Position numbers and translations under genes: made by a program | DNA from: Vibrio vulnificus CMCP6 | GTDB taxonomy: Bacteria > Pseudomonadota > Gammaproteobacteria > Enterobacterales > Vibrionaceae | Reading direction: 5' to 3' | Length of the DNA stretch: 32,000 bases | NCBI RefSeq assembly: GCF_000039765.1 | Contig: NC_004459.3 | Span: forward strand, 2,601,127-2,633,126 | Part shown: positions 1 to 32,000 of the stretch, piece by piece | Layout: every line of letters begins with the position of its first letter | How positions within the stretch are numbered: position 1 is the first letter of the stretch | Notes under the pieces: generated by a model | What the model was told of the DNA's origin: nothing | The model's database searches: none | The model's input: only the letters and a program-made list of their open reading frames with translations

Positions 1-2
1 GC

Positions 3-206
3 CAACTCGACAAGCAATTTTCGTTACGACAGCCGGCCATTATCGATAGTTTTTCAGCCATAGGAGACAGCGAAAAAGAGTCTCAAGAGCTTTTTACTGT
101 CGAATACACCTATTTTGCTGAATCACTGGATTTCGAATGTGAGGTTTTATTTCTCATTGATAAACCTTCCGTTGGTATTATCTACGAAATTATGGAGTCA
201 CTATGA
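3..206 (+). CDS. 3' end of an unidentified upstream gene (last 67 codons; start lies outside the window)
   Basis: Frame 3 is open from the window edge to TGA at 204-206 (...IDKPSVGIIYEIMESL*). The stop overlaps the ATG of the next gene (ATGA at 203-206). It is absent from the ORF track because it has no start in the window. No family recognised. Confidence 0.45.
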   Translation, partial: QLDKQFSLRQPAIIDSFSAIGDSEKESQELFTVEYTYFAESLDFECEVLFLIDKPSVGIIYEIMESL

Positions 207-1165
207 ACTCTGATCTCACGTTAAATATCGCCGATTTTCACTGGGTGACGCAGATACTCGATACTATGGACTCTGGACTGGTGGTGATTGACCGCTCTTA
301 CAACGTCTGTGTTTGGAACAGCTTCATGCAATCCTATAGTGGCGTTATGTCTCAGACAATCTTGGGTAAGAATCTCTTTGAGTTTTTTTCTGATTTACCT
401 CGTACTTGGTTAGAAACTAAGGTCAATACCGCCGCAATATTGGAAACTCGCTCTTTCTCGAGTTGGGAAAACCGTCCTTATCTTTTCAAGTTTCATAACT
501 TTTCACCTGTTTCCAATGGCAGTACCTACATGTATCAGGATATTGTCATTACACCATTGCGCTCACTGTGTGGTGACGTTAGCCATGTCGCCATTCAAAT
601 TAATGACGTTTCTGAAATTGCACGCAGTAAAACGCATTTGAAAGAAACCAACCACCATCTATCAGAAATCAGCCGTCGCGATGGCTTAACGGGCCTGTTT
701 AACCGCGCCTTTTGGGAGCAGTCGCTCAAAGAAGAGTTTTCTCGGATGCAGTTTTTGGACACGCCGAGCTCTTTGGTCATTTTTGATATTGACCACTTTA
801 AAAAAGTCAACGATACCTATGGGCATCACGCAGGTGATGAGGTAATACGTAGGACCGCATCTTTACTGAAGAAAACCGCGAGAAACAGTGATCTGTGTGG
901 TCGATTTGGTGGCGAAGAGTTTACGGTTATGCTGCCTCATACCAGCGCTGATCAGGCGCGTTATTTTTCAGAGCGGTTACGAAAACGTATTGAGCAAGAA
1001 ATTGTTTGCGTGGAAAAATTTGCGATTAATTACACCATCAGTTTGGGTGTCTGTGAATTTGATGCAAAATTCACCTCTCATACTGAGTGGCTAAAAGCGG
1101 CAGACAGTGCGTTATATCACTCAAAAGAAGGGGGCAGGAACCAAACGACCGTTCATGAAGAGTGA
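203..1165 (+). CDS. PAS-GGDEF diguanylate cyclase
   Basis: 320-aa ORF. The N-terminal part is PAS-like (LDTMDSGLVVIDRSYNVCVWN). The C-terminal GGDEF domain has an intact GGEEF active site (RFGGEEF) and an RxxD I-site (RNSD) five residues upstream. Confidence 0.9.
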   Translation: MNSDLTLNIADFHWVTQILDTMDSGLVVIDRSYNVCVWNSFMQSYSGVMSQTILGKNLFEFFSDLPRTWLETKVNTAAILETRSFSSWENRPYLFKFHNFSPVSNGSTYMYQDIVITPLRSLCGDVSHVAIQINDVSEIARSKTHLKETNHHLSEISRRDGLTGLFNRAFWEQSLKEEFSRMQFLDTPSSLVIFDIDHFKKVNDTYGHHAGDEVIRRTASLLKKTARNSDLCGRFGGEEFTVMLPHTSADQARYFSERLRKRIEQEIVCVEKFAINYTISLGVCEFDAKFTSHTEWLKAADSALYHSKEGGRNQTTVHEE

Positions 1166-1322
1166 TCTTTGTTCGCTTTTGGTGCAAAGTCCGCCATATA
1201 GTCAAATTCTGGCAATTATAATTGATTAAATGGATGAAATTTTCTCGACATGGCTTAGTATTAACAGAGAGAAAAAAGATGTAAGCTTACACAGTAAGTA
1301 AGCATTCAGACGGAGAAAAAGA

Positions 1323-1667
1323 GTGGTTGTTGAAACCGATGGATACTTAGCTCTTATTGAGCACCTTGCCTTAAATCTTGATGTATTCGCGTCTGACGTT
1401 GGCGATACGGGCACAGAAACCATTGAAGATGTGGTGACAGACATGATCGCCTCAAACATCATGGCGATTTTTGAACAGAACCCAGAGCTGCATTCTAGCG
1501 TTCGCTTTAAACTGTTAAAAGAAGCGGATTCAGTCGCAGAAGATCTAGGAGAAGTTCTGGCAGGGGTATGGCTCAAAAAAGCCACTAATGAACAGATCAA
1601 CTTTTTAGATGAGTATATTGCTTTAGTAAAAAATCTGTTCGATACCGCTGTAGCAAAATACGACTAA
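1323..1667 (+). CDS. small acidic cytoplasmic protein of unknown function (114 aa)
   Basis: GTG start about 7 nt after GGAG. The ORF is uninterrupted and has no signal peptide or TM segment. It resembles small Vibrio-type hypothetical proteins, but I cannot assign a family with certainty. Confidence 0.55.
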   Translation: MVVETDGYLALIEHLALNLDVFASDVGDTGTETIEDVVTDMIASNIMAIFEQNPELHSSVRFKLLKEADSVAEDLGEVLAGVWLKKATNEQINFLDEYIALVKNLFDTAVAKYD

Positions 1668-1709
1668 GCCGTAATATTCGCTGATTTGTTTTTAGTCCGC
1701 ACTATTCAT

Positions 1710-1740
1710 AAGAAGGGTTACATTGTAACCCTTCTTATTT
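1710..1740. terminator. hairpin between convergent genes (putative bidirectional terminator)
   Basis: Perfect 13-bp inverted repeat AAGAAGGGTTACA (1710-1722) / TGTAACCCTTCTT (1724-1736) followed by ATTT. It overlaps the last codons of the minus-strand gene. Confidence 0.5.
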
Positions 1741-2185
1741 GCCAAAACTTACTCGCCCAATATGGATTATCCGTTCTCGAAATGATGACCCCTTTTGAAG
1801 TGGACGCGTGCATGAACTGCTGGTGGTTGAGATAGATCCCCACGTGATAATCGGATTTCGTTGTTTTGAAGAATAGTAGATCGCCTTGTTGCCTCTCTTC
1901 CCAACGTATCGGTTGGGAAGCATTAAACTGTGCCAAGGTCGTTCTTGGTAGCGCTCGTTGATAGGCGTAGAGAAACGCTTGTTGTACAAAAGCAGAGCAA
2001 TCAATCCCTTCTTTAGTATTCCCACCAAACTGATAGGGCGTGCCATACCATTCGCCATAAAACGTTTTTAGCTCTCGGTTTTGTTCCCAAAGTGCTGCTG
2101 ATGTCTCTGGCGCTTTCGGGCTTTGGCTACAACCACTTAGCAACACAAAAATGGATATGATAATGAATCGGTTAAATTGAGCCAC
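1718..2185 (-). CDS. NlpC/P60-family (C40 peptidase) lipoprotein
   Basis: 155 aa with a GTG start. Lipoprotein signal with lipobox LLSGC. Catalytic Cys context GIDCSAFVQ with downstream His residues (DYHVGIY, FMHAS). Size is similar to E. coli NlpC. Confidence 0.85.
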   Translation of the reverse strand: MAQFNRFIIISIFVLLSGCSQSPKAPETSAALWEQNRELKTFYGEWYGTPYQFGGNTKEGIDCSAFVQQAFLYAYQRALPRTTLAQFNASQPIRWEERQQGDLLFFKTTKSDYHVGIYLNHQQFMHASTSKGVIISRTDNPYWASKFWQIRRVTM

Positions 2186-2290
2186 TTGTCATCTCGCTGT
2201 CTTATATTTGTCACGTAAGCGTCACAGCCATCTCATAGACTCACCCCCAATCACATACTGATTTCTGTGAATGGATTTACTGGTTTGTCT

Positions 2291-4318
2291 ATGTCTTTCA
2301 ATAAACGCTACTCTTTGTCGCTGATCCAAATGATCAGTGGTTTATTCATTACTTTCCTTCTGTTTGTTGTTGCATTGTCGTCATCGAGTTACCGTGGTGT
2401 CAATCAAATCGGTGTACAGTTTGACACCTTATCAGAGCAAGCTCTCCCTTTAGCACTCAATAACGCCAAACTTACCCAAAGTATTCTCGAGCAAATAAAG
2501 TTACTCAATTACAGCTCAACGTTGGAAAGCGCAACAGAACTAGACGCGACGCGAGCTAGGATTGAACAGCTTAACGACACCATCGCTTTGTTGATCGCTC
2601 AAGTGACGGAAATGGGTGAGCGATTTGAACATGTTGTCACTAAAGACGAAAAAAAAAGCTTGCTTGAGAATGCCAGTCGCCTTCAACAACTGAGTTATCG
2701 AGTCATTGAGTCTCAAGTGCAGACGATCAGTGAGCAAGAGGATCTTGATAAAAGCATCTCCACCTTTCGCTATGGGCTAAGTTCAATTGGCCCTGAAATG
2801 ACACGTATCAGCTCTTTTCTCGCCATCGACAATCCTGAGTCACAGGATGCCTCTAACCGCTTTAGTGCGGGTGCAAGTTCAATGGAAAGTACGTTCTTGA
2901 TGTTGCTGATGCAACGTGATCTGGCGGGTGCAGAGAAAGAGTACCAAGAAATGAAAAACCGCATCGCCGGTATAGAATTAGCGTTTGACGACTTTAAAGA
3001 TTGGCACCCAGATGTCATGGAGTTTACAAGTCTCACTGCGCCATACAACATCGTGCTGGATGGCTTCAGAGCGAATGGCTTACTTTCTTTAGTGATGGCC
3101 AGGGTAGAGCGCCAACAAGCTCAGCAGTTCGATATCCAACAAGCGACCATGTTGTCCAATAACACGCTTAATTTGCTCAATGACATCTCCACCTCTTCGA
3201 TGGCACTTATCGACGATAGTGAACAGATTGTCCACCAAACGATCGAACGACTGGTCTCACTGCTTTTGATTGGCAGCGCGGTCGTTGCTATCGTCATTGT
3301 TATCGCTGGGATTCGTTTTCAAGCATGGGTCAACAGTGGCTTACGCAATACACTCGCTGGTTTGTCCGCAATGGCCGATAACGACTACCGAAATGACATT
3401 GTGTCAGCTGGGCCAAGAGAGCTGAAAGAAATCAGCATGAAACTTAATCAAGTGATCGCCTCGACACGATCATCGCTGAGTATCGTTACCAACAATTGTG
3501 AATCACTCTATCAAAGTGCAGAGACCAGCCATTACGCGGCTGAACACTCGAGTGCAAGTTTGGCCAATCAAAACGACTCCCTCGCCACCATTGCGACTAC
3601 CGTCGCGCAGTTGGAAGCATCCATCGACAGCATTGCGCAAATGACGTCGGCATCAAGCAATGATGCAAACGAGGCGGCGCAAAGCACAACGCATGGTGTC
3701 GATGTGGTCGAAGAGAGTTTAGCACGATTGGAATCACTGCAATTGACGCTCAATGTTAACGAAGAAGCGATGAGTGAGCTTGATCTGCGTGTAGATGCGA
3801 TACGCGAGATGGTCGACATGATCAGTGGTATTGCAGCCAATACTAACCTCCTTGCTCTGAATGCGGCGATTGAAGCTGCGAGAGCGGGCGAGCAGGGCAG
3901 AGGCTTTGCCGTAGTTGCCGATGAAGTCCGAAAACTTGCCAGTGATACTTCAAAGCAAACCAGTAATATTAGCGAAATGATCAGTGAACTGACGTTAGCG
4001 GCGGATAAGAGTCGCCATGCGGTTGAAGATTCGCGTAAAGGAATGTCACAAGCGCTGCTTTCAAGCGGTGAGGTTCGGTCTGCATTCTCTGATATCGCAC
4101 GGGTAGTACAACAGATCCGAGCGAGAGTTGAACAAATTACCCATGCCACTCAAGAGCAGCAGAGAGCAACCGTCGATGTGACTCGTGCCATTGTCCATAT
4201 CTCTGATCAAGGTGAGCAAACCCGCACACAATTGGAAGCGATGGTGGAGAGTTCGCACCAAGTATCGAGCATTGCCGCCAAACAACAAGAGATGCTGCAT
4301 AGCTACCAACTTGCGTGA
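2291..4318 (+). CDS. methyl-accepting chemotaxis protein (large helical periplasmic domain)
   Basis: N-terminal TM, a roughly 290-aa periplasmic region, a second TM ([17 protein letters not shown]), HAMP, and the conserved signalling hairpin [32 protein letters not shown]. The ORF track begins at GTG 2267. I prefer ATG 2291 (MSFNKRY...), but the start is uncertain. Confidence 0.9.
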
Positions 4319-4341
4319 CGTTCCACCGTACTCTAGTGGAT

Positions 4342-5148
4342 TCAGAAATGGTTTCTAAACGGCTGGGTGAGCATCTTATCGAGCCGTTGTTCATTAGGAT
4401 TGCGAATCTCTGGAATGCCAATAACAACGCCTTCATGACCCGCTTTAGGTTGTTCACGATACGTATGGAAACAGCGGTCCCAAATAGACAGGAAGAAGCC
4501 AAAATTGGAATGGGTTTCCTTCACTTCAATGGAGTGATGCACTCTGTGCATATCTGGAGTCACGATCCACTTTCTTAACCAATGATCAACGGTTAAAGGC
4601 AGCTTGGCGTTACTGTGGTTAAACATCGCACTTACATTGAGGATGATTTCAAACACCACCACCGCGAGAGGTGATACGCCAAGTAAGCTGACAAACGTTA
4701 TTTTGATCACCATAGAGAGCAAGATCTCTATTGGATGAAAACGAGTTCCTGTCGTGACATCAATATCCAAATCAGCGTGGTGCATTCGATGTAATCGCCA
4801 CAGCGGTTTTATGCGATGGAACAGCAAATGCTGGCAATAGATAATGAAATCCAACAGCAATACCGACAATAGGATATTGACGATGTCGCTCAAACCGAGC
4901 AGATGGAAAAGGCCGAATTGATGCTGCCGGGCCAAGATTGCCGCTTGGAAAGCGACAATAGGAAGCAGTAACGCAACTAAAACACTATTAAGCAGCACAA
5001 GCGAGAGATTGTTCAGCCAGCGAAACGAGCGTGAAACTGTCCATGGTTTACGCGGCCGTTTATTCTCCCACAATAAACACAGCAGCAAGGTTCCAACAAA
5101 AAATCCCATGCGGATAAGAGACGGATCGGTCATGGCGGTTTGGTTCAT
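4342..5148 (-). CDS. fatty acid hydroxylase / sterol desaturase-family membrane protein
   Basis: 268 aa with multiple hydrophobic segments. Histidine boxes HLLFH, HRMHH and HRVHH are present. RBS AGGGA lies upstream of the ATG. Confidence 0.8.
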   Translation of the reverse strand: MNQTAMTDPSLIRMGFFVGTLLLCLLWENKRPRKPWTVSRSFRWLNNLSLVLLNSVLVALLLPIVAFQAAILARQHQFGLFHLLGLSDIVNILLSVLLLDFIIYCQHLLFHRIKPLWRLHRMHHADLDIDVTTGTRFHPIEILLSMVIKITFVSLLGVSPLAVVVFEIILNVSAMFNHSNAKLPLTVDHWLRKWIVTPDMHRVHHSIEVKETHSNFGFFLSIWDRCFHTYREQPKAGHEGVVIGIPEIRNPNEQRLDKMLTQPFRNHF

Positions 5149-5265
5149 GGAATTTCCCTACCTGGTTATTGATACGGGTGACGGACACGACAAGCCAGTG
5201 AGAGCTTGTCGTGTGAGAGAACTGCCGATAAAATCGTGCACCCATTTCTATAATTGATACACTTC

Positions 5266-6021
5266 ATGCGCATTCACGCTTTTCATCGGTTATATCAATA
5301 CCGTCAGTCGATCTCAACAAAACCTTTTCACGCTCGTGGCTGCAACATCAAGCGGTGTGTCTATTGCCAAGTGGTTGAAACGCACTGCCTGTGCAAGTTC
5401 CAACCAAATATAGAGACCGATGTAGCCTGCATGTTGATTGTGTCGGACAACGAAGTGTTTAAACCGAGCAATACTGGGCGTCTGATTGCTGACACGGTAA
5501 AAGAAACCTATGTCTATCAATGGAATCGAACCGAGCCAGATCCCCATATGCTGGCACTCCTCAATGATGCCAATTATCGACCAGTGATAGTCTTTCCCGC
5601 AGACTATGTCGACGATGCTTCACGTCTGATTGATATTGCAAAAGTTAGTCAGCAAACCCAAGCGAATGGCGACAAAGTGAAATGGCTGTTTGTGTTTCTC
5701 GATGGCAGTTGGCGTGAAGCGAGAAAAATCTTCCGACGTTCTGAATTTTTACAGTCTCTTCCCGTACTGTCTGTTTCCCCTGAGCGTGTCTCGGAATATC
5801 TGATGCGCCGCTCAGAGAATGAACAGCATCTATCGACAGTGGAAGTGGCATCATTGGTGTTGCAGCAAGCTGGGCAGCAAGAGGCCGCAGATTGCCTACA
5901 AGCGTGGTTTCAAACATTCAGAGAAAGTTATCTGCTCAGCAAAAGTCGTGGAAAAGGTGATGTCTCTCGCCCGGCCTTGCAACATTTCATCACCCATTAC
6001 AAAAGCGAGAGTTCACTCTAA
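5266..6021 (+). CDS. DTW-domain protein (TapT/YfiP-like tRNA aminocarboxypropyltransferase family)
   Basis: N-terminal Cys cluster (CNIKRCVYCQVVETHCLC) and a DGSWREARK motif at the DTW position. Size is comparable to YfiP. The ORF track start is TTG 5254; I chose the first ATG at 5266. The start is uncertain. Confidence 0.7.
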   Translation: MRIHAFHRLYQYRQSISTKPFHARGCNIKRCVYCQVVETHCLCKFQPNIETDVACMLIVSDNEVFKPSNTGRLIADTVKETYVYQWNRTEPDPHMLALLNDANYRPVIVFPADYVDDASRLIDIAKVSQQTQANGDKVKWLFVFLDGSWREARKIFRRSEFLQSLPVLSVSPERVSEYLMRRSENEQHLSTVEVASLVLQQAGQQEAADCLQAWFQTFRESYLLSKSRGKGDVSRPALQHFITHYKSESSL

Positions 6022-6196
6022 GCTTTGCAATTCGGTTGCTGGCAACTTGCGCAAACAGAAGTCATGAAAAGATAAATCCTGCCTGTGTCACGGTTTGCAG
6101 GCGTAGAGATATGGATAATGGCGCTAGTTTTTATAATTTACGCTTATTTTAGGGGCTCATTTTTGGCTCCATGCAGCAATTTCAGGAGAGAAATTC

Positions 6197-7108
6197 ATGT
6201 ATTACGGCTTTGATGTTGGTGGCACTAAAATCGAATTTGGTGCGTTTAACGAAAAACTAGAGCGCGTGGCAACAGAGCGTGTTCCGACACCAACCGACGA
6301 TTATCCGTTATTGTTAGAAACCATCGCAGGTCTTGTCGCAAAATATGACCAAGAGTTCGCTTGTGAAGGCAAAATTGGCCTTGGTTTACCAGGCATGGAA
6401 GACGCTGACGATGCAACGGTACTGACGGTTAACGTACCTGCGGCAAAAGGCAAGCCGTTACGTGCGGATCTGGAAGCCAAAATTGGTCGTAGCGTAAAAA
6501 TTGAAAACGATGCGAACTGTTTTGCACTCTCTGAAGCATGGGATGAAGAATTGCAAGACGCGCCATCAGTGATGGGGTTGATCTTAGGTACGGGCTTTGG
6601 TGGCGGTTTGATCTACGAAGGCAAAGTCTTCTCAGGTCGCAATAACGTTGCTGGTGAGCTTGGTCACATGCGCTTGCCATTGGATGCATGGTTCCATTTA
6701 GGCGACAACGCGCCGCTGCTAGGTTGTGGCTGTGGTAAAAAAGGCTGTTTAGACAGTTACCTTTCTGGCCGTGGTTTTGAATTACTTTACGCGCATTACT
6801 ACGGTGAAGAGAAGAAAGCCATCGACATCATCAAGGCCAACGCAGCAGGCGATGAGAAAGCTGCTGAGCATGTCGAACGTTTTATGGAACTTCTTGCGAT
6901 CTGTTTTGGTAACATCTTCACCGCGAATGACCCACACGTTGTTGCTCTCGGTGGTGGCTTGTCGAACTTTGAACTGATTTATGAAGAGATGCCAAAGCGT
7001 GTGCCTAAGTATCTGCTTTCTGTCGCTAAGTGTCCTAAGATCATCAAAGCAAAACACGGCGATTCAGGCGGTGTACGTGGTGCAGCGTTCTTGAACATCA
7101 AAGGCTAA
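6197..7108 (+). CDS. nagK: N-acetyl-D-glucosamine kinase (ROK family)
   Basis: 303 aa. The N-terminus [17 protein letters not shown] carries the ROK ATP-binding motif, and the Zn motif [10 protein letters not shown] is present. Strong RBS (CAGGAGAG). Length and sequence are typical of NagK. Confidence 0.9.
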
Positions 7109-7130
7109 TGCGCTGCAAAAAACCTTGATG

Positions 7131-7163
7131 AAAAAGGCTTGCATCATGCAAGCCTTTTCTTTT
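7131..7163. terminator. bidirectional rho-independent terminator
   Basis: AAAAAGGCTTGCAT-C-ATGCAAGCCTTTTCTTTT: a 9-bp GC-containing stem flanked by an A-run and a T-run, between convergent nagK (+) and the 7203-7469 gene (-). Confidence 0.7.
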
Positions 7164-7202
7164 AGACCCATTCCATCACGGGAAATACGCAAGCAAAGCG
7201 AA

Positions 7203-7469
7203 CTACTTATTCTTCTTACCTACGCCTAGGTTCTCTTTCTGTTTCATCGTGATCACGCCAAAGCCAAGCTTTTTAAAGTGATTGTCACGGTAGTTGCGCA
7301 CGGCTTTCGTATCAGAAATCGCTTCAATTTGCTGTTCCATTTTCAGATAGTCGCGAATATCAATTCCTTCCGCTTCTGCAACCGCTTCATGAATATTACG
7401 GTGTTTTTCGTAAGAAAATGGCAAAGTTTTTTCAACACCTTTATAGGTGTAAATAATGGTACGAATCAT
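7203..7469 (-). CDS. small conserved hypothetical protein (88 aa from ATG 7469)
   Basis: The ORF track start at 7481 is a TTG. ATG 7469 (MIRTIIYTYKG...) follows GAGAG. The product is basic at its C-terminus with no TM segment. From memory it resembles a small DUF-type family common in Vibrio/Shewanella; this is not verifiable here. Confidence 0.55.
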   Translation of the reverse strand: MIRTIIYTYKGVEKTLPFSYEKHRNIHEAVAEAEGIDIRDYLKMEQQIEAISDTKAVRNYRDNHFKKLGFGVITMKQKENLGVGKKNK

Positions 7470-7480
7470 GAAATCTCTCA

Positions 7481-7505
7481 AAATAAAAGGCCAGACGCGC
7501 TGACC
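7481..7505 (-). terminator. rho-independent terminator of the tup-mob-moeA operon
   Basis: The minus-strand RNA reads AAGGUCAG-CGCGU-CUGGCCUU followed by UUUUAUUUU (one G-U pair in the stem). It begins 28 nt after the moeA stop. Confidence 0.6.
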
Positions 7506-7532
7506 TTGTATCTGTTTCTAACAACAACAGGG

Positions 7533-9311
7533 CTAGATTCTGCCTTGAAGTGGAATAATTGTCACGCTTTCTCCCGTTTTTACGCTATCCACCGCGGGAG
7601 AAATTTCAATCAAGCAGTTGGCTTCACTCATCGAACGCAAAATGCCAGAGCCTTGTTTCCCAGTCGTGCGAACGGTTAGGCGGCCAGTTTCATCCAATTC
7701 ATAGACACCACGGCTAAACTCCGTGCGGCCTTGGCGAGAACGCAAATCTTCTTTGGCAATCGCACTGACTTTCAATGGCTTCCAGCCTAGCTCGCCTTGC
7801 ATTTTACGTACCGCAGGCTCAACAAAGTTGATGAATGATACCATCACGGCAACAGGGTTGCCCGGCAGGCCAAAAAACGGTTTTTCATTGATCTGACCAA
7901 ATGCTAATGGGCGCCCAGGACGCATATTGATGCGCCAGAAATCAATTTGTCCGAGCTTGTCGAGAGCCAGTTTGATGTAGTCGGCATCGCCAACGGACAC
8001 GCCACCCGAAGTAATGACCACATCCGCTTGCTGCGCTGCGCTTTCTAGTGCGTCGATCATCGATTGCTCGTTGTCTTCTAGAATGCCGAAGTCCAAGATG
8101 TCACAGCCGAGCTTCTCAAGCATGCCCATAATGGTAAAACGGTTTGAATCGTAGATAGAGTTCGCTTTCTGTTCTGTACCAGGCGCTTGAACTTCGTCGC
8201 CGGTGGAGAAGACTGCCACTTTCAACTTACGTAATACATTGGCTTGTGCAAAACCAAGAGAAGCCATCATGCCCATTTCAGGTGAGGCGAGGCGAGTCCC
8301 TGCGGTAAACACGCTACTGCCGATGGTTAAGTCTTCACCCGCTTGGCGTACGTTTTGTCCGGCTTTGATGTTGGCACCATTGAAAGTGACCTTGTCACCG
8401 TCTTGATGCGCTTGCTCACGCATGACCACCGTATCTCCGTTGATGGGCGTTGGCGCACCGGTCATGATTTTGACCGCTTGCCCCAATTCTAACAGGTGTT
8501 CGTAGTGGTAACCGGCCAGCACTTCAGCCACGATCTGGTAACTTTCTCGCTGTAAGTCATCACTTCGAATGGCGTATCCATCCATCGCTGAGTTGGTGTA
8601 TTGCGGTACATTCACCGGAGAAATCACGTCGTGAGCCAGCACGCGCCCATAGGTGTGTTGTATCGGGCACGATTCAATATCACCCACAGTAGAGACGAGG
8701 GAGAGAATTTTCTCTTGCCCTTGGGCAACAGAAAGAAACGCCGGAGAAAGCGTATCGCAACATGCGGCAGGTGCATTTTGCGTGGCCACTTGCTGATGTT
8801 GGTGAACATAATCGAGGACAAATTGGCAAATCGCATCCAGATCATTGATGTTGAGTTGGGGCAGTGCGCTTTCTAACGGGCCACTGTCTGAAGCGATGGC
8901 AATAATGTTCTCATCATTAGGGTACAACCACGGTTTTCCGACTTCTTCACGATGCAATTCGATTTTGGGAAACGCAATGTTCTTGCAGCCTTCGACCAAA
9001 ATGACGTCAATCGTTTGCTGATCAAAGCGGCTAAGCAGGTAATCAAATTCCGATTCAGCCTCAGGGGTTTCTGTCATCAAGGCAAAACGATTTCTCGAAG
9101 CAATCAGCATTTGTGAGGCACCCGCTTTGCGTAAGCGGTAGCTGTCTTTACCTGGTTTATCGACGTCAAAATCATGATGAGCGTGTTTCAGTAACCCAAT
9201 TCGCAGACCTGCTGCGGTCAATTTTGGCAACAAGGCTTCCAGTAGGGTGGTTTTTCCTGTGCCTGAATAAGCAGCAAAGCCAAGTAAAGGCAAAGTGATG
9301 GTGTTTCTCAT
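7533..9311 (-). CDS. moeA: fused MobB (MGD-biosynthesis adaptor, P-loop) / MoeA (molybdopterin metal-insertase) protein
   Basis: 592 aa. Residues 1-170 align with E. coli MobB ([36 protein letters not shown]). After a short linker ([16 protein letters not shown]), the rest is MoeA-like ([26 protein letters not shown]). The ATG overlaps the mobA stop (ATGA). Confidence 0.9.
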
Positions 9312-9895
9312 GATTCTAGTTGTCCAAATTGGGTGAGTTCTTCAGGCGTGTTGAGGTTGACGAAACAGTCTGGAGAATCACTAAAATCCACATACTGTGT
9401 GTGACACTCTTTGTAGAGTAAGATGATTTTACGGTCACCGCGTTCTAAAAACGCCGTCAGTTTAGGCAAAACACGTTTGTGATACAGGGTAAAAACAGGT
9501 TGCTGATGATTGCCATCATGGGCAACCAAAATGTCGGTTTCATCCGTCACAGCACGACAAAAGCGCTCCACCAAGTCTTCATTGATACGGGGGCAGTCAC
9601 AAGGAACAAAACCAACCCAATCGGTACTCGCGTGCAGTAATCCGGCATGAATGCCGCCCATAGGACCAGGGAAATTTTGAAAATGATCGCCAAACACGGG
9701 ACCATATTGTTGGTAATCATCCTGATTGCGGTTGGCATTGATCAGAATGTTTGAAGTTTGCGGCGTTAGCCGGTCAATGACGTACTCAATCAACGGCTTA
9801 TTATTTAAGGCGATTAAGCCTTTGTCTTTACCGCCCATTCGGCTAGCTTGGCCGCCAGCTAAAATAACCCAACTAGTGAGTGTTGGTTGTAGCAT
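9308..9895 (-). CDS. mobA: molybdenum cofactor guanylyltransferase MobA
   Basis: [27 protein letters not shown] matches the MobA N-terminal LAGGxxxRMGG-DKG motif. I chose ATG 9895 by alignment with the E. coli MobA N-terminus; the ORF track start is 9931. The gene overlaps the tupC 3' end by 23 nt. Confidence 0.85.
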
Positions 9896-10592
9896 AGGTA
9901 TTCTCTTGGGATAACTCTTTTGTAATGACATACAAGAGTGGCGACTCTACCAGAGTATTGTTTTTGATCCACCACTGTTTTTTACACAAATCGGTAAGCG
10001 CGTTGGTTTGATGGCTCGTGACCACAATGCTGGAACCTCTCGCTAATAAATCTTGCGCTAACACCACTAAACGCTCGATCGACTCTTGATCAACCGACGC
10101 GCTGGGTTCATCCATCAGCAAGATTGAAGGTTTTAGGATCCAAGCCCTGGCCATCGCAACCCGTTGACGCTCACCACCAGACAGCACAGACACATGCTCA
10201 TCGGCTAAGGTTTCTAAGCCTACCATACGCAGCGCGTGAATCACTTCGGCTCGTTTCTCCTTTGTGCTGCCACCATCATATTTGATGCCGTAAAGGACAT
10301 TTTCATAGACGGAACCATCAAAAAGATAAGGGGACTGATGAAGATAAACAACATCACGACGGCCCAATGAAGGAAACCAGTGGCGAAGCCAGCCATTATT
10401 TTGCGCACACACTTTACCGCTCGTCGGATGCACCAAACCAGCCAAGATCTTCAACAAGGTCGTTTTGCCTACACCATTGTCCCCCTTGAGGTAAATGGCA
10501 TCGTTAGGGCCGATTTGAAGTTGAGGAATGTGAAACAGCACTCGCTCTTTAAAGCGCATGGAAAGATCTCGAGCGGTAATTTTAATCGTCAT
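9873..10592 (-). CDS. tupC: ABC transporter ATP-binding protein (TupC-like)
   Basis: Walker [10 protein letters not shown], signature [12 protein letters not shown], Walker B LLMDEP. The true start is ATG 10592 ([10 protein letters not shown]...), 8 nt after the tupB stop and preceded by GGAAG. The 366-aa track ORF carries a spurious N-terminal extension that overlaps tupB. Confidence 0.75.
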
Positions 10593-10600
10593 ATCACTTC

Positions 10601-11299
10601 CTAAGTTCGCAAATAGCCTTTGCCACGCATACTCGACAGCAAAAAATTCAACACGAGTGCCAAGGTGAGCAGCACAATACCAAGCGCAACACCTTGAGCA
10701 AAGGCGCCCTTGTGGCTCTCCATTGAAATCGCGGTGGGGATGTTTCGCGTCAAACCCATAATGTTCCCACCAACCATCATTGAACAACCCACTTCGGTCA
10801 CAATTCGAGAAAAACCGGTAATGGTGGCCGCCATAAGAGGAAAACGGGTTTCCCAAATCATCGTCCCACTTAATCTTGGCAGAGACACACCAAGGGTTAA
10901 TGCGGTTTCTAACGCGCGGCGATCGCTCGATTGCAACGCGCCATACATCATCGAAACCAACACAGGAAAACAAATCAGCATTTGCCCGAGGATCATCGCT
11001 TTTTGGGTGAACAGCATCTGCCAGTCACCGAGCGGACCTGATCGCGAGAGGAACATGTAAAGCAGCAAACCAATCACCACCGTGGGTACCGATTGCAACG
11101 TGTTCACAAATGAAACCAACAGCCACTTGCCGCGAAAATTGGTGTAGGCGAGGAGAAAAGACAAAAAAGTCGCAGGCAACAGCACCAACAATATGGCAGT
11201 AAGAGAAACGCTAAAGGAGACCGCAACGATCTCCCATAGTTCTTTGTCTAAGCTAAACAGTAAGGCAAAAGCCTCTTGTGTTGTTTGCCAAAGGCTCAT
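10601..11299 (-). CDS. tupB: ABC transporter permease (TupB-like)
   Basis: 232 aa with about 5-6 TM segments, lying between the binding-protein and ATPase genes with 6-nt and 8-nt gaps. Confidence 0.75.
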   Translation of the reverse strand: MSLWQTTQEAFALLFSLDKELWEIVAVSFSVSLTAILLVLLPATFLSFLLAYTNFRGKWLLVSFVNTLQSVPTVVIGLLLYMFLSRSGPLGDWQMLFTQKAMILGQMLICFPVLVSMMYGALQSSDRRALETALTLGVSLPRLSGTMIWETRFPLMAATITGFSRIVTEVGCSMMVGGNIMGLTRNIPTAISMESHKGAFAQGVALGIVLLTLALVLNFLLSSMRGKGYLRT

Positions 11300-11305
11300 T
11301 GATGA

Positions 11306-12124
11306 CTACTTCTGATCTGCATTTGCCACAAACAGTTGCTTGCCATTTAAGCGGAAGCTGTTGATCAGCTCTTGACCACGAGGATTGACCAACCAGTCAC
11401 TGAATGCTTTGGCGCCCTGATAATTGATGCTCGGGTAGCGCTCTGGATTGACCAAAATCACTTGGTACGGGTTGAAGAGTTTTTGATCACCTTCGAACAG
11501 TACCGCAAGATCCAACTTGTTGTTGTAAGCCAGCCAAGTGCCACGGTCTGTTAACGTGTAACCTTGCATTTCTGACGCCATGTTCAGCGTTGGCCCCATA
11601 CCTTGACCCACTGAGCGATAGCCGCCGAAGTTGGGTTCCATCTTGGTTTGAGCCCAAATACCCAGTTCTTTCTTGTGCGTACCCGAATCATCGCCACGTG
11701 AGATAAAGGTGACATTGTTGTCCGCGATGGCTTTAAACACCTCAAGTACGCTGTTGTCTTGAGCAACTTTCGCTGGATCTGCTTTTGGTCCCACGACGAT
11801 AAAGTCGTTGTACATTAGCTTGCGAGGTAACACTCCGTAGCCTTTTTCGACAAAGGTCGCTTCGGCTTTCGGAGCATGCGTCATCACCAAATCCACATCG
11901 CCATTTTCACCCATTTTCAGTGATTTACCTGTCCCTGCGGCCAGCACATCCACTTTATAACCGGTGTCTTTTTCGAATTCAGGCAGTAGGTAATCAAGCA
12001 GGCCAGAGTGATAAGTACTGGTCGTGGTTGCCAAACGCACACGGTGAACATCATCGGCAGAGAAAGAGGAGAAACTCACCAGCGTAATCGACGTTGCCGC
12101 CAAAGTAAGAGCTACTTTGTTCAT
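11306..12124 (-). CDS. tupA: periplasmic tungstate/molybdate-binding protein, TupA type
   Basis: 272 aa with a signal peptide (…SFSSFSA). The N-terminal RLATTTSTYHSGLLDYLLPEFEK contains the TTTS anion-binding motif characteristic of TupA-family proteins, and AAGTGKSLKMGENGDVD is TupA-like. Confidence 0.8.
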   Translation of the reverse strand: MNKVALTLAATSITLVSFSSFSADDVHRVRLATTTSTYHSGLLDYLLPEFEKDTGYKVDVLAAGTGKSLKMGENGDVDLVMTHAPKAEATFVEKGYGVLPRKLMYNDFIVVGPKADPAKVAQDNSVLEVFKAIADNNVTFISRGDDSGTHKKELGIWAQTKMEPNFGGYRSVGQGMGPTLNMASEMQGYTLTDRGTWLAYNNKLDLAVLFEGDQKLFNPYQVILVNPERYPSINYQGAKAFSDWLVNPRGQELINSFRLNGKQLFVANADQK

Positions 12125-12233
12125 TGTATTTTTATTCCTTCAAATCATTCTTGGGCAAATAGGCCGTTGCAGTTAAGCACACTGACACACAAACCGCGTC
12201 ACCACTCGGTCAAACCTCATCGGCTAGCGCTGT

Positions 12234-12249
12234 TGGATATCAGTTTGCA
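12234..12249 (+). promoter_or_regulatory. weak sigma-54-like -24/-12 element facing the regulator gene
   Basis: TGGATA-TCAGT-TTGCA. The GG and GC are correctly spaced but there are three mismatches in the -24 hexamer. It lies face-to-face with the stronger minus-strand element. Confidence 0.3.
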
Positions 12250-12266
12250 ATTGCATATAGTCCTAT

Positions 12267-12282
12267 TGCAAACAAGATGCCA
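12267..12282 (-). promoter_or_regulatory. sigma-54 (-24/-12) promoter of the tupABC-mobA-mobB::moeA operon
   Basis: The minus strand reads TGGCAT-CTTGT-TTGCA against the consensus TGGCAC-N5-TTGCW (one mismatch). It lies about 140 nt upstream of the tupA ATG. Confidence 0.65.
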
Positions 12283-12351
12283 ACAAAACACCAGCACTAA
12301 ATTGAGAAAATAAGCTTTATATCATGCAGTTAAACAGTCAATAGTTTGATG

Positions 12352-12368
12352 TGAGACAAAATGTCGCA
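12352..12368. promoter_or_regulatory. 17-bp dyad, candidate enhancer (UAS) for the sigma-54 activator
   Basis: TGAGACAAAATGTCGCA. The centre is about 80 bp upstream of the tupA -24 element. It is near-identical to the sites at 25270-25286 and 25331-25347, and it lies 20 nt upstream of the regulator's ATG 12388. Confidence 0.55.
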
Positions 12369-12387
12369 CATTTTATAAGGAGATTTA

Positions 12388-13893
12388 ATGATTCATTGGT
12401 ACACTATGTCCTATACGTCATTCTGTCTCGAGGAAAGTATGTCTATTCAATTGGATCCCAACTCCGTATCTCAATACCAAGCGTTTTCCGTGTTAGTCGT
12501 CGATGATGAAGTCGGCATGCAGGCCATTTTGAAAAAAGCGCTGGGTAAATGGTTTTCAAAAGTGGATGCGGTAGGCAGTATCGAACAGGCTGAAAAGCTC
12601 AGAGTGACCAACCATTACGACCTAATTGTTCTCGACATCAATTTGCCCGGGCGTTCGGGCATCGAATGGGAAGAAGCCTTCAATGATCCCGAGCGAAAAG
12701 CCGATGTCATCTTTATGACCGGATATGCCGATCTCGAAACCGCCATTACAGCGCTGAAACTGGGCGCGACGGATTTTATTCTTAAGCCGTTTAATCTCGA
12801 TCAGATGCTGCAAGCGGTAAAACGCTGTATGGATCGTCGCCTTAATGCACGCATGCAATATGCGCTCAAACGAGATTATCAACGCAATCATATTTCTGAA
12901 ATGGTTGGGAACTCCGACAAAACCCGCCAGCTAAAGCACATGGTTACACAGTTTGCCCCGTCAAAAGCGTGTGTGCTGATTGAAGGGGAGTCTGGCACTG
13001 GTAAAGAACTGGTGGCTCGTGGTGTTCATCTGGCCAGCGGTAGAACCGGTCCTTTTGTGCCATTAAACTGTGGCGCGATTGCTCCTGAACTGTTGGAAAG
13101 TGAGCTGTTTGGTCATACTTCCGGCGCGTTTACGGGGGCGAAAAAAGCACGTGAAGGGCTTTTCCGCGTTGCCATCGGCGGCACATTATTCCTCGATGAG
13201 ATTGGTGAGATGCCACTGGCGATGCAATCGTCTTTGTTGCGAGTGCTAGAGCAACGCAGTATTCGCCCTGTTGGTAGTGAAAAAGAAATTCCAGTCGATG
13301 TACGCGTGGTCGCGGCAACCAATCGCGATTTACAGCAAGAAGTCGAAAAAGGGCGCTTTCGTAAAGATCTCTATTACCGACTCAACGTGCTGAAAATTGA
13401 AGTACCGCCGCTGCGAGAAAGAAAGGCCGATTTGCAAGAGTTGGTGCCATTCTTCACTAAACAGCTCTCAAGCGAGCTTGCTATGTCTGCCCCGCAATGG
13501 GCGCATGAAGACATCGAAGCCATGCATGATTACAGCTGGCCAGGTAACGTACGTGAGCTACGCAATCTGATTGAACGTTGTATTCTCCTTGGCAAACCAC
13601 CAGCGCATTACTGGCGTGAACTGAATGGATCTATGAACCTGCCAAACGTTTCAATCACCGTTTCTCACAGTGCTGAAGTGCCAACTTTTAAAGAAGGGAA
13701 GAAAGAATTCACCGGTGTTGGCTACCCCAATGATTGGACATTAAAAGAGGTGGAAAAGGCCCATATCCAACAAGTGGTGCACTATTACGATGGCAATAAA
13801 TCGGCGGCATCGCGTGATCTTGGCGTGGCACGCAAAACGTTGGAGCGCAAATACAAAGAGTGGGAAACCGAGGAAGCGGATTATGCAGAGTGA
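12388..13893 (+). CDS. NtrC-family sigma-54-dependent response regulator (REC-AAA+-Fis HTH)
   Basis: Receiver domain (VLVVDDE ... [13 protein letters not shown]). AAA+ domain with Walker A GESGTGKE and the sigma-54 contact loop GAFTGA. C-terminal HTH ([19 protein letters not shown]). ATG 12388 has AAGGAG 6 nt upstream; the alternative start ATG 12439 also has GAGGAAAG. Confidence 0.9.
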
Positions 13894-15916
13894 TCAAACA
13901 CTTTGGTCAACTTGGCGCTATCGCTTTAAAAGTATGGTGCGCTATCGGTTGCTGTTTCTAACCTCAGCGCCGATTTTCCTCACCTTGATTGCACTGATTG
14001 GCATCTCTGTCTATTGGTCGATCCATTACACTTGGAGCAGTGCACTGATTGATGTTTCTGAACGCCTTGGGGTTGCCAATAACAGCATTACGCTATTGCA
14101 ACAGAAGCAGGCTAATTACGTTAAAGCCTTTGCTGAAAGCTATCAGTTTCGCACTCGTATCAATCAGCCAATGGATCAAGACGATCTTCAGCAATGGGTA
14201 CATAAACAGAAAAAGCAATATCAGCTCGATTTTCTCGCTTTTCATCGTGTCGACACCATAGAGCAAAAATTTCGTTTTCTCGATTTAACCAAACGAGAAT
14301 CCTTTTTTGATGTGTTGAGCGAAACGGAGTTACAACGTCTTGATCCAGACTTGGCCAAGCGCGCCGAAGTGCCGATTTTAAAAACGGGCAAAATTGAAAC
14401 GCGTGGCCTCATCAGCCGCACTGTGATTCCAGTGTTTAACCAAAGTAATGATCTGATTGGTTTTCTAGATGGCGGGTTACTACTTAACAACAGCACCGTG
14501 CTCGTCGACCAAATCCGCGACTTGATTTACATCGGAGATGAGGATTCTCTCAGGCCGATCGGTACCGTGACGCTGTTTATGGAAGATCTCCGCGTCAGCA
14601 CCAATGTACCACTAGACAGCGAAGATCAGATTGGCCGTGCGATCGGTACTCGGGTTTCTGGTGAAGTGCATAAATCGGTATTGCAGCAAGGAGAGCGTTG
14701 GGTTAATCGCGCCTTTGTGTATGACGCTTGGTATATCACCGCCTATCAACCCATTCGCGACCAATACAACAACACCATCGGCATGCTCTACACCGGCTAT
14801 TTGATGTGGCCATTTGTTAAAGCGTATCTTACCAACATAGTGGAAATCAGCGTTATTACCTTAACCTTGCTGGTGGTCTCTGGGCTTTTGGTTTATAGAG
14901 GCTCGCGGGATCTTTTCCGTCCTATTGAACGCATTCATAAAGTGGTGAAATTGGTGCAACTGGGCAAAGACAAGCGGATTGGTGCGTTAGGGCTAGATGA
15001 AAACCACGAGCTGGCGCAATTGGCCAAACAGTTTGACAACATGCTCGATCTGCTCAAAACGCGTGAAGAGCAAATCAAACAAGCGGCCAATGAACTGGAG
15101 CAAAAAGTGTTGGATCGCACAGCCAGCCTCAATGAAAAAACCGAGCAGCTTGAGCACCACATTCGATTACTCAATCAAACTCGCGACAAACTGGTCGTCA
15201 ATGAAAAGCTGGCGGCCTTGGGCGAGTTAACCGCGGGTATCGCCCATGAGATTAACAACCCAACCGCCGTGATACTGGGTAACGTCGAGTTGATTCGTTT
15301 TGAGCTCGGTGAAGATGCCGCGCGCGTAGAGGAAGAGATAGAAACGGTGATGGCGCAGATCGACCGAATTCGTAACATCACGCGAAGTTTGCTGCAATAC
15401 AGCCGACAGGGCGGGGTGCAAGATGAGATCATTTGGCAGCATGTCAATCCTATCATCGAAGAGAGCATTACCTTGGTCAAAACTGGCTCTAAAAAACGCA
15501 CCATCGAATTCGTTACTGAGCTCAATGCGCATACGTCCGTTGAAGTGAATCGCCATCAACTGTTACAGATTTTGGTTAACTTACAAATGAACGCCATCCA
15601 TGCAATGAACGGTGAAGGGCGATTGAGCATCACCAGTGAAGATTGGTTGGAAGAAGGGGAAAGCGTGGGTGCGGTCATCCACATTGAAGATCAAGGTTGC
15701 GGCATTAAGCCCGAAAAACTGAGCCGAATATTTGACCCGTTTTACACCACCAAGCGTGATGGAACCGGCCTTGGTCTTTCTGTTAGCCAGAGTTTGCTTA
15801 GCCAATCAGGCGGGGAGATCAAAGTGCGTTCACAACTGGGGATTGGCAGCACGTTTAGCGTCTATCTCCCAAGAAAGAACGAAGCCAAACTGCGTGATAC
15901 CTTGCTGATTCAATAA
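13883..15916 (+). CDS. sensor histidine kinase with a roughly 265-aa periplasmic (Cache/PDC-like) domain, HAMP, HisKA and HATPase
   Basis: Start ATG 13883 (MQSDQTLW...) overlaps the regulator stop by 11 nt; the track start 13790 is rejected. Two TM segments bracket the periplasmic domain (...RAFVYDAWYITAYQPIRDQYNNTIGMLYTGY). H-box AGIAHEINNP, N-box NLQMNAIHAM, G-boxes DQGCGI and GTGLGLS. Confidence 0.9.
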   Translation: MQSDQTLWSTWRYRFKSMVRYRLLFLTSAPIFLTLIALIGISVYWSIHYTWSSALIDVSERLGVANNSITLLQQKQANYVKAFAESYQFRTRINQPMDQDDLQQWVHKQKKQYQLDFLAFHRVDTIEQKFRFLDLTKRESFFDVLSETELQRLDPDLAKRAEVPILKTGKIETRGLISRTVIPVFNQSNDLIGFLDGGLLLNNSTVLVDQIRDLIYIGDEDSLRPIGTVTLFMEDLRVSTNVPLDSEDQIGRAIGTRVSGEVHKSVLQQGERWVNRAFVYDAWYITAYQPIRDQYNNTIGMLYTGYLMWPFVKAYLTNIVEISVITLTLLVVSGLLVYRGSRDLFRPIERIHKVVKLVQLGKDKRIGALGLDENHELAQLAKQFDNMLDLLKTREEQIKQAANELEQKVLDRTASLNEKTEQLEHHIRLLNQTRDKLVVNEKLAALGELTAGIAHEINNPTAVILGNVELIRFELGEDAARVEEEIETVMAQIDRIRNITRSLLQYSRQGGVQDEIIWQHVNPIIEESITLVKTGSKKRTIEFVTELNAHTSVEVNRHQLLQILVNLQMNAIHAMNGEGRLSITSEDWLEEGESVGAVIHIEDQGCGIKPEKLSRIFDPFYTTKRDGTGLGLSVSQSLLSQSGGEIKVRSQLGIGSTFSVYLPRKNEAKLRDTLLIQ

Positions 15917-15936
15917 TTGTGTGGATGAGCATAAAG

Positions 15937-15967
15937 AAAAAGCTCTGTCGTATCGACAGAGCTTTTT
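15937..15967. terminator. bidirectional rho-independent terminator
   Basis: AAAAAGCTCTGTCG-TAT-CGACAGAGCTTTTT: a perfect stem with A/T runs on both sides, between the kinase gene (+) and the MscS-like gene (-). Confidence 0.7.
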
Positions 15968-16001
15968 GCTTGAGGGGTTTTTGATGCTTGTTGAACACAG
16001 C

Positions 16002-16883
16002 TTATTGACCGCTGAATGCAATTCTCGGTGGTTTGATGCCGTGTTTCTTAAACTCTTTCATTACACGCAAAGTAATGTCGGATTCAAACAGTTTTTCATA
16101 AGCAGTATCCACCACGTAGGCTTTGCAGGTTAACTGGATAGCCAAATAGTTGTCCGTGATCGTCTGTTTCACCAGTACCACCACCGGTTTCGGCAGGTGG
16201 ATGTAACGGCTAGACGAAGCCGCTTCCTGAATCAACTCACGCGCGAGCACAATATCTTCATCCATACCGACATAGAAGGGGATCACCACCTGCATGTCGA
16301 GTGCGCCATAGTTTCCACTGACCGTCACTTCATTGAGAAACTTGTTGTTCGGAATGGTAATGATGTCATCGGTCAGTGTTCTCATTCGCACAGAACGAAG
16401 GCCAATCGCGATGATGTCACCATAGTTGCCTTCGAACGTGACGCGGTCACCCACCTGAAACGGGCGATCAATCATCACCGTCAATCCGGCAATAAAAGAC
16501 GCGGCCAAGTCTTTCAACGCAAAACCAACCGACACCGCCAACGTACCACCAATTAAGGCTAAGATATGGTCGTTGATGCGAAAGCTCATCATAAACACCA
16601 CAAGGCCAGCGGTTAAGTAGATGAAGAACTGTAAGAACGATTGGGTTTTCTGCAACAGCATTCGATACTGCGCAAACTGGCCGCCAATGCTCTCTACCAT
16701 TGAATTCATGAACTTCAACAGTAGCCAAGTAATGGCGATGATGATGACAGAGAAGAACACACCGCTCCAGCGGATCAAGCTGGCAAATTGCTGAATGTTT
16801 TCCATATTGGCGATTTCTTCCGTCGCGAAGGCCGGTGCCGAGATCAAAGCCGCGGCGAATAGCGCGTAGAGTTTCTTATTCAT
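16002..16883 (-). CDS. MscS-family mechanosensitive channel protein (small, with N-terminal signal-like sequence)
   Basis: 293 aa. MNKKLYALFAAALISAPAFA is signal-like. Three TM segments are followed by the MscS pore/beta-domain signature (GGTLAVSVGFALKDLAASFIAGLTVMIDRPFQVGDRV...IPNNKF). The ATG lies 1 nt after the stop of the upstream gene. Confidence 0.85.
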   Translation of the reverse strand: MNKKLYALFAAALISAPAFATEEIANMENIQQFASLIRWSGVFFSVIIIAITWLLLKFMNSMVESIGGQFAQYRMLLQKTQSFLQFFIYLTAGLVVFMMSFRINDHILALIGGTLAVSVGFALKDLAASFIAGLTVMIDRPFQVGDRVTFEGNYGDIIAIGLRSVRMRTLTDDIITIPNNKFLNEVTVSGNYGALDMQVVIPFYVGMDEDIVLARELIQEAASSSRYIHLPKPVVVLVKQTITDNYLAIQLTCKAYVVDTAYEKLFESDITLRVMKEFKKHGIKPPRIAFSGQ

Positions 16884-16884
16884 A

Positions 16885-19254
16885 TTACTTCACCAGCAAA
16901 TGTTGACGATCGAGAACGTTGGTAATGTAGCGGAACCAATGGTCCGAGACGCGAGCTTTATCCTCATTCCAAGCAATAAAGCCACGGCTTTCAAAGAAAC
17001 GAAGTGTACCAATCACTTCAGCGATGCTGAGCTGAGTACACTCGGAGAGCTCTTCGGGAGAGGCCACTTCAAGCTGTACAATTGAACGTAACACCGCCAG
17101 CATCGGTTTAGGCATCTGCTCCAACTCTTTGGATTCCGGCGCATGGAACAAGCGCACCACGACACTATCAGACTCTTTATTGCGTCTTAACGACAAGCGG
17201 AAGAATCGCAGCGCCACTGTTGGGTTACCATCGGAGTAGTGCCACAAAATTCGGTAGAAGCCTTGTTTGGCTCGTTCTTCCTCAGAAGTCTCTTCTTGAT
17301 CCCACTGCTTAGGCACCACAAGGCCATCAAAGCTCAGCGGATTTTCAATATCCTGATTTACGCGGCTATCGAGTAAGGCAGAGATCTGTTTTTCATTCCA
17401 ACGAGGCAAAAAGGAGACCCAATCAAACAGCAGTCGCTCGCCACGAGCGCGATCGACAAAACGCCAGCTTGCTTTCTCAATCGCCATCACAACGCGGTGA
17501 TTTTGTTTAGATCGGCGCAGCAGGTTCGTCAGCTTCATCAGTCCGGCTAAACCACCAACCATGGGCTTCACCAAACGTTGTGCGTTATCAACTGCGATGA
17601 GATACGGCGTTTCACTTTTACGCAAGAACGCTAAAATTTGCACTTCTGTCGACTCTTCTGCCAACCCTAATCCTGTCGCCAACTGTTTCAACAGCTCTGG
17701 GTAACCATCGTAAGGGCAGTTAAGGTAAAGCGGCGTGGCGTTTTTCACTTTGCCAAGTATTTTCTTCAATACCGATGTGGTACCCACACCACGCTCACCT
17801 GACAACACACAAATCGCGGGGCTATCGGTCAACAAATAGCGAGAGAGGTTTTGAATTTCGTCACTGGCGTAGTCAATCCACTCGCTGTCTTGCTGCGGAG
17901 GCAACACATATTGAAATGCCGCATCACCACGAATGCGCACCAGTGAGTCGTTGCCGTCTCGGTTGCTGGTTTGCTTAGCCACTTCGATACGGAAGAGGTA
18001 AGCCAGTGCCTGACTGAACATGGTGTAGTTTGAGAGAGTCGCAATAATGCGATGTTTAAAGTGATGGCTAATCAGCCATACCGCCGAGATTGCGGTTGCT
18101 GGAATATTGAGAATAAAGCTATCTTGGCGTTTGATTGCCCACTGTACCCAGACTGGACGCTCCGTGATGCGATCAACCACTTCAAACACTTTTTTACGCC
18201 ACAGACGCAAAACGGATACAGTGACCAGAACGAACCAGAAGTACAGTGCGCTGTAGATCCAATAGTAAATGGTCCCTTTACCAAGAGTACGAACGGAGAT
18301 TTGTAAAATCACGCCAGCAACAATCGCACTCCACACATAACGTCGAATCGTGGCAAGGCGAAGCGCCACCACGTCTTTACTGGAACTGCGGCTATTGCGA
18401 TAAGCAAATTCAAGAATAAAGCTAATGGCGATGGAACCGCCTAAGATCCACCAAGTGAAGATCTCTAGATACACCAGATGTTGCAAACTCGGCAACTCGG
18501 CCAAAATACGCAAAGAAAGCGTAATCGCCACTAACCAAGCAATAGCGCGGTTTGCGCGGCTGAAGTACCAAATCAAACGCACCCAAAGAGTCGGCGCGTT
18601 GTTGTTATCAAGCTGGCTTTCACGAAACAACGTGATGATGCGTTTGCTGTTCGCCATCCACCACACCAACAGCAAGTACACGGCAAACACTTTCAACCCG
18701 GTCCAAATAACAGGCACTGGGGAAATAAAGGTATTTTTAATCAGAGCGCGAAAGCTTCTTATCTGAAAATGGACCAAATACTCGAGATTCAACTTCGTCA
18801 GTATCAGCTCTTGGCGAAACTGCGTCACGCCATAAGGGCCAAACCCCGTCAACTGCTCTTTGGTCGCGCTATCTGTCAATTGCAACAGCTTGGCCTTGCT
18901 ACTGCCTAAGCTATTGAGGGTGAGGTATTGATTCTCTACCGTTTGCCAATGCTCAGCTGTCGGCGTTTGGCGATATTGCTCGAGCAAACGTTTGAAGGCG
19001 TCACCTTCAGACTTTTGCATGGCGATAACAGCGGTGAGCATTTGATTCACCTTCACCTGATCTTTGGCGCTCATAAAGAGCGGGTCAGGCAATCGGGCTA
19101 AATCAGACTCAACGCTGAGTGCTTGGGCGTTGATCTGAGGTGGTGTCTGTGCAGCATATTGCCATTGGGCAAAGGATGCAGGCGCAAACAGCAGGGTAAA
19201 ACAAACGAATAGACGTAATATTTTTGGCATAAGTTGATCGTAATCTTTAGACAT
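16885..19254 (-). CDS. 789-aa membrane protein of unknown function: signal peptide, periplasmic helical region, multi-TM block, cytoplasmic degenerate P-loop NTPase-like domain, C-terminal winged-helix-like tail
   Basis: Long uninterrupted ORF. N-terminus ...LFVCFTLLFAPASFAQ, with about 6 hydrophobic segments between residues 180-400. The Walker-A-like GERGVGTTS lacks the Lys, and the Walker-B-like YLIAVDNAQ has DN instead of DE. The start is either 19254 or ATG 19230; neither has a strong RBS. Confidence 0.7.
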   Translation of the reverse strand: MSKDYDQLMPKILRLFVCFTLLFAPASFAQWQYAAQTPPQINAQALSVESDLARLPDPLFMSAKDQVKVNQMLTAVIAMQKSEGDAFKRLLEQYRQTPTAEHWQTVENQYLTLNSLGSSKAKLLQLTDSATKEQLTGFGPYGVTQFRQELILTKLNLEYLVHFQIRSFRALIKNTFISPVPVIWTGLKVFAVYLLLVWWMANSKRIITLFRESQLDNNNAPTLWVRLIWYFSRANRAIAWLVAITLSLRILAELPSLQHLVYLEIFTWWILGGSIAISFILEFAYRNSRSSSKDVVALRLATIRRYVWSAIVAGVILQISVRTLGKGTIYYWIYSALYFWFVLVTVSVLRLWRKKVFEVVDRITERPVWVQWAIKRQDSFILNIPATAISAVWLISHHFKHRIIATLSNYTMFSQALAYLFRIEVAKQTSNRDGNDSLVRIRGDAAFQYVLPPQQDSEWIDYASDEIQNLSRYLLTDSPAICVLSGERGVGTTSVLKKILGKVKNATPLYLNCPYDGYPELLKQLATGLGLAEESTEVQILAFLRKSETPYLIAVDNAQRLVKPMVGGLAGLMKLTNLLRRSKQNHRVVMAIEKASWRFVDRARGERLLFDWVSFLPRWNEKQISALLDSRVNQDIENPLSFDGLVVPKQWDQEETSEEERAKQGFYRILWHYSDGNPTVALRFFRLSLRRNKESDSVVVRLFHAPESKELEQMPKPMLAVLRSIVQLEVASPEELSECTQLSIAEVIGTLRFFESRGFIAWNEDKARVSDHWFRYITNVLDRQHLLVK

Positions 19255-19453
19255 AACGAAGAGATTGTAGTCTCAAAAACTGTTCATAATTCAGACAAAT
19301 AGAAATTTGCTGTGAAACTTTATCCATATTCACGTTTCAAATGTCAATGTTTTGTGATTTCAGTCATAAAAATCAAAGCTTGCACTCTGGGGCGTGAACA
19401 AGTAACGTTGCGCAGTTTTTTCTATTTGTTACTGACTCACTAAGGTAAAAGCT

Positions 19454-21046
19454 TTGATTTCTACAGCGAATATCACTCAACAATTTGGCGCTAAGCCACT
19501 GTTTGAAAACATCTCAGTTAAATTTGGCGAAGGCAATCGCTATGGTCTAATTGGGGCAAATGGTTGTGGTAAATCAACCTTTATGAAAATCCTCAGTGGT
19601 GAGCTTGAACCAACGAGTGGTAACGTCAGCTATGACCCAAATGAACGTGTTGCAAAACTGAATCAGGATCAGTTTGCTTACGAAGAGTTCACGGTTATCG
19701 ACACCGTTATAATGGGTCACAAAGAACTGTGGAAAGTGAAGCAAGAGCGTGATCGTATTTACTCGCTGCCAGAAATGAGCGAAGAGGACGGCATGCGTGT
19801 TGCGGATCTTGAAGTCGAGTTCGCGGAAATGGATGGCTACATGGCAGAAGCGAAAGCGGGTGAGCTTCTTCTTGCTGTAGGTATTCCAATGGAACAGCAT
19901 TACGGCCTAATGAGCAGCGTGGCGCCAGGTTGGAAACTGCGTGTGCTTCTAGCTCAGATTCTATTCGCCGACCCAGACATCATGCTGCTTGACGAACCAA
20001 CCAACAACTTGGATATGGATACAATCCGTTGGTTGGAAGACACGCTAAACGCGCGTAACTGCACCATGATCATCATCTCGCACGACCGTCACTTCCTAAA
20101 CTCTGTGTGTACCCACATGGCGGACTTGGATTACGGTGAGCTGCGTGTTTACCCAGGTAACTACGACGAGTACATGACCGCGGCGTCACAAGCTCGTGAG
20201 CGTCTACTCAGCGATAATGCGAAGAAGAAAGCGCAGATTGCTGAGCTACAAACCTTCGTAGCGCGTTTCTCTGCCAACGCATCAAAAGCAAAACAAGCGA
20301 CCTCTCGTGCGAAGCAAATCGACAAGATCAAACTGGATGAAGTCAAAGCATCTAGCCGTCAAAACCCATTCATTCGTTTCGAACAGTCAAAAGAGCTGTT
20401 CCGTAACGCTTTGATTGTTGAAAACCTAAGCCAAGGTTTTGAAGATGACTTGTTCTCAGACTTCAACGCGATTTTTGAAGTGGGTGAGCGTGTTGCGATC
20501 ATCGGTGAGAACGGTGTGGGTAAAACAACTCTTCTAAACACGCTGGCGGGTGTACTCGAGCCACGCACTGGTGAATTCAAATGGTCTGAGAACGCCAACA
20601 TCGGCTACTACGCGCAAGACCACGCACATGAGTTTGCAGAAGACCTAAACCTAATGGAGTGGATGGGCCAATGGCGTCAAGAGGGCGACGACGAGCAAGT
20701 GGTTCGTGGTTTCCTAGGGCGTATGCTGTTTGGTCAAGACGACATCAAGAAGTCGGTAAAAGTCCTATCTGGTGGTGAGCAAGGTCGTATGCTGCTTGGT
20801 AAGCTTATGATGCACAAACCAAACATGCTGCTCATGGATGAACCAACCAACCACATGGACATGGAATCGATCGAATCGTTAAACAACGCGCTTGAGCAAT
20901 ACAAAGGCACATTGTTCTTCGTCTCGCACGATCGCGTATTCGTAGACTCACTGGCAACTCGCATCATTGAAATCCGTGATGGCAAAATCACCGACTTCAA
21001 AGGCACTTACTCTGAGTACCTAAAATCACGCGGTGTAGAAAGCTAA
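19454..21046 (+). CDS. ybiT: ABC-F family ATPase YbiT
   Basis: 530 aa, collinear with E. coli YbiT as I recall it (…[38 protein letters not shown]…). It has two ABC cassettes and no TM domain. A TTG start at 19454 is required: there is an in-frame TAA 12 nt upstream and no ATG that preserves the conserved N-terminus. RBS TAAGGT. Confidence 0.9.
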
Positions 21047-21076
21047 TTTCGCGTTGCGTGCTTAAAAAGATCAAAC

Positions 21077-21106
21077 AAAGAGCCTCACTGAGGCTCTTTT
21101 GCTTTT
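21077..21106. terminator. bidirectional rho-independent terminator
   Basis: AAAGAGCCTC-ACT-GAGGCTCTTT followed by TGCTTTTT, between convergent ybiT (+) and the MCP gene (-). Confidence 0.7.
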
Positions 21107-21155
21107 TCCACTACCTATCGTCACTCAGTCGATGACGGCAAGTAGGTTAGGGCGC

Positions 21156-23018
21156 TCAATACTTAAATTGGGCAACGATCTTTTCCAGCTTGTGGCTAAC
21201 ATCCGACACTTGTTCGCTGCATCGTACAGAGCCAGAGACGATCTCGTAGGTATCCCCCGCAAGCTGCGCAATTTGCGTAATATTGCGGTCAATTTCTGCT
21301 GATACCATTGATTGCTCTTCTGACGCGGTCGCAATCTGCGTGTTCATATCAAACATCTCGGTGATTTGAGTGCTGATGCCTTCAATCGCTTCGATCACAT
21401 GGCGCGTATCCACATTCGTCGTCCGAGCTTGATCGACACTCTCTGCCATTTTGTTGACTGTTTGAGTGATGCCTTTCGTCAGTGCTTGTACGGTGGATTC
21501 AATTTGCAAGGTGGAATCATTGGTTAGGCGAGAGAGCTGACGAACTTCATCAGCGACCACAGCAAACCCTCGGCCACTTTCTCCAGCGCGCGCCGCTTCT
21601 ATGGCGGCATTTAATGCCAACAGGTTGGTTTGCTCTGCAATGCCTTGAATGGCAGAGACAACGGCATTGATTTCGCGGCTTTGTGCTTCAAGTGCTTGGA
21701 TCTGCGCTTGCGACTCTTCAATACTGATGGCTAACGTATCAATTCGCTTACCTGTCGCGTGGGTGAGTTGCAGTGCTTTATCGGCTTCGGTATTCACTCG
21801 TTGCGCATTTTGCGCAGCCGATTCAATATTGGCGGTGATCTCATTGGTCGTCATCACCAGTTCATTCACCGCTGTTGCAACAGACTCGGACTCTAACTTC
21901 TGCTGCTGCGCGTTTTGCATACTTTTCTGCGCTGCTTGCTCTGAGCTGCATGAATTCTCGCCAAGAACGCTCATCACGGACGCCAGCTGTTTGATGTTGT
22001 CATGTAGGTGGCTTATAAAGAGGTCAAATGAACGCGATAACTGCGCAAGCTCATCACTGCCTTTTGCATTCATTCGTACCGTCAAATCTCCGCTACCATT
22101 TGCGATGTCGTCCATCAAGAGGTTAATGGCTTTGATTCTCGAAAGAATACTACGGCCAATGACGTAGAGCAGTGACGACAACAGCGCAACGATCGCCACA
22201 CCCATCCACTGTAAGTAGCTTCGAATATCCGCTGCAGTTTGCTCAACGCTTTGCTTAATGGTGGTTTGCAGATCGGTAATCGCCTGTTCGGTTTTGTGCA
22301 CATTGCTACGCAACGCGCCTCTTAGACCTTCGTTTGCAGTTAAGCCAAGCGTTTCGATCGCGCTGACGTATCGAGATAAGGTGTTGGAATAATCGGTAAA
22401 AGCGGGAGACAAATCGGTTTCAAACTTGGCAAACTGGCGAAGCCCTTCGAGCAGCGCAACCTTGTATTCTTGCGTTGGTTCGGTGACAAAAGTGAAGTCG
22501 TGGTCAAGCAACTGCAAAAACTGCGCGGTAAGCTCTCCATCATTAGCACTGAGTACATTGGTTTTGAGCACGCTGCGTGCAGCAAATAGCTCACTTTGCA
22601 ACGCGTCAATGCTTGCTAGCTGAGCGGCCAATTGATGAAACTGAGTTTGATACTGAGATAGAGTGGTTACAATTTGCTGACGTTGATCGTCAATAGCAAT
22701 CGACTCACTGGCAAGAACGTCTGATAAGTGGTCAATGCGCTGTTGCAGTTGAGAATAGGTATTATCGAAACTCGTCAGGTATTTTTCGCTGCGACGAGCC
22801 AAATAATCTTTCTCGTGTCGGCGAAGCATCAACAGATCAATGGAACTGCTTAAGTTTTCTGTTGAGGCGTGCTCCAAAGAGGACAAATGCTTTGCGCTGT
22901 TGTTCTCATAAATCGCGTAGGCGGCAACGCCTAACAGCAAAGTCACATTGATGAGCAGCAGTTTGGCTCGGATAGAGAATGAAAAGAAAAAACGTTTTTG
23001 AACAGGTGATCCGGACAT
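21156..23018 (-). CDS. methyl-accepting chemotaxis protein
   Basis: 620 aa. N-terminal TM, a roughly 240-aa helical periplasmic region, a second TM ([18 protein letters not shown]), HAMP, and the signalling hairpin [41 protein letters not shown]. Confidence 0.9.
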
Positions 23019-23144
23019 GGATACCTCCCATTTAGCCAGTGACGTAGTTAACCCATCTCCGCTTTTGTTTCATTTATGTTTCAAATTTATTGCAGAGAAT
23101 ACTCAACTAATAGCGCATGGGAGGCGTTTTGCAAGTAAGGCGAT

Positions 23145-23972
23145 TTAACTCTCTTTACCTTTGACATCAAAAATGATGTTTTCACCACCAGTAAAGACTT
23201 GAAAGCGCAAGCCTTTTGCTCGTGCGATGGTGGTAATACCAAATTGACGTGCTAAATCTAAACCCATCTGCGTGACACCAGAGCGAGAGAGCAAAACAGG
23301 GATGCCCATTTGAGCCACTTTGATCACCATTTCTGAAGTGAGACGGCCTGTGGTATAGAAAATCTTATCCGCGCCCGATTCTTGGTTTAACCACATTTCA
23401 CCGGCAAGCGTATCCACTGCGTTGTGACGGCCAACATCTTCGACAAACGAGCGAACTTCATCGCCTTTGCACACCGCACATCCGTGTACTGCACCTGCTT
23501 TTTTGTAGGTATCGTTGTAGTGGGTGAGCGCTTCTAAGGTCTTGTAAATATCCGACTGTTTAAGTGTCACTTGGGGCACTTGATAGTGCTCTAGTTGTTT
23601 CATCACGTTGCCATACATAGTGCCTTGCCCACACCCTGAGGTAACAGTTTTCTTTTTTAAAGCCTGTTCAATGTGTTCTACATTCTCTTTTGTCACTACC
23701 GCTGCGCTGTTGGTTTCCCAATCGATGATCACCGATTCAAGAGAATCAACTTCCGACAAGAAGCTTTGGTTCTTGAGATAGCCCAAAACGAGTGCTTCAG
23801 GTCTCGAGCCCAGTGTCATTAGCGTCACCACTTCTTTCCAGTTCAGAAGAACGGTTAAAGGGCGCTCACAAGCAATTTGCTTAATTAACTTCTCTCCATA
23901 TTCATCGAATACTTCCACTTCAATGGTTTGCAAAGGGTTTTCACTGGTTTTAATAATGTTGGGTTTGACCAC
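23145..23972 (-). CDS. fdhD: formate dehydrogenase accessory sulfurtransferase FdhD
   Basis: 275 aa. It aligns with E. coli FdhD motifs (SGCGQG vs TGCGVCG; VEDVGRHNAVDTL vs HEDVGRHVALDKL; LLSRSGVT). GTG start preceded by AGGAAAAAG. Confidence 0.9.
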   Translation of the reverse strand: MVKPNIIKTSENPLQTIEVEVFDEYGEKLIKQIACERPLTVLLNWKEVVTLMTLGSRPEALVLGYLKNQSFLSEVDSLESVIIDWETNSAAVVTKENVEHIEQALKKKTVTSGCGQGTMYGNVMKQLEHYQVPQVTLKQSDIYKTLEALTHYNDTYKKAGAVHGCAVCKGDEVRSFVEDVGRHNAVDTLAGEMWLNQESGADKIFYTTGRLTSEMVIKVAQMGIPVLLSRSGVTQMGLDLARQFGITTIARAKGLRFQVFTGGENIIFDVKGKES

Positions 23973-24056
23973 TTCTTTTTCCTGCTTGAATGGGTGATAT
24001 CAAGAATCACCGAAGAAACACGTTTGCCAAAGGCGGGGGAACAAAATCAATTCAAT

Positions 24057-24072
24057 AGCAATTACCGTTCCA
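24057..24072 (-). promoter_or_regulatory. sigma-54 (-24/-12) promoter upstream of fdhD
   Basis: The minus strand reads TGGAAC-GGTAA-TTGCT (one mismatch to TGGCAC-N5-TTGCW). It lies about 85 nt upstream of the fdhD GTG. Confidence 0.6.
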
Positions 24073-24140
24073 ATGTCATCTACCGTACGGCGTCTCACAT
24101 CTAACACATGTTACATATGGAAACATTCGCTTTATAACCT

Positions 24141-24156
24141 TGGCTTAGAATTTGCT
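24141..24156 (+). promoter_or_regulatory. sigma-54 (-24/-12) promoter upstream of the DUF3305/DUF3306-like genes
   Basis: TGGCTT-AGAAT-TTGCT, with correct GG/GC spacing. It lies about 100 nt upstream of ATG 24256. Confidence 0.6.
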
Positions 24157-24255
24157 ATTAAACGGCACAAAGCGACGCAACAAGTATGCACCAAGGCCTC
24201 GAATAGGACTAATGTATGTTTAAAGGCAAACGCATAGCAACATGATGGGTGGACC

Positions 24256-24714
24256 ATGTCAAATTCAATAGACGCACAAAGTAATATAGAAAAAAATGAA
24301 TACCTTTGGCCTATAGGCTGCAACCTCGTTGCCCATGAAATTGCCACTGGTATTTGGGTGACCACACAGTGGCAGTTAACGGGTTTTGAGTTAAAGCCAG
24401 AAAGCCACCATAGCCATGTCGTCACGCTTCAGTTGTTCCGTGACGAGCGAACCGACTACCGTTTTAACTTGAGTTCTCAAAACCCGAAACTCTTCGTTGT
24501 GCTTGAGAACGTAGAGGAAACGCCAAAGATCACAACCATCTCGGCATCACAATCGGTGGCTGGCCAGTATATGGATGGCGACTATTTAGTGCTTTCTTGT
24601 GAGATGCCATTGCCAATTCAGGCATGGATGGAAGCGTTTATCGGCCGTCATGGCGAGTTATTAGAAGAGCGCCGCAAGAAACGCAAAGGCGCGGGGCGGG
24701 CAAGTGGCAACTGA
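24256..24714 (+). CDS. FDH-cluster protein of unknown function (DUF3305-like, from memory)
   Basis: 152 aa, soluble, with RBS GGTGGA. The position (between fdhD and the FDH structural genes) and the size match the DUF3305 family as I remember it. I cannot verify this by search. Confidence 0.7.
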   Translation: MSNSIDAQSNIEKNEYLWPIGCNLVAHEIATGIWVTTQWQLTGFELKPESHHSHVVTLQLFRDERTDYRFNLSSQNPKLFVVLENVEETPKITTISASQSVAGQYMDGDYLVLSCEMPLPIQAWMEAFIGRHGELLEERRKKRKGAGRASGN

Positions 24715-25291
24715 TTTTTTCTCTCGCTGGTCCTCTCGTAAGTTAGCGGGAGATAGGCAAAAGCAGCCAAAACAAAGCGATGAAGATATCGCAGCGCACT
24801 CGTCGCTCACCGATGAGCAGAAAAACGCTGTCGAAGAAGACCGCGCATTACTCTCGAACCAGACAAGTGGCAAAAAAGAGGGTGCTGATGAGCAGACGGA
24901 GCAAGAACCTACTATTTCAGCGCTGTTGGCCAGTGAAGCGACGCAAGAAGTAAAAAAAGCGGCACTGCGTAAGCTTTTCCACAGTGAAGAGTTTAACGTG
25001 GTTGATAGGCTCAATGATTACGATCACGACTATAAGTCTTCTATTGGTGCTCTCGCACCCAATGTGGCGCAGACGTTAAGAGAATGGATGAAGCCAGTAG
25101 AGAAAGCGTTGACTGAGGCCGAGCCAGAAAGTGCACCTTGCACATTGGATGGTTCAGTAGCCGTTGATAACGATGAAAGTATTGAGGCGAACAGTGACAC
25201 GCTAACGCAATCTGAGACTCAAGCCCTGACTTTATCTCAATCCGATCTTCCTGCAAATGAAACGCTAGATGAGACAAAATATCCCACATAA
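24704..25291 (+). CDS. FDH-cluster protein of unknown function (DUF3306-like, from memory)
   Basis: GTG start overlapping the previous gene by 11 nt. The N-terminal FFSRWSSRKL motif is followed by an acidic, Gln/Glu-rich low-complexity region. 195 aa. Confidence 0.65.
   Translation: MATDFFSRWSSRKLAGDRQKQPKQSDEDIAAHSSLTDEQKNAVEEDRALLSNQTSGKKEGADEQTEQEPTISALLASEATQEVKKAALRKLFHSEEFNVVDRLNDYDHDYKSSIGALAPNVAQTLREWMKPVEKALTEAEPESAPCTLDGSVAVDNDESIEANSDTLTQSETQALTLSQSDLPANETLDETKYPT
25270..25286. promoter_or_regulatory. 17-bp dyad (distal candidate UAS), embedded in the last codons of the DUF3306-like gene
   Basis: TGAGACAAAATATCCCA. With flanks it matches the tup-region site TGAGACAAAATGTCGCACAT at 18 of 20 positions. 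It lies 61 bp centre-to-centre from the proximal site. Confidence 0.5.
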
Positions 25292-25321
25292 AAAATAGGT
25301 ACATTTTGACGCGGGATGGGA

Positions 25322-25356
25322 AAATTCAATTGGGACAAAATGTCCCAATTGAATTT
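25322..25356. promoter_or_regulatory. perfect 16+16 bp palindrome (proximal candidate UAS / RNA hairpin)
   Basis: AAATTCAATTGGGACA-aaa-TGTCCCAATTGAATTT. The core TGGGACAAAATGTCCCA (25331-25347) matches the shared dyad. The centre is about 90 bp upstream of the -24 element at 25428. Confidence 0.6.
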
Positions 25357-25427
25357 CTCGTCATCGATAGTGCCGTAAAACCCAACAAATCCTACGCTAA
25401 CCGACTGAATAATAAGCGTATAAAAGT

Positions 25428-25443
25428 TGGTATAGCACTTGCT
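25428..25443 (+). promoter_or_regulatory. sigma-54 (-24/-12) promoter of the Fe-S / chaperone / FDH structural genes
   Basis: TGGTAT-AGCAC-TTGCT, with correct GG/GC spacing. It lies about 80 nt upstream of ATG 25521. Confidence 0.65.
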
Positions 25444-25520
25444 AATGCTCCACAACAATAACTGAATTATCAGTATGACCTGCCAATCCTTCGCAGTGTT
25501 GGCCAGTGTGGAACAGAGCA

Positions 25521-27179
25521 ATGATAAAACAACTATTACAGCAATCGACTTCAACCAATGGCAAAGCGCGACTCTATGCGTTTGAAAACACCGTTGAGTT
25601 GGGGAATCTGATACCGCCTACCGTGAGCTATGAAAGCGGTGGTAATACACTCATCGTCGGCCCTAGTGCCATTATTCAAAGTGCAGCCGCACAATTGAGT
25701 CAAATGACTTCGCTAACTTTGCTTTCAACCGATGGCGAGAAAGGCGATGCACAAATCTATTACGCTGATTCCGTTCAGTTGAGTGGTTTTTTGGGCACCT
25801 TTACGGTGCTGGTTGAAAACCAAGGCCAACGTTTGAATCTGGCGAAGGTGGCCATCAATCACGATGTTTTTGATGTGGTTCTGGATTTATCACTTAACGG
25901 CCTCATGTCGGAAGAGGTGCCGGTCCCTGGCTATTATCCTGTTGGGCGTGGCTATCCAAAACTAACGGATGCCCTGCAAGAAATTCCAACCCTAATGGGC
26001 ACGTTCGATAAGCCAAAATATTTCCGCTTAGATACCGATCTGTGTGCGCACAGTTCCCGTGGCGTTAAAGGTTGTGAGCGTTGTGTTGATGCTTGTCCGG
26101 CTGGTGCGTTAAGCAGCCAAGGTTCCGAAAAAACAGGGCATCGAATTGAGATCAATCCGTATCTCTGCCAAGGGGTGGGGACATGTGCCACCAGTTGTCC
26201 GACAGAAGCCATTCATTACGCATTACCTAATCCGCAAGAGACACAAAAGTTCATTGAAAGAACGCTGGCGAACTATGAAAGCGTTGGTGGTGTGAATCCC
26301 ATTATCCTGATTTGCAGCGAACGTCATGAAATGTACAACGTCATGGCACTCAAGGCGCTACCCGACAATGTGATTCCGATTGTGGTGGAAGATCTGCCCT
26401 CTGTCGGCATCGATAGTTGGTTTGCTGCGCTCGTTAATGGTGCAACGCAAGTCTTGTTTGCTGCAAGTCGCCGCATGCCCGCAACGATTCAGCGCGTATT
26501 GAATAGCGAAGTCGCGATCGCACAAGAGCTACTTGGTCAATTAGGCATTGCGAAAGAGTGTATCGATATTCTCTATCTCGAATCATTGATGGAAGGTGCA
26601 CCAGTCCTCTGTACTGAACATTTCGACCTTGCTCTTGGCGATTTGCAAGGCAACAAACGTCAACGATTATTTACTGCACTCGATGCGCTTGCAACCTCGC
26701 GTGTACCAGTAGAAAACATCGTCGCTCTTTCCAGTCATGCTCCCTATGGCGCCGTGTCTTGTGCAACAACGGGCTGTACCTTGTGCATGAGTTGTGTGGC
26801 GGTTTGTCCGACTCGCGCTTTGCACACCGATGGAGAAAGCCCTTCGCTTCAATTTGTCGAGCAAGATTGCGTGCAATGCGGTTTGTGCACCAAAGCCTGT
26901 CCTGAGCAAGTGCTGACACTAACTCCTCGTATGAATTGGGATAAAGAGAGCCGTCAAGCGGCGGTGGTGATCCATCAAGAAAAAGCCGCGGAATGCTTGC
27001 GTTGTCATAAGCCTTTCGCGCCTCAGTCCATGATCACTATGCTACAAGATAAGTTACGTGGTCACTCTCACTTTGCGAATGATGCAGCGCTTAATCGCAT
27101 TGCAATGTGTGAAGACTGCCGTGTCATCGATGTTTTTGAATCGATGGCGGTAAACCCAGAAAACCAACTGAATTACTAG
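25521..27179 (+). CDS. cytoplasmic multi-cluster 4Fe-4S ferredoxin-domain protein associated with FDH
   Basis: About 552 aa with no signal peptide. Ferredoxin motifs: CERCVDACP, CQGVGTCATSCP, CTLCMSCVAVCP, CVQCGLCTKACP. C-terminal CxxC...CxxC pair (CLRCHKPF...CEDCR). The ORF track start GTG 25506 remains possible. Confidence 0.85.
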   Translation: MIKQLLQQSTSTNGKARLYAFENTVELGNLIPPTVSYESGGNTLIVGPSAIIQSAAAQLSQMTSLTLLSTDGEKGDAQIYYADSVQLSGFLGTFTVLVENQGQRLNLAKVAINHDVFDVVLDLSLNGLMSEEVPVPGYYPVGRGYPKLTDALQEIPTLMGTFDKPKYFRLDTDLCAHSSRGVKGCERCVDACPAGALSSQGSEKTGHRIEINPYLCQGVGTCATSCPTEAIHYALPNPQETQKFIERTLANYESVGGVNPIILICSERHEMYNVMALKALPDNVIPIVVEDLPSVGIDSWFAALVNGATQVLFAASRRMPATIQRVLNSEVAIAQELLGQLGIAKECIDILYLESLMEGAPVLCTEHFDLALGDLQGNKRQRLFTALDALATSRVPVENIVALSSHAPYGAVSCATTGCTLCMSCVAVCPTRALHTDGESPSLQFVEQDCVQCGLCTKACPEQVLTLTPRMNWDKESRQAAVVIHQEKAAECLRCHKPFAPQSMITMLQDKLRGHSHFANDAALNRIAMCEDCRVIDVFESMAVNPENQLNY

Positions 27180-27188
27180 GGCACACGA

Positions 27189-27809
27189 ATGGATATCCAA
27201 CCAGAATCGTCATTAAGAGCCGATATTTATTTGCTGCTATCGACGCTATTTCGCCAAGCTCCATCTCCAGCATTGCTTGAGCTATTGACGTTGTTAGACA
27301 CCGTAGCGGATGGCAGTGAAATGCAAAATGCGTGGTTGCAATTGAAAGCGGCCTCGAACCGTTATTCCGACGCAGAGCTTGAAGAAGAGTACCAACAACT
27401 TTTTATCGGAATTGGTCGTGGGGAAGTGGTGCCATTTGCCTCTTGGCACCTCACGGGTTCTTTGATGGAAAAACCACTGGCCGAGATCCGTACCGATCTT
27501 GCTCGCCTTGGCTTTGAACGCCAGGAGCATGTCAAAGAGCCGGAAGATCATATTTCAGCCTTATGTGAAGTGATGGCGGCGCTGATGGAACAGACCGATG
27601 CGCAGCAACAGGCGTTTTTCAACCGCCACCTTGCGACTTGGTATGTTTCCCTCACCAAGCAAATCGATCAAGCCGAACACGCCGGATTTTACTTAGCGGT
27701 TAGCCAATTGCTCGGCGCATTTTTCAATCTGGAAAAAGTGCGTTTAACGAAAATCACGCCGGACAACAAAACCAAATTAAAAATTGAGATTAAAAACTTG
27801 GCGGATTAG
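27189..27809 (+). CDS. TorD/DmsD-family redox-enzyme maturation chaperone
   Basis: 206 aa with the family hallmark EPEDHIS (EPxDH) and the YQQLF motif. It lies directly upstream of Tat-dependent FdhA. Confidence 0.85.
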   Translation: MDIQPESSLRADIYLLLSTLFRQAPSPALLELLTLLDTVADGSEMQNAWLQLKAASNRYSDAELEEEYQQLFIGIGRGEVVPFASWHLTGSLMEKPLAEIRTDLARLGFERQEHVKEPEDHISALCEVMAALMEQTDAQQQAFFNRHLATWYVSLTKQIDQAEHAGFYLAVSQLLGAFFNLEKVRLTKITPDNKTKLKIEIKNLAD

Positions 27810-27871
27810 CCAAGCGATCTCTTTTAGAGAGGCTTAAGCCTCCAAAAATCTACCTGACAGGTAAGGAAGCA

Positions 27872-28072
27872 ATGATGAAAGAAAAAAATGAGATTAACGA
27901 AAGCCGTCGTGACCTTTTGAAAGGTATCGCCACGGCAGCAGTAGCAGGCGCCGTCGTTGCTGGCACCACACAAGTGGCCTCAGCCTCAGAAGTTACTCCT
28001 GTAGAAAAACAGGCGAAGAAAAAGGGATATCACGAAACTCAGCATATCCGCGACTATTACGAAACTCTGTAG
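27872..28072 (+). CDS. 66-aa twin-arginine-signal peptide/protein of FDH loci (formate dehydrogenase region TAT target type)
   Basis: Strong RBS AAGGAAG. Tat motif SRRDLLKG, hydrophobic h-region and an ASA cleavage-like site leave a mature part of about 30 aa (SEVTPVEKQAKKKGYHETQHIRDYYETL). Confidence 0.8.
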   Translation: MMKEKNEINESRRDLLKGIATAAVAGAVVAGTTQVASASEVTPVEKQAKKKGYHETQHIRDYYETL

Positions 28073-28084
28073 GAGCCATCGTCA

Positions 28085-30940
28085 ATGAAACTAATCAAAC
28101 GCTCAGACAGCGTCACGAAAGAGCAAAAACAGCTTGGCATTAGCCGTCGTGTATTTATGCGCAATAGTTCACTCGCTGCTGGTGGCGCGATTGCTGGAGC
28201 AAGCTTGTTTGCGCCAGGAATGATCCGTAAAGCGGAAGCGAAAAGTGTCGATGCGAGCGCACCTATCGAAGTAAAACGCACCATCTGTTCTCACTGCTCT
28301 GTAGGCTGTGGTATTTATGCAGAAGTGCAAAACGGTGTTTGGACGGGTCAAGAGCCAGCTTTTGATCACCCATTTAACGCTGGTGGTCACTGTGCCAAAG
28401 GCGCGGCATTACGCGAACACGGCCATGGTGAGCGTCGCTTAAAGTACCCAATGAAATTGGAAAACGGTAAGTGGAAAAAACTTTCGTGGGATCAAGCGAT
28501 CGAAGAGATCGGCAACAAAGTATTGGAAATTCGTGAGCAATCCGGCCCGGATTCTGTCTACTGGCTGGGCAGTGCCAAGCACAACAACGAGCAAGCGTAC
28601 ACCTTCCGTAAAATGGCATCGATGTGGGGCACCAACAACGTCGATCACCAAGCGCGTATCTGTCACTCCACCACGGTTGCTGGGGTAGCGAACACTTGGG
28701 GTTACGGCGCGATGACCAACTCCTTCAACGACATGCACAACTGTAAGTCGATGTTGTTCATTGGTTCAAACCCTGCCGAAGCCCACCCAGTCGCCATGCA
28801 GCACATCCTCATCGCCAAAGAGAAAAACAGCTGTAAGATCGTCGTTGCGGATCCTCGTCGCACACGCACCGCAGCAAAAGCGGATCACTATGTTTCTCTG
28901 CGCCCAGGTACCGATGTCGCGTTTATTTGGGGCGTGTTGTGGCATGTATTCAATAACAAATGGGAAGACAAAGAGTTCATTCGCCAACGCGTATTTGGTA
29001 TGGACGAGATTCGCGCTGAAGTGGCGAAATGGAACCCGAAAGAAGTTGAGCGTGTTACCGGTGTAAGCGAAGAAGACGTTTACCAAACAGCGAAACTGCT
29101 TTCTGAACATCGTCCGGGTTGTATCGTTTGGTGTATGGGCGGCACTCAGCACACGACGGGTAACAACAACACGCGTGCCTACTGCGTGCTTGAACTGGCG
29201 CTGGGCAACTTAGGTAAGTCCGGTGGCGGTGCGAACATTTTCCGTGGTCACGATAACGTGCAAGGCGCAACAGACCTTGGTGTGTTGTCACACACGCTTC
29301 CGGGCTACTACGGCTTGGCAGAAGGCTCATGGAAACATTGGGCGAAAGTGTGGGGCATCGATTTCGACTGGTTGAAAAACCGCTTTGACCAGAACAAGTA
29401 CAACGGCAAACAGCCGATGTTCAACATGGGTATTCCGGTGTCTCGTTGGATCGATGGTGTGCTGGAAAACAAAGACAGTATCGAACAAAACGACAACATT
29501 CGCGCCATGTTCTATTGGGGCCACGCGGTTAACTCGCAAACCCGCGGCGTAGAAATGAAGAAGGCGATGGAAAAACTCGACATGATGGTGATTGTCGACC
29601 CATATCCAACCGTCGCAGCCGTCATGAACGATCGCACCGATGGTGTCTATTTGCTTCCTGCAACAACTCAGTTTGAAACGCATGGCAGTGTGACGGCGTC
29701 AAACCGTTCCATCCAGTGGCGTGATCAAGTGATCGAACCGCTGTTTGAATCAAAACCCGATCATGAAATCATGTATCTATTGACCAAAAAGCTGGGTTTT
29801 GCCGATCAACTGTTTAAAAACGTTCGCGTTGTTAACAATCAACCCGTGATTGAAGACATCACTCGTGAGTTCAACAAAGGGATGTGGACCATTGGTTACA
29901 CTGGCCAAAGCCCTGAACGCTTAAAAGCACACCAACAAAATTGGCACACCTTCCACAAAACTACGTTGGAAGCAGAAGGCGGACCGGCGAATGGTGAAAC
30001 CTACGGTTTACCGTGGCCATGCTGGGGCACTCCAGAAATGAAGCACCCGGGAACCCACATTCTTTACGATACATCGAAACCTGTTGCACAGGGTGGTGGT
30101 ACCTTCCGTACACGTTTCGGCGTTGAGTTTGAAGGCAAGAGTCTGCTGGCCGATGGCAGCTACTCGAAAGACAGTGACATTCAAGATGGCTACCCAGAGT
30201 TCAGTGACAAACTGCTAAAACAACTGGGTTGGTGGGACGATCTGACTGCAGAAGAGAAAGTGCTCGCGGAAGGCAAAAACTGGAAAACCGACCTTTCAGG
30301 GGGTATCCAGCGTGTTGCCATCAAGCATGGCTGTATTCCTTTTGGTAACGGTAAAGCACGGACTATCGTGTGGGAGTTCCCAGATCGTGTGCCTCTGCAT
30401 CGTGAGCCTCTTTACACGCCACGTCGTGATTTGATTGCCGATTACCCAACATGGGATGACGCAGCTTCAATCTACCGTCTGCCAACGCTGTATAAGTCGA
30501 TTCAAGACCAAGATAAGTCGCAAGAGTATCCGATCATCCTCACTTCTGGCCGCTTGGTGGAATACGAAGGGGGCGGTGAAGAAACCCGTTCGAACCCTTG
30601 GTTGGCAGAACTGCAGCAAGAAATGTTCGTGGAAGTAAACCCGAAAGACGCCAACGATTTGGGCTTCAAAGATGGCGACATGGTTTGGGTTGAAGGGGCA
30701 GAGAAAGGCCGTATTCATGTTAAAGCCATGGTGACACGCCGTGTTAGACCAGGAATGGCATTCATTCCATTCCACTTTGGCGGCAAGTTCCAAGGTGAAG
30801 ACTTACGCAACAAGTACCCAGAAGGTACGGATCCGTACGTGATTGGTGAATCAGCAAACATCGCCACCACCTACGGTTACGATCCTGTCACTCAGATGCA
30901 GGAAACCAAAGTCACCCTCTGTAACATTCGTAAAGCGTAA
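28085..30940 (+). CDS. fdhA: periplasmic formate dehydrogenase catalytic subunit (bis-MGD, Cys-type)
   Basis: 951 aa. Tat signal ISRRVFMRNSSLAAGG. N-terminal 4Fe-4S motif CSHCSVGCG...GHCAKG. Active-site stretch HQARICHSTTVAG corresponds to E. coli FdnG HQARVUHGPTVA, with Cys (TGT 28661-28663) in place of Sec. RBS AGGAG. Confidence 0.95.
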   Translation: MKLIKRSDSVTKEQKQLGISRRVFMRNSSLAAGGAIAGASLFAPGMIRKAEAKSVDASAPIEVKRTICSHCSVGCGIYAEVQNGVWTGQEPAFDHPFNAGGHCAKGAALREHGHGERRLKYPMKLENGKWKKLSWDQAIEEIGNKVLEIREQSGPDSVYWLGSAKHNNEQAYTFRKMASMWGTNNVDHQARICHSTTVAGVANTWGYGAMTNSFNDMHNCKSMLFIGSNPAEAHPVAMQHILIAKEKNSCKIVVADPRRTRTAAKADHYVSLRPGTDVAFIWGVLWHVFNNKWEDKEFIRQRVFGMDEIRAEVAKWNPKEVERVTGVSEEDVYQTAKLLSEHRPGCIVWCMGGTQHTTGNNNTRAYCVLELALGNLGKSGGGANIFRGHDNVQGATDLGVLSHTLPGYYGLAEGSWKHWAKVWGIDFDWLKNRFDQNKYNGKQPMFNMGIPVSRWIDGVLENKDSIEQNDNIRAMFYWGHAVNSQTRGVEMKKAMEKLDMMVIVDPYPTVAAVMNDRTDGVYLLPATTQFETHGSVTASNRSIQWRDQVIEPLFESKPDHEIMYLLTKKLGFADQLFKNVRVVNNQPVIEDITREFNKGMWTIGYTGQSPERLKAHQQNWHTFHKTTLEAEGGPANGETYGLPWPCWGTPEMKHPGTHILYDTSKPVAQGGGTFRTRFGVEFEGKSLLADGSYSKDSDIQDGYPEFSDKLLKQLGWWDDLTAEEKVLAEGKNWKTDLSGGIQRVAIKHGCIPFGNGKARTIVWEFPDRVPLHREPLYTPRRDLIADYPTWDDAASIYRLPTLYKSIQDQDKSQEYPIILTSGRLVEYEGGGEETRSNPWLAELQQEMFVEVNPKDANDLGFKDGDMVWVEGAEKGRIHVKAMVTRRVRPGMAFIPFHFGGKFQGEDLRNKYPEGTDPYVIGESANIATTYGYDPVTQMQETKVTLCNIRKA

Positions 30941-30951
30941 GGAGTCTTGAA

Positions 30952-31560
30952 ATGGCTAGAATGAAATTCCTCTGCGACACCAAACGCTGCATCGAATGCA
31001 ACGGTTGTGTGACCGCTTGTAAAAATGAAAACGACGACGCATTAGAGTGGGGCATTCAGCGCCGCCGCGTTGTTACCTTGAACGATGGTGAACCGGGCGA
31101 AAACTCCATCTCAGTGGCCTGTATGCACTGTACCGATGCCCCTTGTATGGCGGTTTGTCCTGCAGACTGTTTTGAACATACCGAAGATGGCATTGTGCTC
31201 CACAACAAAGATCTGTGTATTGGTTGTGGTTACTGCCTGTTTGCTTGCCCATTTGGTGCGCCTCAGTTCCCGAAACAAGCCTCATTTGGCGAGCGTGGCA
31301 AAATGGACAAATGCACCTTCTGCGCCGGTGGTCCAAACACCGAACCGGGCTCAGAAGAAGAGCGTCTGAAGTATGGTGCCAACCGTATCGCAGAAGGCAA
31401 ACTGCCAATGTGTGCTTCGCTGTGTTCAACTAAGGCCCTCTTGGCAGGTGATGCAGAGAAAATCTCCGACATCTTCCGTCAACGTGTCGTGGAACGTGGT
31501 GCAAAAGAGGCCGGTTGGACCAACGGTGAAGATCTATCCTACGATGCAACTCGCAGCTAA
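30952..31560 (+). CDS. fdhB: formate dehydrogenase iron-sulfur subunit
   Basis: 202 aa with four ferredoxin-type Cys clusters (CIECNGCVTAC, CMHCTDAPCMAVCP, CIGCGYCLFACP, CTFC...C). RBS AAGGAG. It has no C-terminal TM, as in Wolinella/Shewanella-type FdhB. Confidence 0.9.
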   Translation: MARMKFLCDTKRCIECNGCVTACKNENDDALEWGIQRRRVVTLNDGEPGENSISVACMHCTDAPCMAVCPADCFEHTEDGIVLHNKDLCIGCGYCLFACPFGAPQFPKQASFGERGKMDKCTFCAGGPNTEPGSEEERLKYGANRIAEGKLPMCASLCSTKALLAGDAEKISDIFRQRVVERGAKEAGWTNGEDLSYDATRS

Positions 31561-31574
31561 GTTTGGAGAGAGTC

Positions 31575-32000
31575 ATGTTACAAGCGCTTAAACGTGGTTC
31601 TCTTGCAGTACTGTCTTTTTGGACAGTACTGCTGTTGACCTTAAGCTTTACCACGGTGGCACAAGAAAAAGAGAACTCTGTCGATCAAACGGAAATGACG
31701 CAATTAGCCGGGGCCGATTTTTGGCGTCAAGTTAGGGCAGGTGAGGCGGGTTACACCACGTCGACCTTTCCTGAGCACGGCGTGCTTATCAGTACCCCAG
31801 GTCAAACTTGGTATCTGTTAAAAGAAAAATGGATGTCGCCTGCCGGAGCAATCGCCATTTTTGGCAGCATTGCGATGGTGATCATGGCGTATGTGTTTGT
31901 TGGCCCTTTGATGCTCAGCAAACCTCGCACAGGGAAAAAGATCAAACGCTGGTCACGATGGGATCGCGCGCTTCACTGGAGCATGGCGTTTACCTTTCTC
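31575..32000 (+). CDS. fdhC: formate dehydrogenase cytochrome b (gamma) subunit, 5' part (truncated by the window end)
   Basis: ATG 31575 follows GGAGAG and the frame is open to position 32000 (142 codons), so it is not in the ORF track. It has an N-terminal hydrophobic segment, a periplasmic stretch, a first TM and the RWDRALHW heme-ligand-type motif. Confidence 0.8.
   Translation, partial: MLQALKRGSLAVLSFWTVLLLTLSFTTVAQEKENSVDQTEMTQLAGADFWRQVRAGEAGYTTSTFPEHGVLISTPGQTWYLLKEKWMSPAGAIAIFGSIAMVIMAYVFVGPLMLSKPRTGKKIKRWSRWDRALHWSMAFTFL

Follow-up and report, generated by a model that had tools for sequence, protein, structure and literature searches.

The stretch of DNA analysed in this work (32,000 nt, referred to below as the window) comes from chromosome I of Vibrio vulnificus, and the TupA protein that it encodes is identical in V. 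vulnificus genomes, including YJ016 chromosome I (BA000037.2). On its minus strand the window carries tupA (11306..12124), which encodes a periplasmic tungstate-binding protein, followed by the rest of the operon (7533..11299), i.e., tupB (10601-11299), tupC (9873-10592), mobA (9308-9931), and a mobB-moeA fusion (7533-9311). TupA is the best-matching NCBIfam model for the tupA product, with a score of 246.7 that lies below the cut-off of 400, and the metal specificity is thus a predicted one. The protein also matches solved TupA structures (PDB 3LR1, E 2e-73; 5MY5, E 1e-67), and its translation contains, within ATTTSTY, the TTTS string described as the TupA signature (PMC4139814). Divergent from tupA, on the plus strand, are the genes of an NtrC/AtoC-type response regulator (12439..13893, assigned by Pfam and NCBIfam) and of its partner, a sensor histidine kinase with a periplasmic sCache_3 domain (13883..15916, assigned by Pfam). 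The intergenic region between tupA and the regulator gene spans 12125-12438 (314 bp).

The regulator is composed of a receiver domain (PF00072), an AAA+ sigma-54 interaction domain (PF00158, E 1e-68), and an HTH_8 domain (PF02954), and the GAFTGA motif is found in its translation. Its NCBIfam scores fall below the cut-offs of both AtoC (379.9 bits, cut-off 714) and NtrC (370.3 bits, cut-off 558.6), and as judged by these scores it is a member of an orthologous group distinct from the AtoC and NtrC equivalogs. Start codons differ among V. vulnificus annotations (window 12388-12441 and 13790-13885), giving a regulator of 501 or 484 aa and a kinase of 708 or 677 aa. The start at 12439 is the most likely one for the regulator, given the length of its orthologues (483-484 aa) and the GAGGA ribosome-binding site ahead of the second ATG; the kinase is 677 aa in most V. 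vulnificus gene calls, and its start at 13883 overlaps the end of the regulator gene. A PDB search with the kinase sensor domain matched the catalytic core alone and yielded no ligand clue, and no literature assigning a function to VC1521/VC1522 or their orthologues was found.

About 10 kb beyond the two-component genes the window carries fdhD on the minus strand and, on the plus strand near it, a DUF3305 gene, a DUF3306-like ORF, and genes for a polyferredoxin, a TorD-like chaperone, and the alpha and beta subunits of an FDH3-type formate dehydrogenase. The fdhA gene is an uninterrupted ORF of 951 codons, and the enzyme encoded in the window therefore has no in-frame TGA selenocysteine codon. 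A 276-bp gap separates the TorD-like gene from fdhA (window 27810-28084), and a 66-aa ORF is called at this place in V. alginolyticus (L087). The stretch from the two-component genes to the fdh cluster contains, at 16002-19254, a conserved pair encoding an MscS-family channel and a 789-aa membrane protein with an AAA_22 ATPase domain (without an NCBIfam family), which occupies the same place in several Vibrio species (L001, L088-L092, L094); the pair is encoded on the opposite strand, and no sigma-54 site of at least 10 bits is associated with it.

For comparison we collected the tupA-regulator intergenic regions of 15 species besides V. vulnificus, namely ten Vibrio, two Photobacterium, Shewanella frigidimarina, Aeromonas salmonicida, and Thiothrix lacustris. 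A search of genome contigs with the pattern FLDEIGEM was swamped by generic sigma-54 activators because the pattern is common to the whole family, so that only about 10 of 80 loci were true orthologues, and further Vibrio loci were added separately. The gene order moeA/mobB-mobA-tupCBA, divergent from regulator-kinase, is kept across these loci, fdhD or fdh genes are found inside the retrieved flanks of most of them, and the regulator stays adjacent to tup/mob and fdh genes from Vibrio to Thiothrix. The intergenic regions of the 16 species cannot be aligned apart from a few blocks.

The central feature of the 314-bp region is a sigma-54 promoter, TGGCATCTTGTTTGCA, on the minus strand at 12267..12282. 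As the earlier note had reported, it reads TGGCAT-CTTGT-TTGCA from 12282 to 12267, one mismatch from TGGCAC-N5-TTGCW; the -24 GG is located at 12281-12280 and the -12 GC at 12269-12268, from which a transcription start near 12256 is expected. The invariant GG and GC are 10 nt apart, as the sigma-54 class requires, and the distance to the tupA ATG, put earlier at about 140 nt, is 142 nt by our measurement. In V. cholerae, 35 of 37 RpoN promoters are found within 250 bp of their gene (PMC3439928). The pattern TGGCAY-N5-TTGCW is present on the tupA strand in all 16 species from Vibrio to Thiothrix, one copy in each, with scores of 13.9-17.3 bits, and the promoter-to-ATG distance ranges from 55 to 372 nt. 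The upper value belongs to Vibrio nigripulchritudo (L093, 9422-10000), where the leader of 372 nt (55-164 nt elsewhere) suggests an insertion or an extra element.

For scoring we derived a sigma-54 matrix from 33 V. cholerae RpoN sites that have both ChIP-seq and RNA-seq support (PMC3439928), leaving out the four sites of the orthologous cluster; the training sites themselves have a median score of 16.2 bits, and the weakest scores 7.9 bits. Among the approximately 64,000 positions scanned in the window, the four highest scores are all intergenic: 24058(-) with 16.8 bits, 24141(+) with 15.3, 12268(-) with 15.0, and 25428(+) with 13.5. The tupA promoter, third in rank, is thus far above chance. 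The earlier note had proposed such a scan, and had held that hits of similar score at comparable density in coding sequence would speak against its two elements. No coding position in the window reaches 14 bits, and the minus-strand element withstands this comparison; the plus-strand element discussed below does not, as 22 positions score 8 bits or more and 14 of them are coding.

The pattern counted in the earlier note, TGG-N9-TTGCW, is a slip for TGG-N8-TTGCW and is not enriched (4 matches, 3.5 expected), whereas the corrected pattern has 10 matches in the window against 3.8 expected, a number reached by 1 of 100 shuffles. The enrichment that had been claimed for intergenic DNA is real, although the matches there number six (12234+, 12267-, 23118+, 24057-, 24141+, and 25428+) instead of five, and the non-coding DNA amounts to about 4.1 kb by the gene map used here instead of about 2.1 kb. 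The enrichment is accounted for by four conserved promoters. The dinucleotide pair GG-N10-GC by itself is uninformative as a signal (206 matches, 206 expected).

The orthologous promoter in V. cholerae, that of VC1523-27, is bound by RpoN in ChIP-seq and is RpoN-dependent in RNA-seq, with an induction of 2.1-5.7-fold (Dong & Mekalanos 2012, PMC3439928). Taken with the matrix score and the conservation in 16 of 16 species, this precedent bears out the assignment of the minus-strand element as the sigma-54 promoter of tupABC-mobA-mobB/moeA. From its sequence and from the V. cholerae orthologue, we conclude that the element is a genuine and widely conserved sigma-54 promoter. The earlier note had called it unusual for oxyanion uptake and cofactor genes to be under sigma-54 control; this does not hold, since the same operon was found to be RpoN-bound and RpoN-dependent in V. 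cholerae in 2012 (PMC3439928); sigma-54 control of the tungstate-uptake and cofactor operon is not new, being known through that orthologue. A literature search on sigma-54 control of tupA in other organisms returned nothing specific.

The 142-nt leader between promoter and tupA was also considered as a possible riboswitch. Neither the leader nor any other part of the window contains a riboswitch or other Rfam family at gathering thresholds, Rfam gives noise alone at E<=10, and the leader varies among V. vulnificus strains; this candidate was rejected.

The plus strand of the same region contains a second sigma-54-like string, TGGATATCAGTTTGCA, at 12234..12249, which reads TGGATA-TCAGT-TTGCA as had been quoted earlier. 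It has the GG-N10-GC spacing and the TTGCA box of the tupA promoter, and its -24 box is TGGATA. In the earlier note it was taken as a second sigma-54 promoter, serving the regulator gene and facing that of tupA, such that the overlapping starts would make the two holoenzymes mutually exclusive and set transporter and regulator expression against each other. The shared spacing and -12 boxes are consistent with that arrangement, the plus-strand score of 7.9 bits equals that of the weakest training site, and by arithmetic the starts do cross (about 12260 on the plus strand, about 12256 on the minus strand). However, a score of 7.9 bits ranks 24th in the window and is at background, with 22 positions at 8 bits or above, 14 of them in coding sequence. 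In the 15 other species plus-strand scores do not exceed 6.4 bits, and most of these weak matches simply mirror the real promoter. Two of the six V. vulnificus strains compared, L084 (CP014049.2) and L086, have CACTGTCAGTTTGCA in place of TGGATATCAGTTTGCA and so lack the essential GG, whose box reads TGGATA in YJ016, and the string is therefore not conserved even within the species; from 12238 rightward the sequence of these two strains is nearly invariant despite the lost plus-strand GG. Table 2 of the V. cholerae study (PMC3439928), which gives the operons that RpoN binds and that depend on it, does not contain the regulator operon VC1522-21, and an activator site serving the plus-strand start would fall about 90-110 nt downstream of it. 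On this evidence two facing sigma-54 promoters are highly improbable, and competition between them for occupancy is unsupported. The TGGATA-N5-TTGCA string is best described as a fortuitous, strain-variable weak match with no conserved role, as indicated by the matrix and by the cross-species comparison.

The same string could alternatively form part of a sigma-70 promoter of the regulator gene, with TGGATA as -35 hexamer, a 16-nt spacer, TATAGT as -10 hexamer, and a start near 12268. It is the sole sigma-70-like site in 12000-12500 by consensus scan, matching 9 of 12 positions, but the shuffles lead one to expect 1.3 such matches, both hexamers are changed in L084 and L086 (to CACTGT and TATGGC), and the site is not conserved in other species. 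Being no better than shuffles and not conserved, the sigma-70 promoter was dismissed as quite unlikely.

In L084 and L086 the tupA 5' leader (window 12180-12237, alignment columns 56-113) is strongly divergent and includes a 2-nt deletion, and from 12238 to the regulator gene all six V. vulnificus sequences are nearly identical. The boundary, which lies just left of the inverted repeat described next, could be a recombination breakpoint.

The 9-bp inverted repeat that the earlier note had described, GTTTGCAAT-N13-ATTGCAAAC, is perfect and spans 12243..12273, with arms at 12243-12251 and 12265-12273; if tupA transcription starts at about 12256, it covers the promoter from the -12 box to about +14. 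It is the repeat that creates the '-12 box' of the plus-strand string. The folding energy of the repeat as single-stranded DNA is -7.8 kcal/mol (z = -2.45). An RNA hairpin of the tupA transcript was rejected as an explanation of the repeat, since just one arm would be transcribed from the sigma-54 start; a T-run 3' of the repeat is absent. The repeat could instead be an operator extending from -12 to +14 for a V. vulnificus-specific dimeric DNA-binding protein, which would block the closed or open complex, veto enhancer-dependent activation, and add a second input to tupA (e.g., metal or quorum status), and the plus-strand string would then be a by-product. Consistent with an operator, the repeat, which is perfect, occurs nowhere else in the window, and the chance that 314 nt contain one or more perfect 9-bp repeats with a loop of 3-20 nt is P ~0.026; between the window and five other V. 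vulnificus strains neither arm changes and the spacer has two substitutions, while the leader just downstream diverges strongly. The invariant arms beside the diverging leader leave room for an extra species-specific control element. In addition, a V. cholerae AphA ChIP-seq peak with the motif caagtcgtagtgatgctcac is found inside VC1522, beside the VC1522<>VC1523 intergenic region (PMC6855506). Against an operator, the repeat is absent from all other species examined, the whole of 12238-12438 is nearly invariant within V. vulnificus so that the invariance of the arms is not distinctive, and no candidate binding protein was found. The AphA consensus ATGCAA-N4-TTGCAT has no match with three or fewer mismatches in 12125-12438, and caagtcgtagtgatgctcac itself is a poor match to this consensus; an AphA operator was therefore rejected in spite of the V. 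cholerae peak near the orthologous locus. We regard an operator at the repeat as unlikely; if there were one, V. vulnificus would have gained a lineage-specific second input into tungstate uptake and cofactor synthesis.

Upstream of the tupA promoter, the dyad that had been noticed near 12352-12368 is present as a palindrome, TGTGAGACAAAATGTCGCACA / TGnGACAAAATGTCnCA, at 12350..12370, with its centre about 80 bp upstream of the -24 GG, and is a conserved upstream site that we predict to be the activator site. Its exact 11-mer core, GACAAAATGTC, occurs in the 32 kb at just two places, 12355-12365 and 25334-25344, both upstream of sigma-54 promoters; two weaker copies of the core are found, one in the last part of the DUF3306-like ORF at 25273-25283 and one at 25300-25310. 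Fourteen of the 16 species have an exact GACA-N3-TGTC, V. alginolyticus has a copy with one mismatch, and Thiothrix has none; from the -24 box upstream to the centre of the copy nearest the promoter the distance is about 67-137 bp. The same palindrome is located upstream of the fdh promoter in all six sequences compared (the window and five loci), and the combined consensus is approximately TGnGACAAAWTGTCnCA.

The adjacent NtrC-type regulator likely binds this palindrome, as suggested by co-occurrence and adjacency: the protein is an enhancer-binding protein and a kept neighbour of these genes, and the palindrome lies at the classical enhancer distance. Between the activator site and the promoter, at 12320..12332, is an IHF-like site, TATCATGCAGTTA, whose function is predicted and which matches WATCAANNNNTTR at 12 of 13 positions. 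IHF-like matches are found on the same strand at -50 from TGG in V. alginolyticus and V. paucivorans, and on the opposite strand at -47 to -52 in V. plantisponsor, Vibrio sp. Y2-5, and both Photobacterium species; such matches are about 8-fold enriched in the promoter-activator spacers relative to the whole window. The earlier proposal of an IHF site at 12320-12332, between promoter and dyad, is plausible in view of the 12/13 match and the partial positional conservation.

The three other high-scoring promoters of the window all belong to the formate dehydrogenase cluster. The fdhD promoter, TGGAACGGTAATTGC (24058..24072, minus strand), is the highest-scoring site of all and is conserved in six other loci. 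Its divergent neighbour, TGGCTTAGAATTTGC (24141..24155, plus strand), serves the DUF3305/DUF3306 genes, ranks second, and is likewise conserved; the two stand back to back, 68 bp apart in the window (73-160 bp in six other loci). A full activator palindrome was not found between them, and half-site-like strings alone are present in the window and the six loci. The promoter of the formate dehydrogenase operon, TGGTATAGCACTTGC (25428..25442, plus strand), is fourth in rank and also conserved. Ninety bp upstream of it is a 35-bp perfect palindrome, AAATTCAATTGGGACAAAATGTCCCAATTGAATTT (25322..25356), which contains the activator-site core (GGGACAAAATGTCCC) and whose arms reach well past the conserved core. 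The orthologues are VC1519 for fdhD, VC1518-17 for the DUF3305/3306 pair, and VC1516-10 for the fdh operon, and in V. cholerae all three have RpoN peaks in ChIP-seq and RpoN-dependent expression, VC1516-10 being induced 22-69-fold by RpoN (PMC3439928).

Taken together, these observations make it probable that the 314-bp region contains one enhancer-dependent sigma-54 promoter, driven by the divergently encoded regulator through the palindrome, and that the same regulator runs a regulon of tup, molybdenum cofactor, and fdh genes. By analogy with the RpoN ChIP signal at the V. cholerae orthologue, sigma-54 RNA polymerase would bind the -24/-12 boxes as a closed complex. The sCache_3 histidine kinase is expected to phosphorylate the NtrC/AtoC-type response regulator, and the signal, at a guess, may be formate or some other cue connected with the anaerobic oxidation of formate. 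The regulator would bind TGnGACAAAATGTCnCA about 80 bp upstream of the promoter, an IHF-type bend at 12320-12332 probably aiding its contact with the polymerase, and ATP hydrolysis by the regulator would open the promoter. Promoter opening by ATP hydrolysis is established for NtrC-type activators. The same regulator most likely drives the fdhD, DUF3305/3306, and fdh-operon promoters too, which would unite tungstate uptake, cofactor maturation, and periplasmic formate dehydrogenase in a single regulon; that the fdhD and DUF3305/3306 promoters have half-site-like strings in place of a full palindrome speaks against it. Sigma-54 control of these three functions has been shown experimentally in V. 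cholerae alone; the present analysis extends it to V. vulnificus and, as the conservation indicates, to Photobacterium, Shewanella, Aeromonas, and Thiothrix. What is modestly new is a testable assignment of an orphan NtrC-type two-component system (the VC1521/VC1522 orthologues) to TGnGACAAAATGTCnCA upstream of the tupA and fdh promoters.

The closest known system is the V. cholerae VC1523-27 operon (PMC3439928), which is alike in its content (an ABC transporter and molybdopterin synthesis genes), in its divergent NtrC-type regulator, in its promoter, which is nearly the same (TGGCATCCCATTTGC versus TGGCATCTTGTTTGC), and in its three companion promoters (fdh, fdhD, and a hypothetical pair). 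It differs in that the V. vulnificus promoter is known from sequence alone and has a species-specific inverted repeat over its -12 box. The V. cholerae RpoN study assigned neither an activator nor its site to VC1523-27 (PMC3439928). The arrangement also resembles promoters of the NtrC/glnAp2 and AtoSC type in the GG-N10-GC spacing, the palindrome about 80-140 bp upstream with an IHF-like site between, and the use of a two-component response regulator with a GAFTGA AAA+ domain as activator. AtoC and AtoS are the best NCBIfam matches of the regulator and the kinase, yet no score reaches the equivalog cut-off of AtoC, AtoS, or NtrC. Where those systems control nitrogen or acetoacetate genes, the V. 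vulnificus targets are genes for tungstate uptake, the molybdenum cofactor, and formate dehydrogenase, and the sensor has an sCache_3 domain.

In E. coli, the formate hydrogenlyase genes are under the control of sigma-54 and a dedicated activator, FhlA, which is a one-component activator with a formate-binding GAF domain. The V. vulnificus genes are similar in that a formate-oxidising enzyme is placed under sigma-54 and a dedicated activator, but the latter is predicted to be a phosphorylated response regulator with a membrane kinase, it scores 242.7 bits with the FhlA model against a cut-off of 830, and the enzyme is a periplasmic FDH3-type formate dehydrogenase.

A variant arrangement of the locus is found in Vibrio albus (L005), L008, and L009, where tupABC is absent and mobA is directly divergent from the regulator gene. 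Upstream of mobA neither a sigma-54 site nor the palindrome was detected in L005 and L009 at the thresholds used, and L008 carries both a 14.6-bit sigma-54 site and the palindrome there.

Follow-up and report, generated by a model that had tools for sequence, protein, structure and literature searches.

The palindrome TGAGACAAAATGTCGCA at positions 12352–12368 of the window (the whole stretch of DNA analysed here, 32,000 nt) lies between tupA and the gene of an NtrC-family response regulator, and is very probably a promoter-proximal enhancer (upstream activating sequence, UAS) for this adjacent regulator, one of five boxes by which the regulator would activate the sigma-54 promoters of the tup and fdh operons. 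This reading is favoured because the distance to the promoter, an IHF-like site, the adjacent regulator with its GAFTGA motif and the published RpoN dependence all fit it. The RpoN dependence of the orthologous operons was already known, while the predicted sites and the candidate activator are new. That the neighbouring regulator binds the sites, and that binding is activating, is the most likely interpretation of the sequence comparisons described below.

Table 1. Features of the tup–fdh region, with positions in the window. Promoters, boxes and the IHF-like site are predictions.
Feature	Position	Strand	Description
tup operon, predicted target	7533–12124	minus	tupA-like 11306–12124, tupB 10601–11299, tupC ~9873–10595, mobA 9308–9931, mobB-moeA fusion 7533–9311
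tupA sigma-54 −24/−12 promoter	12267–12282	minus	TGGCATCTTGTTTGCA; serves the tupA-tupB-tupC-mobA-mobB/moeA operon
IHF-like site	12320–12332	plus	TATCATGCAGTTA, matching WATCAANNNNTTR with 1 mismatch; between enhancer and tupA promoter
Site 1	12352–12368		TGAGACA-AAA-TGTCGCA; promoter-proximal tup dyad, centre at about −104 from the inferred tupA transcription start
Site 2	12397–12413		TGGTACA-CTA-TGTCCTA, i.e. TGGTACACTATGTCCTA; starts 45 bp after the start of site 1 and ends 25 nt before the probable regulator start
NtrC-type response regulator	12439–13893	plus	REC + AAA+ (GAFTGA) + Fis-type HTH; orthologue of VC1522/VP1502; ORF reaches up to ATG 12388
Sensor histidine kinase	13883–15916	plus	periplasmic single-Cache (sCache_3_3) domain; 677-aa homologue
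fdhD sigma-54 promoter	24072–24058	minus	TGGAACGGTAATTGC; divergent from the DUF3305 promoter
DUF3305-DUF3306 sigma-54 promoter	24141–24155	plus	TGGCTTAGAATTTGC; divergent from the fdhD promoter, the pair spanning 24058–24155
fdh site A	25270–25286		TGAGACA-AAA-TATCCCA; within the last codons of the DUF3306 ORF
fdh site A'	25297–25313		AGGTACA-TTT-TGACGCG; 27 bp after site A
Hairpin around site B	25322–25356	plus	35-nt perfect palindrome with site B at its tip; homologous to the DUF3305-DUF3306 intrinsic terminator of other Vibrio
fdh site B	25331–25347		TGGGACA-AAA-TGTCCCA; perfect dyad, promoter-proximal box of fdh
fdh sigma-54 −24/−12 promoter	25428–25443	plus	TGGTATAGCACTTGCT; serves the fdh operon from the Fe-S gene
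fdh operon	Fe-S protein 25506–27179, TorD-like chaperone 27189–27809, FdhA 28085–30940, FDH3 beta 30952–31560	plus (promoter)	

The genes concerned are listed in Table 1. About 10 kb beyond the regulator–kinase pair lie fdhD (on the minus strand) and DUF3305-DUF3306, followed by the fdh operon, which includes a 951-aa formate dehydrogenase alpha subunit (FdhA). The product of tupC is an ABC ATPase. Both TupA (247 bits, cut-off 400) and TupB (181 bits, cut-off 320) scored below the NCBIfam equivalog cut-offs, and we refer to the tupA product as TupA-like, after its best-matching family, to which it aligns over the full length, and take it as a putative tungstate- or molybdate-binding protein.

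The start codons of both regulatory genes could be corrected. The initial annotation had placed the dyad 20 nt upstream of a regulator start at ATG 12388, and it does lie 19 nt from this ATG. However, homologues of the regulator are 482–484 aa long, their alignment begins at ATG 12439, a codon preceded by a GAGGA Shine-Dalgarno sequence, and the 17 codons added by starting at ATG 12388 show no conservation. The true start is therefore probably ATG 12439, with the dyad ≈70 nt upstream of the gene. Site 2 had escaped notice because ATG 12388 was taken as the start and this stretch was read as coding. For the kinase, a search with its 421-aa sensor region matched a 677-aa V. vulnificus protein at 100% identity, and the length of this protein puts the kinase start at 13883.

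The tup-side palindrome is nested in a longer 23-bp dyad, ATGTGaGACA-AAA-TGTCgCACAT, at 12349–12371. The recurrences reported earlier for it were found as described: the 11-mer GACAAAATGTC occurs exactly at 25334–25344, and positions 25270–25289 (TGAGACAAAATATCCCACAT) match the tup-side 20-mer at 18/20 positions. A scan with TGNGACAAAATGTCNCA, allowing up to 2 mismatches, gave three matches in the 32 kb (12352–12368, 25270–25286 and 25331–25347), where 0.13 are expected, and none of 100 dinucleotide shuffles contained three or more. Chance can therefore be excluded for the dyad repeats, in line with what the initial annotation had argued from the length of the matches. All three sites that it had named were recovered, but the family is larger and comprises five boxes, with 12397–12413 and 25297–25313 as the additional members. 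The boxes are 7-3-7 dyads with a symmetry suited to a dimeric Fis-type helix-turn-helix (HTH), although sites A and A' are imperfect palindromes.

A position weight matrix was built from all boxes and scanned over the window, with 50 shuffles as control. The five boxes took ranks 1–5, with site B as the top match and site 2 as the fourth, and four of them exceeded the best score of the 50 shuffles. Across 1.43 Mb of Vibrio loci, 206 of the 224 matches scoring at least 14 fell inside two short regions (tup and fdh); both scans are partly circular, since the sites used to train the matrix belong to the family that it was scanned for. The remaining 18 matches are found mostly in coding sequence, e.g. 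moeA, and were taken as coding-driven or chance.

Conservation of the boxes was followed in a set of Vibrio loci obtained by a kinase scan of species-representative genomes, which gave 63 loci with 10-kb flanks, and to which three V. alginolyticus loci were added. The genome locus nearest to the window was that of V. floridensis. In every Vibrio locus sites 1 and 2 stand out from otherwise divergent DNA of the tupA–regulator intergenic region, and the site 1 dyad is kept at the same position in all ≈65 loci examined. The start-to-start distance between the two sites is 45 bp in 61 of 65 loci, though the DNA between them varies. Site 1 (consensus TGgGACAAAATGTCgCA) has 1.65 bits per position within the 17-mer and 0.44 in the flanks (55 distinct Vibrio sequences), and site 2 (consensus TTGGTACACTCTGTCCCA) is better conserved, with 1.84 bits per position and 0.35 in the flanks. 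Conservation upstream of the tup and fdh orthologues had been named as a check on the dyad, and it holds both here and in 39 of 42 regions from more distant relatives (see below).

The three boxes upstream of the Fe-S gene are conserved across Vibrio like the tup boxes, with consensus sequences TGgGACAAAATATaCCA for site A, AGGTACATTTTGACTAA (also given as AGGTACATTTTGACtaa) for site A' and TGgGACAnnnTGTCTCA for site B. Site A' carries 1.81 bits per position, and the boxes overall range from 1.65 to 1.84 bits per position compared to 0.35–1.0 in their flanks. The distance is 27 bp from A to A' and 34 bp from A' to B. The reading frame across site A differs between the window (...GAT GAG ACA AAA TAT CCC ACA TAA) and V. 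alginolyticus (...GTG AGA CAA AAT ATA CCA CAC...), and it is thus the DNA that is conserved and not the peptide. The positions at which sites 2, A and A' depart from the consensus do not vary either, and binding of simple dimers would leave this unexplained. Taken with the fixed spacings, these invariant deviations suggest that a second factor takes part or that a higher-order complex of defined form is assembled.

Promoters of the sigma-54 type depend on an enhancer-binding protein. The −24/−12 elements of tup and fdh are conserved in all Vibrio loci, with the −24 GG and −12 GC at canonical spacing. The initial annotation had estimated ≈80 bp between the dyad and the tupA −24 element; measured from the centre of site 1 (12360) to the GG, the distance is 79 bp. 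Among distinct Vibrio tup regions the proximal box lies 67–69 or 77–80 bp from the −24 GG in 51 of 61, with a few at 91, 109–121 or other distances. On the fdh side the centre of site B is 90 bp from the −24 GG in the window and 79 bp in 30 of 36 distinct Vibrio regions. The distal boxes lie further out by 45 bp (tup) and by 34 and 61 bp (fdh), which fits a pattern of two or more sites within ≈70–200 bp of the promoter. The steps of ≈11 bp in the box–promoter distance suggest that the same helix face is kept; the helical-phasing statistics were significant, but they lack specificity for a 10.5-bp period, are raised by the relatedness of the loci and are used descriptively only. The footprints and the conserved −24/−12 elements at tupA and fdh thus support the enhancer-type interpretation given to the distance earlier.

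An IHF bending site between enhancer and sigma-54 promoter is frequent but not obligatory. IHF-like sites (at most one mismatch to WATCAANNNNTTR) were found between box and promoter in 39 of 54 distinct Vibrio tup intervals (8.9 expected) and in 31 of 35 fdh intervals (7.1 expected). In the window the fdh side has none with one mismatch or fewer.

Published data from other Vibrio species agree with sigma-54 control of these operons. ChIP-seq and RNA-seq of V. cholerae RpoN gave promoters for VC1516-10, VC1519, VC1518-17 and VC1523-27, and the VC1523-27 promoter, that of the tup orthologue, was both RpoN-bound in ChIP-seq and RpoN-dependent in RNA-seq (PMC3439928). The −24/−12 sequences of the V. 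cholerae RpoN promoters closely resemble those of a V. furnissii locus in our Vibrio set (L063). In V. parahaemolyticus, VP1510-VP1515 were down 9- to 27-fold in an rpoN mutant, and purified RpoN alone gave no shift of the VP1510 promoter in EMSA, a result that is uninformative on the activator (PMC9817140). VC1516-10 and VP1510-15 are the orthologues of the fdh operon, and VC1519 and VC1518-17 correspond to fdhD and to DUF3305-DUF3306. The literature on VC1522/VP1502 consists of listings without an assigned function. Searches for tungstate, sigma-54 and fdh two-component systems, for Vibrio tupA and for the motif string returned no description of the sites of the regulator.

The regulator has the Pfam domains Response_reg, Sigma54_activat and HTH_8, carries GAFTGA in its translation, as a cognate sigma-54 activator should, and is the sole enhancer-binding protein in the cluster. 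AtoC (380 bits, cut-off 714), NtrC (370, cut-off 559), ZraR (326, cut-off 760) and FhlA (243, cut-off 830) all scored below their NCBIfam equivalog cut-offs, and we therefore regard it as an unnamed member of the NtrC family and not as an orthologue of any of the named regulators. The PDB matches of its HTH to PrrA, Fis, NtrC4 and ZraR were all weak, and a PDB sequence search with the sensor domain of the kinase gave no informative relative. The Fis-type HTH of the regulator shows practically no variation within Vibrio and very little in relatives with ≈50% overall identity.

Relatives outside Vibrio were retrieved with a profile-free search of 1.8 billion representative proteins, which gave full-length relatives of the sensor region at 35–53% identity, named ones among them from Aliivibrio fischeri, Aeromonas schubertii, Ferrimonas and Modicisalibacter. 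The sensor alignment was used to retrieve 80 metagenomic loci. The divergent order of tupA and the regulator–kinase pair, often followed by fdhD, DUF3305/6, the Fe-S gene, TorD and FdhA, persists down to ≈50% regulator identity. Among loci with a regulator less than 70% identical to that of the window (49–66%), the core G[AT]CA-N3-TG[AT]C was present in 39 of 42 distinct tupA–regulator intergenic regions, where 0.6 are expected. These distant tup regions usually have one or two copies of the core, 70–190 bp upstream of a minus-strand −24/−12 element. Ahead of the Fe-S gene the core was seen in 6 of 8 regions, and between fdhD and DUF3305 in 2 of 3. The HTH core GNKSxAARxLG(V/I)(A/S)RKTL(E/D)RK is kept throughout these relatives, so protein and motif are conserved together over a wide span. 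No clean covariation could be extracted between the recognition helix and the GACA or GTCA variant of the half-site in the distant relatives, since each variant is seen with an identical helix and a single intergenic region can contain both; this comparison is therefore uninformative.

Site B has a second side that the initial annotation, in treating the 25331 copy as an enhancer box, had missed: it is a conserved box and also the top of a terminator-type hairpin. As RNA the hairpin is stable and contains G+C pairs (−28.1 kcal/mol, z = −7.9). In 16 Vibrio species the seven inner pairs, which correspond to the box, hardly vary, whereas the six outer pairs change on both sides with pairing kept. 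Pairing was found in 95.7% of cells, compared to 36–47% in slid controls, and the observed covariation was reached by none of 500 shuffles. In 32 of 37 other Vibrio loci a T-run comes right after the stem, and for V. alginolyticus the copy was called terminator-like. Judged by these alignments, in most Vibrio the intrinsic terminator of DUF3305-DUF3306 has the predicted enhancer box within its stem. The window copy differs from most Vibrio copies in a longer stem, the absence of a T-run (with CTCGTCATC after the stem) and a distance to the promoter that is 11 bp greater; no terminator was called there, and lacking the T-run it is homologous to a terminator but not classed as one. At sites 1 and 2 the pairing stops at the dyad edge, and beyond it most positions are 15–67% paired, with one position at site 1 reaching 84%.

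The hairpin raises the question of whether the repeats could be RNA or DNA hairpins (terminators, attenuators or processing sites) that resemble one another through shared structure and not through protein binding. The compensatory changes around site B, and the T-run in most species, speak for this. Yet a terminator needs no conserved stem sequence, while the inner 7+7 nt of site B hardly vary and have the same sequence as the tup box; for sites 1 and 2, where pairing ends with the dyad, it is the sequence itself that is conserved; A and A' are imperfect palindromes; there is no Rfam match; and site 1 lies upstream of the tupA start site. We consider this explanation very improbable. A chance likeness, or a dispersed repeat (REP-like or the remnant of a mobile element) devoid of a regulatory role, is next to impossible: short A/T-rich palindromes are common in Vibrio intergenic DNA, but the excess over expectation in the window, the position and spacing conserved across genera and the confinement of the matrix matches to two regions all contradict it.

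More thought is due to the idea that the dyads are operators of a factor encoded elsewhere, such as a ModE/TunR-type molybdate or tungstate repressor or FNR, NarP or ArcA, and that the neighbouring regulator binds something else. Since tupA and the regulator are always adjacent, comparative data cannot separate regulator-linked from tupA-linked sites, and conservation alone does not assign the binder. Metal-uptake operons are moreover commonly under metal-responsive repressors, and for the unrelated AphA a ChIP peak has been mapped to the orthologous tupA–regulator intergenic region of V. cholerae. Repressor operators usually overlap promoters, however, and the boxes lie ≈100–175 bp upstream of the inferred transcription starts at a fixed distance from the −24/−12 elements, with no promoter overlap. 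The sigma-54 promoters also require an enhancer-binding protein, for which the cluster offers this regulator alone, and the intergenic regions show no other conserved dyad that could serve it. The 7-3-7 dyad fits binding by a Fis-type HTH and not the consensus of FNR, NarL/NarP or ModE. On balance an outside factor is improbable, and the adjacent regulator stays the preferred binder.

With this regulator as the activator, the following mechanism can be proposed. The Cache kinase would phosphorylate the regulator, and phosphorylated dimers would occupy sites 1 and 2 and assemble into an AAA+ oligomer. Assisted by an IHF-induced bend, the oligomer would contact sigma-54 RNA polymerase at the tupA −24/−12 element ≈100 bp away and use ATP to open the promoter, so that the genes for tungstate uptake and the molybdopterin cofactor are turned on. 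The same regulator would bind A, A' and B upstream of the sigma-54 promoter of the operon for the periplasmic formate dehydrogenase, and the enzyme and its metal and cofactor supply would thus be induced together. As site 2 ends 25 nt before the regulator start, with site 1 45 bp further up, binding should also affect the promoter of the regulator–kinase operon, and autoregulation through site 1 or 2 is plausible.

The inducing signal might be formate or a similar small carboxylate perceived by the Cache domain. This is a guess made with low confidence and preferred over tungstate because Cache_3-type domains are related to those of the carboxylate sensors DcuS and CitA and because the predicted regulon supplies all that a formate dehydrogenase needs.

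A close parallel in architecture is NtrC (NRI) at glnAp2, likewise a regulator with REC, AAA+ and a Fis-type HTH. NtrC binds a 17-bp 7-3-7 dyad of the form TG...CA, with two or more sites ≈100–150 bp upstream of the −24/−12 element, and, since some of its sites overlap the promoter region of the operon that encodes it, NtrC also regulates itself. The NtrC half-site is TGCACCA and not TGgGACA as here, the cytoplasmic NtrB takes the place of the membrane-bound Cache sensor, and the regulon serves nitrogen assimilation instead of tungstate uptake and formate dehydrogenase. ZraSR (zraP/zraSR) and AtoSC resemble the present case as sigma-54-dependent two-component systems divergent from their target, with inverted repeats in the shared intergenic region, and the best NCBIfam matches included AtoC and ZraR (regulator) and AtoS and ZraS (kinase), all well below the equivalog cut-offs. 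They have other sensor domains and other targets, and the likeness considered here is one of layout and protein scores.

By function, the system resembles FhlA, the formate-responsive sigma-54 enhancer-binding protein behind the formate regulon of E. coli, which acts from upstream activating sequences to induce a formate dehydrogenase together with its accessory genes. FhlA is a one-component GAF protein sensing cytoplasmic formate, unlike the REC-domain response regulator described here, and the enzyme concerned is FdhF with hydrogenase 3, whereas the fdh operon of the window encodes a periplasmic, Tat-exported respiratory enzyme of the FDH3 type. A likeness in DNA recognition is seen with the RegA/PrrA box of Rhodobacter: RegA is a response regulator with a Fis-type HTH, its ChIP-seq sites include CGGACAAAATGTCGC and GTGACAATTTGTCCC (PMC5359404), and the core G(A/T)CA-N3-TG(A/T)C is common to the boxes here. 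The parallel is limited to recognition, as RegA has no AAA+ domain, acts at sigma-70 promoters and is a global redox regulator.

With the predicted sites, an orphan two-component system, the VC1522-21/VP1502 family, gains a probable function and a DNA motif that can be tested. Its members occur in V. cholerae, V. parahaemolyticus and V. vulnificus-like strains, and in many Gammaproteobacteria from marine habitats. The sites also name a candidate activator for sigma-54 promoters that experiments had located in V. cholerae, but to which no enhancer-binding protein had been assigned. For enteric and marine bacteria the oxidation of formate is an important source of electrons for respiration, and with tungstate uptake and cofactor synthesis on the same predicted switch, the signal (formate or tungstate) becomes directly testable.

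A broader picture can be sketched, and we offer it tentatively, as somewhat doubtful in its entirety. The regulon may be widespread in the Vibrionales and, judging by kinase orthologues, in Aeromonadales, Alteromonadales and Oceanospirillales, with a Cache kinase sensing formate or a metal oxyanion and one sigma-54 activator co-inducing a W/Mo formate dehydrogenase, its Tat chaperone, FdhD, tungstate uptake and cofactor synthesis. In Vibrio, box B would double as terminator stem in the RNA and as enhancer in the DNA, which would be two codes in one sequence, and the invariant imperfect boxes, spaced at 45, 27 and 34 bp, could encode ordered assembly of the oligomer.

Some other elements in these regions were considered and set aside. 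A plus-strand sigma-54-like match facing the regulator (TGGATATCAGTTTGCA, 12234–12249) is ascribed to chance, being unconserved even in the closest relative (TAG in L004). Site 2 was rejected from its sequence as a sigma-54 promoter of the regulator, as the spacing gives TC/CC where GC is required. A consensus scan for a sigma-70 promoter of the regulator yielded one weak match (12234–12261), no better than those in shuffles. Searches of the tupA leader and the fdh upstream region for a Moco riboswitch or other Rfam family returned sub-threshold noise matches only.

The divergent promoters of fdhD and DUF3305-DUF3306 are probably further members of the regulon under the same activator. No dyad was found between them in the window or in most Vibrio species, and the nearest Vibrio boxes are ≈1.1–1.3 kb away. 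Either the regulator would act on these promoters from more than 1 kb, or another activator would serve them. Two of the distant loci (L127 and L128) carry a perfect dyad between the fdhD and DUF3305 promoters.

The tupA-regulator intergenic region contains a second box besides the dyad that had already been reported (site 1, 12352-12368), and with 1.84 bits per position this box has the highest conservation of any element in the whole intergenic region. It was concealed within an open reading frame because the initial annotation took ATG 12388 as the start codon of the NtrC-type regulator. That assignment, which corresponds to the longest ORF, is probably wrong, and given the length of the orthologues (482-484 aa) the most likely start of the regulator is 12439. 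For the adjacent histidine kinase, the most likely start is 13883, as opposed to 13790 for the longest ORF, since a 677-aa V. vulnificus protein shows 100% identity to the 421-aa kinase sensor query. Some clades have an extra degenerate box directly upstream of site 1, for instance TGTGGACAAAAAGGGGC or TGGGATAAAATGGCTCA (tupA-regulator intergenic regions of L033, L041, L043, L049, L061 and L065, as well as L040 and L042).

Putative promoter and enhancer elements of the window (window positions)
Feature	Position	Strand	Remark
Second box, TGGTACACTATGTCCTA	12397-12413		45 bp downstream of site 1
IHF-like site, tup side	12320-12332
Sigma-54-like match, TGGATATCAGTTTGCA	12234-12249	+	product of the inverted repeat around the tupA -12 region
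Inverted repeat, GTTTGCAAT / ATTGCAAAC	12243-12251 / 12265-12273		flanks the tupA -12 region
fdhD sigma-54 promoter	24058-24072	-	back-to-back with the DUF3305 promoter
DUF3305 sigma-54 promoter	24141-24155	+	back-to-back with the fdhD promoter

In the Vibrio loci, the intervals that separate the boxes from the two sigma-54 promoters are enriched in sites resembling the IHF consensus, and these sites keep fixed positions. On the fdh side they lie about 31 bp upstream of the -24 element, and no such site with at most one mismatch was found on the fdh side of the window. The plus-strand sigma-54-like match near tupA is probably due to chance, since its GG reads TAG in the closest relative, L004. 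The inverted repeat itself is limited to the window and L004.

On the fdh side, the box at 25331-25347 forms the tip of a hairpin (25322-25356), the outer stem of which co-varies between species in the A3 alignment of 16 Vibrio loci. A T-run comes directly after the stem in 32 of the 37 loci; the window copy has none. The hairpin is a predicted intrinsic terminator of DUF3305-DUF3306 that would also serve as an enhancer site. Another box, at 25270-25286, overlaps the final codons of the DUF3306 gene, and its reading frame differs between the window and the Vibrio locus L001 (17856-17872). Elsewhere the DUF3306 C-terminus is hypervariable and acidic.

The fdhD and DUF3305 promoters correspond to the V. 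cholerae RpoN ChIP-seq promoters VC1519 and VC1518-17. In Vibrio the interval between the two promoters contains no dyad; two distant relatives, L127 (13988) and L128 (14041), have perfect dyads at this place. Species of the Harveyi clade have a motif-like sequence, e.g., GTACAAAATGTCC, in the leader downstream of the DUF3305 promoter (fdhD-DUF3305 intergenic regions of L006, L007, L008, L047, L001, L013 and L015); the window lacks this sequence.

Relative to V. alginolyticus, the kinase-to-fdhD interval of the window (16002-23018) has additional genes for an MscS-type channel, a 789-aa AAA-domain protein and a methyl-accepting chemotaxis protein, and the predicted tup and fdh enhancers are therefore separated by 13 kb instead of 8 kb. 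In the most distant, G+C-rich relatives (L137, L141, L146, L149, L151 and L152) the half-site GACA is changed to GTCA (TGGGTCAAAATGACCCA), and both variants can share one intergenic region. Finally, in V. cholerae the quorum-sensing regulator AphA is reported to give a ChIP-seq peak at VC1522 / the VC1522-VC1523 intergenic region (PMC6855506), a hint that cell density may be connected with the predicted tup/fdh regulon.

Follow-up and report, generated by a model that had tools for sequence, protein, structure and literature searches.

The window, the whole 32,000-nt stretch of Vibrio vulnificus CMCP6 DNA analyzed here, carries a response regulator gene and a sensor kinase gene as two overlapping open reading frames on the + strand (Table 1). 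The regulator matches the Pfam families Response_reg (2.5e-24), Sigma54_activat (1.4e-68), AAA_lid_14 and HTH_8, and it contains a Walker A motif (GESGTGK), a phospho-acceptor aspartate at D66 (within 'VLDINLP') and, as recognized in an initial annotation of an NtrC-type regulator, a GAFTGA motif (nt 13123-13140). The start at 12388 adopted in that annotation is probably over-extended in favor of ATG 12439, which yields a protein of 484 aa, the commonest annotated length among the cluster members listed and also that of the V. cholerae ortholog VC1522; moreover, a conserved dyad sits within the 17 extra codons. The kinase ATG (13883) precedes the regulator stop (13893), so the genes overlap by 11 nt as first described, and the V. 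cholerae pair shows the identical overlap. The 677-aa kinase matches annotated V. vulnificus proteins (P0001) at 100% identity. Neither protein reached an NCBIfam equivalog cut-off, which leaves both without a curated name. Downstream, a hairpin with A- and T-runs on its flanks likely acts as a bidirectional terminator for the regulator-kinase operon and a convergent mscS-like gene.

Table 1 Features of the two-component locus and its predicted target genes in the window.
Feature	Coordinates (nt)	Strand	Basis
Predicted target operon 1, Tup-like ABC transporter-mobA-mobB::moeA	7533..12124	-	Pfam, NCBIfam
mobB::moeA fusion	7533-9311	-	MobB/MoeA pass equivalog cut-offs
mobA	9308-9931	-	MobA passes equivalog cut-off
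tupC	about 9873-10600	-	NCBIfam best match, below cut-off
tupB	10601-11299	-	NCBIfam best match, below cut-off
tupA	11306-12124	-	NCBIfam best match, below cut-off
Sigma-54 promoter, tupA-tupB-tupC-mobA-mobB::moeA, TGGCATCTTGTTTGCA	12267..12282	-	-24/-12 scan, conservation
Tup-side dyad 1, TGAGACAAAATGTCGCA, centre 78 bp upstream of promoter	12352..12368		dyad scan
Tup-side dyad 2, TGGTACACTATGTCCTA, 45 bp from dyad 1, inside over-extended regulator ORF	12397..12413		read from sequence
Sigma-54-dependent response regulator, REC - AAA+ with GAFTGA - HTH_8, 484 aa (probable start)	12439..13893	+	Pfam, motifs, ortholog length
Sensor histidine kinase, 677 aa, ortholog of VC1521	13883..15916	+	Pfam, protein identity, AF2 model
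Kinase TM1	13946-14020	+	
Kinase periplasmic two-module sensor, predicted, aa 47-315	14021-14827	+	
Membrane-distal alpha/beta module, aa 87-200	14141..14482	+	AF2 secondary structure and topology
Membrane-proximal PDC/Cache module, aa 227-308, putative formate pocket	14561..14806	+	profiles, conservation
Kinase TM2	14828-14902	+	
Perfect 14-bp-stem hairpin	15937..15967		terminator scan
Predicted target units 2-4	23145..31560		NCBIfam, Pfam
fdhD	23145-23972	-	NCBIfam, Pfam
Sigma-54 promoter, fdhD, TGGAACGGTAATTGCT	24057..24072	-	-24/-12 scan, conservation
Sigma-54 promoter, DUF3305-DUF3306, TGGCTTAGAATTTGCT	24141..24156	+	-24/-12 scan, conservation
DUF3305	24256-24714	+ promoter	NCBIfam, Pfam
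DUF3306	24704-25291	+ promoter	NCBIfam, Pfam
FDH-side distal dyad, TGAGACAAAATATCCCA, 61 bp from proximal, within DUF3306 ORF 3' end	25270..25286		dyad scan
FDH-side proximal dyad, TGGGACAAAATGTCCCA, core of 16+16 nt perfect inverted repeat	25331..25347		dyad scan
Sigma-54 promoter, Fe-S/TorD-like/small Tat ORF/fdhA/fdhB operon, TGGTATAGCACTTGCT	25428..25443	+	-24/-12 scan, conservation
Fe-S protein	25506-27179	+ promoter	NCBIfam, Pfam
TorD-like chaperone	27189-27809		NCBIfam, Pfam
66-aa Tat-signal ORF	27872-28072		NCBIfam, Pfam
FdhA	28085-30940		NCBIfam, Pfam
FDH3-type FdhB	30952-31560		NCBIfam, Pfam

All four sigma-54-type promoters initially proposed, in front of the tup operon, fdhD, the DUF3305-like gene and the Fe-S/FDH genes, are present and conserved. 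The raw number of -24/-12 matches in the window (28 versus 24.6 expected) is no higher than chance, but the placement, orientation and conservation of these four are far above it. A tupA-facing promoter occurs in all 53 regions between tupA and the regulator, both divergent promoters in 21/21 regions between fdhD and DUF3305, and a promoter in 22 of the 28 Fe-S upstream regions, and the four promoters are kept across gammaproteobacteria. One further match, at 27946, falls within the small Tat-signal ORF and was rejected as a promoter. The RpoN-regulon surveys that the initial annotation mentioned for Vibrio do extend to this locus: Dong & Mekalanos (2012) found the four orthologous V. cholerae promoters to be RpoN-bound and RpoN-dependent, with a 22-69-fold dependence for the VC1516-10 operon (PMC3439928). 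The V. cholerae locus has the same gene order, its numbering fits VC1510-VC1527, and all four published ChIP-seq motifs fall exactly at the orthologous positions, i.e., at VC1523-27 (ortholog of the tup promoter), VC1519 (fdhD), VC1518-17 (DUF3305) and VC1516-10 (Fe-S/FDH). Because these sites are RpoN ChIP-seq motifs, control of the locus by sigma-54 had been described before. RpoN dependence has also been reported in V. parahaemolyticus, in a study where purified RpoN gave no gel shift with the FDH promoter and the control was termed indirect.

Unlike sigma-54 control, the activator and the signal of the locus are unpublished. Judged from sequence, the V. vulnificus pair (12439-15916) is orthologous to VC1522/VC1521, with which it has gene order, sizes and overlap in common. 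VC1522 appears in the literature in screens only, while a candidate ortholog in V. fischeri, VF_1401, figures in a list as an enhancer-binding protein without a name. In the papers found, neither VC1522/VC1521 nor VF_1401 nor the likely orthologous S. oneidensis pair SO4718/SO4717 has been given a signal, a binding site or a regulon.

What might tie the regulator to these promoters is a 17-bp dyad, TGGGACA-N3-TGTCCCA, which from Vibrio to Thiodiazotropha occurs at a distance of 57-188 bp upstream of them. The dyad is new in the present analysis and is likely the binding site of the regulator. The window holds four matches against 0.4 expected. On the tup side, 47/53 of the regions between tupA and the regulator carry a dyad 57-188 bp upstream of the promoter, and the second V. 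vulnificus site has a conserved Vibrio counterpart, TGGTACACTCTGTCCCA, at the same 45-bp spacing. On the FDH side, 18 loci have a site orthologous to the proximal dyad, about 77-95 bp upstream of the promoter; promoter and dyad co-occur in 18 of the Fe-S upstream regions, usually about 77 bp apart, and several Vibrionaceae loci have a second site at a similar position. Perfect dyads also precede the V. cholerae tup and FDH promoters. At distant loci, MFS genes are preceded by a sigma-54 promoter in 8/9 cases, three of these eight with a dyad.

One could argue that the pair governs only the adjacent tup-mob operon, with the fdhD, DUF3305 and FDH promoters 8-12 kb away using another enhancer-binding protein, since about 7 kb of unrelated genes separates kinase and fdhD in V. 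vulnificus and no good dyad was found in the fdhD-DUF3305 region in Vibrio. This is, in our estimation, highly improbable. In the window, in V. cholerae and in 18 loci, the FDH-operon promoter has two dyads with this same consensus ahead of it. Furthermore, the genes in between are an insertion specific to the lineage, and in many genera fdhD comes straight after the kinase, lying about 1 kb or less past the kinase 3' end in Enterovibrio, Parasalinivibrio, Vibrio cincinnatiensis, Ferrimonas, Neptunomonas, Amphritea and Neptuniibacter. Neptunomonas, Neptuniibacter, Amphritea and Ferrimonas also carry a dyad in the interval that separates the divergent promoters of fdhD and DUF3305. The pair very probably constitutes the enhancer-binding activator system for all four sigma-54 promoters. 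The central proposal of the initial annotation, that an uncharacterised NtrC-type system controls the tup-mob and the fdhD/DUF3305/FDH units, thus gains support from synteny, promoters, the shared dyad and the V. cholerae RpoN data.

To examine the genomic context, we collected 80 loci by means of the sensor domain alone and counted neighbors within 10 kb. The initial annotation had stated that a lack of neighboring tup/fdh genes in most genomes would refute its proposal, and the outcome was the opposite; tup and/or FDH3-type genes were found in 63/80 loci, and neighbors encoding tup, a formate dehydrogenase or an oxalate/formate-family transporter in 73/80 genomes. The divergent tup-mob operon was present in 53/80 loci and fdhD/FDH3 genes in 36/80. 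Seventeen loci lacked tup and FDH3, of which ten had other formate-related genes: an oxalate/formate-family MFS gene directly after the kinase, the NAD-linked FDH FdsA/B, or FDH-N. Three dehydrogenase classes occur among the pair's neighbors. The most constant neighbor is the tup-mob operon rather than FDH, and several loci, those of Shewanella and Aliivibrio and some of Photobacterium, Aeromonas, Thiodiazotropha and Oceanospirillum, have no FDH gene within 10 kb.

The kinase matches sCache_3_3, Cache_3-Cache_2 (partial), HisKA and HATPase_c, and its AF2 model has a pLDDT of 89.3. The periplasmic domain first placed at nt 14027-14821 (about 265 aa) agrees with our boundaries. The peptide quoted for its Cache/PDC-like C-terminal part indeed falls in the region matched by sCache_3_3 (6e-27) and, in part, by Cache_3-Cache_2 (5e-17); the sensor as a whole, however, is predicted to comprise two modules rather than a single Cache. 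TM2 is followed by a HAMP-like linker, HisKA (His455, nt 15245) and HATPase_c. Conservation is greater in the membrane-proximal module (0.69) than in the distal one (0.41), for which no ligand is predicted and whose profile matched the LuxQ periplasmic domain weakly (E 0.006). The putative pocket of the proximal module consists of R237, T240, R252, T256, Y288, Y303 and T228/T230, residues invariant in 78-81 of 81 orthologs; R237, Y288 and T240 are invariant in 79-81/81 sensors whether the neighbors are tup/FDH3, NAD-FDH, FDH-N or MFS genes.

Searching the whole PDB with the sensor-family profile returned 8PY0 (E 2e-7) and 8PY1 (E 2.6e-6) as top matches; with the proximal-module profile they were the only ones, and Foldseek placed them among its top matches, where their sequence identity was the highest. 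Both structures are of sCache domains with bound formate (PMC11804620). Together with PacF and Atu0526, they belong to the formate-binding Cache chemoreceptor domains (Monteagudo-Cascales et al. 2025, PMC11804620). No other sequence relatives in the PDB were significant, and these domains share with the kinase sensor its Pfam signatures, the key Arg and Tyr, a Thr at Arg+3 and an R-A/V-x-G-T motif. Following the residue roles given for these domains (PMC11804620), the formate-binding Arg and Tyr of 8PY0/8PY1 align with R237 and Y288, and PacF T145 with T240, while the kinase counterpart of the strand 1 formate-binding Thr is ambiguous in the alignment. The relationship is remote (about 15-22% identity, E 1e-4 to 1e-7), and where 8PY0/8PY1 have a pocket-floor Phe that enforces specificity for formate, the kinase has Tyr (Y303). 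The two groups also differ in output (chemoreceptor versus histidine kinase) and in layout, the putative pocket being in the membrane-proximal of two modules in the kinase, in the distal one in PacF, and in the sole module of the sCache forms.

The initial annotation had offered formate or tungstate/molybdate as ligands, and our results clearly speak for the former. Formate is a reasonably probable ligand of the kinase, favored over tungstate because of the dyad, the formate-related synteny and an 8PY0/8PY1-like module with invariant Arg and Tyr. Alternatively, the kinase may sense periplasmic tungstate or molybdate, being primarily a regulator of metal uptake and cofactor synthesis that co-induces FDH when metal is available. 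Such a role would fit the 53/80 loci with tup-mob, always divergent and with the dyad-bearing intergenic region in common, as well as the genomes with tup-mob but no FDH gene within 10 kb, and the conserved Arg/Thr/Ser-rich pocket could hold an oxyanion too. A curated Shewanella annotation likewise reads the orthologous regulator SO4718 as 'for tungstate (molybdate) transport', although that name comes from context alone and the paper itself calls the regulator uncharacterised. We consider an oxyanion signal quite unlikely: the invariant pocket is also found in members without nearby tup (those with NAD-FDH, FDH-N or oxalate/formate-family transporter neighbors), and the module's sole relatives in the PDB hold formate in a very small pocket closed by an aromatic floor, where the kinase Tyr is no smaller than the Phe it replaces. 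Metal-uptake systems, in addition, are usually repressed, rather than induced, by their own metal.

It is also unlikely, if slightly less so, that the kinase responds to another small anion or monocarboxylate (nitrite, bicarbonate, acetate or lactate) or to a non-ligand cue, with a formate link from genomic context only. The homology to formate sCache domains is remote, the Phe-to-Tyr change could shift specificity, and Cache domains within one Pfam family can bind different ligands. Because the MFS neighbors at distant loci score at the threshold of the L-lactate transporter model, distant family members may sense another monocarboxylate. Nevertheless, the 80 loci have only one functional theme in common, the oxidation or transport of formate, in which three classes of enzyme take part, and the Arg, Tyr and Thr positions proposed as formate-binding markers are invariant.

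Taken as a whole, a formate-sensing periplasmic kinase and a regulator driving a four-promoter regulon has a probability of roughly 0.55, with formate as signal and regulator binding to the dyads as its inferred steps. Periplasmic formate would enter the small conserved pocket of the membrane-proximal Cache module, forming a salt bridge with R237 and hydrogen bonds with Y288 and T240 (with T228 or T230) above a floor of Y303. The signal would pass via TM2 and the HAMP-like linker to His455 and the phosphoryl group to D66, whereupon the regulator would assemble on dyad pairs about 60-190 bp upstream of each promoter, its GAFTGA loop bringing sigma-54 RNA polymerase to the open complex. The joint output would comprise tupABC tungstate/molybdate uptake, bis-MGD finishing (mobA, mobB::moeA), FdhD, DUF3305/DUF3306 and the Fe-S/chaperone/periplasmic FDH operon, so that the substrate would induce its enzyme together with metal and cofactor supply. 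If true, formate outside the cell would jointly turn on the genes for tungstate uptake, cofactor finishing and formate dehydrogenase.

Such substrate-induces-enzyme logic resembles the FhlA formate regulon of Escherichia coli (fdhF/hyc/hyp), where formate induces FDH genes through a sigma-54 activator and upstream sites. FhlA, however, is a one-component cytoplasmic sensor with GAF domains and neither receiver nor kinase, in contrast to a periplasmic Cache kinase with a phospho-activated regulator, and it targets the cytoplasmic FDH-H and hydrogenase 3 rather than a periplasmic respiratory FDH with metal uptake and cofactor genes; the regulator scores 243 against the NCBIfam FhlA cut-off of 830. 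DctB/DctD, the comparison drawn initially, holds only as an architectural analogue, combining a periplasmic double-PDC kinase with an NtrC-family sigma-54 regulator of carboxylate-related genes, but the closest sensor relatives are the formate-binding chemoreceptor domains. The DctB sensor is among the Foldseek matches, but the kinase sensor did not match dCache_1 in Pfam, and the sequences show no specific relationship. DctB binds its ligand in the distal module, and its system targets a single transporter gene instead of a metal/cofactor/enzyme regulon. The best-scoring named NCBIfam relatives of the transmitter and activator parts are AtoS/AtoC and ZraS/ZraR, all scoring well short of the equivalog cut-offs (score/cut-off: AtoC 380/714, ZraR 326/760, AtoS 209/646, ZraS 164/479), with ZraS and AtoS sensor domains unrelated to that of the V. 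vulnificus kinase. In ZraSR, too, the target gene is divergent, and the intergenic region in common holds sigma-54 promoters and an inverted-repeat site.

We consider it highly probable (roughly 0.85) that the regulator and kinase encoded by two consecutive plus-strand ORFs of the V. vulnificus window form the activator system of four promoters, those facing tupA, fdhD, the DUF3305 gene and the Fe-S/FDH operon. The initial annotation had proposed that this pair controls the tup-mob and fdh genes through sigma-54, an interpretation that our analysis supports and sharpens. Pfam recognised in the regulator a Response_reg domain (2.5e-24), the full Sigma54_activat profile (1.4e-68), an AAA lid and the Fis-type helix-turn-helix HTH_8 (5e-8). 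The phospho-acceptor Asp is D66 within 'VLDINLP', the acidic pair DD occupies residues 22-23, Walker A reads GESGTGK, and the GAFTGA loop noted previously is present at nt 13123-13140. A receiver Asp, an AAA+ domain with Walker A and GAFTGA, and a Fis-type helix-turn-helix together with conserved sigma-54 promoters that are preceded, at 57-188 bp, by predicted, conserved dyad sites identify the protein as an NtrC-family (class I) sigma-54 enhancer-binding response regulator. Its whole-protein score lies below every NCBIfam equivalog cut-off (AtoC, NtrC, ZraR, LuxO, GlrR, FhlA), the best being AtoC (379.9 vs 714), with NtrC at 370 vs 559, ZraR at 326 vs 760 and FhlA at 243 vs 830, and the public database names of both proteins are generic. 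The regulator ORF that opens at 12388 is probably 17 codons over-long. The 484-aa form starting at 12439 is preceded by a GAGGA ribosome-binding site, 484 aa is the commonest annotated length among the cluster members listed and agrees with V. cholerae, and the 17 extra codons contain a conserved dyad.

The kinase, 100% identical to annotated V. vulnificus proteins, has a periplasmic region of 269 aa between two transmembrane helices, followed by HisKA (His455) and HATPase_c. Its ATG at 13883 stands 11 nt ahead of the regulator stop, so the gene overlap described earlier is borne out, and a perfect hairpin with A- and T-runs on both sides (15937-15967) lies at the end of the two-gene operon. 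Similarity to the NCBIfam kinase models is confined to the transmitter half and falls below every equivalog cut-off (AtoS 208.8 vs 646, ZraS 163.5 vs 479).

Sigma-54 promoters had been placed in front of tupA, fdhD, the DUF3305-like gene and the Fe-S/FDH genes, and we recovered four intergenic -24/-12 elements at these places, coinciding with RpoN motifs in V. cholerae. Since sigma-54 consensus matches are no more frequent in the window than expected by chance (28 found vs 24.6 expected), the case rests on position, orientation, conservation and published data. A candidate promoter at 27946-27961 sits within the 66-aa Tat-signal ORF and was rejected. The orthologous V. cholerae locus (L081) has the gene order of the window and its numbering fits VC1510-VC1527, so that the regulator corresponds to VC1522 and the kinase to VC1521. 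For V. cholerae, Dong & Mekalanos (PMC3439928) mapped RpoN by ChIP-seq to four units whose expression they reported to depend on it, namely VC1523-27 (2-6-fold), VC1519 (3-fold), VC1518-17 (7-11-fold) and VC1516-10 (22-69-fold), and all four of their motif sequences are located exactly at the V. cholerae positions orthologous to the four promoters of the window. In V. parahaemolyticus, the FDH genes were found to be strongly RpoN-dependent; RpoN alone gave no gel shift, and the control was called indirect. Given these data at orthologous promoters and the RpoN dependence in V. parahaemolyticus, sigma-54 control of the locus is already known; the activator is named in neither RpoN paper.

Regulator-kinase pair, sigma-54 promoters and upstream dyads in the window
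Feature	Position	Strand	Remark
Regulator gene	12439-13893	+	sigma-54 response regulator
Kinase gene	13883-15916	+	Cache-type histidine kinase
Sigma-54 -24/-12 promoter, tupA	12282-12267	-	intergenic, facing gene
Sigma-54 -24/-12 promoter, fdhD	24072-24057	-	intergenic, facing gene
Sigma-54 -24/-12 promoter, DUF3305	24141-24156	+	intergenic, facing gene
Sigma-54 -24/-12 promoter, Fe-S/FDH operon	25428-25443	+	intergenic, facing gene
Dyad, tup side	12352-12368		78 bp upstream of tupA promoter
Second tup-side dyad	12397-12413		corresponds to conserved Vibrio element 45 bp from first
Dyad, distal, upstream of FDH-operon promoter	25270-25286		TGRGACAAAATGTCSCA match
Dyad, upstream of FDH-operon promoter	25331-25347		core of 16+16-nt perfect inverted repeat

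Divergent from the regulator gene are a Tup-like ABC transporter, mobA and a mobB::moeA fusion. Tup models match all three transporter proteins (for TupA as the sole NCBIfam match, for TupB second after a generic ABC-permease model, for TupC far down the match list), and a 'TTTS' motif is visible in the TupA translation. However, the scores remain short of the equivalog cut-offs (TupA 246.7 vs 400, TupB 181.3 vs 320, TupC 98 vs 400), so the NCBIfam models do not settle whether the genes at 9873-12124 transport tungstate or molybdate. On the 3' side of the kinase, the window contains genes for an MscS-like protein, an AAA_22 protein of 789 aa, an ABC-F ATPase and a chemoreceptor, followed by fdhD on the minus strand. 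Running away from fdhD in the opposite direction are DUF3305, DUF3306, a poly-ferredoxin of 557 aa, a TorD-like chaperone, the 66-aa Tat-signal ORF, FdhA and an FDH3-type FdhB. The chemoreceptor gene adjoining fdhD (21156-23018) has a signalling half that resembles CtpM-like receptors. The 66-aa ORF (27872-28072), just upstream of fdhA, encodes a twin-arginine-type signal with a weak Pfam match to the Rieske TAT signal, and its V. cholerae counterpart (65 aa) occupies the same place (L081, 18686-18883). FdhA (28085-30940) reads 'ARICHSTTV' where selenocysteine-type enzymes carry Sec, and its translation has no in-frame stop; on these grounds the enzyme appears to be a Cys-type formate dehydrogenase.

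For comparison across genomes, a sensor-domain alignment was built from remote homologs, a 6-sequence subset of it was used to fetch 80 loci (one genome per species), and their gene content was determined by tblastn with the window's proteins. The conserved order is mobB::moeA < mobA < tupCBA <> regulator > kinase ... fdhD <> DUF3305 > DUF3306 > Fe-S > TorD > FdhA > FdhB, an arrangement seen in Vibrio, Photobacterium, Enterovibrio, Aliivibrio, Moritella, Aeromonas, Ferrimonas, Shewanella, Neptunomonas, Amphritea, Neptuniibacter, Thiothrix, Thiodiazotropha, Woeseiaceae and Oceanospirillum. In many genera, Enterovibrio, Ferrimonas and Neptunomonas among them, fdhD begins no more than about 1 kb past the kinase 3' end, which makes block 16002-23018 of V. 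vulnificus a lineage-specific insertion; its counterpart in V. cholerae is the ABC-F gene alone. The initial annotation had named a pair standing apart from tup and fdh genes in most genomes as evidence against its proposal, and the 80 loci show the reverse, with tup genes in 53 and FDH3-type genes in 36 (within 10 kb), including ten loci that have FDH3 without tup. Among the 17 loci with neither, ten carry a NAD-linked FDH, FDH-N or, immediately behind the kinase, an MFS gene of the oxalate/formate family, the FDH scores in distant loci exceeding the respective cut-offs (FdsA 947 vs 666 bits; FDH-N 1216 vs 814 bits). In L039, L055, L059, L060, L069, L070, L074, L075 and L076 (at ~12.2-15.7 kb), the kinase is followed by a gene of this MFS family for a protein of ~580 aa, which also just reaches the cut-off score of an L-lactate transporter model.

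The regulatory elements are conserved along with the genes. A strong sigma-54 promoter (9-11 of 11 consensus positions) faces tupA in 53/53 tupA<>regulator regions, and the dyad TGGGACA-N3-TGTCCCA, with at most two mismatches, lies 57-188 bp upstream of it in 47 of these, the remainder having GGGTCA...TGACCC variants. Both divergent promoters were found in 21/21 fdhD<>DUF3305 regions. Upstream of the Fe-S gene, 22/28 regions have the promoter and 18 have promoter and dyad, mostly at a fixed distance of ~77 bp. The MFS genes of distant alphaproteobacterial and other loci are preceded by a sigma-54 promoter in 8/9 cases, three of the eight also with a dyad, and in a Gallionellaceae genome two dyads lie between FDH-N and the regulator gene. 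Within the window, the pattern TGRGACAAAATGTCSCA has four matches vs 0.4 expected; the fourth is the reverse-strand reading of the palindrome at 25331-25347, leaving three sites. A full dyad was sought in the V. vulnificus fdhD<>DUF3305 region, which yielded degenerate half-sites only, and Vibrio in general has only degenerate dyad sites there, while Neptunomonas, Neptuniibacter, Amphritea and Ferrimonas do have a dyad between the two divergent promoters of this region. Taken across loci, the comparative evidence is strong, short of direct proof, that the regulator would bind TGGGACA-N3-TGTCCCA and activate these units. Dyad-like matches within moeA of Photobacterium and Moritella (L017 at 4621-4637; also L018, L021, L023, L026 and L027 near 4.6 kb) encode the conserved peptide 'LGQIVAQ' and were set aside as coding coincidences.

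There are also hints that the regulator gene may be autoregulated, since both tup-side dyads are positioned between a putative sigma-70-like promoter and the regulator start codon. This promoter-like element (TGGATA-16-TATAGT, 12234-12262) is aimed at the regulator gene and overlaps the AT-rich palindrome TTGCAATTGCATAT beside the tupA sigma-54 promoter. A ChIP peak of the quorum-sensing regulator AphA has been mapped between VC1522 and VC1523 in V. cholerae (PMC6855506).

The signal was approached through the periplasmic sensor. Pfam matched it to sCache_3_3 (6e-27) and to Cache_3-Cache_2 (5e-17, profile positions 100-198), which are the signatures of the formate-specific Cache family (PacF, Atu0526, others) defined by Monteagudo-Cascales et al. 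2025 (PMC11804620), and by this measure the sensor belongs with the formate-Cache domains. When the sensor-family profile was searched against the whole PDB, the best matches were 8PY0 (E 2e-7) and 8PY1 (E 2.6e-6), chemoreceptor sCache domains crystallised with formate in the same study, and these were the only matches of the proximal-module profile. The AlphaFold2 model from an 18-sequence alignment (pLDDT 89.3, pTM 0.83) has a long helix from TM1, a distal alpha/beta module (~aa 87-200), a linker helix and a proximal PDC module (aa 227-308) that runs into TM2. Foldseek with the whole sensor ranked 8PY0 fourth and 8PY1 seventh, with the top sequence identity among the matches. With the isolated proximal module (a low-confidence model, pLDDT 56.8), the two were the best crystal structures, a ranking that gives weak backing to the formate-Cache likeness.

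In the formate pocket described in PMC11804620, a central Arg forms a salt bridge, a Thr and a Tyr make hydrogen bonds, and a Phe floor shuts out larger ligands; we mapped these residues with numbering offsets checked against both 8PY0 and 8PY1. The formate-binding Arg (R111/R118/PacF R142) aligns with R237, which is Arg in 79/81 sensors and a gap in the other two, and the hydrogen-bonding Tyr (Y160/Y167) aligns with Y288 in 'AYxP' (Tyr in 79/81). The strand-1 Thr (T100/T105) falls outside the aligned stretch, where the hairpin length differs, and T228 and T230 are invariant strand-1 candidates for it. PacF T145 aligns with T240, and the R-A/V-x-G-T motif is shared. The Phe floor (F175/F182) is not kept; the aligned residue is Y303 (Tyr in 78/81), aromatic and of similar size. 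Each of R237, T228, T230, T240, N241, R252, T256, S259, W283, Y288 and Y303 is conserved in 78-81 of the 81 sensors, and conservation is 0.69 in the proximal module vs 0.41 in the distal one, a pattern independent of whether the neighbours are tup/FDH3, NAD-FDH, FDH-N or MFS genes.

The initial annotation had offered formate and the oxyanions tungstate and molybdate as ligands. Formate is favoured over the oxyanions, because no other factor is shared by every genomic context and because the only structural relatives bind it. Periplasmic formate is, on present sequence evidence, more probable than not as the signal, an assignment that should be considered under the caveats that the homology is remote, that the pocket would lie in the proximal module and that its floor is Tyr, not Phe. 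The DctB analogy raised before also differs here: DctB has Pfam dCache_1 and holds its ligand in the membrane-distal module, whereas this kinase has no dCache_1 match and its conserved pocket module is proximal. Under the formate reading, formate outside the cell would switch on the dehydrogenase together with its maturation factors, metal uptake and cofactor finishing, all within a single regulon.

Alternatively, the kinase could act as a two-input gate, in which formate binds the proximal module and the poorly conserved, LuxQ-like distal module engages a partner protein in the periplasm, the most plausible being metal-loaded TupA from the divergent operon, such that FDH and the cofactor machinery are induced only with substrate and tungstate/molybdate both present; this would resemble LuxP reporting to LuxQ. 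Across the distal module, the sensor profile does match the LuxQ periplasmic domain weakly (E 0.006), LuxQ gives target-normalised Foldseek TM-scores of ~0.6 and tupA adjacency is constant, but none of these observations specifically backs such a gate, which we regard as very improbable.

Two-component systems that work through a sigma-54 activator are ordinary machines; this one is unusual in its predicted wiring and ligand. If correct, sensing of periplasmic formate by this pair would tell what an orphan sigma-54 activator conserved in Vibrio pathogens (VC1522/VC1521) and in many marine gammaproteobacteria and symbionts does, what it responds to and where on DNA it binds, and would account for a published result so far without explanation, the 22-69-fold dependence of the V. 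cholerae formate dehydrogenase operon on RpoN. Such a system would represent a periplasmic counterpart to the cytoplasmic FhlA formate switch, with the substrate inducing its enzyme as well as the enzyme's metal uptake and last cofactor-synthesis steps, and would add gene-regulating kinases, whose pocket lies in the membrane-proximal module, to a formate-binding Cache family recently defined on chemoreceptors. The pair and its dyad/promoter cassette could then be used as an extracellular formate biosensor.

Our searches on VC1522, VC1521, SO_4717/SO_4718, sigma-54 with tungstate, and formate sensing returned no paper giving the pair a signal, binding site or regulon; most subscription journals lay outside the search, so a prior description is possible. 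For VC1522, the literature found consists of a response-regulator deletion screen and the AphA ChIP peak site (PMC6855506). VF_1401 of V. fischeri, a candidate ortholog, figures without a name among the class I enhancer-binding proteins, and in S. oneidensis SO4718 carries the annotation of a sigma-54 regulator 'for tungstate (molybdate) transport' and is stated to be uncharacterised. Finally, the left end of the window contains genes for a diguanylate cyclase with PAS and GGDEF domains and for another chemoreceptor-like protein (203-1165 and 2267-4318), the latter called from reading the translation alone, and both are unrelated to the regulator-kinase pair.

Follow-up and report, generated by a model that had tools for sequence, protein, structure and literature searches.

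The formate dehydrogenase (FDH) locus of Vibrio vulnificus CMCP6 contains a perfect 35-nt palindrome between the end of one operon and the sigma-54 promoter of the next, and this raises the question of what such an element does there: whether it is a chance or repeat sequence, a binding site for a regulatory protein, an RNA hairpin of the upstream transcript, or several of these at once. The initial annotation had suggested a pair of activator sites of the NtrC type together with an RNA element. Here, the palindrome and its surroundings were analyzed in a stretch of DNA of 32,000 nt (the window, to which all coordinates refer) and compared with 44 Vibrio loci and 24 metagenome loci, and the specificity of the dyad motif was assessed by a scan over 1.70 Mb.

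Genomic setting of the palindrome

The upstream unit is the DUF3305-DUF3306 operon, whose last gene, encoding the DUF3306 protein (24704-25291, plus strand), carries in its 3′ end and 3′ untranslated region the three sites described below. The regulated operon begins with a gene for a 552-aa Fe-S protein, recognized by open reading frame and family search (25521-27179, plus strand), and continues with genes for a chaperone, a TAT-signal peptide, FdhA and FdhB. An inverted-repeat search located the palindrome at 25322-25356 on the plus strand, with two arms of 16 nt each (25322-25337 and 25341-25356) that are 100% complementary and separated by 3 nt; sequence and coordinates agree with the perfect 16-bp inverted repeat that had been claimed for this position. 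From the base composition of the window, 7.7e-6 perfect inverted repeats with 16-bp arms are expected if the spacer is fixed at one length and 8.4e-5 if it may measure 0-10 nt; the initial annotation had put the chance in 32 kb at the order of 1e-5. In 20 shuffles of the window the longest arm measured 8-10 bp, and no further copy of the palindrome, as a REP- or MITE-like repeat would have, was found within the 32-kb window.

Three dyads upstream of the FDH promoter

The core motif is the 17-bp dyad TGNGACA-N3-TGTCNCA. A search of the 32-kb window for 17-mer dyads with at most three mismatches returned four matches, representing three distinct sites, with 0.05 expected. Upstream of the Fe-S gene, the proximal core dyad TGGGACAAAATGTCCCA, the presumed main activator site, is located at 25331-25347 (centre 25339), within the palindrome and 89 bp upstream of the TGG of the -24 element, and the distal dyad TGAGACAAAATATCCCA at 25270-25286 (centre 25278), a stretch shared with the final codons of the DUF3306 gene. 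A second copy inside these codons had been claimed before, and both its position and the centre-to-centre distance of 61 bp (25339-25278) were confirmed from the sequence; the distances of about 90 and about 151 bp to the -24 element were computed here as 89 and 150 bp from the dyad centres to the first T of the promoter at 25428. A degenerate candidate site, AGGTACATTTTGACGCG, lies in the middle at 25297-25313 (centre 25305), with centre distances of 27 bp to the distal dyad and 34 bp to the proximal one, and is newly recognized here. The enhancer geometry proposed earlier therefore stands in its core and spacing, which are kept in the 44 Vibrio and 24 metagenome loci, but comprises three sites and not two.

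Every one of the 44 Vibrio and 24 metagenome loci has the proximal core ahead of its Fe-S/FDH operon, down to 49% protein identity, and the GACA and TGTC of this core were invariant among the 44 Vibrio loci. In 40 of these, 78-79 bp separate its centre from the promoter; the exceptions are the window and locus L001 with 89 bp and two others with 90-95 and 101 bp, so that the proximal site of the window stands one helical turn farther out than usual. Since the Vibrio loci are all related, such sequence counts exceed the number of independent events. Most loci have the distal dyad as TG(G/A)GACAAAATATACCA, at 58-62 bp (mostly 61 bp) upstream of the proximal one. At least two reading frames run through it (..GQNIPHKK* versus ..ETKYPT*), and it sits past the stop codon in L022 and L057, which argues for a constraint on the DNA and not on the protein; protein-coding conservation was rejected as its cause because the reading frame varies between clades.

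The middle site matches 8 of the 12 consensus positions, yet it contains the most invariant block of the region (ACATTTTGAC, invariant in 28 aligned loci). The V. cholerae clade has the block at the same spacings of 27 and 34 bp; the block is also recognizable in relatives with 49-67% protein identity and has the half-site GGTACA in common with the second dyad on the tupA side (see below). It may have another or an additional role. An FNR, CRP or NarP site and a -35 element were considered by eye and discarded, as spacing and half-sites do not fit. Centre spacings of 27 and 34 bp do not align all three sites along the same face of the helix. Metagenome relatives still show the three-site layout at protein identities as low as 49%; at 32-35% it was not found.

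In the 1.70 Mb scanned, 64 perfect (12/12) dyads were detected, all of them within the regulatory region of the FDH operon or of the tupA-regulator pair. Only the central 17 bp of the palindrome seem to behave like a protein site. The extended arms were rejected as a part of it, because their sequence is clade-specific with pairing kept and because they are missing at the tupA site. In the alignment of the 44 Vibrio loci the core occurs in all, and the extended arms are confined to the lineage of the window.

Sigma-54 promoters and the tupA-side dyads

The promoter of the Fe-S/FDH operon, TGGTATAGCACTTGCT (25428-25443, plus strand), matches the -24/-12 consensus TGGYAYN5TTGCW with no mismatch and is conserved in the 44 loci with TTGG.A and TTGC invariant; from its position, transcription of the FDH operon is predicted to start near 25454. 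Between enhancer and promoter, a conserved block, TAAnnnnCTGAT, is found at 25398-25410 (TAACCGACTGAAT in the window), with at least 90% conservation in the TAA and CTG columns. It resembles the reverse of the IHF consensus, WATCAANNNNTTR, and may be an IHF bending site, with a weak match in the window, where the copy fits the consensus poorly.

Two zero-mismatch sigma-54 promoters occur in the 32 kb, both intergenic and each with a dyad 78-89 bp upstream. The second one, TGGCATCTTGTTTGCA (12267-12282, minus strand), is directed toward a tupA-like ABC transporter and molybdenum-cofactor genes and is conserved in most loci. The third dyad copy, TGAGACAAAATGTCGCA (12352-12368), lies 78 bp upstream of this promoter and just upstream of a regulator gene, and its GGACAAAATGTC.CA is kept in about 75 of 78 loci. 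A second tupA-side dyad, TGGTACACTATGTCCTA (12397-12413), follows at 45 bp from the first, with TTGGTACACTCTGTCCCA nearly invariant across Vibrio at +45 bp. Neither covarying flanks nor a T-run were found at the tupA-side dyad. The dyad-to-promoter distances on this side cluster at 57, 67, 78, 89, 97 and 108 bp, with a Rayleigh p of about 0.003 at a period of 10.5 bp (17 distinct distances from related loci, hence indicative only). Near the divergent sigma-54 promoters of fdhD and DUF3305, no dyad was found within a kilobase in any of the 44 species.

The V. cholerae FDH locus VC1510-VC1527 (L006) is orthologous and has the same four sigma-54 promoters as the window. For this species, RpoN ChIP-seq peaks and RpoN-dependent expression have been reported for the FDH operon, fdhD, the DUF3305-6 pair and the ABC/molybdenum-cofactor operon (PMC3439928): the RpoN ChIP-seq sites include the orthologous FDH promoter (VC1516-10), with 22- to 64-fold RpoN-dependent expression, and the VC1523-27 promoter. 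That work mapped promoters and not activator sites (Dong & Mekalanos 2012, PMC3439928). VC1510-18 and VC1523-24 also change together in V. cholerae transcriptomes (PMC5816637).

A covarying RNA hairpin in the 3′ untranslated region

On the plus strand a hairpin begins 31 nt past the DUF3306 stop codon. The minimum-energy fold of 25292-25380 (89 nt) has a helix of about 25 pairs with -35.8 kcal/mol and z = -6.9 and stretches the hairpin to about 25312-25366. Outside the core the sequence of the arms is not conserved and their pairing covaries: the flank pairs (alignment columns 13-18 with 36-41) stay paired despite two-sided changes in 6-16 sequences per pair, five of them with 10-16 double changes each. 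Of the flank cells 82.7% are paired, versus 38-47% with the partners slid, the observed pairing or covariation score was reached in none of 500 shuffles, and the same helix is predicted by RNAalifold. G.U pairs exceed A.C pairs by 65 to 9 in the whole stems and by 25 to 4 in the flanks, which points to an RNA hairpin on the plus strand. By its covarying flanks and G.U usage, the hairpin suggested in the initial annotation is borne out, and its fold is even longer than had been stated.

A T-run after the hairpin gives it a terminator-like form in 29 of the 44 Vibrio loci, and an independent terminator scan selected exactly the homologous hairpin in L028 and L003. We infer that in most Vibrio the hairpin is the intrinsic terminator of the DUF3305-DUF3306 operon, and to this extent the idea of an attenuator was right for the genus. 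For the window the same idea is weakened by a marginal U-tract, which makes termination there uncertain. The terminator scan of the window called no terminator at the palindrome; the tail is CTCGTCAT after the full stem and TTTCTCGT (UUUCUCGU) with the last three A.U pairs open, and the immediate 3′ U-rich tract of an intrinsic terminator is not present. The U-tract had been described as missing, but with three A.U pairs open the tail is not wholly free of U. In L067, which has an internal C/C mismatch in the core, no terminator was called and the hairpin is terminator-like by a looser criterion; the V. cholerae hairpin (L006) is shorter and has no clear T-run. In six of the 44 species the core dyad lacks the hairpin extension and in five more the extension is only weak, which argues that the hairpin is not essential to the enhancer. 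A search of Rfam 15 over 23900-25700 at a permissive threshold gave only sub-threshold matches at chance level.

The regulator and its partner kinase

The regulator gene next to the tupA-side dyads (12388-13893, plus strand) encodes an NtrC-family response regulator with the Pfam domains Response_reg (REC), Sigma54_activat (AAA+) and HTH_8 (Fis-type HTH). It is syntenic in 80 loci, and its V. cholerae orthologue is VC1522. In many orthologues the alignment begins only at residue 17-18, and the ATG at 12439 is probably the true start. The partner gene (13790-15916, plus strand) encodes a sensor histidine kinase with an sCache_3 domain (Pfam). The AtoC and NtrC models are the best NCBIfam matches of the regulator, which scores below every equivalog cut-off (370 bits for NtrC with a cut-off of 559, 243 bits for FhlA with a cut-off of 830). 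By its score under the NtrC cut-off it is not NtrC itself, and AtoC, NtrC, ZraR and FhlA were all rejected as names since all the equivalog cut-offs were missed. From its co-occurrence with them, this regulator would be the most likely binder of the dyads. A literature search on VC1522, its DNA motif, DUF3305/6 and a formate-sensing Vibrio two-component system gave only the RpoN-regulon paper and transcriptome tables, and a recent Vibrio transcriptome preprint makes no mention of formate genes.

Proposed mechanism

We regard it as probable that the region holds a three-site enhancer for the FDH sigma-54 promoter, the proximal site of which doubles as an RNA hairpin of the upstream operon. Accordingly named, 25270-25356 would be the upstream activating region (bacterial enhancer) of the promoter at 25428-25443, with sites at roughly -176, -149 and -115 relative to the predicted transcription start. 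The regulator would bind as dimers and, when phosphorylated by the Cache-domain kinase, assemble on the three sites into an active ring, which would contact promoter-bound sigma-54 polymerase through a DNA loop, and a bend at 25398-25410 may assist in this. On the dyads at 12352-12368 and 12397-12413, the same regulator would activate the divergent operon of the tupA-like transporter and molybdenum-cofactor genes. Transcripts of the DUF3305-DUF3306 operon carry the proximal site in their 3′ untranslated region, where it would form the top of the RNA hairpin. With its GC-rich flanks and a U-run, this hairpin would be in most Vibrio an intrinsic terminator separating the two operons. In the lineage of the window the flanks were presumably replaced by AT-rich complementary sequence, yielding the perfect 35-nt palindrome, and about 11 bp would have been gained downstream with the helical phase kept; with a U-tract that is now marginal, the hairpin would be there at best a weak terminator or a 3′-end stabilizer.

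A more far-reaching proposal, which we think rather unlikely, makes the three-site cluster the sole enhancer of the whole FDH locus, including the DUF3305 and fdhD promoters 1.1-1.3 kb away. The FDH promoter would then be activated from about 80-90 bp and the divergent DUF3305/fdhD promoters from 1.1-1.3 kb downstream. Because the cluster is inside the unit driven by one of these divergent promoters, with the proximal site as its terminator, transcription and activator occupancy could interact: bound activator may act as a roadblock or as a termination aid, and read-through may evict it. If true, this interplay would set the order or ratio of accessory versus structural gene expression.

Alternative explanations

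Other readings of the region have to be weighed against the enhancer with a shared hairpin. That the palindrome is a chance event or a copy of a REP/MITE-type dispersed repeat, as its length, AT-richness, perfection and intergenic position might suggest, can practically be dismissed: the chance expectation is 8e-6 to 8e-5, the element is present once in the 32-kb window and lies in a syntenic position in all relatives, and a universal core carries extended arms confined to one lineage. It is very improbable, too, that the palindrome acts purely as an RNA structure, a terminator or stabilizing hairpin whose core is conserved for RNA reasons with no DNA-binding role. Covariation, G.U usage, the T-run in 29 of 44 species and the strong fold in the window all fit such a role, but terminator stems usually drift, whereas here the top 7+7 nt are near-invariant and only the base covaries; furthermore, the core recurs at the tupA promoter without hairpin flanks or T-run, is found at the FDH promoter without hairpin in the 6 core-only species and in distant relatives, and keeps a fixed distance to the -24 element. 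An RNA role could also coexist with the enhancer if the DUF3306 3′ untranslated region gave rise to an sRNA with ACAUUUUGAC as seed and the hairpin as terminator. In its favour, a block of 10 invariant nucleotides precedes a terminator hairpin by about 25 nt, and 3′-UTR sRNAs of sigma-54/NtrC-controlled genes are known, e.g. GlnZ (bioRxiv 10.1101/2022.04.01.486790). We consider such an sRNA unlikely, however, as the block is equally conserved in species without the terminator, resembles the dyad half-sites and keeps constant spacings of 27/34 bp to the two other sites, Rfam gave no match, and no sRNA is mentioned for formate genes in a V. parahaemolyticus transcriptome preprint.

About equally doubtful is the view that the dyads are operators of another factor, responsive to molybdate or tungstate, oxygen or formate and encoded elsewhere, and not sites of the sigma-54 activator of the locus. 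It is genomic neighbourhood that ties the regulator to the sites, and the fdhD and DUF3305 promoters, which have no dyad within a kilobase, would be unexpected if the dyad were the only activator site of the locus. Against this, both dyad clusters are placed at enhancer distance and helically phased to sigma-54 promoters, which need an AAA+ activator; the NtrC-type gene is the only regulator conserved in the locus, and one dyad cluster abuts its start. The 7-N3-7 geometry of the dyads is, moreover, that of NtrC sites, and no likeness to the ModE, FNR, CRP or NarL/P consensus was seen by eye.

Comparison with known systems

The closest parallel is the NtrC (GlnG) enhancer of glnAp2 in enteric bacteria, where tandem 17-bp dyads of 7-N3-7 form are located roughly 100-180 bp upstream of a sigma-54 promoter. 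NtrC is a response regulator of REC/AAA+/Fis-HTH composition that oligomerizes and loops to the promoter, and extra weak sites aid its assembly. The FDH region shares with it the tandem 17-bp 7-N3-7 dyads in the same range of distances from a sigma-54 promoter, an extra weak site and, by the assignment made above, a regulator of the same domain composition. It differs in the half-site, TGNGACA here and TGCACCA for NtrC, in having three sites 27 and 34 bp apart as opposed to two sites 32 bp apart in glnAp2, and in that one site is within coding sequence and one inside a terminator hairpin. In the FhlA regulon of E. coli (fdhF, hyc, hyp), genes for formate-oxidizing enzymes are likewise controlled by sigma-54, and their upstream activating sequence lies about 100 bp from the promoter. 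FhlA, however, is no two-component response regulator but senses formate directly via GAF domains at its N-terminus, and its binding motif is different.

As an RNA element, the hairpin resembles intrinsic terminators in being a stem-loop soon past a stop codon, with a stem that covaries and, for 29 of the 44 orthologous loci, a T-run after it; unlike in these, the upper half of the stem is invariant in sequence, presumably since it is also a protein site, and in the window the T-run is degraded and the stem base AT-rich. Pairs of inverted DNA uptake sequences double as terminators in Neisseria and Haemophilus, where they are dispersed and present in many copies. In both cases an inverted DNA word recognized by a protein is reused as a terminating hairpin, but here it would be an enhancer site of a single locus. 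What is unusual is the overlap of the putative enhancer and hairpin functions.

Implications

The region is an example of overlapping constraints, with one site sharing its sequence with protein-coding sequence in two frames and another with an RNA terminator stem, in which the invariant part (the putative protein site) and the covarying part (the RNA stem) can be told apart by eye. For genome scans it holds the caution that a very long perfect palindrome is not necessarily a very long protein site. The analysis provides a concrete motif, together with three FDH-side and two tupA-side candidate sites, for an uncharacterized Vibrio two-component system. This system appears to control formate oxidation along with tungstate/molybdate uptake and cofactor synthesis, a pathway of relevance to the anaerobic and gut growth of pathogenic vibrios.

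Organization of the formate dehydrogenase locus

Scans against Pfam and NCBIfam identified the window as a Vibrio formate dehydrogenase (FDH) locus, and the nearest species genome is that of V. floridensis (kinase identity 97%). The minus strand carries mobB-moeA and mobA (7533-9311 and 9308-9931), an ABC transporter with a TupA-like binding protein (9873-12124) and fdhD (23145-23972). On the plus strand an NtrC-family response regulator with REC, AAA+ sigma-54 and Fis-type HTH domains (12388-13893), an sCache_3 histidine kinase (13790-15916) and DUF3305 and DUF3306 (24256-25291) are followed from 25521 by the genes for a 552-aa Fe-S protein, a TorD-like chaperone, a 'formate_TAT' peptide, FdhA and FdhB. 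The element studied here is located between DUF3306 and the Fe-S gene.

The listed start of the regulator ORF is 12388. In many orthologues the alignment begins no earlier than residue 17-18, and a good ribosome binding site (GAGGAAAG) stands ahead of an in-frame ATG at 12439. With a start at this ATG, the conserved second dyad at 12397-12413 would be non-coding. The end of the regulator ORF and the start of the kinase ORF share about 100 nt (13790-13893), and tblastn matches in other species likewise begin at kinase residue 1-4 and run into the regulator gene; the long overlap may be genuine, or the species may share a mis-set start. The interval between kinase and fdhD (16002-23018) encodes an MscS-like channel, a 789-aa AAA_22/AAA_16 protein, an ABC-F ATPase and a methyl-accepting chemotaxis protein. 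Since fdhD is only about 2-4 kb away from the kinase in several species, among them V. cholerae, this block is a lineage-variable insertion within the regulon.

Dyads and sigma-54 promoters in the window

Both dyads of the initial annotation were recovered, the perfect 16-bp inverted repeat with 100% complementary arms (25322-25337 and 25341-25356) around a 3-nt spacer and a second copy (25270-25286) within the last codons of DUF3306, 61 bp away from centre to centre. The chance expectation of order 1e-5 held as well, base composition giving 7.7e-6 per 32 kb for one spacer length and 8.4e-5 for spacers of 0-10; in shuffled windows the arms never exceeded 10 bp. The sigma-54 promoter assigned downstream, TGGTATAGCACTTGCT at 25428-25443, fits TGGYAYN5TTGCW without mismatch. 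The sole other perfect match in the window, TGGCATCTTGTTTGCA (12267-12282, minus strand), is directed toward the tupA-like transporter. With up to three mismatches the 17-mer core of the palindrome was found at three places in the window, compared with 0.05 matches expected by chance, and the third (12352-12368) lies 78 bp upstream of the minus-strand promoter and directly ahead of the regulator gene. Each of the two perfect sigma-54 promoters is thus preceded by a copy of the dyad at the distance of an enhancer, and an NtrC-type activator gene adjoins one of them, which is how the regulon of such an activator typically looks.

Conservation among Vibrio species

For comparison, 80 Vibrio loci, one per species, were anchored on the kinase and orthologous genes were located by tblastn; counts for the FDH side refer to the 44 loci reaching the Fe-S gene. 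The 17-bp core, TGNGACA-N3-TGTCNCA, was present upstream of the Fe-S gene in 44/44 loci. The initially proposed palindrome therefore stands in orthologous loci as far as its core is concerned, but its perfect 35-nt symmetry is lost even in the nearest species, where the left half reads TAGGACA. What carries meaning is the 17-bp core together with the preserved pairing, and the perfection of the palindrome is a detail of this lineage.

The distance from the centre of the proximal dyad to the promoter is 78-79 bp in 40/44 loci, the exceptions being 89 bp (window, V. floridensis), 90-95 bp (species locus L047) and 101 bp (L062), so that the differences approximate whole helical turns. Between the hairpin and the TAA/CTG block (window ~25357-25397; columns 128-139 of alignment A2) the window and V. 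floridensis are longer by about 11-12 bases, which shifts the enhancer one helical turn away from the -24 element, to 89 instead of 78 bp. The distal dyad is kept at 58-62 bp from the proximal one, 61 in most loci. It encodes a C-terminal GQNIPHKK in most species, is shifted by one base in the window and some other clades (C-terminal ETKYPT or ETKYTTQ) and lies beyond the stop codon in loci L022 and L057; such conservation irrespective of frame is characteristic of a DNA signal.

In an alignment of 28 loci five conserved blocks were apparent: distal dyad, middle block, proximal dyad, a TAAnnnnCTGAT block and the promoter. The middle block AGGTACATTTTGAC (25297-25313), within which ACATTTTGAC is invariant, fits the dyad consensus at 8/12 positions, with its centre 27 bp from that of the distal and 34 bp from that of the proximal dyad; by its sequence it is a third, weaker site. 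The two-site enhancer of the initial annotation was thus right in that both sites are conserved, but incomplete. The TAAnnnnCTGAT block between enhancer and promoter (25398-25410) is a weaker copy in the window than in most species; it looks like the reverse of the IHF consensus.

On the tupA side, the dyad with its minus-strand promoter was found in about 75/78 loci, together with a nearly invariant second dyad TTGGTACACTCTGTCCCA (12397-12413) 45 bp from the first. Dyad-promoter distances cluster there at 57, 66-68, 76-79, 88-90, 96-98, 101-102 and 108-111 bp, which fits a 10.5-bp period (Rayleigh p ~0.003 on 17 distinct values). Across the 1.70 Mb scanned, all perfect (12/12) dyads (64/64) fell into the two regulatory regions; 17 of the 127 matches at 11/12 lay elsewhere, 3 of them misclassified tupA-side sites. 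A dyad-like word, GGNGACANNNTGTCNCA (11/12), recurs at an equivalent position in seven loci (L007:5040, L009:5031, L033:5005, L041:5009, L053:5010, L061:4941 and L076:4947), judging from its offset to tupA probably inside the mobB-moeA gene; the window has no equivalent of it. The layout of three sites plus promoter extends to metagenome relatives whose Fe-S proteins are 67%, 58% and 49% identical, and it is absent from those at 32-35%.

The proximal site as part of a probable terminator

Sequence conservation of the palindrome is confined to the central 17 bp, while the outer arms vary by clade and stay complementary, with at least a dozen flank pairs among the loci (e.g. CCGGC/GTCGG, CAGAG/CTCTG, CGGGG/CCCCG, TCAAG/CTTGA, CCGCT/AGCGG and AAAGG/CCTTT; TTCAAT/ATTGAA in the window). 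In the ungapped alignment of 44 sequences 82.7% of the cells of the 16-pair helix were paired, against 72.9% for shuffled columns (0/500 reaching the observed value) and 38-47% for a slid partner. Double-sided changes with pairing kept affect five flank pairs in 10-16 sequences each, and RNAalifold independently recovered this helix, with its six flank pairs covarying. G.U pairs exceed A.C pairs by 65 to 9 in whole stems and, with only the flanks counted, by 25 to 4, a strongly one-sided wobble which indicates that pairing matters in the plus-strand RNA and not in duplex DNA or the opposite strand. In 29/44 loci the hairpin is followed by five to eight consecutive T, and in independent terminator scans of loci L028 and L003 exactly this hairpin was the only terminator-like site. 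The tupA-side dyad, a control without co-directional gene upstream, showed neither covarying flanks nor a T-run. Covarying flanks, G.U bias and T-run together place the proximal site of most vibrios at the apex of the predicted intrinsic terminator that ends the DUF3305-DUF3306 operon. Among the 44 loci the core stands bare in six species and is weakly extended in five, and the extension is also missing in distant relatives, which argues that the enhancer is older and that the terminator arose around it.

In the window, where AT-rich flanks AAATTCAAT/ATTGAATTT are shared with V. floridensis, the predicted RNA helix extends to about 25 pairs (25312-25366), and the 89-nt stretch containing it (25292-25380) has -35.8 kcal/mol (z = -6.9). 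The hairpin expected initially is thus even longer; its supposed lack of a U-tract needs qualifying, as the tail past the full stem is CTCGTCAT and, with the three A.U pairs at the stem end left unpaired, a marginal UUUCUCGU. No terminator was called in a scan of the window. The suggested intercistronic attenuator is accordingly supported for most vibrios, the window itself being without a called terminator.

Proposed mechanism and alternative explanations

The 7-N3-7 geometry of the dyads is that of NtrC sites. Given the promoter elements, sites, spacing, conservation, specificity and RNA-level covariation observed, the NtrC-family regulator of the locus would bind the dyads as dimers, and the three sites would promote assembly of the active hexamer. 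Looping would bring the hexamer to the sigma-54 polymerase at 25428-25443, and a bend at the TAA/CTG block may help. Transcripts of the upstream operon would stop at the hairpin or be stabilised by it. In V. cholerae, ChIP-seq placed RpoN at the orthologues of all four promoters (those of the FDH operon, fdhD, DUF3305-6 and the ABC/molybdenum-cofactor operon), and their expression depends on RpoN (PMC3439928); FDH and transporter genes change together in transcriptomes (PMC5816637).

That a different transcription factor binds the dyads is unlikely, since the locus contains no other conserved regulator and sigma-54 promoters need an AAA+ activator. A purely RNA role is less probable still, indeed very improbable, because it leaves the invariant core, the recurrence without hairpin and the fixed promoter distance unexplained. 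The layout also suggests a small RNA derived from the 3′-UTR with the middle block as seed, which would be compatible with an enhancer; this seems doubtful, however, as the middle block is equally conserved without a terminator. A chance palindrome or a dispersed repeat was excluded for practical purposes.

The sigma-54 promoters of fdhD and DUF3305 are divergent and back-to-back (24057-24072, minus strand, and 24141-24156, plus strand), conserved in about 45 Vibrio loci, and their V. cholerae counterparts are RpoN ChIP-seq sites (PMC3439928). No dyad was found in fdhD, the intergenic region or the DUF3305/6 coding sequence in 44/44 loci, nor within about 1 kb of these promoters; the closest dyads are those of the cluster 25270-25347, 1.1-1.3 kb downstream. 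By position, this cluster may serve both promoters at a distance. RpoN-dependent fold changes in V. cholerae (FDH operon up to 64-fold, DUF3305-6 7- to 11-fold, fdhD 3-fold; PMC3439928) fall with distance and agree with a remote enhancer, but prove nothing.

Sigma-54 control of the locus is already published for V. cholerae; the activator's binding motif, the three-site enhancer and the terminator overlap were not described in the incomplete literature library searched. Judged from sequence, the element is an NtrC-type enhancer, a well-known kind, in an uncommon arrangement in which one site overlaps coding sequence and another forms the stem of a terminator.
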